In this document: positions 1 through 54,642 of the stretch, piece after piece | Layout of the letters: each line of letters starts with the position of its first letter | Position numbering within the stretch: position 1 is the first letter of the stretch | Assembly (NCBI RefSeq): GCF_010672265.1 | Contig: NZ_JAAHHC010000004.1 | Span: forward strand, 70,161-124,802 | DNA: 54,642 bases | Direction: 5' to 3' | DNA from: Moorena sp. SIO3A2 | GTDB taxonomy: Bacteria; Cyanobacteriota; Cyanobacteriia; Cyanobacteriales; Coleofasciculaceae | Notes under the pieces: model-generated | What the model saw: only the letters and a program-made list of their open reading frames with translations | What the model was told of the DNA's origin: nothing | Database searches by the model: none | Program-made: the position numbers and the translations under genes

Positions 1-2
1 AT

Positions 3-3000
3 ACTAGTGGCTGTGCTTATAATGAACTAAAACTCTGGAATATATTTATCCCCCAAAATGTGCAAGAGGTTCATGACTTGATGCCGGAGGCGATTCATGA
101 ACTGCCTAAGGATGATTATCGAAAACTGCAAGAGAGTGGTGAATTAGATCACGAAATTGACCAAAAGGAGTTGCAACGAGCTAAACAGGTTTATTATCAA
201 CAGCCAATTCAATCGATATTGGATGTGATCAAAGACTCTCAAGGCTATCGCTATTTGGTGGTTTTAGGAAACCCAGGCTCTGGTAAATCTACCTTGCTGC
301 AATATTTAGCATTGGAGTGGGCAAGAACTGATCTAACTACTGAAAGTTCTCTACGGATTCCGTTACTGATTGACTTACCCACTTATATCCGGAATCGCGA
401 TAGTGGACAGTGTCAGGATTTCTTGGAATTCTGCCATCAAAGTAGTGGAGCGATATGTGATATCAATCAAAATAAACTTGATGATCAGTTAAAGGCTGGT
501 AAGGTTTTAGTGATGTTTGATGGCTTGGATGAAGTGTTTGAGCCAGGGAAACGAGAAGATGTCATTACTGATATTCATCGCTTTACGAATCAGTATCCTA
601 AGGTAAGAGTAATTGTGACATCTCGGGTAATTGGTTATAAACCTCAACGGCTACGGGATGCTGAATTTCGTCATGTTATGCTCCAAGACTTGGAGTCGGA
701 AAAAATTCAAAAGTTTATCGAGCAGTGGCATGAGTTAACCTTTACTGATGAAGGGGATAAAGTTAGGAAACAGGAGCGCTTACAAAAAGCCATTAAGACA
801 TCCTCTCGGATTCGAGAACTGGCGCAAAATCCCCTATTACTAACCATGATGGCAATCCTGAACCACAATCAAGAATTGCCTCGTGACCGCTCTGAACTCT
901 ATAACCAATCTTCTCGGTTACTGCTCCATCAATGGGATGTGGAACTAGCATTACTAGAAGATAATCGTGTTGATCCGAAGACTATTGATTATCAAGATAA
1001 GCAACAGATATTGGGAAAAGTGGCAGATTTCATGCAGGGTAATCAAGGGGGATTAGCGGGAAATCTGATTAGTGGGGAAGATTTAGAAAGAATTATCAAA
1101 GAGGAGCTGAAATTACGGGAGGTTACTAATCCTAAAGCTGTTGCTAAGGTAATGATTAATCAGTTGTGTACCCGCAATTTTATCTTCTGTTCAATGGGAG
1201 CCAATTACTACGCTTTTGTGCATCGGACATTTTTGAACTATTTCTGTGCTCGGGAATTGGTCAGGAAATTTGAGAAAAAGCAGGATATTTCCCTAGCACA
1301 GTTGAAAAACGAGGTATTTGGTAAGCACTGGCGGGATGAATATTGGCATGAAGCGCTGCAGTTGATTGTGGGCATGATTGATTCTACCAAAGGTGGAGAG
1401 ATTATTGAGTATTTGATGGAACAAGGTGGAGTAGAGGATGATTTTAATAATTTATTTCTGGCAGGGGATTGTTTATCTGAGGTTAGGAATCGGTATGAGA
1501 TTAAATCAACGAATATTGGATTACTGAATCGCGTCAAAGACTTAATTCATTATGATCTAAATTCTACTGATAACAAGTATGGAGATGAGGCCAACTTAGT
1601 CCGTGATATTCGCACTAAAGCTGTTGTAGCAGTAGCCACCCATTGGCAAGACCACCGAGATACCTTAGCCCTACTTAAAAAATTGGCTCGCTCGGATGCT
1701 GATAGGTATGTGCGAGTTAGAGCAATTGAACAGTTAGTTCAAGGTTACAAAGACCACCGAGATACCTTAGCCCTACTTAAAAAATTGGCTCGCTCTGATA
1801 CGGATTTGTGGGTGCGAGCTACAGCAATTGAACAGTTAGCTAAAGGTTACAAAGACCACCGAGATACCTTAGCCATACTTCAAGAATTGGCTCGCTCTGA
1901 TACGGATTTGTGGGTGCGATGTAGAGCAATTGAACAGTTAGCTAAAGGTTACAAAGACCACCGAGATACCTTAGCCATACTTAAACAATCGGCTCGCTCT
2001 GATACTGATTCGGAGGTGCGAATTACAGCAATTGAACAGTTAGCTCAAGGTTACAAAGACCACCAATATACCTTAGCACTACTTGAACAATCGGCTCGCT
2101 GTGATACTGATTCGGAGGTGCGAGTTAGAGCAATTGAACAGTTAGTTCAAGCTTACAAAGACCACCTAGATACCTTAGACATACTTCAAGAATTGGCTCG
2201 CTATAATACTGATTCGTGGGTGCGAGGTACAGCAATTGAACAGTTAGCTAAAGGTTACAAAGACCACCGAGATACCTTAGCCATACTTAAACAATCGGCT
2301 CGCTGTGATCAAGATTGGCAGGTGCGAGTTAGAGCAATTGAACAGTTAGCTCAAGGTTACAAAGACCACCGAGATACCTTAGCCCTACTTCAAGAATTGG
2401 CTCGCTGTGATACTGATTCGGATGTTCGATGTAAAGCAATTGAACAGTTAGCTAAAAGTTACAAAGACCAGCGAGATACCATAGCCATACTTCAAGAATT
2501 GGCTCGCTCTGATACTGATTCGTGGGTAAGAATTACAGCAATTGAACAGTTAGCTAAAGGTTACAAAGACCACCGAGATACCATAGCCCTACTTCAACAA
2601 TGGGCTCGCTCTGATACTGATTCGTGGGTACGAGTTACAGCAATTGAACAGTTAGCTAAAGGTTACAAAGACCACCGAGATACCATAGCCCTACTTCAAC
2701 AATGGGCTCGCTATAATACTGATTCGAGTGTGCGAGTTAGAGCAATTGAACAGTTAGCTAAAGGTTACAAAGACCACCGAGATACCATAGCCCTACTTCA
2801 ACAATGGGCTCGCTCTGATACTGATTGGCAGGTGCGATGTACAGCAATTGAACAGTTAGCTAAACGTTACCAAGACGACCGAGATACCTTGGCCCTACTT
2901 CAAGAATCGGCTCGCTCTGATACTGATTCGGATGTGCGAGTTACAGCAATTAAACAGTTAGCTAAACGTTACCAAGACCACCGAGATACCTTAGCCCTAC

Positions 3001-3341
3001 TTCAAGAATCGGCTCGCTCTGATACTGATTCGGATGTGCGAGGTAGAGCAATTGAACTGTTAGCTCAAGGTTGGCACGATCGCGTAGCGTGGCCTACGGC
3101 CAATCAGCCTTGGTTATTTGAATTTTTATGCGATCGCATTCTCCATGACCCCTATGATCCTAATAAGGATAAGAAAAACGTGATTGTCTATGGACTAGAA
3201 AACAATCCTCGACAAGCAGCCCTTAATGCCATCCTCAAATATTATCCTAACCATTCCCAAACCCGATCCTTATTACAGGATAGAGCAGAGCATGACTCCG
3301 ATCCTGAACTGCGGAAGTTTGCTAAGGAGAATTTAGCATGA
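3..3341 (+). CDS. NACHT-domain STAND NTPase with C-terminal array of 14 x 31-aa HEAT/PBS-lyase-type repeats; 5' end cut by window edge (reading frame is open from base 3)
   Basis: Walker A GNPGSGKST, Walker B VLVMFDGLDEV, NACHT-like order of motifs; repeats HRDTLALLQELARSDTDSWVRxxAIEQLAKGYKD; N-terminal residues TSGCAYNELKLW.. match internal region of the paralog at 4320-4400, so the true start is upstream of the window. Confidence 0.8.
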   Translation, partial: TSGCAYNELKLWNIFIPQNVQEVHDLMPEAIHELPKDDYRKLQESGELDHEIDQKELQRAKQVYYQQPIQSILDVIKDSQGYRYLVVLGNPGSGKSTLLQYLALEWARTDLTTESSLRIPLLIDLPTYIRNRDSGQCQDFLEFCHQSSGAICDINQNKLDDQLKAGKVLVMFDGLDEVFEPGKREDVITDIHRFTNQYPKVRVIVTSRVIGYKPQRLRDAEFRHVMLQDLESEKIQKFIEQWHELTFTDEGDKVRKQERLQKAIKTSSRIRELAQNPLLLTMMAILNHNQELPRDRSELYNQSSRLLLHQWDVELALLEDNRVDPKTIDYQDKQQILGKVADFMQGNQGGLAGNLISGEDLERIIKEELKLREVTNPKAVAKVMINQLCTRNFIFCSMGANYYAFVHRTFLNYFCARELVRKFEKKQDISLAQLKNEVFGKHWRDEYWHEALQLIVGMIDSTKGGEIIEYLMEQGGVEDDFNNLFLAGDCLSEVRNRYEIKSTNIGLLNRVKDLIHYDLNSTDNKYGDEANLVRDIRTKAVVAVATHWQDHRDTLALLKKLARSDADRYVRVRAIEQLVQGYKDHRDTLALLKKLARSDTDLWVRATAIEQLAKGYKDHRDTLAILQELARSDTDLWVRCRAIEQLAKGYKDHRDTLAILKQSARSDTDSEVRITAIEQLAQGYKDHQYTLALLEQSARCDTDSEVRVRAIEQLVQAYKDHLDTLDILQELARYNTDSWVRGTAIEQLAKGYKDHRDTLAILKQSARCDQDWQVRVRAIEQLAQGYKDHRDTLALLQELARCDTDSDVRCKAIEQLAKSYKDQRDTIAILQELARSDTDSWVRITAIEQLAKGYKDHRDTIALLQQWARSDTDSWVRVTAIEQLAKGYKDHRDTIALLQQWARYNTDSSVRVRAIEQLAKGYKDHRDTIALLQQWARSDTDWQVRCTAIEQLAKRYQDDRDTLALLQESARSDTDSDVRVTAIKQLAKRYQDHRDTLALLQESARSDTDSDVRGRAIELLAQGWHDRVAWPTANQPWLFEFLCDRILHDPYDPNKDKKNVIVYGLENNPRQAALNAILKYYPNHSQTRSLLQDRAEHDSDPELRKFAKENLA

Positions 3342-3494
3342 AGAATTTAGAATTTAGAATTTAGAATTTAGAATTTAGAATTTAGAATTTAGAATTTAGA
3401 ATGTAGAATGTAGAATTTAGAATTTAGAATGAAGAATGAAGAATGAAGAATGAAGAATGAAGAATTTAGAATTTAGAATTTAGAATTTAGAATT
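3342..3494. repeat. heptanucleotide tandem repeat (GAATTTA / GAATGAA variants), STRR-like
   Basis: about 20 tandem 7-mers directly after stop codon of first NACHT gene. Confidence 0.9.
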
Positions 3495-3497
3495 AAG

Positions 3498-3682
3498 GCG
3501 TAGGGTGTGTTAGGGACGGGCTCGCCAAGACGCAAGCCATAGCAAGTGTTAGGTTGTTGCCCGTAACGCACCACCGCGTCAAATAGCATGCATTGAGATG
3601 CACCAGGCTCGCCCTCATGTTATCCTTAGCCAGTGTTGAGAAAGTCCGTCCCGTAACGCACTATCAGGTCAAACTGATTGCC
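3498..3682. repeat. two tandem copies of a ~100-bp dispersed repeat family (…TAGGGACGGG…CCGTCCCGTAACGCACCAC…GCAT..GAGATGCACC)
   Basis: same family recurs at 28690-28960; units contain inverted GGGACGG / CCGTCCC arms. Confidence 0.7.
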
Positions 3683-3727
3683 TTTCGTATATAATGATAA
3701 ATAAACCGAAAAACAACTACCAACATC

Positions 3728-6700
3728 ATGCTGGATTGGTTAGCAATTTGGGGACTTTATACTGCTGGTGACTATCTTGCCAAGGAAGTAATTGGTCCTT
3801 TGGCGAAAGAAGCTCTAGAAGACTATACTAAAGAGTTTTTCAAAGAGTCTATTAAAGATTATACTGGACTATCGGATCAAAATATCCAGAAAAAACTCTT
3901 GGGTAAAGCCTTAAAAGAATTTGTGGCTTTAGTGCAAGAAGAATTGGAAGATGCGGATTTATCTAAGCAAGACGTAAAACAGTATACTAAACCCCTCAAG
4001 CAGTATATTAAACATAAATCTATTAAAGCTATCCTGGGCAGTGCTTTCAAGTATGGCTGTAAACGAATCGATACCGATACCTTAGCCCACACTTGGATTG
4101 AGCTTGACTTATTACCATTACCGGAAGGATTTGATTGGCACTATATTGGTAAACAGTATGTCAAGGAAGTAAAAACGATTATTCGGGAATCCGATGATTT
4201 ACGGCCTATTCGGGATTCCCAAACCTTGGAAGCGATCGCAGAAAACACTAAACCAGGAATTATCCCAGATTTTGACTTAAGGGAATATCAGGAAGCACTC
4301 CTAGAGAGCTACGGTAATGTCAAATTGGATAGTTTAGATACTAGTGGCTGTGCTTATAACGAACTAAAACTATGGAAAATATTTATCCCTCAAAATGTCC
4401 GAGAAGTTCATGACTTGATGCCGGAGGCGATTCATGAACTTCCTAAGGATGATTCTCAAAAACTGCGCGAGAGTGGTCAACTACAAAGGGAAATTGACAA
4501 AGATGAGTTGAAACGAGCTAAAGAGCGTTATTATCAACAACCGATAAAATCCGTATTGGATGTAATTGAGGACTCTCAAAGCTATCGGTATTTGGTGGTT
4601 TTAGGAGACCCAGGCTCTGGTAAATCTACGTTGCTGCAATATTTAGCATTGGAGTGGGCAAAAACCGATCTAACTACTGACAGTTCTCTATCAATTCCCT
4701 TACTGATTGAATTACGCACCTATATCCGGAATTGCGATAGTGGACAGTGTAATAACTTCTTGGAATTCTGCCATCAAAGCAGTGGAGCGATATGTCATCT
4801 GAATCAACATCACCTTGATCAGGAGTTAAAAGATGGTAAGGTGTTAGTTATGTTTGATGGCTTGGATGAAGTGTTTGATCCAGAGAAACGAATAGATGTA
4901 ATTACGGAGATTCATCGCTTTACCAATCGCTATCCTAAAGTAAGAGTAATTGTAACATCTCGGGTAATTGGTTATAAACCCCAACGGCTACGGGATGCTG
5001 AATTCCGTCATGTTATGCTCCAAGACTTGGAGTCAGAACAAATTCAAAACTTTATTGAGAAGTGGCATAAATTAAACTTTACTGATCAAGCCGATAAAGT
5101 TAGGAAACAGGAGCGCTTACAAAAAGCCATTGAGACATCCTATCGGATTCGAGAACTGGCGCAAAATCCCCTATTACTAACCATGATGGCAATCCTGAAT
5201 CGCAATCAAGACTTGCCTCGTGACCGCTCTGAACTCTATAACCAATCCTCTCGATTACTGCTCCATCAATGGGATGTGGAACGAGCATTACAAGAAGATC
5301 ATCGTGTTGACCCGAAGATTATTGATGATGAATATAAGCAACATATACTAAGAAAAGTGGCATATTTTATGCAGGGTAATCAAGCCGGATTAGCGGGAAA
5401 TCTGATTAGTGGAGAGGATTTAGAACGGATTATCAAAGATGATCTGAAACTACAGGATTTTACTAATCCCAGAGACGTTGCTAAGGTAATGATTAATCAG
5501 TTGCGCACCCGCAATTTTATCTTGTGTTTCATGGGAGCCGATTATTACGCTTTTGTGCATCGGACATTTTTGGAATATTTCTGTGCTTGGAAATTTGTCA
5601 TGAAATTTGAGAAAACCCAGGAGATTGACCTAGAACAGTTAAAAACCGAAGTATTTGGTAAGCACTGGCGAGATGAATCGTGGCATGAAGTGCTGAGGTT
5701 GATTGTGGGCATGATTTATTCTAAGAAAGGTGGAGAGATTATTGAGTATTTGATGGCACAAGATGGAGAAGGGTATAAGTTTGGTAATTTATTTCTGGCA
5801 GCAGATTGTTTGTCTGAGGTTAGGAATCGGTATGAGATTAAATTAACGGATACTGGATTACTAAATCGTATCAAAGACTTAATTTACTATGATCTAAATT
5901 ATTATTATGACCAGTATGGAGATGAGACAAGGTTAGTCCGTGATATTCGCACTAACGCTGTGGTAGCAGTAGCCACCCATTGGCAACACCATACAGATAC
6001 CTTACCCCTACTTCAACAATCGGCTCGCTCTGATAAAGATTCGTGGGTGCGACGTACAGCAATAGAACAGTTAGCTCAAGGTTACAAAGACCATCGAGAT
6101 ACCTTACCCCTAATTCAAGAATCGGCTCGCTCTGATACTAATTCGTTGGTGCGAGTTACAGCAATAGAACAGTTAGCTCAAGGTTACCAAGACCATCGAG
6201 ATACCTTACCCCTACTTCAAGAATGGGCTCGCTCTGATAATGATTCGTGGGTGCGAGGTGAAGCAATAGAACAGTTAGCTAAAGGTTACCAAGACCACCC
6301 AGATACCTTACCCCTACTTCAACAATCCGCTCGCTCTGATAAAGATTCGTGGGTGCGACGTACAGCAATAGAACAGTTAGCTCAAGGTTACCAAGACCAT
6401 CGAGATACCTTACCCCTACTTCAAGAATGGGCTCGCTCTGATAAAGATTCGTGGGTGCGACGTAAAGCAATAGAACAGTTAGCTCAAGGTTACAAAGACC
6501 ATCGAGATACCTTAGCCATACTTCAAGAATCCGCTCGCTCTGATAATGATTGGAAGGTGCGAGGTGAAGCAATAGAACAGTTAGCTCAAGGTTACAAAGA
6601 CCACCCAGATACCTTAGCCATACTTCAAGAATCCGCTCGCTCTGATAAAGATTCGTGGGTGCGACGTACAGCAATAGAACAGTTAGCTCAAGGTTACAAA

Positions 6701-8887
6701 GACCATCGAGATACCTTACCCCTACTTCAAGAATACGCTCGCTCTGATAGTGATTCGGATGTGCGAGGTGAAGCAATAGAACAGTTAGCTAAAGGTTACC
6801 AAGACCACCCAGATACCTTACCCCTACTTCAACAATCGGCTCGCTCTGATAAAGATTCGTGGGTGCGACGTAAAGCAATAGAACAGTTAGCTCAAGGTTA
6901 CAAAGACCATCGAGATACCTTAGCCATACTTCAAGAATCCGCTCGCTCTGATACTGATTCGGATGTGCTGCGAGGTAAAGCAATTGAACTGTTAGCTCAA
7001 GGTTACAAAGACGACCCAGATACCTTACCTCTACTTCAACAATCCGCTCGCTCTGATAAAGATTCGGATGTGCGAGTTACAGCAATTAAACAGTTAGCTG
7101 AAGGTTACAAAGACCACCAAGATACCTTACCCCTACTTCAACAATCGGCTCGCTCTGATAAAGATTCGTGGGTGCGACGTAAAGCAATAGAACAGTTAGC
7201 TAAAGGTTACAAAGACCATCGAGATACCTTAGCCATACTTCAAGAATCCGCTCGCTCTGATACTGATTCGGATGTGCTGCGAGGTAAAGCAATTGAACTG
7301 TTAGCTCAAGGTTACAAAGACGACCCAGATACCTTACCTCTACTTCAACAATCCGCTCGCTCTGATAAAGATTCGGATGTGCGAGTTACAGCAATTAAAC
7401 AGTTAGCTAAAGGTTACCAAGACCACCCAGATACCTTAGCCATACTTCAAGAATCCGCTCGCTCTGATACTGATTCGGATGTGCGAGGTGAAGCAATAGA
7501 ACAGTTAGCTAAAGGTTACCAAGACCACCCAGATACCTTAGCCATACTTCAAGAATCCGCTCGCTCTGATAGTGATTCGGATGTGCGAGGTACAGCAATT
7601 AAACAGTTAGCTAAAGGTTACAAAGACCACCAAGATACCTTACCCCTACTTCAAGAATCCGCTCGCTCTGATAAAGATTCGGATGTGCGAGTTACAGCAA
7701 TAGAACAGTTAGCTGAAGGTTACCAAGACCACCAAGATACCTTACCTCTACTTCAACAATCGGCTCGCTCTGATACTGATTCGGATGTGCGAGGTAAAGC
7801 AATTCAACAGTTAGCTCAAGGTTACCAAGACCACCCAGATACCTTACCTCTACTTCAAGAATACGCTCGCTCTGATAAAGATTCGGATGTGCGAGTTACA
7901 GCAATTAAACAGTTAGCTGAAGGTTACAAAGACCACCAAGATACCTTACCCCTACTTCAAGAATCCGCTCGCTCTGATAAAGATTCGGATGTGCGAGTTA
8001 CAGCAATAGAACAGTTAGCTGAAGGTTACCAAGACCACCCAGATACTTTACCCATACTTCAAGAATCCGCTCGCTCTGATAGTGATTCGGATGTGCGAGG
8101 TACAGCAATTAAACAGTTAGCTCAAGGTTACAAAGACCACCAAGATACCTTAGCCATACTTCAAGAATCCGCTCGCTCTGATACTGATTCGGATGTGCGA
8201 GGTAAAGCAATTCAACAGTTAGCTCAAGGTTACCAAGACCACCCAGATACCTTACCTCTACTTCAAGAATACGCTCGCTCTGATAAAGATTCGGATGTGC
8301 GAGTTACAGCAATAGAACAGTTAGCTGAAGGTTACAAAGACCACCAAGATACCTTACCCCTACTTCAAGAATACGCTCGCTCTGATAGTGATTCGGATGT
8401 GCGAGGTGAAGCAATAGAACAGTTAGCTCAAGGTTACCAAGACCACCCAGATACCTTAGCCATACTTCAAGAATCCGCTCGCTCTGATACTGATTCGGAT
8501 GTGCGAGGTAAAGCAATAGAACAGTTAGCTAAAGGTTACCAAGACCACCCAGATACCTTAGCCATACTTCAAGAATCCGCTCGCTCTGATACTGATTCGG
8601 ATGTGCGAGGTAAAGCAATTCAACAGTTAGCTCAAGCTTGGCACGACCAGCTTTGGTTATCGCAATTTTTATGCGATCGCACTCTCCATGACCCCTTTGA
8701 CCCTGATAAAGACAGAGATTACGAGAGAGATGACGAGAATTACAATCCTCGACAAATAGCCCTTCAGGCCATTCTCGAATATTATCCTAACCATTCCCAA
8801 ATCCGGTCTTTATTGCGGGATAGAGCAAAGCATGACCCTGATCCTAAACTGCGGGAGTTTGCTAAGGAGCAATTAGCAAAATTATAG
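3728..8887 (+). CDS. NACHT-domain STAND NTPase, 1719 aa; ~220-aa N-terminal extension + NACHT + 26 HEAT/PBS-lyase-type repeats; tandem paralog of upstream gene
   Basis: GDPGSGKST Walker A, VLVMFDGLDEV Walker B, about 90% DNA identity with gene 1 across NACHT region; 26 x 31-aa repeats (two are 32 aa). Confidence 0.85.
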   Translation: MLDWLAIWGLYTAGDYLAKEVIGPLAKEALEDYTKEFFKESIKDYTGLSDQNIQKKLLGKALKEFVALVQEELEDADLSKQDVKQYTKPLKQYIKHKSIKAILGSAFKYGCKRIDTDTLAHTWIELDLLPLPEGFDWHYIGKQYVKEVKTIIRESDDLRPIRDSQTLEAIAENTKPGIIPDFDLREYQEALLESYGNVKLDSLDTSGCAYNELKLWKIFIPQNVREVHDLMPEAIHELPKDDSQKLRESGQLQREIDKDELKRAKERYYQQPIKSVLDVIEDSQSYRYLVVLGDPGSGKSTLLQYLALEWAKTDLTTDSSLSIPLLIELRTYIRNCDSGQCNNFLEFCHQSSGAICHLNQHHLDQELKDGKVLVMFDGLDEVFDPEKRIDVITEIHRFTNRYPKVRVIVTSRVIGYKPQRLRDAEFRHVMLQDLESEQIQNFIEKWHKLNFTDQADKVRKQERLQKAIETSYRIRELAQNPLLLTMMAILNRNQDLPRDRSELYNQSSRLLLHQWDVERALQEDHRVDPKIIDDEYKQHILRKVAYFMQGNQAGLAGNLISGEDLERIIKDDLKLQDFTNPRDVAKVMINQLRTRNFILCFMGADYYAFVHRTFLEYFCAWKFVMKFEKTQEIDLEQLKTEVFGKHWRDESWHEVLRLIVGMIYSKKGGEIIEYLMAQDGEGYKFGNLFLAADCLSEVRNRYEIKLTDTGLLNRIKDLIYYDLNYYYDQYGDETRLVRDIRTNAVVAVATHWQHHTDTLPLLQQSARSDKDSWVRRTAIEQLAQGYKDHRDTLPLIQESARSDTNSLVRVTAIEQLAQGYQDHRDTLPLLQEWARSDNDSWVRGEAIEQLAKGYQDHPDTLPLLQQSARSDKDSWVRRTAIEQLAQGYQDHRDTLPLLQEWARSDKDSWVRRKAIEQLAQGYKDHRDTLAILQESARSDNDWKVRGEAIEQLAQGYKDHPDTLAILQESARSDKDSWVRRTAIEQLAQGYKDHRDTLPLLQEYARSDSDSDVRGEAIEQLAKGYQDHPDTLPLLQQSARSDKDSWVRRKAIEQLAQGYKDHRDTLAILQESARSDTDSDVLRGKAIELLAQGYKDDPDTLPLLQQSARSDKDSDVRVTAIKQLAEGYKDHQDTLPLLQQSARSDKDSWVRRKAIEQLAKGYKDHRDTLAILQESARSDTDSDVLRGKAIELLAQGYKDDPDTLPLLQQSARSDKDSDVRVTAIKQLAKGYQDHPDTLAILQESARSDTDSDVRGEAIEQLAKGYQDHPDTLAILQESARSDSDSDVRGTAIKQLAKGYKDHQDTLPLLQESARSDKDSDVRVTAIEQLAEGYQDHQDTLPLLQQSARSDTDSDVRGKAIQQLAQGYQDHPDTLPLLQEYARSDKDSDVRVTAIKQLAEGYKDHQDTLPLLQESARSDKDSDVRVTAIEQLAEGYQDHPDTLPILQESARSDSDSDVRGTAIKQLAQGYKDHQDTLAILQESARSDTDSDVRGKAIQQLAQGYQDHPDTLPLLQEYARSDKDSDVRVTAIEQLAEGYKDHQDTLPLLQEYARSDSDSDVRGEAIEQLAQGYQDHPDTLAILQESARSDTDSDVRGKAIEQLAKGYQDHPDTLAILQESARSDTDSDVRGKAIQQLAQAWHDQLWLSQFLCDRTLHDPFDPDKDRDYERDDENYNPRQIALQAILEYYPNHSQIRSLLRDRAKHDPDPKLREFAKEQLAKL

Positions 8888-8966
8888 ATAGTAAAGGGAG
8901 TCGGGAGTAAGGATATAGGGAATAGGGGGAGATGGAGGATATTTATATTAAGGTAATTGTCATAAC

Positions 8967-9761
8967 ATGACATTACCCTTCTATTGTCCTGAGTGTTTTT
9001 GCAAAAGCGAGATGCACCCTACCTTAGCCCTACTTCAACAATCGGCTCGCTCTGATACTGATTTGTCGGTGCGAGCTACAGCAATGGAACAGTTAGCTCA
9101 AGCTTGGCAAGACCATCGAGATGCCTTACGCCTACTTCAACAATCGGCTCGCTCTGATACTGATTCGAGGGTGCGACTTAAAGTACTGGAACAGTTAACT
9201 CTAGGTTGGCAAAACCATCGCGATAGCATAACCCTACTTCAAGAATGGGCTCGCTGTGATACTGATTCAGATCTGCGAGATCAAGTAATTGAACAGTTAA
9301 TTCAAGGTTGGCAAGACCATCGCGATACCTTAGCCCTACTTGAAGAATGGGCTCGCTCTGATCCTGATTCGAGGCTGCGAGCTACAGCAATTAAACAGTT
9401 AGCTCAAGGTGGGAAAGACCACCCATATATTTTACCCCTACTTGAAGAATGGGCTCGCTGTTATAAATATTCATTTGAACAGTTACCTGAAGCTGGACAA
9501 GACCAGCCTTGGTTATGGGAATTTTTATGCGATCGCGTAGCGGCTCTTTCAGAGCATCGCACTGTCAATGACCCCTTTGAGCATAAGGGACAAAGGACAT
9601 ACAATCCTCGAAAAATAGCTCTTGAGGCCATCCTCAAATATTATCCTAACCATTCCCAAACCCGGTCTTTATTGCAAGATAGAGCAGAGCATGACCCCGA
9701 TCCTAAACTGCGGAAGTTTGCTAAGGAGCAATTAGAAAAATTAAGGGCGTTGCTGAATTAA
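8967..9761 (+). CDS. HEAT-repeat protein, 264 aa, paralogous to C-terminal module of the NACHT-HEAT genes (possible remnant of a third paralog lacking the NTPase part)
   Basis: 5 diverged 31-aa repeats (…LLQQSARSDTD..VR.TA.EQLAQ.WQDHRD…) and conserved tail PWLWEFLCDR…YNPR.IALEAILKYYPNHSQTRSLLQDRAEHDPDPKLRKFAKEQL. Confidence 0.5.
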   Translation: MTLPFYCPECFCKSEMHPTLALLQQSARSDTDLSVRATAMEQLAQAWQDHRDALRLLQQSARSDTDSRVRLKVLEQLTLGWQNHRDSITLLQEWARCDTDSDLRDQVIEQLIQGWQDHRDTLALLEEWARSDPDSRLRATAIKQLAQGGKDHPYILPLLEEWARCYKYSFEQLPEAGQDQPWLWEFLCDRVAALSEHRTVNDPFEHKGQRTYNPRKIALEAILKYYPNHSQTRSLLQDRAEHDPDPKLRKFAKEQLEKLRALLN

Positions 9762-9940
9762 GGAATGAATGCGCGATTATCTCGTTTTATTAAAGCCCCC
9801 TAAATCCCCCAACTTTGAGGGACTTTAAGAGTTTTGTTACCCCAATAATTGGGGGGCTAGGGGGGCGAAAACATACCCAGAATCAGCAACGGCAGTTAAT
9901 TTTATGTAGGTGCTTAATTCACCATTCTAAATTCACCGTT

Positions 9941-10357
9941 CTACATGCTTAATTCTCCCTTCGAGAACAATCGTTCTAATACCTCTTTTGGAATTGTCTC
10001 AAAATTTTCCAACAAGAAATCCATGATGGCCAGATGGCGCAAGTGACCAGCAGTGGGAGGGTAACAGCGACGACTGGTGTTAAACCAGCCGTTAACGGTT
10101 TGAACGGAACAGGAGCAGATCAAAGCGATATCTTCGCGAGTCAGGTCCCACTTCTGGTAGAACCGTTGCGGTGTCATGCCCAATTCGCAGTAACTGTACA
10201 GTCGGATTAGGATTTGCTCGCGCTCGGTGATGGGGTAGGGATAGGCATGTTCCCCCTTCGACTCCCTCTGTTGGGCAGGCTGTTGGGCAAGCTGCTCAAG
10301 GCGCTCCATCGCTTCGTGGTAATCGATGGGAAGATAAACAAATCGTTTTTTTGGCAT
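9941..10357 (-). CDS. hypothetical protein, 138 aa, possible HTH (…TREDIALICSCSVQTVNGWF…)
   Basis: ORF only; no recognisable family. Confidence 0.35.
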   Translation of the reverse strand: MPKKRFVYLPIDYHEAMERLEQLAQQPAQQRESKGEHAYPYPITEREQILIRLYSYCELGMTPQRFYQKWDLTREDIALICSCSVQTVNGWFNTSRRCYPPTAGHLRHLAIMDFLLENFETIPKEVLERLFSKGELSM

Positions 10358-10390
10358 TATTATATAATTACCTCAATTGTAATTGAGTAG

Positions 10391-10436
10391 AAAGCCGCGC
10401 TTGGCGCTTGGTCGGCAGAAAGCGCGGCTTTTTTTT
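10391..10436 (+). terminator. GC-rich stem-loop followed by T8 (AAAGCCGCGCTT…AAGCGCGGCTTTTTTTT); intrinsic-terminator-like in + orientation
   Basis: 12-bp perfect stem, 16-nt loop, 8 T; lies 34 bp upstream of the start of the minus-strand gene, so it may instead be a 5'-UTR/insulator structure. Confidence 0.4.
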
Positions 10437-20947: not shown

Positions 20948-21502
20948 ATGTCTACAACTCAGGGTCTACTACGCTCCTTTGGTGAAATTGCTGACAATCC
21001 AATTTTGCTGGAAAAAAACGTTACTACCCCAGTTTGTGAAGGATTAAACATAGCTTTAGCCAGCTTCCAAGGGTTGTATCTGCAATATCAAAAACACCAC
21101 TTTGTTGTGGAAGGATCAGAATTTTACTCCTTGCATAAGTTCTTTGAAGAAAGCTACGAGGATGCTCAAGACCATGTCCATGACTTAGGAGAGCGTTTGA
21201 ATGGACTAGGAGGAATTCCAGCTACTAGTTTTGCCAAATTAGCTGAATTGTGCTGCTTCACTCCTGAATCTGATGGAGTTTACAACTCTCGCCAGATGGT
21301 AGAGCATGACTTAGCAGCTGAGCAGTCAATCATTCAGTTAGTACGCAGTCAAGCCGCTCAAGCAGAAAGCCTGGGCGATCGAGCCACCCGCTATCTCTAT
21401 GAGAAAATCTTGCTCAAGACTGAAGAGCGAGCTTATCACTTGAGTCATTTCCTGGCTCCGGACAGCCTAGTAATGGGATTTATTGGCAATGGAGCAAACT
21501 AA
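20948..21502 (+). CDS. dps: Dps (DNA-binding ferritin-like protein), 184 aa
   Basis: ferritin-like di-iron ligands …HHF.VEG..F..LH..FEE.YED..DHVHDL.ER…. Confidence 0.8.
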
Positions 21503-21543
21503 ACCTACTTAAACTGAGATCTTGCACCATTGTCATGAATCGT

Positions 21544-21880
21544 AGAATCCTAGGGTGGGCAGTGCCTACCAACCCCCTTGGCAAGCTTCATTATCTGTCT
21601 GATGCACTGCCCACCCTACATCAACTTAAACCTACTTTCCCCATTGGCTACTGCATCAAGAATCCTAGGGTGGGCAGTGCCTACCAACCCCCTTGGCAAG
21701 CTTCATTATCTGTCTGATGCACTGCCCACCCTACATCAACTTAAACCTACCTTCCCCATTGGCTACTGCATCAAGAATCCTAGGGTGGGCAGTGCCTACC
21801 AACCCCCTTGGCAAGCTTCATTATCTGTCTGATGCACTGCCCACCCTACATCAACTTAAACCTACTTTCTGACTCGCCCT
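21544..21880. repeat. about 2.7 tandem copies of a ~121-bp unit, each containing a 13-bp inverted repeat GGGTGGGCAGTGC…GCACTGCCCACCC
   Basis: visible; ORF-track ORFs 21535-21832 are artefacts of it. Confidence 0.9.
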
Positions 21881-21892
21881 TTGCATCAAGAA

Positions 21893-21925
21893 AGAAAAAA
21901 TTTGAGGGTTGACCCTCAACCCTCA
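21893..21925 (-). terminator. intrinsic terminator of tRNA-Ser (minus-strand reading: TTGAGGGTCAACCCTCAA + ATTTTTTC)
   Basis: 8-bp stem palindrome followed by T-run on the tRNA strand. Confidence 0.55.
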
Positions 21926-21958
21926 AGTCTCAACTTTGAACAAATATAATCTATAAAA

Positions 21959-22044
21959 CGGAGAGGGGGAGATTCGAACTCCCGGAGCCTTTCGGCTCGC
22001 TCGATTTCAAGTCGAGTGCAATCGACCACTCTGCCACCTCTCCT
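21959..22044 (-). tRNA. tRNA-Ser (anticodon UGA), class II with long variable arm
   Basis: reverse complement GGAGAGGTGGCAGAGTGG…CTCGACTTGAAATCGAG…GGAGTTCGAATCTCCCCCTCTCCG; 7-bp acceptor stem, TGA in anticodon loop, T-arm GGAGTTCGAATCTCC. Confidence 0.85.
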
Positions 22045-22099
22045 GGCAAATCTATATTAACAATCCGTGGGCTCGGATGGCGACCATCTATACAAAGTT

Positions 22100-23017
22100 T
22101 TATACCACCAACGCTTCAGAAGTCTCGTAAAGCAATTCTTTAGATACTACTGAGTAATCCTTACCCACCCAGACCAGGGAGACTTGATCCACTATACCGC
22201 CTTTGAGAGACACTATCGAAAAATTCCGCAATCGGTCTGTATCAGTTTCGATAATTCGAGGCACACTGGCTGCATTTAAGTATACAGTCCCTTCCGGACT
22301 AGTAACAATCATTGTTCGTAGTCGGTCTTTGGTGTGCTTTAGGATGTGGTGCATATGACCAAAGGTGACTAAGGGAATGTTTTTACCCAAGGAATAGGTT
22401 TTTGCGATCGCATCTTCCAAATCCGGGTCCCCATGATCACCACCAGCAGGATACCAGTCTTTCCCACAGGGAGCTTCTGCTTGATCACCTAGTCCCGTCG
22501 GACCATTATGACCGATCAAGATTACCGTTTCGTAAGCCGCACTACGCACTGCTGCTAAAATGCGCTCCACTGATTCAGAAAAGCTATTAATCCCATACTG
22601 TTCCCTGTAAAACTTCTTATTCCGCCAACTCTGCCCGCCCCAACTGTAAGGGCGAGCACCAACTACAGAGAGATTTAAATCTGGGAAGTCAAGGTAACCA
22701 TAACCCACATGGGTTGACCCCAGTAGGTTCAACTGTTGCTGTACCCTATCTTCTACTTCATGGTCATAAGGACACTTTTTCCTTCCCCATTCCGAGGCAG
22801 TATACCAAGCATCATGGTTTCCCATAATCACTGCCTTGGGTAGGTCAATAGCAGCAATCATCTGGACTATATCCACCGCCTCATTGCCGAAATCCCCGAC
22901 AAATAAGACCAGATCCACACCCAACTGCTCAAGAGCTATAGCATCTTCCGCTTCCCACAGTTGATGAATGTCTCCAACAACAGAAATTTGGATTGATTGT
23001 TTTTGATGAATGGTCAT
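22100..23017 (-). CDS. calcineurin-like metallophosphoesterase; start moved to internal MTIHQ… (the longer ORF to 23107 adds an implausible leader)
   Basis: GDIHQ, GDFGNE, GNHD, GHNGP, GHMHH phosphoesterase motifs. Confidence 0.75.
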   Translation of the reverse strand: MTIHQKQSIQISVVGDIHQLWEAEDAIALEQLGVDLVLFVGDFGNEAVDIVQMIAAIDLPKAVIMGNHDAWYTASEWGRKKCPYDHEVEDRVQQQLNLLGSTHVGYGYLDFPDLNLSVVGARPYSWGGQSWRNKKFYREQYGINSFSESVERILAAVRSAAYETVILIGHNGPTGLGDQAEAPCGKDWYPAGGDHGDPDLEDAIAKTYSLGKNIPLVTFGHMHHILKHTKDRLRTMIVTSPEGTVYLNAASVPRIIETDTDRLRNFSIVSLKGGIVDQVSLVWVGKDYSVVSKELLYETSEALVV

Positions 23018-23512
23018 ACTTGTCTTACTATCGCCCCTTTTCCAGCATAAAGGCAAAAGGGCCAACAGTAAGTAATATGAAATCCAAAAAAGAATACTAC
23101 ATATCACCCTATTATCCCATTATCCCATTATTCCATTATTCCATCACCCCTTTGCACAGAGCTTGTTTATGAGCATCCGGATCGAGCAGCTGATGGCTGA
23201 AGAATAGATTAAGTGTAACTTTCCTTGAGGAGTGTCTAACGGTACTGAGGTATTCGTGATGGCTGATCTGAAACTATTGGCAAATTCTACCGTCTCTACT
23301 CTCTGTCCCCCCTTAGGGCTGTTTAATCTGCTCAATAGTATCTAGTCTAATGGGCAGATAGGGGAAATAGCTCAGATCACGGAGATCAGAAATACTTTAT
23401 TCTTCCATTGTTCCATTCTTCGCCACCTTCGGCCTATTCCTCTCCTTGCTGTGAAGCACCATGAATAACACTTTCACAGGAAACATCAACGTAAGCGGTT
23501 AGTAAGAAGCGT

Positions 23513-25396
23513 ATGTCTAGACTAGCGTTTAGCCCAGGGGCAGGACCAGAACAGTTAATCAATGGACGTTATCAAGTTATTGACATCCTTAACCGTGTGA
23601 GCTGGGGTCAAACTTATATTGCGGTAGACACTTACCGACCGGGAAATCCCCAATGTATTGTTAGACAATTCCGTCCTGTTAGTGATGACCCTGACTGCTG
23701 GCAAGCTGCAAAAGATATATTTCGTCGTGAAACTAAAATTTTGGAGATTATCTGTCAGCATGACCAAGTTGCCCAAATTTTAGATTGCCTAGAAATTGAC
23801 CATAGCTTCTACATAGTTCAAGATTTCATCCCTGGACGACCCCTGAGTGAGGAACTCAATCAACCTTGGAGTGAAAGCAGATTGATTACTCTGCTACAAG
23901 AGGTTTTAGAAATTTTGGCATTTGTCCATCGCCAAGGGGTGATTCATGGTGATATCAAGCCAGACAATCTGATCCGACGATCAGACGATAGCAAGTTAGT
24001 TTTAACTGACTTTAGCGGTATTAAGCAGGTGCGGACACCATTAGTTGGTGTTCAATTTAGTGCCATAGCGGCTTTGGGCGCATTCGGGTATATACCAACA
24101 GAGCAGGTTCTGGGTAAACCTCGTCCCTGTAGTGACCTATATGCTGTAGGGATGATTGGCATTGAGGCACTCACAGGACTCAAACCCATACAGCTAGAAG
24201 AAGACCCATTAACCGGAGAAGCCCTTTGGCAGGACTACGCCACAGTCACTAAAGATTTCGCTGCCATTATTCAGCAGATGGTGCGCTATTACTTCAAAGA
24301 CCGTTACCAGTCTGCTGATCAGGTTTTGGAGGCACTCCATTCCTTAACTAGTTCTAAACCATCTATAAACTTACCAATGTCCCCAGCACCACCAACATCC
24401 CCAAACCCCTACAAAGAAAAAACTGACGATACTCTGCTTGAGCCAATTGAACCAGAGACTCTTCAAACCGAGGAAACAGAGGAAACAGAGGAAACAGAGG
24501 AAACAGAGGAAACTTATTTTCCCTCTGTGCCTACTATTCCTAAAAGAAGGGCTAGTGGACTTAATCTCACCGCAATCGGAGTTTCCACATATCTAGCCTT
24601 ATTAGTCGTAGCTGGAGGCTACTTTTTACTCAAGACTCCCAACCAGGCAGAAACTAAGCTAGCACAGGCTGAGCAAAAGTACCAGGAAGGAGATTTAGAA
24701 GCAGCACTGAACCTGGTAAAATCGATTCCGGAAGATAGTGAAGACTATCAGGATGCTCAAAATGCGATCGCTCAGTGGCAAAAGGATTGGAAAGATGCCA
24801 AAGCCCTATTCCCCCTCATCAAAACCGCCTTTGACCAACAGAAGTGGCTAGAGGTAGTTGAGCAGGCTAGTCAGATTCCTAATATTGTCTTCTGGCAACA
24901 GCAAATAGAACCTATGGTCAGCCAAGCTCAAGCCAATCTTGAGAAGGAAGCTTACCAGTTACTAGAGCAAGCTTACAACCAGGCTATCGAGAGAGACTTT
25001 ACTGGTGCACTCAACACATTTAAACAAATCCCAAAGGGAACAAAAGCCTACGCTACAATTCAAGAAAAAGTTCCTGAGTACACTCAAAAGCGAAACATCA
25101 AAGCGAACTTTCTTCTTCAGCAGGCTTACAATCGAGCCGCTCAGCAAGACTTTACCGGTGCATTGGTATATTTGAAAAAAATTCCTAAACATACCGATGC
25201 CTATGCTAAGGCTCAGTCAAAAATTGTTGACTATACCGCTAAGCAAGAAATTAGGGCTAACTATCTATTAAAGATGGCTGATAATCAAGCTGTTTTGAAC
25301 AACTACACTAAGGCTTTGGATTATTTGAGACAAATTCCTGAAGGTACCTCCGCCTATGCCAGAGCTCAAGCCAAAATTCAGCAATATACTCGATAA
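23513..25396 (+). CDS. Ser/Thr protein kinase (Hanks-type) with acidic ETEETEE linker, one TM segment and three ~45-aa C-terminal repeats
   Basis: HRQGVIHGDIKPDNLI catalytic loop, DFS (DFG variant), GYIPTEQ activation segment; GAGGAAACA x4 DNA repeat at 24470-24510. Confidence 0.85.
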   Translation: MSRLAFSPGAGPEQLINGRYQVIDILNRVSWGQTYIAVDTYRPGNPQCIVRQFRPVSDDPDCWQAAKDIFRRETKILEIICQHDQVAQILDCLEIDHSFYIVQDFIPGRPLSEELNQPWSESRLITLLQEVLEILAFVHRQGVIHGDIKPDNLIRRSDDSKLVLTDFSGIKQVRTPLVGVQFSAIAALGAFGYIPTEQVLGKPRPCSDLYAVGMIGIEALTGLKPIQLEEDPLTGEALWQDYATVTKDFAAIIQQMVRYYFKDRYQSADQVLEALHSLTSSKPSINLPMSPAPPTSPNPYKEKTDDTLLEPIEPETLQTEETEETEETEETEETYFPSVPTIPKRRASGLNLTAIGVSTYLALLVVAGGYFLLKTPNQAETKLAQAEQKYQEGDLEAALNLVKSIPEDSEDYQDAQNAIAQWQKDWKDAKALFPLIKTAFDQQKWLEVVEQASQIPNIVFWQQQIEPMVSQAQANLEKEAYQLLEQAYNQAIERDFTGALNTFKQIPKGTKAYATIQEKVPEYTQKRNIKANFLLQQAYNRAAQQDFTGALVYLKKIPKHTDAYAKAQSKIVDYTAKQEIRANYLLKMADNQAVLNNYTKALDYLRQIPEGTSAYARAQAKIQQYTR

Positions 25397-25501
25397 GCTG
25401 TTGTGCCTTTCAACTGTCTATTATTGAAATCAAATAAAGAAGATATATCCCAGTGTCCTTTTGCCTTAAGCTATCAGCTAATAGCTGATAGCTTACCTGT
25501 T

Positions 25502-25828
25502 TTACCCTACAGTAGTTAATTGATATTTTCTACTAGCCACTAACCTGTTGCGGCGATTCATTCCTACTTCTATCATAGCAGGCCTTTCTCTGTTCACTAC
25601 TTCGGTAAATTTGCCGGAATTAGCCATAACTTGTCTACCTGGTGCGTAAGCTTCAATCACATTACCGCTCACAGCACACATCACCATTAAATAGTCACAA
25701 ACTGGGCATTCAGTTTTGGTGACCTGATCTCCAGCACAAGCATAATGTGATGCTTGAGAACCGATTAAGTAGTGACGTTGAGCCATATTCCCACAGTTTG
25801 GACATCGCACTGATTGAGTTGTCTCCAT
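25502..25828 (-). CDS. hypothetical zinc-ribbon protein, 108 aa (CPNC…CPVC)
   Basis: two CxxC pairs; no family assignment. Confidence 0.4.
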   Translation of the reverse strand: METTQSVRCPNCGNMAQRHYLIGSQASHYACAGDQVTKTECPVCDYLMVMCAVSGNVIEAYAPGRQVMANSGKFTEVVNRERPAMIEVGMNRRNRLVASRKYQLTTVG

Positions 25829-25923
25829 TGCCGATTCTCCTCATTTACATGTCATTGCTTGAAGGAAATAAGTCAGAATTTAACTCATAATTCAGAAAGT
25901 TTTTTAAATTTTTCTGTTTTTAA

Positions 25924-26250
25924 TTAACCCTGAAGTTGCTTTTCAAGGGCGGCAGTAAATTTTTCATAGGGAACAACTCCTACAATATTTTCTACCACCT
26001 CACCGCCCTTAAAAATCAGCACAGCAGGAATACTGCGTATCCTGTATTTTTTGGCAGTAGCTTTGTCGGCATCAATATCGATTTTTACGACCTGAACGCG
26101 ATCTTTGTAGTCTTCAGCAAGTTGTTCCATGAAAGGACTAATCTTACGACATGGACCACACCAAGGGGCTGTAAAATCCACGACTACTGGCCCTTCATAG
26201 GTTAAAATTGAATCAAATTCACTGTCTTTGATGTAAGGCACTGTACTCAT
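25924..26250 (-). CDS. trxA: thioredoxin
   Basis: WCGPC active site, 108 aa. Confidence 0.9.
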   Translation of the reverse strand: MSTVPYIKDSEFDSILTYEGPVVVDFTAPWCGPCRKISPFMEQLAEDYKDRVQVVKIDIDADKATAKKYRIRSIPAVLIFKGGEVVENIVGVVPYEKFTAALEKQLQG

Positions 26251-26448
26251 GATATACTCCTTAAATTTTTGAAAACTACCACAAACTTATAGTCAAGGAT
26301 CAACGGTCAATGATCAACATAGTTACCACTTTTATCTTCCCTTAAAAAGAGGGGCGGTTAATCGGTTTGAATAGCTGTAATAACCAGGATGGCTAAGGCT
26401 ATAGTTTGGTTTACCATAGTTGTATGAAGTTGCTTGATGCATTAAGTT

Positions 26449-26814
26449 ATGGCTGCTGAGGAATTAGAAAGGGATAGCCTGATCGAAAGGCTAAACCAAG
26501 GTAGACAAGCGAAGGCAACTATGGGTGGCTATGCAGGTTATGGTTCACCGGCCTTCGGTCAACGGGCCCTAAATGGTGAGTTGGTGGATGATCCCCAAGA
26601 ACAGCATGTAATTGAGTTAATTCGCCGTCACCATAAATCGGGTAAGTCATTACAACAAATCGCTAACTGGCTCAATCAGCATGGCTATACAACCAAGCGT
26701 GGTCAGCAGTGGAAACGGATCTCGGTTAAGCGGGTTTTAGACCGGCTATACGGTAGAACCCCTAGGGTGTCTAGTTTGCCTCAAAACCCCAGTCAAGGAA
26801 ACTTAAAAGAGTAA
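26449..26814 (+). pseudogene. remnant of a (large) serine recombinase: recombinase-domain fragment only, catalytic resolvase domain absent
   Basis: …GGYAGYGSP.FGQRALNGELVDDPQEQHVIELIRRHHKSGKSLQQIANWLNQHGYTTKRGQQWKRISVKRVLDRL… matches the PF07508-type recombinase region; no upstream S-x-Q catalytic domain in any frame. Confidence 0.55.
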
Positions 26815-26867
26815 GCTCCAAGCTGGTAAAGTAGTTAGAACACCTTCAACACAAAGTTAGATAAGCC

Positions 26868-26940
26868 AGAGAACCTGATCGGACAATTCCATCGGACAAT
26901 TCCATCGGACAATTCCATCGGACAATCCCATCGGACAATT
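26868..26940. repeat. 13-bp tandem repeat CATCGGACAATTC x5
   Basis: visible. Confidence 0.9.
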
Positions 26941-27195
26941 GCCAAGCTAGGTCAGCAATGCCTAATTATTTGCCCCTAAGCCCACATGGTTAAAGTCCCA
27001 GGTAACCTGGCAACCTCTGAAAGCCAAAAGCTATGTCATATAAGGGTTAAAGATGATTTTGCTGTAACATCTATTTATTATAGACCTTTATACAAGTTAT
27101 GTGCATATTATTTCTATATTTGCGGGATTTTTCCGTAACATCCCTCTAAAAAAACCCAGGCTCAGTAAATACACCAGCGCCATAGTTTTAAGCGG

Positions 27196-28635
27196 TTGGC
27201 GGCGGTCGTAGGTCATGGAAGTTCACCCATCAAATTAACTATGCAACTTAACGATCGACTTATCTGCGCCCCAACCCTAGAAGAAGCAATTGACCATCAG
27301 CCTTTGATCGTTGCTCCTGACACCCTTCTAATCGACATAATTGCTTTGATGAGTCAGGAGCGAGGCAAAAGTTGTTCATTGCCCAATTTCCACTCACCAT
27401 CAGACCAGCTCAGCATTCGTGAGCCACGGTCTAGCTGCGTTTTGGTAATGGACTCAGACCAGTTGCTGGGAATCTTTACTGAGCGCGATATTGTCCGGCT
27501 GACGGCTAATGGCATTAACTTTCAAGAGGTAACAGTAGCTGAGGTCATGGCACAGCCGGTGATTACGTTTCCTCAAACTGCTTGTCGGGATATCTTTGCC
27601 GCCTTATTTATATTTCGTCGGTTTCGGATTCGCCACTTACCAATTGTGGATGATCATGGTCAGCTAGTGGGTGTTGTCTCACCAGAGCGAATTCGCCAGG
27701 TATTGCGACCAGCCAATCTGCTCAAGTTACGGCGGGTATCAGAAGTGATGACCCCCCAGGTGGTTAATGCCCTTCCAACTGTCTCAGTATTGAGTTTAGC
27801 CCGACTCATGAATAAGCACCGAGTTAGTTGTGTGGTCATTACCTCCGACCATGGAGAGGATAACTGTATGCCAGTGGGGATTGTCACAGAGCGGGATATT
27901 GTCCAATTTCAGTCTCTGAAGCTGAATTTGTCTAAAGTCCAGGCTCAGGATGTGATGAGTACACCTCTATTTCTGCTGAGTCCTGAGGATTCTCTATGGA
28001 CAGCTCATCAGGAAATGCAAAAGCGTCGTGTGCGGCGATTGGTGGTGTCTTGGAATTGGGGTAAAGAAATTGGTATTGTCACCCAAACAACCCTGCTGCG
28101 AGTGTTTGACCCAATGGAAATGTATGGGATTGTGGAGACATTGCAGCAAACCGTTGAGCAATTAGACCCAGCCAAAGAATCCGTGAACAAATCCCACAAA
28201 GCCATTCCCCCTGGTGAAGAATCTGGGGAGGTGGCAGAAAATGCGATCGCTTTATCAGGAGATAGGTTTAATCATAAATCAGAGCCACCCAACACAGACC
28301 AAAACACAGACCAAAACAGAGAACTAACAGTGATTTTGTCACAACCCATAGAGGGTCAAGCATTAAATACTTCCCAACAGTGTGAGGCTTTCAAATACCC
28401 CAAAAGTAAATTGGGTACCACTCAAGATTATCAACTGTGTATCCTGCTCAACACTATTCAAGCTATTCTAGAAAACCTAGCTGACCACTCTACCCTATCA
28501 TCAGAATTACGTCAAAGCCAGCTTAAGTCAGCCTTAGATAATGTTGATCAAATGCGAGAGCTAATACAGAAAGCCCAAAACCAGTCTTGTCGGGATCAGG
28601 TCGTGGTAGATCAGGTAGGTACTTCTAGCAGTTAA
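27196..28635 (+). CDS. CBS-domain protein (two CBS pairs) with unstructured C-terminal region, 479 aa
   Basis: four CBS-like segments (…IFTERDIVRL…, …VGVVSPERIRQV…, …GIVTERDIVQF…, …GIVTQTTLLRV…). Confidence 0.7.
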   Translation: MAAVVGHGSSPIKLTMQLNDRLICAPTLEEAIDHQPLIVAPDTLLIDIIALMSQERGKSCSLPNFHSPSDQLSIREPRSSCVLVMDSDQLLGIFTERDIVRLTANGINFQEVTVAEVMAQPVITFPQTACRDIFAALFIFRRFRIRHLPIVDDHGQLVGVVSPERIRQVLRPANLLKLRRVSEVMTPQVVNALPTVSVLSLARLMNKHRVSCVVITSDHGEDNCMPVGIVTERDIVQFQSLKLNLSKVQAQDVMSTPLFLLSPEDSLWTAHQEMQKRRVRRLVVSWNWGKEIGIVTQTTLLRVFDPMEMYGIVETLQQTVEQLDPAKESVNKSHKAIPPGEESGEVAENAIALSGDRFNHKSEPPNTDQNTDQNRELTVILSQPIEGQALNTSQQCEAFKYPKSKLGTTQDYQLCILLNTIQAILENLADHSTLSSELRQSQLKSALDNVDQMRELIQKAQNQSCRDQVVVDQVGTSSS

Positions 28636-28689
28636 GGTAATCCAGATTTAATGGGCATATTTGAAGGGGTCTCTTGGGGTGCATCTCAC

Positions 28690-28960
28690 TTTTGTAAATG
28701 TTCGTAGGGTGCCTTAGGGACGGGGTACCCCTTATGTTCTTGGTAGCCAGTGTTAGGAGAATCCGTCCCGGATGCTGTTGGTGAAATATTTCTTAACAAA
28801 CCAAGAAGCCCCCTCAGCCCTCACCCCCAGCCCCTCTCCCAACCTTGGGAGAGGGGAGCAGATTACGGCAGAATAAGGGTTTCACGAATTCGCCAGCAGC
28901 ATCCGTCCCGTAACGCACCACCTGCTCAAACGGCAAAAATGAGATGCACCCGTCTCTTGT
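28690..28960. repeat. copy of the 3498-3682 dispersed repeat family, interrupted by a MITE-like insertion
   Basis: GTAGGGTGCCTTAGGGACGGG…CCAGTGTTAGGAGAATCCGTCCCG[insert]ATCCGTCCCGTAACGCACCACCTGCTCAAA…GAGATGCACCC. Confidence 0.7.
28771..28900. mobile_element. 130-bp MITE-like insertion with ~11-bp terminal inverted repeats (GATGCTGTTGG / CCAGCAGCATC) and 9-10-bp target duplication (A)TCCGTCCCG; internal palindrome CCCTCTCCCAACCTTGGGAGAGGGG
   Basis: empty-site equivalent AAGTCCGTCCCGTAACGCAC present uninterrupted at 3643-3662. Confidence 0.6.
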
Positions 28961-28968
28961 AGGGTAGG

Positions 28969-29454
28969 TTAACGGTCAACAATAACTAATTGGAATTCCT
29001 TGAGTGCTGGTAAAAAGTTTTTGTTTTCATGACTAGGGCGCGTCAGTTTAATCAGGGCAAAACGTTGGATAGGAGTTAGTGCTGCCCACTGTTGAGGAGT
29101 TACTACGACTCCAAATTCCATAGCTTTTTCCGCCACGGTAGATGGAATTACCTGAGAATTCATCCAGGGAGCTTGGGGATCAACAGGTAAATTAGAAGCC
29201 GGTTTTCCTGTATAGTTTATAACTAGGTGTTGAACATAGTCTCCATACTTTTGGATTGACTCGGTCGTAGTGCAGGGTATCTCTACCAGTTGCTGACGCT
29301 CCTGTTGATTAAACTGATGCCAGTGGCTCAGTTTAAGTTTGATGCCGCAAGTGTCTAATTTCATCCGCACTTGTATAGGAATGCACCGTAAAGAATCCAC
29401 AAAATCCGTTTCAAATTGGAAAAAATTAGTCATAGTCTTCTCAATCTTATTCAT
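28969..29454 (-). CDS. conserved hypothetical protein, 161 aa (possibly nitrate-reductase-associated-protein-like family; low certainty)
   Basis: ORF with ATGA overlap to upstream gene; no motif I can name with confidence. Confidence 0.4.
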   Translation of the reverse strand: MNKIEKTMTNFFQFETDFVDSLRCIPIQVRMKLDTCGIKLKLSHWHQFNQQERQQLVEIPCTTTESIQKYGDYVQHLVINYTGKPASNLPVDPQAPWMNSQVIPSTVAEKAMEFGVVVTPQQWAALTPIQRFALIKLTRPSHENKNFLPALKEFQLVIVDR

Positions 29455-29921
29455 TAATGAAGTTTTCTTGTGCTAGTACTGCGGATAATCCAGTAACTAA
29501 TTGATAGAGATATAATGGCAATTGCTAATCCAATTACCTGGCTTCCAGAAGTTTTTTCCAGGTCAAGAATAATGATTTTACGGGCAACGGCAATTAAAGA
29601 CGTAACAACAACTAACTCAAGTTGAATAACATGTTTTCGCAGATAAGCGGTTATATTCTCTAAAATTTCTAGTGCAATGAGAATATTTAGAAACAGTCCA
29701 AATATTTTGAAAAGTGTTTTGCTCAAAACTATTGCTTCTGGATTGGTTATTTCTTTAACTAGTGAGATAACTAGGCTTCTAAGTGCAACCAATATTACCA
29801 CCACCATCACCAAAGAGAGAACTTTGGAAACAAAACCCTCGAACAGATTTAGCCCGTATAAAAAATTCTCATCTTTGCCTGCATTTCTAAGTTTTTGGAA
29901 GAGTTGTCTTAACCGCCTCAT
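29454..29921 (-). CDS. PsiE-like small membrane protein (4 TM), 155 aa
   Basis: four hydrophobic helices, size and N-terminal basic region like phosphate-starvation-inducible PsiE family. Confidence 0.4.
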   Translation of the reverse strand: MRRLRQLFQKLRNAGKDENFLYGLNLFEGFVSKVLSLVMVVVILVALRSLVISLVKEITNPEAIVLSKTLFKIFGLFLNILIALEILENITAYLRKHVIQLELVVVTSLIAVARKIIILDLEKTSGSQVIGLAIAIISLSISYWIIRSTSTRKLH

Positions 29922-32052
29922 AGGAATAGGTTAGTAAAAATACAGATGATGGTTGATTTTAACACTTCGACGGGGTATAAACGGAACAGATGAGTCAATG
30001 TTGTGGTTGCCTTTCCCTGATGCCACCCCCAGGGTAAGCGCCAGAAAAAATTGCCCATAATGTGCATTGGCTGGATATCGGTTGATCGTGGCTCGAAACC
30101 CCTATAATCTCGTAGAACTTGATTCTCAATAGAGTTTAATAGTTGATAATGAACCCAGTTTTTTCTCAATAAGCTACAGCTTATTGATTCTTGCGCTTAC
30201 CCTGATGCCACCCCCCTTGTTCAACTATCACAATCTCTATGACGTCATAAAGCCAAGACGATCGGCAAGAGGGAGGGCGTTGCTGATTCATGCAATGATT
30301 GAAGGTAATTGGGAATTGGGAATTGGGAATTGGTCACTGACCCGACTACACTTGACGGAGTTCCTTAGTTCAGTAACCCTAGAGGGAGAATAGACCCGAA
30401 GAGGGGACAGAGGGGGCAGATTGACCATGATATTTGTCACAAAAATTTACATTGGGGGTGGAGCAAGATTTAGTAAACATATAGTAAAGATTTGATTAAA
30501 GTTATCTTTAAGTTGAGCAGGGTGACATATAGGTCCTAGATTTCCTTCTCAGCTTACTCAAGATTACGTGAAGATTGTGTGAAATTTGCGTAAATTTGGT
30601 AATTTTGTGAAGAAAATATGAACAAAATGTGAATGTAGAAAAGAAATGTGAGTTTTCGCTTGACAATTACCCCTTGAATTTACTAGATTTCCTTTTGTAG
30701 ATGAACAAAGTTTCAGGTTCAAGATCATCGGCGTGAAATATAACTTCATCAACCTGACAGCCAAACCAATCCAATTTTGGATTTGTCTTTTTTGAAAGAA
30801 TCAAAGAGGGTAACTATGCTCAAGAAGCTTGATTTTATTGTTTCAGCTCACTCGGCCAGCTTTTTGAATAGAACTTGTAACTACTTCAGGTTAGACGCCA
30901 TCGCCGTTATGGAGCTAAGGCTGAGTAGATATACTCAAATCGTTCAGCTCAGCAGTTAGCCACACAGAAACTCTAGATAAAAACTCTATAATATTGGTAA
31001 ATTCAGGTGCTCATCTGTTTCGGTGTCTAGGTGTTTGGGGATTTACTCCAGACAACATAAAATTTTTCTGTCTAAAGACAGAGGAATTTAAAGAGGGTTT
31101 GTATTTTTTGTTGTTGTAACTGGCCTGAAATAGGATCAATATTTCACGCTCATCTGCGCTTACTCTATGTAGGCAAGCCTCTGGTATTGTGAAAAATTAG
31201 GTGTAACATTAGGTGTCACAACAGCATCAACTTTGAAAAAATCATCCGACAGACTCATGAACATACCATTAGGAAAGCGGAAGCCATCGCCGCGTTCTCT
31301 AATCCAGCTTTTTACTAAGAGGTTTTCAGGGGTGCTTAGCAAATTGAACCTAAAAGCAGTAGGTTTAAATCCCACTGACGACCCTAGCCATAGCTGGCAG
31401 TGCTGTGGGTTAACTATCTCGAACCGATTGCTGAGGGTTCTTACATCTGACACCTCCGACACTGGTGTTGGCACTGAAGGCATTGAACACGATAGCAGCT
31501 TCCGGAATGATGTGCTATCGTCAAACGTATCAGTCTCGGTGGGAGCAAAAAAGGGGGCAATCAGCTTACTGCAAGGGATGTTCAATCTCCTGAAAGTATT
31601 TTGTGACATAACTGCAATCACTGAGCTGCCCACATTACAAGGGACTCATATGGGGCTGATTGGGAAAACTCAACCCCACTGGCAAGTATTTAGATTGGTA
31701 ATCGATCTCAAACTCAAGTCGGTTCTACTCCAGCAGTTGTTAAATCGATTGTGGCCAATGATCATGGTGGAATATGTTGAGTGAGTGAGCCTCAACATAT
31801 TCCACCGATTAATCCTTGGGTTGAGAGTTTGTTATTGTCCCCCACGCTAGTTTGTAGTAGCTTAAGTGTTTATACAAAGCGTGTTTATACAAAGTTTAGA
31901 CAAACAACTATGAGCTAAAAGCCCATAGTCAGCTACGTGGTTCAATTGCAATAATCCAAAACCTGTTCCAAGGCTTAATTATTACCCCGGTGAACTGGCA
32001 ACTTCCCTTTGCCAGTTGGGTATAGACCATTACATGATGTCGTTAATTCTGG

Positions 32053-32367
32053 GTGACTACCATGGCCAAAAAATTACTCTCAATAACTAGTAGACCATCA
32101 ACTAGTAGAACATCTCAACCAACGTCAACCTCTACGAGCTCTGAACAAGTCATGAATAATGAGCAGCTTAACCAGGTCGTAGAAGCTATCATCGCGGGCA
32201 AGTATTCTTGGGCTTGTGTGTTAGTTCTGCGTTTTTCTGGTTACAACCCCCTCCATTACATCCCTTACCGAACCTACAATCGCTTAATCAAAGAAAATAG
32301 TCAATCTGGTAAGCATCCAGTTGGCAAAACCCCTGTCTCACAATCACAGGTTGTTAGTAAGGTCTAG
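32053..32367 (+). CDS. HetP-like protein, 104 aa (copy 1)
   Basis: conserved HetP-family core [38 protein letters not shown]. Confidence 0.6.
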
Positions 32368-32801
32368 TCAGGGTTAGGGAAAGTTGGGAGATTCATCAAG
32401 TCTGAAGTTAACCACCTGCCTAGGTCAGTTTGATTGATTATTGATGCAGAGCCTAGTTTTCAACGTCTTCCCGTTTAATCTGTTGAACTGCACTCGCATC
32501 AACCGCACTATCTGCTTAGATCTAGCTGACATCTATTGGCTTGATGAGCTGGCTGATGACTTGACCTCCTATCTCCCTTTCCCCAACCCTTATGGGTTTA
32601 CTTTACACCAGATGCTCTAGGGGGAATTTAAAGTTTCGATGAAGTTTACTTAAAGTATTTGTGAATTTTTTGTGAATTATTGGTAACTAGCCGGTTAATG
32701 ACTTGACAAAAACTAAGTTATTAGATAAATAAATGTAGTTCATTATAAATGGTTAATTGTAAATGGTTAATTGTTAAAAATCAATTTTCAATGTTTAACA
32801 T

Positions 32802-35800
32802 ATGAAGAATATAATCAGGGATTCAGCAGAGCCTAGTAAACCACCGTCTTCTATCAACCCAGACCCTGCTAGCAATTTATCAGTGGTGCTTCAAAGCTTG
32901 ACCCTAGACTCAGTCGATCCAAAGCTCAACTACGAATTTAGTCAATCATTTGACCTTGATCACTTCCAGCTAGGGGATAAAATCCTTGCCTATACTAAAC
33001 CAGAGCTATCCCAAGATTCTGTTGAGATTGAACAAGATCACCAATATCTTTACCTAGTTTGTCAGGGTCGGGTACGACTACTAGGCTTTGATGCTGAAAA
33101 ACAGCGGGAGGTTTCCATACAGGTACTCGAAGAAGGGGAAACTTTTGGTGCCTATGATCTCTTAGGTAGTCTATCCTATCCTTACAGAGCGATCGCAGCG
33201 AGTTCAGGACAAGTTGCTCGTATTTCCCTAAATCAACTCTTGCCTTGGTTGGAACGGTTGCCAAAGTGGTCGGAAATCCTGGGGAAACAAGCCCAGCACC
33301 GGCAATGCCTAATTTTCTTCAAGACTTTGACCAATTTGCGATCGCTTAACGGTGTTACCATAAATCAACTGTTGCCCTACATCGTAGAAACACGCATTGA
33401 GGCTGGGGAGTCTCTGGTGTCCTCTTCCCAAGCTGGTCATTGCTGGCTACGTAGTGGTCAAATGGGAACGCCAGAAGGAACAGAGGCAAATTCCTCTGCT
33501 CCATTTCCTAGCATCGGAGAAAGTTGGGGATATCCGATGCCAGTACCCACAGATTGGATTGCCCAAACTGATGTATTGCTTTACCAGCTGCCTCAAGAGC
33601 ATTGGCAAGCGGCTTGCGCGATCGCACCAGTTTTGGCTAACTCCACCGAGTCACCGGATCAGGAGAACAGGCAAAGTGCTAAAAATGGTGACGGTAAATC
33701 TCCATCGGATCAAGGCGTAGTTAACAAGACCCATACTCCGTCACCACATGCAAACCAGACTAGAGCACGACCGACTCGGCGAGTTTTAGAAACTCCTAAG
33801 CAACAAACGCCCCTTGAACCCAGTCAGTCAGAAAGCTTTGATTTTCCCAAACCAGCAAAGCCGGGTGGGAGATTCCTAAGGTTTTGGCAGCGCTATCCTT
33901 TTATTGAGCAGCAAGCTTCTTCTGATTGTGGTGCTGCCTGCTTAGCCATGATTGGGCAGTATTGGGGCAAACGCTTTGCTCTCAACTCCCTGCGGGAACT
34001 GGCGGGAGTGGGTCGTTCTGGTTCATCCCTCAAAGGTTTAGCTAAAGCAGCGGAAAGTTTAGGGTTTCAAGCTAGTCCAGTCAGGGCTTCTTTAGGTCGC
34101 TTAGCGGATCGGAGTAATCCTTGGATTGCTCACTGGCAAGGAGATCACTATATTGTTGTCTACCAGGTAAAGGGTAATAAGGTACTCGTTGCCGATCCAG
34201 CAGTGGGGAAGCGATCGCTTGCTCGCAAAGACTTTCTCCAAAGTTGGACTGGGTATGCCATGCTATTGGATCCAACTCCCCAACTAGCAATTACTCCCAG
34301 CGACAAACGTTCTTTAGGGCCGTTTTGGGGATTGCTATGGCCCCATCGCTCAGTCCTGCTGCAAATTATCTTGGCTACCCTCATCCTTCAGGTTTTTGGT
34401 CTGATTACTCCCTTATTTACCCAGATCATTCTTGACCGGGTGATTATTAACAGAAGCCTTGTCACTCTCAATGTCTTCTCCATTGGTCTAATCATCTTTG
34501 GCCTTTGGACGATTGGGGTTAGTCTCACCAGACGCTACTTGCTGGACTACTTTTCCAATCGGCTTAGTCTCACCTTCGTCAGTGGCTTCATTAACCATAC
34601 CCTGACCTTACCCCTGAAGTTTTTTGAATCCCGCCAGGTGGGGGATATCCTGACCCGAATTCAGGAAACTGGAAAAATTCAGGGTTTTATAACTCAGCAA
34701 GCGATTGCGACTTGGCTAGATGTGGTGATGGTGTTTGTCTATATTGGACTAATGCTCTACTACAATTGGCGCTTAACCTTGCTGGTGCTGGCAACGATTT
34801 TCCCCATCGCCATCTTGACTGTGATTGCCAGTCCCTTTCTACGCCAGGTGTCCAGGGAAATCTTTAAAGAAGCAGCCCAACAAAATTCTATGTTAGTGGA
34901 AATGATGTCAGGGGTTGCTACTGTGAAAACGGCGGCTTCGGAACAAGAAGTGCGCTGGCGCTGGGAAGATCGCCTCACCAATCAGTTGAATGTACAATTT
35001 AAAGGTAGAAACCTGGCTAACGGGTTAGGGTCAATTAGTTCTCTAATTAATACTCTCAGCAGCACCGCTTTGCTTTGGTTTGGCGCTAGCTTAGTAATTA
35101 ATGAGCAGCTTACTATCGGTCAGTATGTCGCGTTTAATATGCTCATTGGCCGAGTCACTGGTCCGATTTTGGCTCTAGTGAATCTTTGGGATGAGTTTCA
35201 AGAAATCTTGGTGTCTGTAGAACGGCTTAATGATGTCTTATCTGCTAAGCCAGAGGAGAATCCTCAAGAACCAATGTTGGTTCTACCTGAGATTAAGGGT
35301 GATGTAATATTGGAAGATGTTACCTTCCGATACTCCGAGGATGAGGATCGCAATATCCTACAGAATATTTCCCTACAGATTAGGGCTGGAGAAACCATTG
35401 CTCTAGTGGGGCGCAGTGGCTCTGGCAAGAGTACCTTGGTGAAGCTACTGCAAGGTCTCTATCATCCGACTAATGGTCGTATTTTGATAGATGGACACGA
35501 TATCCGCCATATTTCCCCCCAATCTTTGCGTTCTCAAATGGGTGTGGTACCCCAAGAATGTTTCTTGTTCTCGGGGACAATTGTCGAAAATATCACTCTC
35601 TACCGACCGGATTTCAGCCTGGATGAAGCCGTAGAGGTAGCCAAACTAGCAGAAGCTCATGCTTTTATTCAAGGTATGACTTTGGGATATAATACAAAAG
35701 TAGGAGAGCGAGGCTCTACCCTTTCTGGTGGACAGCGACAAAGGATTGCCATAGCCCGAGCCCTATTGGGCAACCCCAAGATTCTGATTCTGGATGAAGC

Positions 35801-36029
35801 GACTAGCTCCCTAGATACAGAATCCGAGCGCCGCTTTCAACAAAACTTAGCTCGCATTAGTCGCGATCGCACTACCTTCATCATCGCCCACCGCCTCTCT
35901 ACAGTGCGCAATGCTGACTGCATCCTTGTCCTAGACCGAGGTGTTCTGGTCGAGAAAGGCAACCATCAGGAACTCATGGATCGTCAAGGTCTTTACTATC
36001 ATCTAGCACAGCAGCAGCTAGATCTTTAA
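32802..36029 (+). CDS. HetC-like ABC exporter: N-terminal cNMP-binding-like domain + peptidase C39 (double-glycine leader peptidase) + 6-TM domain + ABC ATPase, 1075 aa (cassette 1)
   Basis: C39 triad QASSDCGAAC…HYIVVY…D; Walker A GRSGSGKST, signature LSGGQRQRIAIARAL, Walker B ILILDEATS; N-terminal beta-roll-like …LYLVCQGRVRLLGF…GETFGAYDLL…. Confidence 0.9.
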   Translation: MKNIIRDSAEPSKPPSSINPDPASNLSVVLQSLTLDSVDPKLNYEFSQSFDLDHFQLGDKILAYTKPELSQDSVEIEQDHQYLYLVCQGRVRLLGFDAEKQREVSIQVLEEGETFGAYDLLGSLSYPYRAIAASSGQVARISLNQLLPWLERLPKWSEILGKQAQHRQCLIFFKTLTNLRSLNGVTINQLLPYIVETRIEAGESLVSSSQAGHCWLRSGQMGTPEGTEANSSAPFPSIGESWGYPMPVPTDWIAQTDVLLYQLPQEHWQAACAIAPVLANSTESPDQENRQSAKNGDGKSPSDQGVVNKTHTPSPHANQTRARPTRRVLETPKQQTPLEPSQSESFDFPKPAKPGGRFLRFWQRYPFIEQQASSDCGAACLAMIGQYWGKRFALNSLRELAGVGRSGSSLKGLAKAAESLGFQASPVRASLGRLADRSNPWIAHWQGDHYIVVYQVKGNKVLVADPAVGKRSLARKDFLQSWTGYAMLLDPTPQLAITPSDKRSLGPFWGLLWPHRSVLLQIILATLILQVFGLITPLFTQIILDRVIINRSLVTLNVFSIGLIIFGLWTIGVSLTRRYLLDYFSNRLSLTFVSGFINHTLTLPLKFFESRQVGDILTRIQETGKIQGFITQQAIATWLDVVMVFVYIGLMLYYNWRLTLLVLATIFPIAILTVIASPFLRQVSREIFKEAAQQNSMLVEMMSGVATVKTAASEQEVRWRWEDRLTNQLNVQFKGRNLANGLGSISSLINTLSSTALLWFGASLVINEQLTIGQYVAFNMLIGRVTGPILALVNLWDEFQEILVSVERLNDVLSAKPEENPQEPMLVLPEIKGDVILEDVTFRYSEDEDRNILQNISLQIRAGETIALVGRSGSGKSTLVKLLQGLYHPTNGRILIDGHDIRHISPQSLRSQMGVVPQECFLFSGTIVENITLYRPDFSLDEAVEVAKLAEAHAFIQGMTLGYNTKVGERGSTLSGGQRQRIAIARALLGNPKILILDEATSSLDTESERRFQQNLARISRDRTTFIIAHRLSTVRNADCILVLDRGVLVEKGNHQELMDRQGLYYHLAQQQLDL

Positions 36030-36330
36030 TAGATCGTTAACAAGTGCTCATTAGTCATTAGTTATTAGTTATTAGTTATTTAGTCATTAGTCATTTGTAA
36101 ATCCCCATAGACCCTGGTTAGTCACAAAGGACTAATGACTAAGAAAATTTGAAGCTACCTATGACTATATCAAACTATGTAAAAATTTGCCAATTTGGCA
36201 ACACAGTCATGTGAAAAGGACTAATGACTAATGACTAATAATTAATGAAATTTGAAGCTAGCTATCACTATGTCAAGCTTTGTAAAAAGCTGCCAAAAAT
36301 CTGCCAATTTAGCAACATACTCAGATGAAA
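36030..36330. repeat. heptamer repeats (TAGTTAT) followed by two ~95-bp direct repeats each carrying GCCAATTTGGCAACA / GCCAATTTAGCAACA motif
   Basis: visible; the homologous ABC-HlyD spacer in cassette 2 is only 170 bp. Confidence 0.75.
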
Positions 36331-36833
36331 TTGATCTTTTATCAGAAAAGTGGAAAAGCCCTGTGTGAATATAAGGGGATGAAAACGTGTTCAGATATGG
36401 CTCCACACCCATTTCGTAACCACCGTTTAGAATCCCCTGAGAATTCTCCATGACGCACACTCACCGGAGAGTTTAATTCCAATTCCTTTGTTTAATTCAT
36501 TCCCATGCACCCCACTAAAGGTGAGACGCAGGTAACTTGGAGAGCCTAACCCTAGGGTCAGTCCTGCTCAAGTCCACACCTCACAGCGTGCTCAGGCAAT
36601 AGGTTTGACCGACCGACGGCTACTTAAAGGGGAAGGGTTTAAGTTCTGATCTCGGGGTGCATTGAAGCTATCTGAAAAAGGGGCAAGTAGAGTCAGGTAA
36701 TGCCAAAGATTTCGGCCTGCCCAACAATACCAAACTCACCCCGGGAAGCTAAGGGCAGCACGAGAATTGGTCGCTTTCTTTCCCAAAACATTGGTCATTT
36801 CCCTAAAATGTTAATTTAGCGTGATCTACCACC

Positions 36834-38435
36834 ATGACACAAGCAAAACCAATCAACTCCCCACCTGAGGCGGCTACGAGTCGTCAGGGTAACGTCGTTT
36901 TAATGCCATCAGGTCGCCTGAGACCTGATTATGACCAAGAGCCAGGCTCACCCAGCACAGAGGTAGGAAGCAATACTGCCAATGCTCCTAGTACGTCCAA
37001 ATGGTCAACCTCGATACAAACTACCCTCGACCAGCCTCCGGCGAACCTTCCCCGGCTCTTGATGTTGGGTGGATTAAGCTTCTGTACGATATTTGTGGCT
37101 TGGGCAACGTTTGGGCAGATTGATGAAGTCGGTAAAGCTCATGGAAGCTTAGTGCCAAAAGGCGACGTTTATAAAGTTGACCCGATTGAGCCAGGCAAGA
37201 TTGCTAGTATTAAGGTCAAAGAAGGGCAAGCGGTTAAAGCTGGGGAAGTCTTGGTGGAACTGGATACAGAGCTTGCCACTCAGGAAGTAGAACGTTTAGA
37301 GAAAGTTCTTAATGCAGACCGGATTAGGTTAGTTCAGATGCAAGGACTGCTTGAAAGAACCCGTCTAGAAGTAGAAACTCGTGAGCAGATTACCCAAGCA
37401 GAAGTTCAAGCACAACAAGCTTCGATCGCACGAGCACAAGCTAGTGCATCGGCAATTAGACAACAAATCATTCAACATCAGTTAGCTAAAGCTGCTAATC
37501 GCGAACGATTACAACGGATGAAGCTGGTGCAGGCGACAGCCCAAGAACTGCTCCAGCAACGGCGGGCTAATGTAGTGGCTCTCAAGGAACGACTCGATAA
37601 CCTTAAGCCTCTGTTGGCAGAAGGAGCAATCTCGAAAGAACAGGTATTTCAAGCAGAACAAAGCTTTCGTGCTAGCCAAAGTGCTGTTACCGAAAGCAAA
37701 CTGCAAGAGGGTTTGAGTACTCGCGAACAGATCTTTCAAGCTCAGCAAAGTATACGCGATCGCGAAGCGGCGACTAGCCAAAGCCGAGGTGAGCTACAAC
37801 AAACTTTAGCAGAAATTAAGCGACTAGAGGCAGAATTAGAGCATCGGCAAGCAACGGGACGCACCACTCGCCTGGAAGCACAGCAGAAAATTCAACAGTT
37901 GGAAGTGGAACTGACCCAAATCAAAGCTAGAATTTCTGAAAATGAAACCCTGGTTACTACTGCTAAAACCAGGCTCAAACAGAAGTTTCTCAAAGCGCCA
38001 GTGGATGGGATAATATCTTCCCTCAACATTGGTAATGCTGGTGAAGTCGTGCAACCGGGACGTAGCATCGCCGAAATCGCTCCTCAAGGTGCCCCCTTAG
38101 TGCTATCCGCAAGTTTGCCTACTCGCGAGGCAGGGTTTATTAACGAAGGAATGGCGGTGCAAGTGAAATTTGATGCCTATCCCTATCAGGATTACGGCAT
38201 CATCAAAGGCACGGTGATTTCCATCTCTTCCGATGCTAAAGCCGATCAAGTAATGGGTTCAGTCTATAAGGTGAAAGTGTCCCTCGACCGTGACTATGTG
38301 ATTGAAGAGGATGAAATCATCCGGTTTAAGGCTGGTCAAACCGCCAATGCTGACATCATCATCCGCCGCCGTCGGATTATCGATTTCTTATTGGATCCGA
38401 TGCGACAACTGCAAAAAAGCGGCATCGATCTATAG
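36834..38435 (+). CDS. HlyD-family membrane-fusion (periplasmic adaptor) protein, 533 aa (cassette 1)
   Basis: N-terminal TM, biotinyl/lipoyl-like hairpin, long coiled coil, C-terminal beta-domain …IIIRRRRIIDFLLDP…. Confidence 0.85.
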   Translation: MTQAKPINSPPEAATSRQGNVVLMPSGRLRPDYDQEPGSPSTEVGSNTANAPSTSKWSTSIQTTLDQPPANLPRLLMLGGLSFCTIFVAWATFGQIDEVGKAHGSLVPKGDVYKVDPIEPGKIASIKVKEGQAVKAGEVLVELDTELATQEVERLEKVLNADRIRLVQMQGLLERTRLEVETREQITQAEVQAQQASIARAQASASAIRQQIIQHQLAKAANRERLQRMKLVQATAQELLQQRRANVVALKERLDNLKPLLAEGAISKEQVFQAEQSFRASQSAVTESKLQEGLSTREQIFQAQQSIRDREAATSQSRGELQQTLAEIKRLEAELEHRQATGRTTRLEAQQKIQQLEVELTQIKARISENETLVTTAKTRLKQKFLKAPVDGIISSLNIGNAGEVVQPGRSIAEIAPQGAPLVLSASLPTREAGFINEGMAVQVKFDAYPYQDYGIIKGTVISISSDAKADQVMGSVYKVKVSLDRDYVIEEDEIIRFKAGQTANADIIIRRRRIIDFLLDPMRQLQKSGIDL

Positions 38436-38607
38436 TGCTCTGTTCTCAAATCACTTTCATCACTGACTGATCGTTTTCCGTTGACGGTTAACAGTTGACC
38501 GTTAATTTTTAGTAGTCAACTTGCTAGTAATTCCTTGAAATCTGCAAGTTAACTGCACCCCAGCTTATAAACTATTGACCTTTAGACTTACAGGATAAGA
38601 AATAACC

Positions 38608-39042
38608 ATGACCTATCGTATTCCTTCTGCCAATACCAAGCTCGACAAAATGATGGATATTGATAAGTTTAGCGAGATCGAGGAAGCCATCCTTGATGGC
38701 AAATATTCTTGGGCTTGTGTGTTAATGCTACGCTTGGCAGGCCATAACCCCCTAGACTACATGCCTTCTAGAACCTACAGCCGCTTGCTCAAACAAAACC
38801 GGGACATGATCTTACAGAAGCAAGCTAGTATGATGACCAATAGCAATAAAGTCTTGAATGCACGGCAGCGTTTGAGCCAGATCAAAGATCTGGCTTATGT
38901 AGAGACCCTTGGCAAGAAAACTTCACAGGTCCACGGTGGCGATCAAGAACAGTGCTTAATCACTGAACTGGAAGAAGAGGAATCCATCCTCAAGAAGTTA
39001 ACCGATTATTTACGGCAAGACTGTTTGGTTTCCCTGTGGTGA
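38608..39042 (+). CDS. HetP-like protein, 144 aa (copy 2)
   Basis: [38 protein letters not shown]. Confidence 0.6.
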
Positions 39043-39519
39043 GCAGGTATAATCATTTTCCTACCCATCCTCCTTGTCATTACCAGCCACTGCTTACCAC
39101 CACACCAGATCAGACTAAGCCTGTGGTCAAAGTAATTCATTAATAACCGCCTTGTCCATTAGGTGCGCTTTTCGTTGGCGAATTAAATTCGCCACGGGTC
39201 GCACCTGTTGATGGACGAGGCGTTTTTTTATCTGATCACAGACCGGAATGAAACAGCCCTAGTAAAAACAGCCCTAGTACTCTGTCAATTTAGTTTTGAG
39301 GGTGAGGGCTAGGTGGCACGGTTAATGGTTAAGCGGGCCTAATCTAAGGGTTTAAGCGTGGCTAATCCCTAGTTAACCTAAGTTCGACGTAACCCTGAAA
39401 GCCTTAATCTAGCCTAGTTGCCCAACCCTTGTATTCCTTAGTCTTTCCTCAAGCGATCGCTTATATCGAACTCAGGTTATACCAATTCTTAGCGCTCACA
39501 CGGCTACACATTATTAATT

Positions 39520-39615
39520 TCATCTCCCCATCTCCCCATCTCCCCATCTCCCGATCTCCCCACACGCCCCCTCTCCTCACACTTCCCACACTCCCTGCTC
39601 CCTGCTCCCTGTTCC
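39520..39615. repeat. heptamer tandem repeats (ATCTCCC x4; CTCCCTG x3)
   Basis: visible. Confidence 0.85.
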
Positions 39616-39671
39616 GGTGATCCGCTGTTCCCTTTGCTATTAACTAATGACTGGACATAGCACGGACTTTA

Positions 39672-40005
39672 GCACTTACTTTAGTTGTGGGAGGATTCAA
39701 CCATCAATCTCAAGCCAAAGTGGCGTTCATATTTTTAATTAGATTTGATATAATAACCGGTTCATTACTAATAATTTACTTCACTAAAACCCCATCAACC
39801 TTACCCATCTCTTTGAACTAATTCAGAATCGGTTACTAGTCACTCTTTAGTTGTGGGAGGAGTCAAGCATCAATCTCAAGCCAAAGTGGCGTTCATTTTT
39901 TTTTATATTAGATATAATGACCAGTTTATTCCTAAGAATTTACTTGACTAAAACCCCAGAAATATTACCAATCTATTTGAACTAATCCAGAATTGGTTAC
40001 TGCTG
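39672..40005. repeat. two ~165-bp direct repeats, each with AGCCAAAGTGGCGTTCA motif and AT-rich -10-like tract
   Basis: 39672-39835 vs 39842-40005, ~80% identical. Confidence 0.8.
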
Positions 40006-40054
40006 ACTACATCCTTTTAGTAAATCCAGTGATTTTCAAAAAATAAAAGCTTGA

Positions 40055-40071
40055 AGCCAAATTGGCGAGAC
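40055..40071 (+). promoter_or_regulatory. GCCAAATTGGCGAGACA motif (near-palindrome + -35-like GAGACA) 108 bp upstream of first family-A precursor gene
   Basis: same motif family as 53251-53280 etc. Confidence 0.45.
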
Positions 40072-40162
40072 ATGCCTAGGGGAATATGGATATAGTTATA
40101 TCAACAGCTAAAACAAAGCTGCTCCACAGAAATAAAATCAACAACAAAGAAGGAGAAAATCA

Positions 40163-40495
40163 ATGCTTATTTCTGACTTAAACCATCTAGAATCCGTTGA
40201 GGCTAGCCAAGTTCAAGGTGGTACTACTATTGCTGGAATCCAATTCGACAACAATGTCACCAGCGTTTTCAACACCACCAGCACCATCACCGAAACTGAA
40301 GTTTTCAATACCAGCATTACTTCTAGCGTAGACATTAATGGTATTACCGCTTCAGGTGGTACTACATCTGAAGGTTCTAGCGATCAAGGTAATAACGTTG
40401 CTACTAAGCAAGAAAGCGTCTTCATCACTATTGAGCAAGGTGGCGTAACTGGTTCCAAGTCTGTAGGTCTTGGCTTCTCTGGAATCAGCCGTTAG
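40163..40495 (+). CDS. double-glycine-leader precursor peptide, family A copy 1 (110 aa; leader MLISDLNHLESVEASQVQGG, 90-aa Cys-free S/T/N/G-rich core)
   Basis: strong RBS AAGGAGAAAATCAATG; leader has hydrophobics at -4,-7,-12,-15 and GG at -2,-1; adjacent to C39-ABC/HlyD. Confidence 0.65.
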   Translation: MLISDLNHLESVEASQVQGGTTIAGIQFDNNVTSVFNTTSTITETEVFNTSITSSVDINGITASGGTTSEGSSDQGNNVATKQESVFITIEQGGVTGSKSVGLGFSGISR

Positions 40496-40573
40496 TAATT
40501 AATCACGAAAAGTTTCTGATTAATTAGTTTCTAAACCTCGATTCATCATCAACAACCAACAAGGAGAAAATCA

Positions 40574-40909
40574 ATGCTTATTTCTGACTTAAATCATCTA
40601 GAATCCGTTGAGGCTAGCCAAGTTCAAGGTGGTACTACTATTGCTGGAATCACATTCAACAACAATGTCACCAGCGTTTTCAACACCACCAGCACCATCA
40701 CCGAAACTGAAGTTTTCGATACCAGCATTACCTCTAGCGTAGACATTAATGGTATTACCGCTTCAGGTGGTACTACATCTGAAGGTTCTAGCGATGCAGG
40801 TAATAACGTTGCTACTAAGCAAGAAAGCGTCTTCATCACTATTGAGCAAGGTGGAGTAACTGGTTCCAAGTCCGTAGGTATTGGCTTCTCTGGAATCAGC
40901 CGTCATTAA
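40574..40909 (+). CDS. double-glycine-leader precursor peptide, family A copy 2 (111 aa)
   Basis: ~95% identical to copy 1; same RBS. Confidence 0.65.
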   Translation: MLISDLNHLESVEASQVQGGTTIAGITFNNNVTSVFNTTSTITETEVFDTSITSSVDINGITASGGTTSEGSSDAGNNVATKQESVFITIEQGGVTGSKSVGIGFSGISRH

Positions 40910-41113
40910 TTAATCAGGACAAGTTACTAATTAAGTAATTTGTAAACCTCGATTCATTATTCAGGGTAAACGCATCTTATTTTGAAATGCCTACTGGATA
41001 TGAGATTCATATGATAAGTATTTTAACTTATTAAGTTTGAAATCTTTTCTGAGTAACGTTTCTATAATTTAGATGGGTTTGCCCATTATTAACAATAAAA
41101 AAGGAGAAAATCA

Positions 41114-41446
41114 ATGCTTATTTCTGATCTAAACCATCTAGAATCCGTTGACGCTAGCCAAGTTCAAGGTGGTACTACTATTGCTGGAATCACATTCAAC
41201 AACAATGTCACCAGCGTTTTCAACACCACCAGCACCATCACCGAAACTGAAGTTTTCAATACCAGCATTATCTCTCGTGTAGACATTAATGGTATTACCG
41301 CTTCAGGTGGTGTTACATCTGAAGCTTCTAGCGATAAAGGTAATAACGTTGCTACTAAGCAAGAAAGCGTCTTCATCACTATTGAGCAAGGTGGAGTAAC
41401 TGGTTCCAAGTCTGTAGGTATTGGCTTCTCTGCTATCAGCCGTTAG
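41114..41446 (+). CDS. double-glycine-leader precursor peptide, family A copy 3 (110 aa)
   Basis: same leader (…SVDASQVQGG), same RBS. Confidence 0.65.
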   Translation: MLISDLNHLESVDASQVQGGTTIAGITFNNNVTSVFNTTSTITETEVFNTSIISRVDINGITASGGVTSEASSDKGNNVATKQESVFITIEQGGVTGSKSVGIGFSAISR

Positions 41447-41734
41447 TACTTAATCAGGAACTTTTTGTGATTAAGTAATTTGTAAACCTGGGTGTATTCA
41501 TATCCTAATATAATGCATTAAATTCAATTCTATATCAAGATTATTGCACTCATTTTTAGGTGTAATTCATTCATTTTGATGACTTCAAAATACTAAAGTA
41601 TCAGTAGTTATATCAAACCGGAACTCAATAGGTTAATTGCCAAATTAGCGAGACAAACATTTTGAACTTTGATAGTTTAATTGAAGTGTCAAACAAGCAG
41701 TTTTATTAAAAAACAAAAAGGAGAGAAATAAATA

Positions 41735-42022
41735 ATGATTATTTCTGATCTAAATCATTTAGAAACTATTGCTGAAGACCCCAAAGTTGTGGGTGGATAT
41801 GGCTACTACCAACCTTACTTCCCTTTCGGATTTAACAAATTTATCAACGTCGGTATTGACATTGAAGAGAACGTAGCTACGATTGATGGCCGCGCACAAG
41901 CCTTTGGTGAGAAGACCTTCACTAACGTCACTGGCAGTACTACCACTACTGAGCATGGTTCTCAATCTACCCTAAGTACAATATCTGTTAGTTCTTCTAA
42001 GAATAAGAAGCATTATTACTAA
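41735..42022 (+). CDS. double-glycine-leader precursor peptide, family B (95 aa; leader MIISDLNHLETIAEDPKVVGG; aromatic-rich core YGYYQPYFPFGF…, ends KKHYY)
   Basis: RBS AAAGGAGAGAAATAAATAATG; leader conserved with family A; preceded by TTGCCAAATTAGCGAGACAAA motif at 41637. Confidence 0.6.
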   Translation: MIISDLNHLETIAEDPKVVGGYGYYQPYFPFGFNKFINVGIDIEENVATIDGRAQAFGEKTFTNVTGSTTTTEHGSQSTLSTISVSSSKNKKHYY

Positions 42023-42327
42023 AACGGCTTAGAGTAATCCTTGAGACTTAAGGCTATCAATGCTGCGGAAAGATGAAGCAAAAATCAGTAACATCTTTCC
42101 GCAGCATTAATCACAATGGGAGCATCCCATTTTTGTGAATTGGTAGTGGAAGCATTTTGCTTGTGGTTAGTAAAATAAGGACGTAATTGGTAGTGGGAGC
42201 ATCTTGCTCGGTACTTACAGAAAACGGTGCTCCCAATTTATCATTTTTAGTTGCTTTTATATTTAGTTGCTTTTAGATGCTCCCGATCACAATTAACTAT
42301 TACCTAATTTGACCAGGAGAATCATTC

Positions 42328-42615
42328 ATGAAAATTGCTCAATTAGAATATTTTGAGCTACAGGCAACAGACCACCCTATTTTAGGTGGTTTTGTTTTTA
42401 CTACTGCTGAAGCCTTCGCTGGTCCTGGCATTGGTGCCACTAATGCTCAGGCCGATGCGTTAGCTCAGCATACCGATACTTCCGTAGAAAGCTTTATCCA
42501 TGTAGACGAGTTCTTTTCTGAAGCTAGGGCAAAAGCTGAGGCTAGGGCTAGGGATCGTCATTACTGGGGTTATTCTGTCCATGATCCCTTTGGGATTTAT
42601 CGTTTGATTGGATAA
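42328..42615 (+). CDS. small protein, 95 aa, possible GG-leader peptide (MKIAQLEYFELQATDHPILGG | FVFTT…)
   Basis: RBS CAGGAGAATCATTCATG; GG at residue 20-21 preceded by IL; leader fit weaker than families A-C. Confidence 0.4.
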   Translation: MKIAQLEYFELQATDHPILGGFVFTTAEAFAGPGIGATNAQADALAQHTDTSVESFIHVDEFFSEARAKAEARARDRHYWGYSVHDPFGIYRLIG

Positions 42616-42899
42616 CTCAACAAATATATAGCAGTTATCAATTCGGTGAGGTACTTTGCTTATCCTTTTAAGGCAATAGGCAAGCTAGCAATAGGTAAGC
42701 TAGCAATAGTAACAAGGGTTTTAAGGGCTCCATCGCTTTTCTGATAATGTTTTTGTCAATTATCGTCCACTGATTCCAAGTTACCCGATCCGAATATTCC
42801 TGATCCGAAGTTCCCGATTTATGCAAAAAAATTAGTGAATTTTTCAATAATTAAAATGTTTTTAACTCGTTCCATTAGTAACAAAGGAGTTTAACGATT

Positions 42900-43196
42900 A
42901 TGTTTGATCACTTTCGGTTATGGGAGTTACCTGGCTCATTTACAACCATGAACGGTAGTCATTCTGCAATTATATCTGTATCGGAAGTAAATTCTGAGGC
43001 AGCAAGTACTATGAGTAATGCCATGAGCATGGATCCTAAGGGAAACATGGCTACGAGTGCAGTGCAAGCATCTGCTAATAAAGCCACAAACACTGCGGGT
43101 ATTGTTGAAGCTAGGGCTGGTACTGATAACTTCTCAGTACCTGATATTCAGGAAGCTTTTTTCACGAGGACTAACTTTTTTAGCAGATACTTCTAA
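42900..43196 (+). CDS. hypothetical small protein, 98 aa
   Basis: good RBS AAAGGAG(N9)ATG; no family. Confidence 0.35.
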   Translation: MFDHFRLWELPGSFTTMNGSHSAIISVSEVNSEAASTMSNAMSMDPKGNMATSAVQASANKATNTAGIVEARAGTDNFSVPDIQEAFFTRTNFFSRYF

Positions 43197-43442
43197 AGCT
43201 ATCAGCTTAATAAAATCTAGTTTCTGTGTGCTGGCTTCAAAACGGGGATTGAGGGGCGAGGTGTTTTGATTGAGGGATAAGTCTCAACTTTGATTTTTGC
43301 TGGCAAATACTCCGCCCTCAATTTGGCAAATTGGCAAAATTTAGGAATTGCTTTTTGTATGATGATAAGAGTCAGACAGTTAACTCAGCTGACTCTGACC
43401 AAGACTGTAAGTAGTTCCAGTTATAGTTCATAATCGGGTGTA

Positions 43443-44201
43443 ATGGTTGACCTTTCCAAAGCATCGGTGACTCCAGAGGAAATTATGTACTCCTTGAAAA
43501 AGGAGATGCATCTGAAGGGCATCTGTCAAAAAGTTTTGTATCAACGAGTTATCAATAAAGCGGCTCAAGAAAGAGGGATAACAGTCACACCAGAAGACGT
43601 GCAAGCTCAGGCGGATGAGATCCGTTATGCCAATCGTTTGGAAAAGGCAGCAGAAACATTGGCCTGGCTGGCAGATCAGATGGTGACAGCAGAGGATTGG
43701 GAAGCGGGAATTAGCGATCGCTTGCTTGCCCAAAAGCTTGCTGAGTCCTTATTTTATAAAGATGTGGAAAAAAGCTTTGCTCAAAATCGACTGGACTTTG
43801 AGCAAGTTTTGGTTTATCAAATTCTGGTGGATTCTGAGGAAATTGCTCAGGAGCTTTTCTATCAGATTGAGGAAGGAGAAATCAGTTTTTATGAAGCTGC
43901 TCATTTCTATGATATAGACCCAGAAAGGCAGCGACGGTGTGGCTATGAAGGAAAGTTGCCTCGTTGGAGTTTTAAGCCTGAGATAGCTGCCCTTATCTTT
44001 AGTGTTCAGCCAGGAGAAGTGACTCATCCCCTGCAAACCGAACAAGGATATCATCTTTTCTTAGTTGAAGAATTTATTCCAGCTGAATTAACCGAAGAAA
44101 AGTCTAAAGAAATTTTACAGAGTATGTTTCAAGAGTGGCTCAATAGTGAAGTTAACTATATGATCCATAGTGAAATTAGTACCATCAATACTGGGGAATA
44201 A
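43443..44201 (+). CDS. parvulin/PpiC-type peptidyl-prolyl cis-trans isomerase-like protein (SurA/PrsA/NifM-like), 252 aa
   Basis: C-terminal …VYQILV…EEIAQELFYQIEEGEISFYEAAHFYDID…CGYEGKLPRWSF…GEVTHPLQTEQGYHLFLVEE… resembles PpiC rotamase domain. Confidence 0.5.
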   Translation: MVDLSKASVTPEEIMYSLKKEMHLKGICQKVLYQRVINKAAQERGITVTPEDVQAQADEIRYANRLEKAAETLAWLADQMVTAEDWEAGISDRLLAQKLAESLFYKDVEKSFAQNRLDFEQVLVYQILVDSEEIAQELFYQIEEGEISFYEAAHFYDIDPERQRRCGYEGKLPRWSFKPEIAALIFSVQPGEVTHPLQTEQGYHLFLVEEFIPAELTEEKSKEILQSMFQEWLNSEVNYMIHSEISTINTGE

Positions 44202-46331
44202 TCCCAATGCTATTAATGGTTTTAGAGAGCAGGGAGCTTCGGAGCAGAGAGCAGGGGTAAGTAAATTTAATTTACCTCATAACTAAAATAACTAACGAAA
44301 ATTACTAACTAGAGTGATGTAACCATGAGACGTTCCCAGACAATCAGAAAATGGATAGTTTCAGCAGATGGTACGGTTGTAGTCCAAGCCGAAAGTACAG
44401 CAACTGCCTCTGGGGATGAAGCAACCATTATTCAAGAGGTTACTGTCAAAAGAGACTAGAGTGGCAGAATTTATAGCAGAAGTTCATCCTCTTGCTATGC
44501 TTCTTATAGTAAGTAGTTTACCTATAGCATTTCTAAATCAATTATACAAAATAATTACCGTTTTTGACCTTGTCTTGAGTAAGCATTTAGCTATCAGGTT
44601 TGGGCCTGTGACCACGCTACTTGAGGTGCTATCAGCTTTGGGTCTGTGGCCAACGGCTGACGGCTGACTGCTGAATGCTTACCAAAATCTAATGCATATA
44701 ATAGTACAACTCCAGTCTCAAAATAAACATGGGGGAGCAACCCAAAAAACAGGGGAGAGCGACCCAAATAGCCAGCCTCAAAATAAACAGGCGGTAGGAA
44801 TTTTAATTACTTTTTGACTGCCACTTTTTGACTGCCACTAAAGACAGTTGTTTAGATCAGCACATCTATGTTTAAGAACTTGAGGAACATTTTCCGAGTT
44901 CCACTCTCGCCCAGAAATTTTTAGTCTTCGATCAATTTGCTTTACTGTAGATTCATACACGATCCCAGGCAATGGAGCAAATTTCCTGAAGTTTATAGTA
45001 ACTATAATTAATAATTCGAGTTCGATGACTTTCTAGATAGTTACAAAAATTAGTTGCTTGTTTTTTCTTTAAAAGAGATATTAACTCAATAGTTTCGGTT
45101 CTTCAGTACCTACTATGCTAAATTTATAGTTTACCCCCCCCCCGAAAAGCTTACTGTGTAAGGGTTATGAGGCTATTTAACCATAAATTTTTCCCATATA
45201 GCTGCCTCTTCCTCCTGCTCCGAAGTCCCTGCTCCGAACGCGCCCCGCGTGGCCTACGGCCTCAGTCCCTTTGGCAAAGTGTTAATTTAGCATAACAAGT
45301 ACGGAAGAGCCATAAAAATAGGTAAGTTAACTGTTGATTAATTGATCTCAAGTCCTGAGGATGAGTGATGATTAACAATATCCGCGTTTTTGCTTCCCCT
45401 TACTTCTCCCCATCTCCCGATCAGTTTTAATCATTAGTATTTAAGGGTCGATGATATGACGACCAGATAGGGAGTATGGTGGTCTGTAAGCTGGCGAATT
45501 TAAGTTGGCGAATTATTGAGGGGTATAACCCCTAGGGTAATTGACAAACCGGATCACACTATCAGGGATCACAAAGCTTCTCTAGGAGCTGAGACATTGC
45601 TGTACTTGTGAATTTTGTTTAAAGTTTATAACAAGATTTTATCAAGAGAAAGTAAAGTAATTGTGAAACTATTGATAACTACTAAACTGATTATATGAAT
45701 AGTTAGTTTAGTGAAAATGTTATGAAAACTTGACAACTCTATCTAGCTGGTTAACTTCAATCTGGCCACTTAACTTCAATAAGATTTGATAAACTTTTAT
45801 TTAAGCTATTGTCAAAACCGTGAATTGATCGTGAAAACAACTTGACAGCGCCGATTAACTTCACATAGGATGATTCCGGAGATTGTCCTTGGGGTTACTG
45901 GTAAGGAATATGTAGAAAAGATTTGAAGTTTTAAGAAATATGTAAGTATATTGAGTTTTCAGGGGAAAAAACTCATAATTAATTTCACAAGCTTTTCATG
46001 AAGTTACCTAAAAAAGGGCGATCAGCCTCCCGGAGCAAGGGTGAACATCAAATTATTACTTATTACCTCGATTAGCTGGGATTGCTTAGGTGGCATCAAA
46101 CGGCAAACAGTTGTTGAATGCCACAGTACTCCTAAGTCAAATCCTAATTCAACCCCAGGGAACACTACTGGGACTATCACTAGGGAAAAAGGGAGACCAG
46201 AGTCTATGTGACTACCCAGAGTACTGTTTGAACAATCAATACTGGTGCCAATCAAATGGATCCGAAGACTCCACCTAACCATGGCGCTAGTCAATACAAG
46301 GTAAAACTAACTAAAGAAGGGGTTCTACCTA

Positions 46332-49300
46332 ATGCATCAGAAAACGGTCGGTTTAGAAAAATCAGGGCAACCACCAGATTCCCTTGGCCAATACCCGACC
46401 CAGAAATCTTCCGAGGTTATTGAACACCTAATCGCGAACTGGTTGGATAAGACCCTATCAAATACACTATTACCAGAATTTAGTCAATCCTTCCAAATTC
46501 ATAACTTTGATCTAGGTGATGAAATTATACCCTATCCTAGACGGGAGTTAAGCCAAAATTATGTTCAAAATGAACCAAATAAGTATTTTTACGTGGTCTG
46601 TTGCGGGCGGGTGCGGCTGCTAAGCTTTGATGGTGAAAAACAGCGGGACGTATCCGTACAGGTTCTTGAAGAGGGGGCAACCTTTGGGGCTGAGGAACTG
46701 TTGTGCAACCTATCTTATCCTTACCAAGCGATCGCAGCGAGTTCAGGACAGATTGCTCGGATGTCCTTAGCTGAACTGCAACCTTGGTTAGAACAGCTAC
46801 CGGAGTGGCTCGAACACCTACAGCAACAAGCTCAGCACCGGCAACGCTTGATTTTCTTCAAGACCTTAACAGCATTGCGATCGCTTGACAGCATCACTCT
46901 ACAGCAATTGTTGCCCTACCTGGTAGACACACGGATTTCCGCTGGGGAGTCCTTAGTTAAGTCTGGCCAAGTTGGTCGTTACTGGCTACGTAGTGGTCAG
47001 ATTGAAAGGGGCGGAGTTCAACAGAATTGCCCACTAACTATTGCAAGGGGCGAAAGTTGGGGCTATCCTCAGCCAGTGCCGGAAGATTGGATTGCTCAAA
47101 GCGATTTATGGGTAACCCATCTACCAAAGGAACATTGGGAAACTGCCCAAATGATGGCACCGGTGCTGGCAAAGTTGAGTCCACAGACGGGTCAAACCTC
47201 TGAAAATGGACACCAGAAATCAGGGGCGACTAGCGCCATAGTCCACCCAGTCCGTACTCAGCCCGGTCACAGAGTACCGCTAATTCCATCCAACCTCCCT
47301 ACCAATGGAAATGCTGAAACACAAAGTAACTCGACCCAGGCTGAGTCTAAACTGATACCATTTCCCGTACCGACGAAGCGACCTTTTATTCAGGGGTTGT
47401 GGCAACGCTATCCCTTCATTGAACAGCAATCCTCTTCAGATTGTGGCGCTGCTTGCTTGGCAATGATTGGACGCTACTGGGGCAAACGATTTAGCTTGAA
47501 TTCCCTACGGAATCTGGCAGGGGTGGGGCGTTCTGGGTCATCCCTGAAAGGGTTAGCCAGAGCATCAGAAACCTTGGGATTTCAAGCTACTCCAGTTAGA
47601 GCGTCTTTAGCTCGCCTAGCGGATCGGAGTAACCCCTGGATTGCTCACTGGCAAGGTGATCATTATATAGTTGTCTATTCGGTCAAAGGGGAGAAGGTAC
47701 TTGTTGCGGATCCAGCTGTGGGAAAGCGGACGCTTTCTCGACAACAATTTCTAGAGGGTTGGACAGGATATGCGCTGCTGTTGAATCCTACTCCCCAGCT
47801 AGCAGGGACTCCCAATCAAAAGATTTCTCTGAATCGCTTTTGGGGATTGCTATGGCCCCATCGCATAGTCCTGTTGCAAATTATCCTAGCTTCCCTACTG
47901 CTCCAGGTTTTTGGTCTGATTACCCCCCTGTTTACCCAAATCATTTTGGATCGGGTGGTGGTTAACAAAAGTGTTGTTACCCTCAATGTGTTTGCAATTG
48001 GTCTAGTCATCTTTGGCCTTTGGAGCATAGGCTTGAGTGTCACCAGACGCTACCTGCTGGATTACTTTTCCAATCGACTCAGTCTTACCTTTGTCAGTGG
48101 TTTTATTAAGCATACCCTCACACTACCCCTGAAGTTTTTTGAATCCCGCCAGGTGGGGGACATCCTGACCCGAGTCCAGGAAACTGGGAAAATTCAGGCG
48201 TTCCTGACTCAGCAAGCCATTGCTACTTGGCTGGATGTGGTAATGATGTTTGTCTATGTGGGGCTGATGCTCTACTACAACTGGCACCTAACCTTGCTGG
48301 TCCTGGCAACGATTGTACCGATTGCGATTTTGACCATAGTTGCCAGTCCATTTCTACGCCAAGTGTCCAGGGAAATCTTTAAAGAAACAGCAGCACAAAA
48401 CTCCCTGTTAGTAGAAATGATGTCGGGAGTAGCAACTGTCAAAGCAGCAGCCTCTGAACAAGAGGTGCGCTGGCGCTGGGAAGACCGCCTCACGGGTCAG
48501 TTGAATATGGTATTCAAAGGACAGAACTTGGCCAACGGCTTAGGGTCAGTCAGTGGGTTGATTAATAACCTCAGCGGCACGGCTTTACTGTGGTTCGGGG
48601 CAAGTCTGGTAATTCAGGAACAGCTCACGATTGGTCAATTTGTGGCATTCAATATGCTCATTGGTCGGGTGATTAGCCCGATTTTGTCTTTGGTGGGACT
48701 TTGGGATGAGTTCCAGGAAATCTTGGTATCGGTGGAACGGCTCGATGATGTCTTGACCACCCAGCCAGAAGAGAATACCCAAAAACCCCTGATGCCATTG
48801 CCTGCGATCGCGGGGCATGTCCAGTTTGACAATGTCAGCTTTCGCTATAGTGAGGATGATGAACAATACACCCTTCAAAACATTTCCTTCGAGGTTGCCC
48901 CTGGAAAGACCATAGCCATTGTCGGACGCAGTGGCTCGGGCAAAAGTACCTTGGTCAAGCTGCTCCAAGGACTCTATCACCCAACTACAGGCCGTATTTT
49001 GATTGATAGCCACGACATCCGACATGTTTCTCCCCAGTCTTTGCGCTCTCAATTAGGTGTGGTACCTCAAGAATGCTTTTTGTTTTCAGGGACGATTTTA
49101 GAGAACATCACCTTATACAAACCTGAGTATAGCCTCGAACAAGGGGTAGAAGTTGCCAAATTGGCTGAAGCTCATGTGTTTATTCAAAACCTGCCCCTGG
49201 GATACAACACCAAGGTTGGGGAGCGAGGGTCTAACCTGTCTGGGGGACAACGGCAACGGATTGCGATCGCCCGAGCCTTGCTGGGTAACCCCAAGATTCT

Positions 49301-49544
49301 GATTCTCGATGAAGCGACTAGCTCCCTAGATACAGAATCCGAGCGACGTTTTCAACAAAATTTAGCTCGCATTAGTCGCGATCGCACTACCTTCATCATT
49401 GCCCACCGTCTTTCTACGGTGCGCAATGCCGACTCTATACTGGTCCTCGACCAAGGTCTGATCGCAGAGCGCGGTACCCACTCCGAACTCATGGCTGAGA
49501 AAGGTCTGTACTACCACCTAGCCCAGCAGCAGCTGGATCTTTAA
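46332..49544 (+). CDS. HetC-like ABC exporter with N-terminal cNMP-binding-like domain + peptidase C39 + TMD + NBD, 1070 aa (cassette 2)
   Basis: QQSSSDCGAAC…HYIVVY C39 motifs; GRSGSGKST; LSGGQRQRIAIARAL; collinear and ~75% identical to 32802-36029. Confidence 0.9.
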   Translation: MHQKTVGLEKSGQPPDSLGQYPTQKSSEVIEHLIANWLDKTLSNTLLPEFSQSFQIHNFDLGDEIIPYPRRELSQNYVQNEPNKYFYVVCCGRVRLLSFDGEKQRDVSVQVLEEGATFGAEELLCNLSYPYQAIAASSGQIARMSLAELQPWLEQLPEWLEHLQQQAQHRQRLIFFKTLTALRSLDSITLQQLLPYLVDTRISAGESLVKSGQVGRYWLRSGQIERGGVQQNCPLTIARGESWGYPQPVPEDWIAQSDLWVTHLPKEHWETAQMMAPVLAKLSPQTGQTSENGHQKSGATSAIVHPVRTQPGHRVPLIPSNLPTNGNAETQSNSTQAESKLIPFPVPTKRPFIQGLWQRYPFIEQQSSSDCGAACLAMIGRYWGKRFSLNSLRNLAGVGRSGSSLKGLARASETLGFQATPVRASLARLADRSNPWIAHWQGDHYIVVYSVKGEKVLVADPAVGKRTLSRQQFLEGWTGYALLLNPTPQLAGTPNQKISLNRFWGLLWPHRIVLLQIILASLLLQVFGLITPLFTQIILDRVVVNKSVVTLNVFAIGLVIFGLWSIGLSVTRRYLLDYFSNRLSLTFVSGFIKHTLTLPLKFFESRQVGDILTRVQETGKIQAFLTQQAIATWLDVVMMFVYVGLMLYYNWHLTLLVLATIVPIAILTIVASPFLRQVSREIFKETAAQNSLLVEMMSGVATVKAAASEQEVRWRWEDRLTGQLNMVFKGQNLANGLGSVSGLINNLSGTALLWFGASLVIQEQLTIGQFVAFNMLIGRVISPILSLVGLWDEFQEILVSVERLDDVLTTQPEENTQKPLMPLPAIAGHVQFDNVSFRYSEDDEQYTLQNISFEVAPGKTIAIVGRSGSGKSTLVKLLQGLYHPTTGRILIDSHDIRHVSPQSLRSQLGVVPQECFLFSGTILENITLYKPEYSLEQGVEVAKLAEAHVFIQNLPLGYNTKVGERGSNLSGGQRQRIAIARALLGNPKILILDEATSSLDTESERRFQQNLARISRDRTTFIIAHRLSTVRNADSILVLDQGLIAERGTHSELMAEKGLYYHLAQQQLDL

Positions 49545-49714
49545 CCCTGGCATTTATGAAAGTTTGTAAATGTTTTTTGTAAAAAATCGCTCTCGGGGTG
49601 ATCAGGGGTGATCAGTATATCCCCCACTGTCTTCAACATTGACTTTCACCAAGGTTCGTGTTCTCAGTTTAAATCAATAGACACAAAACTACCAGTGATT
49701 ATGGGTGAACTACC

Positions 49715-51349
49715 ATGAACAAACCACAACCATCTATCCCGTCTAGAGAGGGACTCCCTGAGGGACAAACCCCTCACCCTAATCTAACCTCAGCTGAGAT
49801 TAGATCGATCTATGGGGGGACAGCGGTATCAGCACCACCACTCCCCCAATCAGCTAATCATGTTCAAAATCCGGTCACACCAACATCATCACTAGGGGCT
49901 ACCAACACTGAAAACTGGTCAACAGCCCTACAAAATTTACTGGATCAGCCACCATCGGTACTGCCCCAGAGACTGCTTTTGGGAGGATTCGCCTTCTGTA
50001 TGGTCTGTGGGGTTTGGGCAACCTTTGGCCAAATTGACGAAGTGGGTAAAGCCACAGGCAAGTTAGTGCCAAAAGGAGAAGTGTATAAAATTCATCCGAT
50101 CCAATCCGGCAAGGTCGCCAAGATTGCGGTCAAAGAAGGGGAATCGGTTACCGCTGGGCAAGTCTTGGTGGAACTGGATAAAGAACTTGGCGCTACTGAA
50201 GTAGAGCGTTTGGAGCAACTGATCAATGCTGACCAAATCAAATTAATTCAGATGCAAGGGCTGATTGAAAACATCCACCAAGAAGCCCAAACCCGTCAGC
50301 AAATTGCCAAAGCGGACATTGACGCACAACAGGCCGCTATCGCTCAGGCACAGACTAAAGTAGCCGCCTTACGAGAACAACTGATCCAACATCAGCAGGC
50401 AAACGTCGCCAGTCAGGACAGACTAGAACGCCTAAAACGGCTCAAGGCGACTACCCAAGCACTGCTCCAGCAACGACAGGATGATGCATTTGCCCTTAAG
50501 GAACGCCTAGAGAATCTCAAACCCCTGTTAGCATCAGGGGCAATCTCAAAAGAACAAGTATTTCAAGCAGAACATAGCCTACGAGCGAGTCAGCGGGTGA
50601 TTACCCAAACCCAACTGCAAGAAGCAGCCAGTAACCAAGACCAGATTTATCAAGCCCAGCAGAGTATACGCGATCGCAACAGCGCGATCACTCTGACTCA
50701 CAGCGATCTCAACCAGACCTTAGCAGAAATCCAACGACTTCAGGCAGGTCTAACTCAGAAGCAAGCGGAAGTGCATCGGACTCAGCTAGAGACCAAGCAG
50801 AAACTTCAGCAGTTGGAGATCGAACTGACTCAACTAAATGCCAAAATTGCTGAAAACCGCAATCTGCTAACTAGTGCGAAAGCTAGGCTCAAACAAAAGT
50901 TTCTCTATGCACCGGTGGATGGAGTAGTTTCCTCCCTCAATGTTGCCAATATTGGTGAAGTCTTTCAACCCGGTCAAACCATTGCCGAAGTAGCGCCCCA
51001 AGATGCGCCCCTGGTGTTATCAGCTAGTTTACCTAATCAGGAGGCAGGCTTTATCAAAGAAGGAATGCCGGTGCAAATCAAGCTTGATGCCTATCCCTAT
51101 CAGGAATACGGCATCATCAAAGGGAAAGTCACTTCCCTTTCTGCCGATGCCAAAACTGATCAACAACTTGGTTCGGTTTATGAGGTGGAAGTTTCCCTAA
51201 ACCGTGACTACGTTACAGAAGACGATCAAATGATCCGATTCAAACCTGGTCAGACAGCCAAAGCTGACATCATTATCCGCCGCCGTCGGATTGTGGATTT
51301 CTTGTTAGATCCGATCCGACAGCTGCAAAAAGGTGGTGTCAATCTATAG
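49715..51349 (+). CDS. HlyD-family membrane-fusion protein, 544 aa (cassette 2)
   Basis: collinear with 36834-38435; same C-terminal IIIRRRRIVDFLLDP. Confidence 0.85.
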   Translation: MNKPQPSIPSREGLPEGQTPHPNLTSAEIRSIYGGTAVSAPPLPQSANHVQNPVTPTSSLGATNTENWSTALQNLLDQPPSVLPQRLLLGGFAFCMVCGVWATFGQIDEVGKATGKLVPKGEVYKIHPIQSGKVAKIAVKEGESVTAGQVLVELDKELGATEVERLEQLINADQIKLIQMQGLIENIHQEAQTRQQIAKADIDAQQAAIAQAQTKVAALREQLIQHQQANVASQDRLERLKRLKATTQALLQQRQDDAFALKERLENLKPLLASGAISKEQVFQAEHSLRASQRVITQTQLQEAASNQDQIYQAQQSIRDRNSAITLTHSDLNQTLAEIQRLQAGLTQKQAEVHRTQLETKQKLQQLEIELTQLNAKIAENRNLLTSAKARLKQKFLYAPVDGVVSSLNVANIGEVFQPGQTIAEVAPQDAPLVLSASLPNQEAGFIKEGMPVQIKLDAYPYQEYGIIKGKVTSLSADAKTDQQLGSVYEVEVSLNRDYVTEDDQMIRFKPGQTAKADIIIRRRRIVDFLLDPIRQLQKGGVNL

Positions 51350-52013
51350 CAGGACTAACGCAATTTAGCCATCGACATACTGCCTGTAGGGTAATGGGGG
51401 TGGTACTAAATCCAGGTCGATTAACCCTGATGGCACAACCAGTCAGGGAAGAGGAGTACAAGGGAGGAAAAGGGATTGACTGACAAGTCGTGGGCTTTGC
51501 CCAGTTAGGGAAATTTCTGCTCAGAGGTAGCATTGAGCACGGTCAGGGAAAAGCGGTTTGAATTACCTATGGATAAAGGATTTCACAGTCTTTTCACAAA
51601 ATCTGATCCAAATGTTCACGAAATCTGATCAGAATTTTCATAAAGCTTTGTTCAAAATAGTCTTTACTGAGAGTGTTCCAAGTTTTAGAGGTTTGTCAGT
51701 CAACTAGGGGCAAGGGGGGAAGAATCTGGTGTTGTCCAAAATGGGGATGATTGATGGAGATTTAGAAGAAGAGAATCCTGATCTATCAATCGTTATTGAT
51801 TGGTAAGAGATTATTCGAGATCACCCGATCACCCGATCACCCGATCAAGCCATCTTCGCAGGTTTCACAACTCAAATCAGATGGTTAGATCAGTACTCTA
51901 ACTCTTCGCTTAATTGACCAACCAGAATCACTGACTATTGAAACTAGAGGTAGAGTTCAAGGGTAAATCCTGCAAATCCAATTCGTTGACCTTCAGATCA
52001 AAAAGAAATCATC

Positions 52014-54642: not shown

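Follow-up and report, generated by a model that had tools for sequence, protein, structure and literature searches.

A probable strain-variable tandem array of NLR-like NACHT proteins with HEAT-like repeats in a filamentous cyanobacterium

What is the function of a tandem of NACHT-HEAT genes in a marine filamentous cyanobacterium, and how did one of them acquire a long, internally duplicated array of repeats? The locus lies at the start of a window of 54,642 nucleotides (the whole stretch of DNA that was analyzed) from Moorena sp. SIO3A2. The observations described below suggest, with moderate confidence in the explanation as a whole including its mechanism, that the NLR-like STAND NTPases encoded here belong to the cyanobacterial NNH2-NACHT-HEAT family and form a tandem array that varies between strains. 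Proteins of this kind, which is real but has been catalogued before, are presumed immune receptors. Its role in defense is something that we infer, as the initial annotation had done.

Organization of the locus

Three open reading frames follow one another on the plus strand: gene 1, which is truncated by the 5' end of the window (3-3341), gene 2 (3728-8887) and gene 3 (8967-9761). At the window edge, frame 3 of gene 1 reads TSGCAYNELKLW... from base 3, a point equivalent to residue 205 of gene 2. Gene 1 consists of a NACHT module (3-1655), 14 HEAT-like units (1656-3083) and a C-terminal tail (3084-3341). Gene 2 encodes a complete NNH2-NACHT-HEAT protein of 1719 amino acids, as delineated by its open reading frame and Pfam matches. 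The neighbors are housekeeping genes (a CLC channel, TldD, Tab2 and an aminotransferase), and inspection of the gene neighborhood found no defense island or mobile element in the surroundings of the locus.

A tandem repeat of the heptanucleotide AGAATTT (3328-3494, about 24 copies, strandless), detected by TRF and evident in the sequence itself, begins within the last codons and the stop codon of gene 1 and occupies part of the spacer between genes 1 and 2. Orthologous spacers differ in its copy number: L002 has about 9 copies and L012 has 8.6 + 3.6.

The genome was assembled with metaSPAdes from Illumina HiSeq 4000 reads, as was the whole genome set of its study (PMC7825088), and all the repeat counts given here, for SIO3A2 and for the orthologues, derive from short-read assemblies.

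The NACHT module and the N-terminal domain

The reading of the two longer genes as tandem NACHT-HEAT STAND NTPase paralogues, made in the initial annotation, is borne out. The Pfam NACHT scores are 63.2 bits for gene 2 (PF05729, core at 4586-5071, plus strand) and 53.2 bits for gene 1 (cut-off 26.7 bits), and the HEAT_2 scores are 482 and 228.8 bits, respectively. The proteins were not assigned to a housekeeping NTPase family, the outcome that the annotation had named as contrary to its proposal. In gene 2, the Walker A motif is GDPGSGKS (residues 293-300) and the Walker B motif is DGLDE (residues 377-381); the helical and winged-helix parts that follow the NACHT core extend to about nucleotide 5990. 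Gene 1 has the intact motifs GNPGSGKS (Walker A), VLVMFDGLDE (Walker B) and FVHRTFLNYF. The P-loop, the Walker B motif, the sensor Arg and the winged-helix His are present in both genes and are invariant in 64 homologues, where the invariant columns are G293, D294, P295, G296, G298, K299, S300, D377-E381, R412 and H611.

The NACHT modules of the two genes (3-1658 and 4340-5995) align without gaps over 1656 nucleotides. The identity of about 90% estimated earlier at the DNA level was close, the measured values being 88.0% for nucleotides and 80.3% for amino acids. A dN/dS ratio of 0.45 between the two genes and of 0.25-0.65 among orthologues, together with the lack of stop codons, indicates that the modules are under purifying selection. 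An AF2 model of residues 1-1000 of gene 2 has a mean pLDDT of 78. Its predicted fold is NLR-like: the best PDB matches found by Foldseek are NOD2, NLRP7, NLRP14 and NLRP3 (E 1e-8 to 1e-6), and NAIP/NLRC4 is also among the best.

The N-terminal part of gene 2 contains a NACHT N-terminal helical domain 2 (NNH2; 3800-4342, plus strand, Pfam 202 bits), presumed to be an effector or adaptor domain. Its fold is uninformative, as it resembles no recognizable toxic or enzymatic fold. Hydrophobicity and conservation peak in residues 1-25 (W4, W8, G15), which are encoded from nucleotide 3728 and precede the Pfam match. In other strains, members of the gene-1 orthogroup have lost most of NNH2 and retain the NACHT-HEAT part under purifying selection.

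The repeat arrays

Arrays with a period of 102 nucleotides were found by TRF at 1648-3072 (14.0 copies), 5994-8636 (25.9 copies) and 9020-9459 (4.3 copies), and motif and HMM searches count 14, 26 and 4 units in genes 1, 2 and 3. The counts of 14 and 26 proposed earlier for the two longer genes thus stand; the unit is 34 amino acids long rather than 31. All features of the initial annotation were recovered near the coordinates given there, and they far exceed what chance would produce. In the AF2 model, residues 3-13 of a unit form helix A and residues 17-30 form helix B, a turn connects the two, and the pLDDT of the units exceeds 90.

The array of gene 2 (5993-8650, plus strand), defined by TRF, the unit counts and the HEAT_2 match, comprises 24 units of 34 residues and two of 35, and its units are on average 89% identical to one another in nucleotide sequence. 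The two longer units, 10 and 13, are the 'SDVLRGKAIELL' variant, taken previously to be 32 residues long; they owe their length to one additional Leu codon. Each belongs to one copy of a three-unit block: units 9-11 (6812-7120) and units 12-14 (7121-7429), both on the plus strand, are identical at 305 of 309 nucleotides. The array average would predict about 34 mismatches over this length, and four are observed. The blocks share an exact core of 206 nucleotides (6894-7099 and 7203-7408). The near-identity of units 9-11 and 12-14 had been recognized in the initial annotation, and only its size, put at about 280 bp, needed revision. The duplication is not the sole recent event in the array, as other pairs of units are near-identical (17/20, 100%; 15/25, 99%; 8/24, 98%). 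The array contains exact repeats of 206, 143, 120 and 116 nucleotides. The figure of 26 units, the order of the units and the duplication need confirmation by long reads, because they come from a short-read metaSPAdes assembly.

The differences between units are concentrated at a few sites. In gene 2, 86% of the nucleotide differences between units are located in 12 of the 34 codons, and most scaffold codons show neither synonymous nor nonsynonymous variation. The pN/pS ratio is 2.35 (gene 2) and 4.12 (gene 1) at the 12 variable codons and 0.19 and 1.45 at the other codons; these figures are descriptive, because units related by duplication and conversion were compared without a tree and the variable codons were picked from the same data. 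The variable positions are 5, 6, 9 and 10 in helix A and 18, 21, 22, 25 and 29 in helix B. The spacing in helix B (i, i+3/4, i+7, i+11) places them on a single helix face. The array matches alphaRep structures in sequence (E 1.4e-10), and positions 21, 22, 25 and 29 align with the variable positions 18, 19, 22 and 26 of alphaRep proteins, which form the randomized binding surface of that scaffold (PMC3754942). The same positions are 'x' in the family-wide consensus. Helix periodicity and this homology, rather than model coordinates, suggest that the variable sites lie at the surface. Variation that is concentrated in few codons and mostly nonsynonymous fits a diversifying sensor.

Variation between strains

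The locus has one to three full genes according to the strain. Paralogues are numerous within a genome, and the gene copy number differs between close strains. The homologue search showed that the family is concentrated in filamentous, multicellular cyanobacteria. The orthologues of gene 2 in other Moorena strains have 5, 6, 6 and 16 units compared to 26 in SIO3A2, so that the number of repeats is not invariant across strains; invariance would have spoken against the initial proposal. Among the 120 closest homologues, no array exceeds 14 units, and 26 is almost double that number. The exact gene 2 protein is absent from a collection of 15 billion proteins, and its best relative is 87% identical.

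The orthologues of gene 1 (95-97% nucleotide identity, dN/dS 0.35-0.65) consistently have 13-14 units in five independent assemblies. In the explanation favored here, the orthogroup of gene 1 is an older and stable one. Strong turnover of repeats, as envisaged earlier for the locus, is seen in gene 2 only, the unit number of gene 1 being nearly invariant.

Gene 3 is a HEAT-only open reading frame of 264 amino acids (8967-9761, plus strand; Pfam HEAT_2 59.8 bits). It contains four diverged units, about 80% identical to one another in nucleotide sequence, and the C-terminal tail of the family. The earlier description of a HEAT module lacking an NTPase is accurate, and its standing as a separate functional module is not upheld. 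Among the paralogues, its closest counterpart is the 3' end of the SIO3H5 orthologue of gene 2 (85.7% identity); every other paralogue reaches at most 78.6%. Gene 3 also occurs in SIO1G6 and SIO4G3 (93-95% nucleotide identity), with differing starts, indels and a dN/dS of 0.66-0.86. Gene 3 is thus most likely a remnant, the old 3' end of a gene of the gene-2 type, left stranded and evolving almost neutrally.

Proposed mechanism and alternative explanations

By combining these observations, it is possible to propose how the proteins might work. Each full protein would be a switch with three parts. Ligands would be sensed by the C-terminal solenoid of 34-residue HEAT-like units, whose specificity would depend on a stripe of hypervariable residues contributed by every unit. 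A bound ligand, most likely a phage or other non-self protein, would free the NACHT NTPase for nucleotide exchange and oligomerization. Oligomerization would then gather the N-terminal NNH2 domains, which would give the output, possibly a toxic or membrane-directed activity or the recruitment of another factor. Unequal recombination between units, together with gene conversion, would drive the evolution of the arrays, keeping the scaffold codons nearly identical while variant units are reshuffled and multiplied. Gene 2, with its 26 units, the three-unit duplication of 309 nucleotides and other near-identical pairs, would display this turnover strongly.

The length of the gene 2 array and its near-identical block might be wholly or partly artefacts of short-read metagenome assembly, an explanation that we consider unlikely. 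The sequencing method, the exact repeats of 206 and 143 nucleotides, the longer of which probably exceeds a single read, a unit number almost twice the highest among the 120 closest homologues and the missing exact protein, whose neighbors on the same contig are present in the protein collection, all speak for it. However, the two copies differ at four positions and have a unique junction between units 11 and 12, whereas a double traversal of a loop in the assembly graph would yield identical copies. The reading frame is maintained across all 26 units, and arrays of 13-14 units of the gene-1 type were recovered in five independent assemblies. Short-read assemblers are likelier to collapse than to inflate such arrays, in which case the orthologues with 5-6 units would be the doubtful ones. 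We consider it quite improbable that the proteins have a cellular role outside of any conflict, as regulatory or scaffold NTPases that might for example monitor a host complex via PBS-lyase-type HEAT repeats, the repeat variation being the neutral result of slippage and recombination in a solenoid that tolerates such changes. The housekeeping context, the absence of matches to defense models (PADLOC, and NCBIfam above its cut-off), an NNH2 domain that lacks a recognizable toxic or enzymatic fold, the stable unit number of the gene-1 orthologues and the HEAT_2/PBS-lyase-like class of the repeats would agree with such a role. Neutral slippage, however, fails to explain the confinement of 86% of the differences to 12 codons, the excess of nonsynonymous changes there and their near-absence elsewhere. 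The many paralogues per genome and their copy-number variation between close strains are typical of conflict genes, and the dN/dS values of the NACHT module are higher than expected of a core regulator.

About equally improbable is that these NLR-like switches, instead of sensing phage, mediate the recognition of non-self among conspecifics (allorecognition) or a regulated death of cells in filaments, as do the fungal HET-E/D/R NACHT-WD genes. Fungal incompatibility NLRs carry the same evolutionary signature of homogenized repeats, few hypervariable positions and strain differences in repeat number (PMC4986451). The concentration of the family, and of NLR-rich genomes in general, in filamentous multicellular cyanobacteria and the chromosomal position of the locus, adjoining housekeeping genes and outside a defense island, point in the same direction. 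Against this, the bacterial NACHT proteins tested to date act against phage, according to the part of the published survey used here, and nothing in the sequence separates the two functions. That we know of no allorecognition system in cyanobacteria also counts against it.

Comparison with known systems

Returning to the preferred reading of the locus as an array of NLR-like sensors, the closest relatives are found in a survey of NACHT proteins in bacteria by Kibby et al. ('Bacterial NLR-related proteins protect against phage', bioRxiv 10.1101/2022.07.19.500537). The part of the survey used here describes phage protection by bacterial NACHT proteins, reports that cyanobacteria have the most NACHT paralogues and lists NNH2 + NACHT + HEAT architectures for them. 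The cyanobacterial entries of its Table S1, for example Okeania sp. SIO2B3 NET46618.1 (clade 3) and Westiellopsis prolifica TBR56486.1 (clade 2), have the same order of NNH2, central NACHT and C-terminal HEAT, and their hosts are filamentous cyanobacteria with many paralogues. They differ in being lines of a catalogue; in the same part of the survey, no tested member of this architecture is named and no function of NNH2 is given.

Avs and other antiphage STAND NTPases likewise join the NTPase to an alpha-helical repeat sensor at the C-terminus and an effector at the N-terminus, the sensor and effector functions being predicted for the Moorena genes. The sensors of Avs proteins recognize conserved phage proteins by direct binding (PMC13581612). 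Avs effectors are recognizable (nucleases, proteases and others) and Avs proteins lie near defense genes, whereas the Moorena proteins have an N-terminal domain without recognizable activity and a housekeeping context. None of the PADLOC models matches the proteins of the locus, and the sole NCBIfam match, antiphage EruA, scores 47.5 bits, below its cut-off of 1000.

The alphaRep binders and their natural parent family (thermostable HEAT-like, PBS-lyase-type) have the same helix-turn-helix unit with the signature D-x-D-x-x-V-R-x-x-A-x-x-x-L, and the variable positions of helix B coincide. Their units have 31 residues compared to 34 in Moorena, where the loop between units is longer. Position 23 of alphaRep is variable, whereas its Moorena counterpart (position 26) is almost always Gln, and the Moorena repeats are joined to a NACHT switch.

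Fungal NLRs are characterized by internally conserved, positively selected repeats of polymorphic number (PMC4986451), and repeats of this type have also been noted for bacterial NLRs (bioRxiv 10.1101/2020.01.06.895854). In the fungal proteins (Podospora HNWD and HET-E/D/R; the ANK, TPR and HEAT NLRs of Dyrka et al. 2014), as in the Moorena genes, a NACHT domain is combined with superstructure-forming repeats that are homogenized within the gene, differ in number between strains and carry diversifying changes at few positions of the binding face (PMC4986451). The fungal repeats are of the WD, ANK or TPR type, whereas those of Moorena are HEAT-like, and the identity of the Moorena units, 71-74% in amino acids (87-89% in nucleotides), is lower than the approximately 85% in amino acids that defines the fungal class (PMC4986451). 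The N-terminal domain is HET or HeLo in the fungi and NNH2 in Moorena, a bacterium with no known incompatibility phenotype. The architecture is thus already catalogued by Kibby et al. in the entries cited, and homogenized hypervariable NLR repeats are known from both fungi and bacteria. To these, the present locus adds an array of 26 units, a recent three-unit duplication, a set of hypervariable positions and a tandem arrangement with a stranded 3' end.

Gene layout and repeat arrays

The locus contains three genes, all on the plus strand. Gene 1, a NACHT-HEAT gene, ends at position 3341 and has its 5′ end beyond the window: frame 3, read from base 3, begins with TSGCAYNELKLW..., and this first residue in the window is equivalent to residue 205 of gene 2. 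Gene 2, a full NNH2-NACHT-HEAT gene, is an ORF of 1719 amino acids at 3728-8887. Gene 3 (NER86511.1) is an ORF of 264 amino acids at 8967-9761. Each gene carries an array of HEAT-like units, for which Tandem Repeats Finder gives a period of 102 nt, with 14.0 copies and 89% matches in gene 1 (1648-3072), 25.9 copies in gene 2 (5994-8636) and 4.3 copies and 82% matches in gene 3 (9020-9459). Counting by motif and by HMM results in 14, 26 and 4 units, respectively. The initial annotation had arrived at the same totals for genes 1 and 2, with a unit of 31 amino acids; the array period corresponds to 34. The rare variant described there as 32 residues long is in fact 35 residues long and is represented by units 10 and 13 of gene 2, which carry one additional Leu codon (SDVLRGKAIELL). 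Two minus-strand ORFs within the arrays (1238-1537 and 6279-6776) were dismissed as by-products of the repeats.

Units 9-11 (6812-7120) and 12-14 (7121-7429) of gene 2 are almost identical, as had been proposed, and the block that they form is 309 nt long rather than about 280 bp. The two copies are mismatched at 4 of the 309 nt and share an exact core of 206 nt, whereas the mean identity of the array, 89%, predicts about 34 differences over this length. Further near-identical pairs are units 17 and 20 (100%), 15 and 25 (99%) and 8 and 24 (98%). The gene 2 array has therefore passed through multiple recent duplication or conversion events.

The genomes of the study naming SIO3A2 were assembled with metaSPAdes from Illumina HiSeq 4000 reads (PMC7825088). 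As the gene 2 array contains exact repeats of 206, 143, 120 and 116 nt, short-read assembly does not prove the number and order of its units, and the length of the array could partly be an assembly artefact. This appears unlikely. Three features argue against a simple artefact, namely the four mismatches between the two 309-nt copies, a junction of units 11 and 12 that occurs only once, and a reading frame that stays open across the entire array.

The NTPase module and the predicted fold

The proposal that genes 1 and 2 are tandem NACHT-HEAT STAND paralogues is borne out by Pfam scores above the cut-offs and by intact NTPase motifs. NACHT (PF05729, cut-off 26.7 bits) is matched with 63.2 bits by gene 2 and 53.2 bits by gene 1, and HEAT_2 with 482 bits by gene 2, 229 by gene 1 and 60 by gene 3. 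The Walker A motif is GDPGSGKS in gene 2 and GNPGSGKS in gene 1, and Walker B is VLVMFDGLDE in both. Walker A (GxPGSGKS), Walker B (DGLDE), the sensor Arg, NPLLL and the winged-helix His are intact in both genes and invariant across 64 homologues; in gene 2 this His is H611 of the winged-helix motif FVHRTFLEYF. The NACHT modules (3-1658 and 4340-5995) align without gaps at 88.0% DNA and 80.3% protein identity, so that the similarity stands and the earlier estimate of about 90% at the DNA level was slightly high.

The NNH2 domain (PF22734) occupies residues 25-205 of gene 2 and covers positions 1-181 of the 181-position profile (202 bits, cut-off 27, E 7.6e-60). The 25 residues preceding it are conserved and hydrophobic; it is speculated from their sequence that they could form a membrane-inserting helix similar to those of HeLo and ZAR1. 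An AlphaFold2 model of residues 1-1000 of gene 2 has a mean pLDDT of 78, with the repeats above 90. The top PDB matches of this model in Foldseek are NOD2, NLRP7, NLRP14, NLRP3 and NAIP/NLRC4 (E 1e-8 to 5e-6). Global TM-scores are only about 0.2, owing to differences in the arrangement of the multiple domains.

Variation between the repeat units

In the model, each unit consists of helix A (positions 3-13), a turn and helix B (positions 17-30). The majority of the codons are invariant between units, synonymous sites included, and the variation is found at positions 1, 5, 6, 9, 10, 15, 18, 21, 22, 25, 29 and 32. These 12 codons account for 86% of the nucleotide differences between the units of gene 2 and for 60% of those between the units of gene 1. 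For gene 2, pN/pS is 2.35 at the variable codons and 0.19 at the remaining ones, and for gene 1 it is 4.12 and 1.45, respectively; these figures are descriptive and not based on a tree, as the units are related by duplication or conversion and the variable set was chosen from the same data.

The variable sites of helix B are spaced i, i+3/4, i+7 and i+11 and thus lie on one face of the helix. Their placement at the surface is based on this helix periodicity and on homology to alphaRep, the artificial HEAT-like repeat binders, whose structure chains are matched by the repeats in phmmer (E 1.4e-10). The randomised binding surface of alphaRep is made up of its variable positions 18, 19, 22 and 26 (PMC3754942), which align with unit positions 21, 22, 25 and 29. 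The family-wide consensus likewise leaves these four positions undetermined.

A diversity-generating retroelement was considered as a source of the variation and rejected, the pattern being one of whole-unit reshuffling and not of adenine-directed mutagenesis. No reverse transcriptase was found among the window ORFs scanned against Pfam, a set that leaves out several ORFs of at least 120 amino acids.

Comparison of Moorena strains

Other Moorena genomes have the same downstream block (CLC channel, TldD and Tab2), conserved with an identity of about 95%, and the NLR array upstream of it is variable. Two orthogroups were defined by the identities of the NACHT modules. The gene 1 orthogroup is present in SIO1G6, M. 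bouillonii PNG5-198, SIO3H5 and SS36440bin_2 at 95-97% nucleotide identity, with dN/dS of 0.34-0.65. The gene 2 orthogroup reaches 93% nucleotide identity at best (SIO1G6), with dN/dS of 0.25-0.52. The NACHT modules of both are free of stop codons, which indicates that genes 1 and 2 are maintained. According to the assemblies, mostly short-read, from which all strain counts are taken, gene 1 has 14 units in the window and 14, 13, 13 and 14 elsewhere, and gene 2 has 26 in the window and 6, 5, 6 and 16 elsewhere. The variation in repeat number put forward in the initial annotation is therefore strong only in gene 2 (5-26 units), gene 1 ranging from 13 to 14.

The number of genes differs as well. 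SIO1G6 contains an additional third full gene after gene 3, and PNG5-198 contains a truncated copy flanked by two full genes. Other Moorena paralogues carry a frame break at gene-2 residues 170-177, exactly between NNH2 and NACHT (L004 14150-16443, L005 1789-4085, L008 10001-12297, L009 10001-12320 and L010 10001-12294, all comparison loci from other genomes); two paralogues have a break near residue 376. These may be split two-gene versions or pseudogenes.

Gene 3 and the start of gene 1

Gene 3, described initially as a third, NTPase-less HEAT module, does contain HEAT_2 alone; its status as a separate module is doubtful. It shares 85.7% identity with the final units and the tail of the gene 2 orthologue of SIO3H5 and no more than 78.6% with any other paralogue, and its own units are only about 80% identical to each other. 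In SIO1G6, SIO4G3 and SIO4E2 it is also a separate ORF, with differing start codons and indels, and its dN/dS between strains is 0.66-0.86. This ratio, the differing starts, the indels and the homology to the 3′ end in SIO3H5 make an independent functional sensor unlikely. The simplest reading is that gene 3 would be an old 3′ end that became stranded once another terminal unit, with tail and stop, had been placed upstream of it.

All four gene 1 orthologues are damaged over the first ~135 codons of NNH2 (L012, the SIO1G6 locus, 1239-1900; L002, the PNG5-198 locus, 4115-4820; L003 990-1700; L004 9954-10680). A TAG at gene-2 codon ~123 is common to all four, and a TAA at codon ~64 is in frame in three. 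A 7-nt insertion, also present in all four, creates a new in-frame ATG (MYYIGK...). Strain-specific lesions add to these shared stops, and a frameshift is recorded in the region. Downstream, the NACHT-HEAT frame is open for 1150-1200 codons and is under purifying selection. Gene 1 of the window, whose own 5′ end lies outside it, probably lacks an intact NNH2 start likewise, and the orthogroup has the appearance of an NLR without effector that selection has retained.

Members of the gene 1 orthogroup are always positioned directly upstream of an NNH2-bearing paralogue. Sensor/helper NLR pairs exist in plants (RGA5/RGA4) and in animals (NAIP/NLRC4). It is conceivable, though very unlikely, that gene 1 and gene 2 act as such a pair, in which the gene 1 product, having lost NNH2 as its output domain at an early date, would detect the ligand and co-oligomerise with the effector-bearing gene 2 product. 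If so, bacteria would possess an equivalent of these sensor/helper pairs.

Surrounding sequence

Heptanucleotide tandem repeats (STRR-like) are found in many intergenic spacers, among them 3328-3494, 13974-14079, 19255-19612 and 52447-53065. The first of these, an (AGAATTT)x24 tract, begins within the final codons and stop of gene 1. Its copy number is polymorphic: the orthologous spacer of M. bouillonii PNG5-198 contains about 9 copies and that of SIO1G6 8.6+3.6. The rest of the spacer upstream of gene 2 (3495-3727) contains short repeated elements (…CCCGTAACGCAC…). Elements of this type recur upstream of several NLR paralogues elsewhere and once more in the window (28902-28956), and could represent small dispersed repeats.

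On the minus strand, an ORF of 138 amino acids (9941-10357) with no Pfam match converges on the last NLR gene; its homologue in M. producens PAL is annotated as helix-turn-helix. NLR genes are followed by homologues of this ORF both at the syntenic locus (L001, L002 and L013) and at a paralogous one (L006, L008 and L009). The ORF is absent from L003, L012 and the Coleofasciculaceae homologue L007; it is not a defining component, and an obligate NLR partner was rejected. The segment at 10527-14088 comprises three genes, one for a protein of 178 amino acids that has no Pfam hit, one for a SAM methyltransferase and one for a class-III aminotransferase. In L001 and L002 nothing equivalent separates the small ORF from the CLC channel, and the segment looks like a strain-variable insertion.

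Further downstream, 32802-38435 and 46332-51349 are paralogous pairs, each consisting of a cNMP-binding/C39-peptidase/ABC exporter and an HlyD-type protein. The stretch separating the two pairs contains a tandem duplication of 411 nt (40137-40957, 94%), the consensus of which appears to start a small ORF (MLISDLNHLESVEASQVQGG...). Our guess is that this ORF is a double-glycine-leader peptide and the region a peptide export locus. Non-coding tandem repeats are located at 21544-21869 (115 nt, 2.8 copies, 99%) and 53247-53792 (125 nt, 4.6 copies, 86%).

Function

Bacterial NLR-like proteins are now regarded as kin of animal and fungal immune receptors. The best-supported interpretation is that the genes encode an NLR-like switch, in which a ligand would be bound by the repeat solenoid, the NACHT domain would be expected to oligomerise, and NNH2 would deliver the output. 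The most likely purpose of such a switch would be to protect against phage or other non-self.

Phage protection by other bacterial NACHT proteins is reported in the survey by Kibby et al. (bioRxiv 10.1101/2022.07.19.500537). PADLOC models gave no match at threshold, with only weak hits at the P-loop level (E 3e-4 or worse), and the NCBIfam model antiphage_EruA scored 47.5 bits, below its cut-off of 1000. Neither defence genes nor a mobile element were found around the locus: the neighbours are housekeeping genes (CLC channel, TldD/PmbA, Tab2, aminotransferase and methyltransferase), and in other strains, too, this block adjoins the locus. The switch might alternatively have a regulatory role outside conflict, which we consider distinctly unlikely, or serve allorecognition or regulated cell death in the filaments, which is about equally improbable. 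The features described in the initial annotation are real and its interpretation is essentially right, save for the numerical corrections. The practical value of the locus is as a basis for experiments; existing beliefs on these systems are unchanged.

Relation to known systems

A search with gene 2, leaving aside its repeats, gives more than 3,700 matching proteins at E ≤1e-10. Nearly all are from filamentous cyanobacteria and share the NNH2-NACHT-HEAT_2 architecture, and the best match, at 87% identity, is from Moorena. To our knowledge, very little is known about such large NLR-like families of multicellular cyanobacteria and the diversification of their sensors. Kibby et al. (bioRxiv 10.1101/2022.07.19.500537) defined the NNH domains, placed cyanobacterial NNH2+NACHT+HEAT proteins in clades 2 and 3, and noted that a cyanobacterial genome can carry as many as 23 NACHT paralogues. 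The locus is a further member of a catalogued family, and its evolutionary mode is already known. Fungal NLRs are established to have internally conserved repeats, a polymorphic repeat number and a binding face under positive selection (PMC4986451), and similar traits have been noted in bacterial WD and TPR NLRs (bioRxiv 10.1101/2020.01.06.895854).

The mean identity between units is 0.74 at the amino acid and 89% at the nucleotide level in gene 2, and 0.71 and 87% in gene 1. Among 104 close homologues the median amino acid identity is 0.70, with some members at 0.91-0.96, so that both genes are typical in this respect; only the count of 26 units stands out, since the next highest is 14. The "highly internally conserved" class of Dyrka et al. 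2014 comprises units of at least about 85% amino acid identity over at least 100 amino acids (PMC4986451). Sub-blocks of gene 2 (units 9-14 and the pairs with 98-100% nucleotide identity) exceed this threshold for fungal HNWD-type NLRs; the means of both genes lie below it. Shared with these NLRs are a unit number that is polymorphic between Moorena strains and diversifying change at a few binding-face positions, described here without a tree.

Several steps in the birth and decay of genes can be seen together at the locus, with gene 2 expanding, gene 1 a stable and probably effector-less paralogue, and gene 3 a probable stranded 3′ end. The locus is also a clean gene-level bacterial example of repeat dynamics that were originally reported from fungi, in which the scaffold is homogenised and a stripe of positions varies; in this case the scaffold is HEAT-like, with a binding surface known from the protein engineering of alphaRep.

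Follow-up and report, generated by a model that had tools for sequence, protein, structure and literature searches.

The 133-bp segment that interrupts a palindromic repeat in the 54,642-nucleotide stretch of Moorena sp. SIO3A2 DNA analysed here (the window) is, judged by its sequence, a real MITE: it has terminal inverted repeats (TIRs) and a flanking duplication (TSD), is small and lacks a transposase gene, and shows dispersed copies and a filled/empty polymorphism. The original prediction of a mobile non-autonomous element is borne out by these features together with the lack of credible coding, a TIR of the IS1182 type and orthologous loci that are free of the insertion. We consider it very probable that the segment (28771-28903) is a non-autonomous DNA transposon moved in trans by a DDE transposase of the IS1182 family. 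In the mechanism that we propose, the 15-bp ends would be the binding and cleavage sites of this transposase, which, supplied in trans, would have mobilised the 133-bp element and inserted it into the palindromic, REP-like host repeat, close to the apex; the cuts would have been staggered by 7 bp, and subsequent fill-in would have created the CGTCCCG duplication. The host repeat would be a preferred landing site because the transposase clade favours hairpin- or cruciform-forming DNA, and in such sites the duplicated bases would usually be the hairpin loop. An IS1182-type enzyme is thus presumably the mobilising agent, and we infer that a partner exists or existed in Moorena. The features of the locus and of its paralogous repeats are collected in Table 1.

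Table 1. Positions, in the window, of the MITE, its host repeat, the flanking genes and the paralogous copies of the host repeat.
Feature	Position	Strand	Remarks
Second host-repeat paralog	3500..3604	+	inner hairpin and right outer arm; adjoins the copy at 3605-3674
Partial host-repeat paralog	3605..3674	+	target without insert; CGTCCCG (3647-3653) runs straight into TAACGCAC
CBS-domain protein gene	27196..28635	+	convergent with narM
8-bp direct repeat, left	28669..28676		GTCTCTTG; flanks the outer element; possible TSD, copies 100% identical
Outer host element	28677..28951		palindromic, MITE-/REPIN-like; 275 bp including the MITE
Outer left arm	28677..28694	+	GGGTGCATCTCACTTTTG; 18 nt, 94% complementary to 28934-28951
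Inner host hairpin, 5' arm	28704..28725	+	GTAG-tagged, GTAGGGTGCCTTAGGGACGGGG; pairs with CCGTCCCG/TAACGCACC
TSD, left copy	28764..28770		CGTCCCG, 7 bp
MITE, IS1182 type	28771..28903	+	133 bp; basis: repeats and copy comparison; on the + strand the IS-left-like end GATGCTGTTGGTGAAATATTTCTTAAC lies on the 5' side
Left TIR	28771..28785	+	GATGCTGTTGGTGAA; 1/15 mismatch to consensus GATGCTGTTGGCGAA
GC-rich core module	28818..28859		CCCTCACCCC-CAG-CCCCTCTCCC-AACCTT-GGGAGAGGGG-AGC; includes the perfect hairpin
Right TIR	28889..28903	-	TTCGCCAGCAGCATC (reverse complement GATGCTGCTGGCGAA); 1/15 mismatch to consensus GATGCTGTTGGCGAA
TSD, right copy	28904..28910		CGTCCCG, 7 bp
Outer right arm	28934..28951	-	CAAAAATGAGATGCACCC
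8-bp direct repeat, right	28952..28959		GTCTCTTG; flanks the outer element
Nitrate-reductase-associated gene (Nitr_red_assoc / NarM; PF09655)	28969..29454	-	used to fetch orthologs

A repeat search returned inverted arms of 17 nt that are 88% complementary (28769-28785 and 28889-28905), in agreement with the terminal inverted repeats that had been read from the letters, and a direct repeat (28755-28770 versus 28895-28910) in which TCCGTCCCG is exact in both copies. Comparison with other copies and with full-length insertion sequences (ISs) shows that the TIR consists of the 15 bp from GATGCTG onwards, so that the additional 'TC' of the 9-bp flanking repeat falls within the right TIR and CGTCCCG (7 bp) remains as the TSD. 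Hence, the original prediction correctly recognized an element and an exact flanking repeat, but the element measures 133 rather than 130 bp and only 7 bp of the repeat are true TSD. The two TIRs are complementary to each other at 13 of 15 positions, and each matches the family consensus at 14 of 15. Two further claims, that the element is AT-poor and that it contains an internal palindrome, were confirmed: its GC content is 53% (70% in the core) versus 43% for the window, and the arms of the internal hairpin (12 nt each, 28831-28842 and 28845-28856) are 100% complementary. The element is single-copy within the 54-kb window. Since no matches to the 22-mer of the left end or to the 25-mer palindrome are expected in shuffled sequences and since the same element recurs in other genomes, these features do not arise by chance. 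Only two ORFs touch the element, one of 70 aa that spans the borders between host and MITE and one of 40 aa, and both were judged spurious.

The GC-rich core had an early appeal as a signature of the family, owing to a hint from a plasmid search, and was discarded in this role because it is a separate and widespread palindromic module. A module like it (CCCTCACCCC-N3-CCCCTCTCCC-loop-GGGAGAGGGG-AGC) occurs as a free-standing palindrome in unrelated bacteria, namely on a plasmid of Pseudanabaena galeata (L140), where it sits within a DNA methyltransferase gene, in Cupriavidus sp. EM10 (L141) and on a plasmid of Fremyella diplosiphon (L142); a single Cupriavidus replicon holds it in 21 places. 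Other MITE subfamilies that share the TIR (L058, L078, L079, L091 and L105) also contain core-related modules, and at L105 the target hairpin is itself such a module.

As single-stranded DNA the MITE folds with a minimum free energy (MFE) of -24.7 kcal/mol (z = -3.75), and this stability, the perfect 12-bp GC-rich hairpin and the location in a 3' spacer between convergent genes are what one would expect if the segment were a functional structured element, be it a terminator, an RNA-stability hairpin or a small RNA gene. We regard this explanation as highly unlikely, because an Rfam scan of positions 28400-29200 identified no family (the best hit, with E = 0.96, being a chance match to a miRNA), no T-run follows the hairpin, the element is missing at the locus in 14 orthologous Moorena loci, and TSDs and transposase-type TIRs are explained by transposition and not by such a function. 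The idea of a structured RNA was set aside after the Rfam scan, and the composite of outer repeat and MITE in the 3' spacer gave no sign of a cellular function.

Copies elsewhere place the element in a family. The 24-mer of the left end, GATGCTGTTGGYGAAATATTTCTT, was found at 60 loci in species-representative genomes, nearly all of them from cyanobacteria and many at contig ends. Three of these loci, all different, carry 133-bp copies that are each identical to the window MITE at 125 of 133 positions: L033 in Moorena bouillonii PNG and L041 and L054 in Moorena sp. SS36440bin_2. L041 and L054 have their own clean TSD; the flanks of L033 match only with a 2-nt offset. Beyond the window, the Moorena set thus comprises three full copies and a truncated one in two other genomes. 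The Moorena copies diverge from each other by 6-10%, and on this divergence they look older than an ongoing burst. Related elements with MITE-type ends measure 143 bp in Oscillatoria sp. SIO1A7, where two copies are identical over 143/143 positions, and 168 bp in an unclassified MAG. A metagenome scan with a two-TIR pattern, in which both TIRs were required at a distance of 95-125 nt, added 55 MITE-sized elements with identical ends and many unrelated interiors. Judged by their ends, dozens of MITE subfamilies with unrelated cores have the same TIR. TSDs in this superfamily are between 0 and 10 bp long, the commonest states being 7, 6 or 2 bp or none at all.

The recurrence of the element also bears on the notion that a full-length IS1182-family IS once inserted at this site and was then reduced to the present remnant by an internal deletion. 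Decayed or internally deleted IS1182 copies with the same TIR are common (L003, L042, L055), and the left 27 nt of the MITE do match the left ends of ISs. Against this, the same 133-bp sequence, including its interior, is present at three loci in two Moorena genomes with 90-94% identity, two of these three copies (L041 and L054) have their own clean TSD, and the interior bears no similarity to a transposase gene (tblastn of the IS1182 transposase against the MITE interior). As dispersed copies of identical length would demand independent identical deletions, which is not credible, we consider the remnant reading effectively refuted.

The ends of the MITE point to the transposase that may have moved it. 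In a plasmid search the left end turned up upstream of genes annotated as 'IS1182 family transposase' in Nostoc sp. C052, first a truncated and later a full one, and GATGCTGTTGGCGAA was found at both ends of an IS on plasmid pCC7120alpha and of the elements L028 and L055. The pCC7120alpha IS of Nostoc sp. PCC 7120 is 2345 bp long, with perfect 15-bp TIRs, a 7-bp TSD (TGAAATT) and the transposase WP_010999802.1 (DUF772 + DDE_Tnp_1_6); L028 (Nostoc paludosum) spans 2480 bp with a frameshifted DUF772/DDE transposase gene and a passenger ORF of 172 aa. The TIR of the PCC 7120 element is GATGCTGTTGGCGAA, from which the MITE differs by one transition per arm, and the TIR of the MITE is close to that of ISAcma46 from Acaryochloris marina (GACACTGTTGGCGAA), which lacks a TSD and is inserted in the palindrome AATTGAAGGGT/ACCCTTCAATT, and to that of an IS from Deinococcus aetherius (GATACCGTTGGCGAA), which has a 7-bp TSD (AGGACGC). 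The TSD length of 7 bp is common to the MITE and to the PCC 7120 and Deinococcus copies. By contrast, the ISs are 1.8-2.5 kb long and carry a transposase gene whereas the MITE has 133 bp and none, and its resemblance to them ends after ~27 nt at the left end and ~17 nt at the right, the interior being unrelated. To judge from the shared TIR and the same 7-bp TSD length, the MITE is derived from the IS1182-family type.

A transposase acting in trans, as originally predicted, can therefore be assigned to the IS1182 family by matching TIRs, but not to a gene in the Moorena DNA at hand: the search for a transposase with matching TIRs found the pCC7120alpha IS and L028 and none in the window or the fetched Moorena loci, where tblastn with the full IS1182 transposase and the passenger ORF gave no match. 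Nor did the Moorena species representatives yield a full-length IS that carries the exact left-end 24-mer. The best approximation to a partner of the Moorena MITE is L042, a degenerate IS1182 copy from a marine cyanobacterial bin, whose left end is identical to that of the MITE over 27/27 nt; used as protein query, this decayed IS matched only itself and one other protein. Downstream of the transposase gene, the IS1182-clade ISs of Nostocales share a further conserved ORF of ~155-172 aa (L028 6023-6541, L005 3986-4447, L137 4370-4834), with a weak, sub-threshold similarity to PF20310 HTH_Tnp_2 (E = 5e-4), and because of this ORF they reach 2.3-2.5 kb, above the size that is usual in the family. 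On pCC7120alpha a gene for an IS200/IS605-family TnpB (L137 258-1481) lies ~1 kb from the IS1182-family element, which looks like simple clustering of mobile elements.

The sequence into which the MITE is inserted is itself a repeat, as predicted from the letters: the paralogs at 3500-3604 and 3605-3674 could be aligned with it. Without the MITE and one TSD copy the outer host element measures 135 bp, and between its outer arms lies a GTAG-tagged hairpin (GTAGGGTGCCTTAGGGACGG ... CCGTCCCGTAACGCACC) whose CCGTCCCG/TAACGCACC arm is the one split by the MITE. Devoid of the MITE, the host (136 nt in this fold) forms a single long hairpin (-28.8 kcal/mol, z = -4.9) with the target heptamer CGTCCCG at the top of the 3' arm. 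The paralog at 3605-3674 reads ...GTCCGTCCCGTAACGCAC without insert, the TSD heptamer CGTCCCG being present once (3647-3653) in this paralogous empty site. The claim of an insert-free sister copy is upheld in that the site is uninterrupted (GTCCCGTAACGCAC at 3648-3661), although AAGTCCGTCCCGTAACGCAC lies at 3642-3661, one base off the 3643-3662 given for it. The host-repeat paralogs are located in the spacer between two large ORFs (60-3341, 1093 aa, and 3728-8887, 1719 aa), inside which ~44 tandem copies of a 102-bp (34-codon) unit, 80-94% identical, occupy positions 1507-3132 and 5844-~9300. A heptamer tandem, AGAATTT x5, lies directly upstream of the paralogs (~3462-3495); at L041 an array of CTCCCGA x4-5 is found just past the host hairpin, on the right flank of the MITE.

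At the level of orthologous loci, the comparison of filled and empty sites takes a different form. The composite (outer repeat and MITE) occupies the 3' spacer between the two convergent genes, and the narM protein of the window has counterparts of 100% identity in Moorena sp. SIO3B2 and relatives. The narM-CBS locus was retrieved from further Moorena assemblies, JHB, PAL and PNG among them. Only in the window and in the near-identical contig L066 is the intergenic spacer 334 bp long; the 16 other loci represent 14 distinct ones (L071 and L072 duplicate two of those 14), and in these 14 orthologous loci it measures 80-84 bp. On the basis of these lengths the whole composite of 250 bp is lineage-specific, and since the flanking genes of the closest empty allele, L069, are 99.3% and 98.7% identical to those of the window, its gain (or loss) is recent. 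None of the 14 loci lacks the MITE alone, all being without the whole composite, and no intermediate with only the outer element was found among the fetched Moorena narM-CBS loci. The predicted contrast of a filled with an empty site is thus upheld by the paralog, but the orthologous empty sites are without both repeats. Moreover, the orthologous empty allele shows no clean footprint of excision or insertion. A single copy of the 8-bp repeat, matching at 7/8 positions (CAAGGGAC when read on the opposite strand), is present in the orthologs; after it come some 25-33 bp of unrelated sequence that are absent from the window and include a small hairpin, CGCC-TAC-GGCG. These junctions were read by eye, as the automatic alignment by MAFFT misplaced the gap. 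From the comparison of L067-L074 with the window (28669-28959), the outer element may have replaced a stem-loop rather than undergone a plain insertion.

These loci raise the question of the route by which the MITE reached the spacer. It might have arrived inside the outer element as one 275-bp composite, moved by the machinery of the outer element, either through the TIR of the latter (GGGTGCATCTCA.../...TGAGATGCACCC) or through a RAYT-like enzyme acting on the GTAG hairpin. Such an arrival bears only on the route of the MITE to this locus and is compatible with an IS1182-type MITE. The lack of an intermediate with the outer element only (spacers of 334 or 80-84 bp in the comparison with the 14 orthologous loci) would fit this route, as would the 18-nt inverted arms and exact 8-bp direct repeat of the outer element and the presence in another Moorena (L031) of a similar composite with the MITE at the same position. 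We nevertheless consider a joint arrival rather unlikely. First, the hosts of the window and L031 are 70% identical and their MITEs ~94%, which argues that the composites are not recent copies of one another. Second, the MITE at L041 is found without the outer arms and that at L054 in the opposite orientation, which argues for repeated insertion. Third, the orthologous spacer lacks a clean TSD-only difference for the outer element as well.

Repeated insertion of the IS1182-type MITE into pre-existing host repeats is also indicated by the insertion sites as a set. In four loci (window, L041, L031 and L054) the MITE is found at the same host position, CG(T/C)CCCG^TAACGCACC. The host is a minimal hairpin without outer arms at L041, L031 has a truncated MITE together with the outer element, and at L054 the MITE is inverted; the minimal hairpin of L041 and the orientation at L054 argue that insertion into host repeats happened repeatedly. 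Across these loci the host parts are 64-70% identical and the MITEs about 94%, which speaks for later, independent insertions and not for copies of a single composite.

In other subfamilies the TSD coincides with the loop of a palindrome, as in CCCCCC-TTAAGAA-GGGGGG, GTTGGGTT-...-AACCCAAC and CCCTCCCCC-TTGCTAA-GGGGGAGGG; perfect palindromes with a TSD of 0 or 2 bp also occur. A perfect stem of at least 5 bp centred on the TSD was found at 33% of 54 unique sites versus 6.3% of controls taken at random positions on the same contigs (Mann-Whitney p = 1.4e-5), and the reconstituted empty sites fold with -12.8 kcal/mol compared to -9.2 kcal/mol for controls (p = 8.7e-5). Over the set of 54 sites, the duplicated bases tend to coincide with the palindrome loop; the window site departs from this, its TSD being the apex-proximal part of the 3' arm and not the loop of a tidy local hairpin. 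The enrichment agrees with the report that some IS1182-family members target palindromes (PMC5678879). IS1272 replaces stem-loops (PMC5678879), and one branch of the published model predicts that only the loop is duplicated if the ends are joined on the 5' side of the loops (PMC5678879). Hairpin structure, not sequence, presumably guides the insertion. In Nostocales most left ends of the IS1182 type are preceded by the same ~15 nt, G[CT]GTGAGTATCAATG or GTATGAGTATCATCG (for example L096, L086, L102 and L121, among L009-L064 and others), and complete MITEs have a matching right flank, ...GAGTAGCAATG^CGTTACTACTC...; judged by these shared flanks, a single abundant palindromic repeat of Nostoc appears to be the landing site of the IS1182-type elements.

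Several known systems resemble the Moorena MITE in part. IS1272 of staphylococci, a member of the IS1182 family, replaces its target stem-loop without a TSD, and this mode was ruled out for the MITE by its 7-bp TSD and the retained arms of the host hairpin. Nezha, a MITE of Anabaena variabilis and Nostoc (Zhou, Tran & Xu 2008) with ISNpu3 as proposed partner (PMC3184786), is likewise an element of 130-170 bp in a cyanobacterial host with mobility inferred from filled and empty sites (PMC3184786) and TIRs in common with an IS from a different species (PMC3184786). Its reference copy has a 10-bp direct repeat (DR), CATTATCTAC (PMC6042816), compared to 7 bp for the Moorena MITE; this difference alone led us to reject the identity of the two, and the Moorena MITE, set apart by DR length, probably depends on a different transposase lineage. 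The ISs that target REP sequences (IS1397, ISKpn1, IS621, ISPsy8 and others; Tobes & Pareja 2006; PMC1525189) also land repeatedly at a defined REP position and give rise to nested repeats (PMC1525189). That survey covers the IS3, IS110, IS4, IS256 and IS5 families and does not name IS1182 (PMC1525189), and those systems are ISs, in contrast to the MITE that inserts into cyanobacterial palindromes in the present case. Finally, a GTAG-tagged hairpin (GTAGGGTGCC...) like that of GTAG REPs mobilised by RAYT (REPINs) belongs to the Moorena host repeat and not to the MITE; the host repeat is also a palindromic doublet-like structure, as are cyanobacterial GTAG REPs (PMC3733652, PMC3116915). The MITE has DDE-type TIRs and a TSD, neither of which is produced by RAYT movement, and it was not classified as a REPIN or RAYT-mobilised REP since its ends read GATGCTG..., lack GTAG and are flanked by a TSD.

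That cyanobacteria harbour MITEs, that small repeats can be nested and that ISs insert into palindromes is already established. In a full-text literature search for the TIR strings only unrelated primers were retrieved and the 16-mer occurred in no paper, and we found no paper describing the TIR GATGCTGTTGGCGAA or the Moorena MITE family. We give an even chance to the broader reading that GATGCTGTTGGCGAA defines a large IS1182-clade superfamily of ISs and MITEs that extends beyond cyanobacteria and whose transposase reads the structure of DNA, not its sequence, and integrates at the apex of extruded hairpins. If this were so, the length of the TSD (0-10 bp) would be set by the loop, REP-like palindromes would be reusable landing pads on which nested 'Russian-doll' repeats are built, and the CG(T/C)CCCG of the Moorena host repeat, used at four loci, would be one such pad. 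In that case the catalogue of natural insertion sites would lend the model proposed for IS1272, in its loop-duplication branch, a first broad support in silico.

For the source genome the MITE is a selfish element in a 3' spacer with little consequence, at most a strain marker, as genomes that are ~99% identical in the flanks differ by the presence of the composite. The specialist interest is limited to the breadth of the superfamily and the pattern of TSD and loop, and the element, otherwise of an ordinary kind, is mildly useful as evidence that an IS1182-type transposon family inserts into DNA hairpins. With its conserved TIRs, variable TSDs and palindromic targets, the family offers a natural dataset on the choice of hairpin targets by IS1182-family transposases, the mechanism of which is poorly characterised, and it shows how small palindromic repeats of cyanobacteria accumulate as nested structures that break assemblies.

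Follow-up and report, generated by a model that had tools for sequence, protein, structure and literature searches.

GG-leader precursor arrays beside HetC-like exporters in Moorena: candidate unmodified cargo with a possible matrix role

Moorena sp. SIO3A2, a marine filamentous cyanobacterium, carries small open reading frames (ORFs) that share a leader ending in GG or GA and lie beside peptidase-containing ABC transporters. Are their products modified peptides, toxins, signals or structural proteins of the cell exterior? GG-leader proteins of such transporters are usually filed as bacteriocins; the cyanobacterial cases that have been tested, the EbfG proteins, build biofilms. We analyzed the whole stretch of DNA around these genes (the window; 54,642 nucleotides). 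An earlier note, made from the same DNA, had read the products as large, unmodified, class II-like secreted peptides, which is still the most economical reading. It is very probable that the precursors are the unmodified cargo of the adjacent HetC-type exporters, and we tentatively extend this to a structural or matrix role outside the cell.

Precursor genes and their leaders

The back-translated leader pattern M-x-ISDLNH-[LI]-E…GG/GA matched exactly six starts in the window (three of family A, one of B and two of C), with 0.00 expected from 100 shuffles, and these are the ORFs that the earlier note had described, at the positions it gave (Table 1). The A and B genes carry AAGGAG(A) 7–9 nt 5' of the ATG and have upstream sequence in common. 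Orthologues of the precursors are present in many Moorena genomes, and precursor A2 is 100% identical to one Moorena RefSeq protein. The leader starts set against chance, the AAGGAG boxes and the Moorena orthologues establish the precursor ORFs as real genes. The inventory of families A, B and C was thus sound, but it had overlooked precursor D, a further leader-bearing gene, which is the fifth precursor and final gene of the array in cluster 1 and is kept in four Moorena loci. Family C had been described together with the others, although it lies outside the interval assigned to them. Cluster 1 holds five precursors and cluster 2 at least two, and the number in related loci ranges from one to six.

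The precursor cores contain no Cys residue, as had been claimed, and they have a pI of 4.1–6.9 and a size of 8.1–9.2 kDa (predicted unmodified masses of 9128, 9181, 9207, 8243, 8163 and 8145 Da). In family A, Ser and Thr together make up 34%. Differences among the A copies fall almost entirely in the core, in agreement with the earlier note; the leader has a single change, E13D. The ratios of non-synonymous to synonymous codon differences between the pairs of A copies were 5:4, 10:3 and 8:4.

GG-type leaders are about 15–25 residues long and end in GG, GA or GS, and the leaders of 20–21 residues found here lie within that range. The canonical rule, LSxxELxxIxGG, describes an amphipathic leader with hydrophobic residues at positions -4, -7, -12 and -15 and an acidic residue at -8. 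Among 83 unique leaders, position -2 was G in 100%, -1 was G in 89%, A in 8% and S in 2%, -4 was V, I or L in 96%, -8 was E in 72%, and -7 was mostly S, A or E. The 20-aa leaders of family A have L at -12 and -15, whereas the 21-aa leaders are one residue out of step. The TIGR01847-like model that the earlier note had proposed did not match: apart from a few weak, isolated hits in unrelated families, NCBIfam and Pfam scans of the window precursors and 10 diverse family representatives gave nothing meaningful at E ≤ 1, and no match to curated leader or precursor models (TIGR01847-type, NHLP, N11P). Even so, the positional rules seem to be largely kept. The leader string retrieved nothing from the literature.

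Table 1. Coordinates of the genes and sequence elements discussed in the text (positions within the window).
Feature	Position	Strand	Description
Short HetP-family protein	32053..32367	+	104 aa; NCBIfam NF037966, E = 6e-35; directly upstream of exporter 1
Exporter 1, HetC-like peptidase-containing ABC transporter	32802..36029	+	Pfam cNMP_binding, Peptidase_C39 (E = 4.5e-41), ABC_membrane, ABC_tran
HlyD-family membrane fusion protein 1	36834..38435	+	Pfam HlyD_3; TIGR01843, 249.9 bits (cut-off, 208.65)
HetP-like protein 1	38608..39042	+	144 aa; NF037966, E = 5e-27; N-terminal HetP domain; internal leader-like motif at residues 92–111 (nt 38881–38940); 33-aa tail
Inverted repeat GCCAA-A-TTGGC	40056..40066	+	107 nt before the A1 start codon; adjoins a promoter-like site, 40067–40096
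Precursor A1	40163..40495	+	110 aa; leader residues 1–20 (nt 40163–40222); 90-aa core, predicted 9128 Da unmodified
Precursor A2	40574..40909	+	111 aa; 20-aa leader; 91-aa core, 9181 Da
Precursor A3	41114..41446	+	110 aa; 20-aa leader; 90-aa core, 9207 Da
Precursor B	41735..42022	+	95 aa; 21-aa leader; 74-aa core, 8243 Da; member of the B/C core family
Precursor D (D-type)	42328..42615	+	21-aa leader MKIAQLEYFELQATDHPILGG; 74-aa core; GGAG box upstream
ORF with no recognisable leader	42900..43196	+	98 aa; AAGGAG upstream; position kept in four Moorena loci
PpiC/SurA-type peptidyl-prolyl isomerase (rotamase)	43443..44201	+	Pfam Rotamase, E = 3.8e-11; cluster 1
Small conserved ORF after the rotamase	44325..44459	+	44 aa; aligned with Moorena and Scytonema-group loci
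Exporter 2, HetC-like peptidase-containing ABC transporter	46332..49544	+	Assigned by domain scans and motifs
HlyD-family membrane fusion protein 2	49715..51349	+	Assigned by Pfam and NCBIfam scans
HetP-like protein 2	52014..52421	+	135 aa; NF037966, E = 5e-21; internal motif IKDLDYAKPLDSRSQLVQGG at residues 93–112; 23-aa tail
125-bp tandem repeat, 4.6 copies	53247..53792	+	Four units carry GCCAAATTGGC followed by T/GTGACA
Precursor C1	53837..54130	+	97 aa; 21-aa leader ending in GA; 76-aa core, 8145 Da; B/C core family
Precursor C2	54356..54642	+	Near-identical copy of C1; gene cut by the end of the window

Exporters and the surrounding module

The window consists of two tandem modules, each made up of a HetC-like exporter (cNMP-binding domain and a C39 peptidase with active-site motifs), an HlyD-family protein, a HetP-like protein and precursors; the domain scans bear out the earlier note in placing the GG-leader precursors beside HetC-like C39 ABC exporters and HlyD proteins. 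Exporter 1 consists of a cNMP-binding domain, a C39 peptidase, a six-helix membrane domain and an ATPase, scores 528.4 bits against TIGR01193 (cut-off, 523.85), and retains the catalytic motifs QQASSDCGAAC and GDHYIVVY together with Walker A and B. The Peptidase_C39 domains of the two exporters (E = 4.5e-41 and 6.5e-41) both contain Q-x4-DCGAAC and GDHYIVVY; the exporters passed the TIGR01193 cut-off and the fusion proteins that of TIGR01843. At the level of motifs, both exporters look competent.

The order of exporter, HlyD, optional HetP, one to six precursors and rotamase was found in about 45 of 57 cyanobacterial loci from many genera. Most related loci have the rotamase gene; reading the rotamase of the window by eye gave no evident N-terminal signal peptide. 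The ORF at 42900–43196 was considered as a member of the core family and set aside, as hhalign gave no relation. The small ORF at 44325–44459 encodes 44 aa, compared with 63–73 aa in related loci, and thus appears truncated in this genome; a similar ORF occurs in a Chroococcidiopsis locus (L041). The only Rfam match in the window was a tRNA-Ser.

This type of cluster has been known since Wang, Fewer & Sivonen catalogued the group II bacteriocin clusters of cyanobacteria (2011; PLoS One 6:e22384, PMC3140520). The Moorena modules match that group in the long-type C39 ABC transporter, HlyD and the SurA/PpiC rotamase, and they fit it in having several GG-leader precursors (39–152 aa, 'other' class, in that catalogue). 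An adjacent HetP-like protein with KIxDLxYLEx10GG is also part of the group, and the Moorena HetP-like proteins carry an internal GG motif. An M16 peptidase is associated with group II but is absent from the scanned ORFs of the Moorena window, where no extra tailoring gene was found either. The core family and its consensus, the ISDLNH leader as a twin of the HetP motif and the upstream palindrome were not described by Wang et al. By eye, a possible M16-like ORF is present in one related locus (L014).

Could the cores be substrates of a new type of modification? [quoted passage not shown] In particular, the Pfam scan of these ORFs across the 54.6 kb revealed no modification enzyme and no LanB, LanC, LanM, cyclodehydratase or radical-SAM gene, as the earlier note had stated. 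Its conclusion that lanthipeptides and other classical RiPPs can be set aside is upheld by the Cys-free cores, the lack of modification enzymes in the window and the lack of matches to NHLP, N11P or other NCBIfam and Pfam models. A new RiPP class, in which Ser/Thr/Asn-rich cores would undergo, for example, glycosylation, dehydration or cross-linking through the rotamase-like protein or an enzyme whose gene lies beyond the window, seems highly improbable. The very high Ser/Thr/Asn content would suit it, as would the cluster-conserved PpiC-like protein, which is weakly similar to TIGR04500 ('putative peptide maturation system protein'; E = 1.1e-11), and an uncharacterized 625-aa protein encoded between the precursors and the rotamase in Microcoleus. 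However, the TIGR04500 score, 44.6 bits, is far below the 180-bit cut-off, no known modification enzyme is found among the genes conserved across related loci (homologues of the window genes, and three loci that were read), and the core is a conserved domain, whereas RiPP precursors typically have a hypervariable cassette. A modification enzyme, or an immunity gene, could lie outside the window. For natural-product mining in Moorena, the results speak against treating these loci as sources of RiPPs.

Under the preferred reading, namely export of unmodified cargo, the leader of 20–21 residues would dock on the C39 peptidase domain, on the cytoplasmic side of the transporter, and be removed by a cut behind GG, or behind GA in family C. 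The core of 74–91 residues, about 8–9 kDa, Cys-free and acidic to neutral, would then leave the cell unmodified, passing from the ABC transporter via the HlyD adaptor to an outer-membrane channel encoded elsewhere. We infer cleavage, export and lack of modification from features of the sequence.

A core family and its possible role outside the cell

The earlier note had taken the cores to be unrelated. This does not hold for B and C, which are homologous and share a C-terminal domain of about 50 residues (hhalign probability 93.9%, E = 1.5e-7). The core search that the note had called for was productive: a profile search retrieved at least 525 related clusters at 50% identity for the B/C family, whereas family A was found only in Moorena. 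Among the best 150 of these at least 525 clusters, nearly all are full-length matches to precursors of 85–112 aa; the window precursors, at 95–111 aa, are thus of ordinary length for the family, which does not support the earlier note's view of unusually long cores. Aligned with the broad core family, B gave E = 9.5e-19, C gave 6.9e-24 and D gave 6.9e-6 (84.6%); family A matched weakly in the same register (E = 0.0017, probability 15%). By sequence comparison, precursor D is a divergent member of the core family, and B, C and D belong to one large unnamed family across filamentous cyanobacteria, of which family A is at best a weak and probably divergent relative. The family, with at least 525 clusters and 57 genome loci, was found only in cyanobacterial genomes in our survey, and no Pfam or NCBIfam model matched the window precursors or 10 diverse members.

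The N-terminal part of the core is variable and the C-terminal domain is conserved, with the consensus ..vkGN.A.AeAdA.AyG.NTfTet.t.T.TtpysS.S.s.S.Sat. Its GN-x-A-x-A motifs resemble curli repeats; the Pfam and NCBIfam scans gave no meaningful match in this respect either, and the resemblance is at most an analogy. AlphaFold2 models had a pLDDT of 39.7 for A and 56.6 for B, with no confident monomer fold and only a C-terminal beta-hairpin. The B model gave no Foldseek hit in the PDB at E ≤ 0.001. Searching PDB sequences with the family profile likewise yielded nothing credible; the best hit, cyanovirin (E = 0.022), was rejected. The profile also matched 14 stretches of a 3176-aa protein (P0049), which we read as a cadherin/Ig-like repeat adhesin with VNDxPT repeats; this match is treated as a sum of weak, composition-driven matches rather than as homology.

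A D-core HMM found the last-in-array precursors of Microcoleus and Limnospira (E = 4e-8 to 7e-6). The mixed set of a major type with a D-type at the end of the array is thus shared by Moorena, Microcoleus and Limnospira. Of 36 loci that have at least two precursors, 19 have adjacent copies with cores at least 85% identical, which suggests selection for dosage. One relative (P0188) has a Sec signal peptide instead of a GG leader.

The closest functional precedent is the EbfG set of Synechococcus elongatus PCC 7942. EbfG1–4 have a GG motif, are exported by PteB and are needed for biofilm formation (Parnasa 2016, PMC4997328); EbfG1–3 form amyloid, and EbfG4 is not amyloid-prone (Frenkel 2023, PMC9981879). 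As in the Moorena arrays, about four GG/GA-motif proteins are encoded in tandem beside a C39 ABC exporter and HlyD, and the mixture of amyloid and non-amyloid members may be comparable to the Moorena set of major type and D-type. The EbfG precursors of 9–10 kDa are exported and trimmed of their leader to mature proteins of 6–7 kDa, the processing that is predicted for the Moorena proteins. The two systems differ in several respects: PteB belongs to another exporter clade, judged by domain content to have no cNMP domain, and its Anabaena homologues are Alr7014, Alr1201 and Alr5147, not HetC; moreover, no HetP or rotamase is described for the EbfG cluster, and the Moorena module has both. According to the authors, the mature EbfG proteins have no homology to other cyanobacterial proteins (PMC4997328).

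By analogy, the exported Moorena cores may act outside the cell as beta-strand-rich, self-associating components of a structure or matrix. The Ser/Thr/Ala/Gly-rich alternating sequence, the C-terminal beta-hairpin and the lack of a confident monomer fold were counted toward such a role, and composition together with the low-confidence models weakly suggests a propensity for amyloid formation or self-assembly. The near-identical copies, the mixed D-type set, the lack of a conserved immunity-like gene in the cluster, the relative with a Sec signal and the EbfG precedent favor a structural role.

The same loci also resemble those of class II microcins, which counts against a structural role. Class II microcins are similar in size to the precursors studied here. 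Microcins of this class, for example MccV, MccE492 and MccAB1, are below 10 kDa, unmodified or lightly modified, and have a signal of 15–20 aa ending in GG, GA or GS; they are rich in Gly, Ser and Ala, often acidic and conserved at the C-terminus, and some form amyloid and promote biofilm (PMC13188072). As microcin-like bacteriocins, the exported unmodified proteins of 8–9 kDa would inhibit or kill competing, probably related, cyanobacteria; the C-terminal domain would recognize a receptor, the variable N-terminal part would confer toxicity, and immunity would come from an unrecognized small gene or from elsewhere. The Moorena cores agree with microcins in size, acidity, Gly/Ser/Ala/Thr-rich composition and GG-type signal, and in the adjacent exporter and fusion protein. 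The variable N-terminal part with a conserved C-terminus is likewise a microcin pattern (PMC13188072), paralogue differences are concentrated in the core, and clusters of this kind were classed as bacteriocin clusters by Wang et al. (PMC3140520). However, the Pfam and NCBIfam scans of the Moorena precursors gave no sequence similarity to microcins, and no immunity-like membrane protein is conserved in the cluster across the 57 loci (homologues of the window genes, and three loci that were read). The core family is not patchy or strain-specific but spans cyanobacterial orders of a single phylum, usually in one housekeeping-like module with HetP and rotamase, and near-identical tandem copies are common. 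In addition, the cyanobacterial GG-motif proteins that have been characterized experimentally are all biofilm proteins (PMC4997328, PMC9981879). We therefore regard a microcin-like toxin as somewhat unlikely and favor a matrix role like that of EbfG; the two roles are not exclusive, because a microcin can be a toxin and also form amyloid. Should the matrix role hold, the family would provide candidate extracellular structural proteins for sheath- and mat-forming cyanobacteria.

HetP-like proteins and the upstream element

By domain order, the Moorena exporters can be likened to HetC: the hetC-hetP locus of Anabaena/Nostoc PCC 7120 has the same order of cNMP-binding, C39 and ABC domains, and the adjacent HetP-family gene product, HetP (alr2818), has the same internal …IHGG motif as the Moorena HetP-like proteins (Rachedi et al. 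2024, PMC10986499). These authors state that the Anabaena locus lacks HlyD and that no GG-leader gene can be recognized close to it, whereas the Moorena modules have both. They describe the HetC substrate as unknown, and no paper from 2019–2026 in the literature searched identifies it. For this question in heterocyst development, candidate cargo, a predicted cleavage site and expected masses are now defined.

Three HetP-family genes lie in the window. The 104-aa protein has the HetP domain alone, with no internal leader. The internal leader-like motif of the two longer proteins occurs in 33 of 37 HetP-like proteins of related loci, compared with 1 of 633 background ORFs. We found no solved relative of the HetP fold.

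These features could be read as a signaling system, in which the exported proteins, or C-terminal peptides cut from the HetP-like proteins with their internal leader, would carry signals between the cells of a filament, with export coupled to transcription via HetP and a GCCAA-N-TTGGC element, parallel to the model proposed for HetC in heterocyst development. HetC-type exporters that include a cNMP-binding domain, the three HetP-family genes, the leader copy inside most HetP-like proteins and the operator-like element that precedes precursor genes by about 100 nt in several genera are all consistent with it, and a similar model was proposed by Rachedi et al. (PMC10986499) for HetC, whose substrate is still being sought. 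Nevertheless, products of 74–91 aa, encoded in two to six near-identical copies that have strong ribosome-binding sites, seem to be made in bulk rather than as signals, the cluster has no receptor candidate, and Moorena has no heterocysts. HetP is not known to bind DNA. A signaling role thus appears very doubtful.

A different combination, in which bulk cargo and regulation are joined, is unlikely, though less so than a signaling role. Here B, C and D, and perhaps A, would be the native bulk cargo of HetC-type exporters across filamentous cyanobacteria, within a circuit that couples regulation to secretion: the C39 domain would dock on the HetP-like protein at its internal leader or cleave it there, and the HetP domain would feed back on the cargo genes via the GCCAA-N-TTGGC element, which precedes each transcription unit by about 100 nt. 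Such a circuit, if real, would supply the missing class of HetC substrates and a biochemical role for HetP, and the heterocyst hetC-hetP pair would descend in reduced form from an older module that exported proteins of the extracellular matrix or sheath.

In several genera, the GCCAA-N-TTGGC element is conserved at about 100 nt 5' of the precursor genes, and it offers a handle for finding the regulator. In cluster 2, the last element of the 125-bp repeat lies 108 nt before the C1 start codon. A conserved hairpin in the 5'UTR was also considered and dismissed, because RNAalifold predicted 0 pairs on 13 diverse 5'UTRs; the only conserved feature of these 5'UTRs is a sequence box, AACA-R-R-GTTG.

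Two exporter modules and their precursor genes

The window holds two tandem modules, both on the + strand. Module 1 continues after its HetP-like gene with precursors A1, A2, A3 and B, two small genes and a rotamase gene, and module 2 ends with precursors C1 and C2. Both exporters retain the catalytic Q-x4-DCGAAC and GDHYIVVY motifs as well as the Walker motifs. For TIGR01193 ('peptide cleavage/export ABC transporter') the curated threshold was exceeded by exporter 1, in which the C39 domain spans roughly residues 360-500, and for TIGR01843 by both HlyD proteins.

Features of the two exporter modules and inverted-repeat sites, in window coordinates
Feature	Position	Strand	Remarks
Module 1: short HetP-family gene	32053-32367	+	104 aa, NF037966 E 6e-35
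Module 1: ABC exporter	32802-36029	+	cNMP-binding, C39 peptidase, membrane, ATPase domains
Module 1: HlyD	36834-38435	+	
Module 1: HetP-like protein	38608-39042	+	
HetP-like 1, internal leader copy	38881-38940		IKDLAYVE...HGG
Precursor A1	40163-40495	+	
Precursor A2	40574-40909	+	
Precursor A3	41114-41446	+	
Precursor B	41735-42022	+	
D-type precursor	42328-42615	+	
98-aa ORF	42900-43196	+	AAGGAG box
Module 1: PpiC-type rotamase	43443-44201	+	
Module 1: small conserved ORF	44325-44459	+	
Module 2: exporter	46332-49544	+	
Module 2: HlyD	49715-51349	+	
Module 2: HetP-like protein	52014-52421	+	
HetP-like 2, internal leader copy	52290-52349		IKDLDYAK...VQGG
Precursor C1	53837-54130	+	
Precursor C2	54356 to window end	+	
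GCCAA-N-TTGGC sites	36189-36199, 39714/39880, 40056-40066, 41639-41649, 43325-43335, 54248-54258		
GCCAA-N-TTGGC, four copies	53252-53739		

An earlier note, made from the sequence alone, had described three families of double-glycine (GG/GA) leader precursors with long, Cys-free cores. The finding is real: all ORFs that it described (here A1-A3, B, C1, C2) are in place, and a search with M-x-I-S-D-L-N-H-[LI]-E back-translated into degenerate DNA matched exactly the six precursor starts, with 0 matches expected from 100 shuffles. The A and B genes have a block of ~60 nt in common, within which an AAGGAG(A) box lies 7-9 nt before the ATG. The predicted cores contain 0 Cys and have a pI of 4.1-6.9 and a mass of 8.1-9.2 kDa. 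As the note had reported, differences among the A copies are concentrated in the core (9-13 codons differ, one of them in the leader). A2 is 100% identical to the entry 'MULTISPECIES: hypothetical protein [Moorena]'. The positional rules of GG leaders seem to be largely followed, with G at -2 in 100%, G, A or S at -1, V, I or L at -4 in 96% and E at -8 in 72%. The TIGR01847-type check proposed for these leaders was negative, as no relevant Pfam or NCBIfam model matched the window proteins or ten diverse family representatives at E≤1.

A fifth precursor of the first cluster had been overlooked. It has its own GGAG box and the leader MKIAQLEYFELQATDHPILGG, which at 21 residues equals the B leader in length. 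The ORF is kept in four Moorena loci and matched the broad core family with E 6.9e-6. It represents an old, distinct 'D-type' paralogue, because an HMM of its core picked the last-in-array precursor of Limnospira and of nine loci from Microcoleus (E 4e-8 to 7e-6). The position of the 98-aa ORF that follows is also kept in four Moorena loci. No leader can be recognised in this ORF, which is also unrelated to the core family; an accessory or immunity role is conceivable.

Genomes from Moorena to the Scytonema group share the small ORF 3' of the rotamase gene, and Chroococcidiopsis has a similar one. The ORF occurs in loci L001, L002, L004, L014, L017, L022, L032 and L041 with the pattern K-x-I-V-S-P-D-G-x-V-V-x-x-A-x-S..., has no leader and shows weak similarity to the core family (hhalign 38%). 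Its length is 63-73 aa elsewhere, whereas the window copy stops at 44 aa, which suggests truncation.

Related loci and the core family

With M[IN]ISDLNH as the query, a scan of a single genome from each species yielded 57 loci, all cyanobacterial and most from filamentous strains (including Moorena, Microcoleus, Oscillatoria, Coleofasciculus, Limnospira, Tychonema, Scytonema, Mastigocoleus, Fischerella, Hassallia, Chroococcidiopsis and Pseudanabaena). Annotation with the window proteins as queries revealed the exporter, HlyD, an optional HetP-like protein, one to six precursors and the rotamase, in this order, in about 45 of the 57. In several Nostocales the HetP gene is absent and the rotamase gene comes before the precursor, after exporter and HlyD. 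Clusters of this kind are those that Wang et al. 2011 (PMC3140520) called 'group II' (and 'group I'). Adjacent precursors with cores ≥85% identical were found in 19 of the 36 loci that have at least two complete precursors. In Microcoleus locus L008, the interval from the last precursor to the rotamase codes for a 625-aa low-complexity protein rich in Ser, Ala, Thr and Pro (9020-10897), and the other Microcoleus loci have a gap of similar size there.

The cores had been called unrelated, which does not hold for all of them. With leaders removed, B and C aligned over 50 columns with 93.9% hhalign probability (E 1.5e-7), bridged by metagenomic B relatives ending in ...SFAAVD. A B+C profile searched against 1.84 billion cluster representatives matched at least 525 clusters at E≤1e-3, 133 of them at E≤1e-10. 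Of the best 150 matches listed, nearly all were full-length, to proteins of 85-112 aa, so that the cores are of typical length for the family and not 'unusually long'. The precursor length here is also typical of class II microcins.

From 119 of these matches we built a core-only alignment, with the consensus ..di.K.v.s.vdvkGN.A.AeAdA.AyG.NTfTet.t.T.TtpysS.S.s.S.Sat. Against it, B scored E 9.5e-19 and C E 6.9e-24. Family A reached E 0.0017 and only 15% probability, although in a consistent register, and is a divergent relative at best, restricted to Moorena; its 11 homologues were all Moorena or unnamed metagenome sequences.

The metagenome protein P0188 has the same core domain fused to a Sec-type signal peptide in place of the GG leader. 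Another, P0049, is a 3176-aa cadherin/Ig-like repeat protein matched by the core profile in 14 stretches, probably an artefact of composition and repeats. In Fischerella (L042, L046, L052, L057), the shared leader precedes much shorter, Cys- and Tyr-rich cores (precursors of 52-67 aa) with a common ...KNVAVAVAVAGDRK... motif; they constitute a cargo class of their own.

Probable export and possible role of the cores

Established knowledge of peptidase ABC transporters, together with the motif-level checks, best supports docking, cleavage and unmodified export: the leader would dock on the C39 domain and then be cut after GG/GA, and the unmodified core would leave through the transporter, then HlyD and a channel in the outer membrane. 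The predicted mature N-termini are TTIAGI... (A), YGYYQP... (B), FVFTTA... (D) and GFSGRV... (C), with calculated unmodified masses of 9128, 9181 and 9207 Da (A1-A3), 8243 Da (B), 8163 Da (D) and 8145 Da (C). The main inference of the earlier note, large unmodified secreted peptides, is reasonable, and the cluster type had already been described (Wang et al. 2011). Pfam scans of the other large ORFs in the window found no lanthipeptide, cyclodehydratase or radical-SAM enzymes, as that note had stated, and returned NACHT-HEAT proteins, a chloride channel, a TldD/PmbA-family protein 22 kb away, a kinase and thioredoxin. Modification of the cores by unrecognised means is less likely than unmodified export.

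AlphaFold2 gave no confident monomer fold (mean pLDDT 39.7 for family A and 56.6 for family B). The B model contains a C-terminal beta-hairpin with pLDDT 70-79, and a similar hairpin was drawn for A with low confidence. Fold and sequence searches of the PDB returned nothing significant.

We lean tentatively towards a self-associating structural or matrix role, because different cyanobacterial orders have kept the core domain, tandem copies that are nearly identical occur repeatedly, the set of major-type and D-type precursors is conserved, ribosome-binding sites are strong and the loci contain no conserved immunity-like gene. The Ser/Thr/Ala/Gly-rich alternating sequence without a confident monomer fold and the Sec signal peptide of P0188 point the same way, as does an experimental precedent: the GG-motif proteins EbfG1-4 of Synechococcus elongatus PCC 7942 are exported by PteB and required for biofilm, and EbfG1-3 form amyloid (PMC4997328, PMC9981879). 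Class II microcins share the locus architecture, the size and composition, and the combination of a conserved C-terminus and a variable N-terminus, and certain microcins are both toxic and amyloid-forming (PMC13188072); the cores may instead be toxins of this type, which we consider somewhat less likely. A signalling role is less likely than either. We would class the proteins as 'GG-leader cargo of peptidase ABC exporters', alongside class II microcins or EbfG. The novelty lies in the large unnamed cyanobacterial family that most of them define, which is tied to modules of the HetC/HetP type and has a conserved promoter element. This makes the finding moderately interesting, and it would be more so should the link to HetC and HetP function be borne out.

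HetP-like proteins, upstream elements and repeats

Moorena is a marine filamentous cyanobacterium without heterocysts. A motif near-identical to the precursor leader lies inside 33 of 37 HetP-like proteins from the window and related loci (L001-L055), compared with one of 633 other ORFs, itself at the HetP position. It starts at a median residue of 93 and is followed by a tail of 16-55 residues (e.g., KIADLNHLEVV...GG in Coleofasciculus). The motif KIxDLxYLEx10GG in HetP was already recorded by Wang et al. 2011 (PMC3140520). Because it so resembles the N-terminal leader of the co-clustered cargo, it is plausible that HetP-like proteins are ligands or substrates of the C39 domain, an idea that bears on the search for the substrate of HetC (PMC10986499). 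A cut in HetP-like protein 1 would fall after G111. The third HetP-family gene of the window, directly 5' of exporter 1, encodes the HetP domain only, without an internal leader.

An inverted repeat, GCCAA-N-TTGGC, is conserved 95-114 nt 5' of precursor start codons (95-118 nt with that of the rotamase gene included). In the window it is exact before A1 and C1 and has one mismatch before B, C2 and the rotamase gene. It occurs 23 times in the window vs 1.2 expected, and 51 times in the loci vs ~2.8 expected. Of 122 precursor genes in the loci, 35 have the repeat between -130 and -60, at the same distance in Moorena, Limnospira, Microcoleus, Tychonema, Coleofasciculus, Iningainema and others. 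It probably serves a putative dimeric regulator as its operator. Tandem repeats, each unit of which holds a copy or near-copy, fill the spacers between the HetP-like gene and the first precursor (39679-40001, 164 bp, 2 copies; 53247-53792, 125 bp, 4.6 copies), and the 125-bp array is also found in Moorena loci L017 and L031.

Across genera, an AACA-R-R-GTTG box lies ~45-55 nt before precursor starts in the presumed 5'UTR (e.g., 40101-40115, 53775-53790). A conserved hairpin there was unsupported, as RNAalifold gave no consensus structure, and the box is therefore a sequence motif only.

Other repeats were also observed. The stretch from HetP-like 2 to the C precursors contains perfect or near-perfect short tandem repeats (19 bp x5.6, 25 bp x4.4) at 52598-52813. 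Next to tRNA-Ser (21959-22043) is a repeat of 115 bp (21544-21869, 2.8 copies, 99% identity). The region 60-9761 encodes a HEAT protein of 264 aa and two NACHT-HEAT repeat proteins of very large size, 1093 and 1719 aa. The HEAT repeats of these proteins are also 102-bp DNA tandem repeats of 82-89% identity, with 14, 26 and 4 copies (1648-3072, 5994-8636 and 9020-9459).
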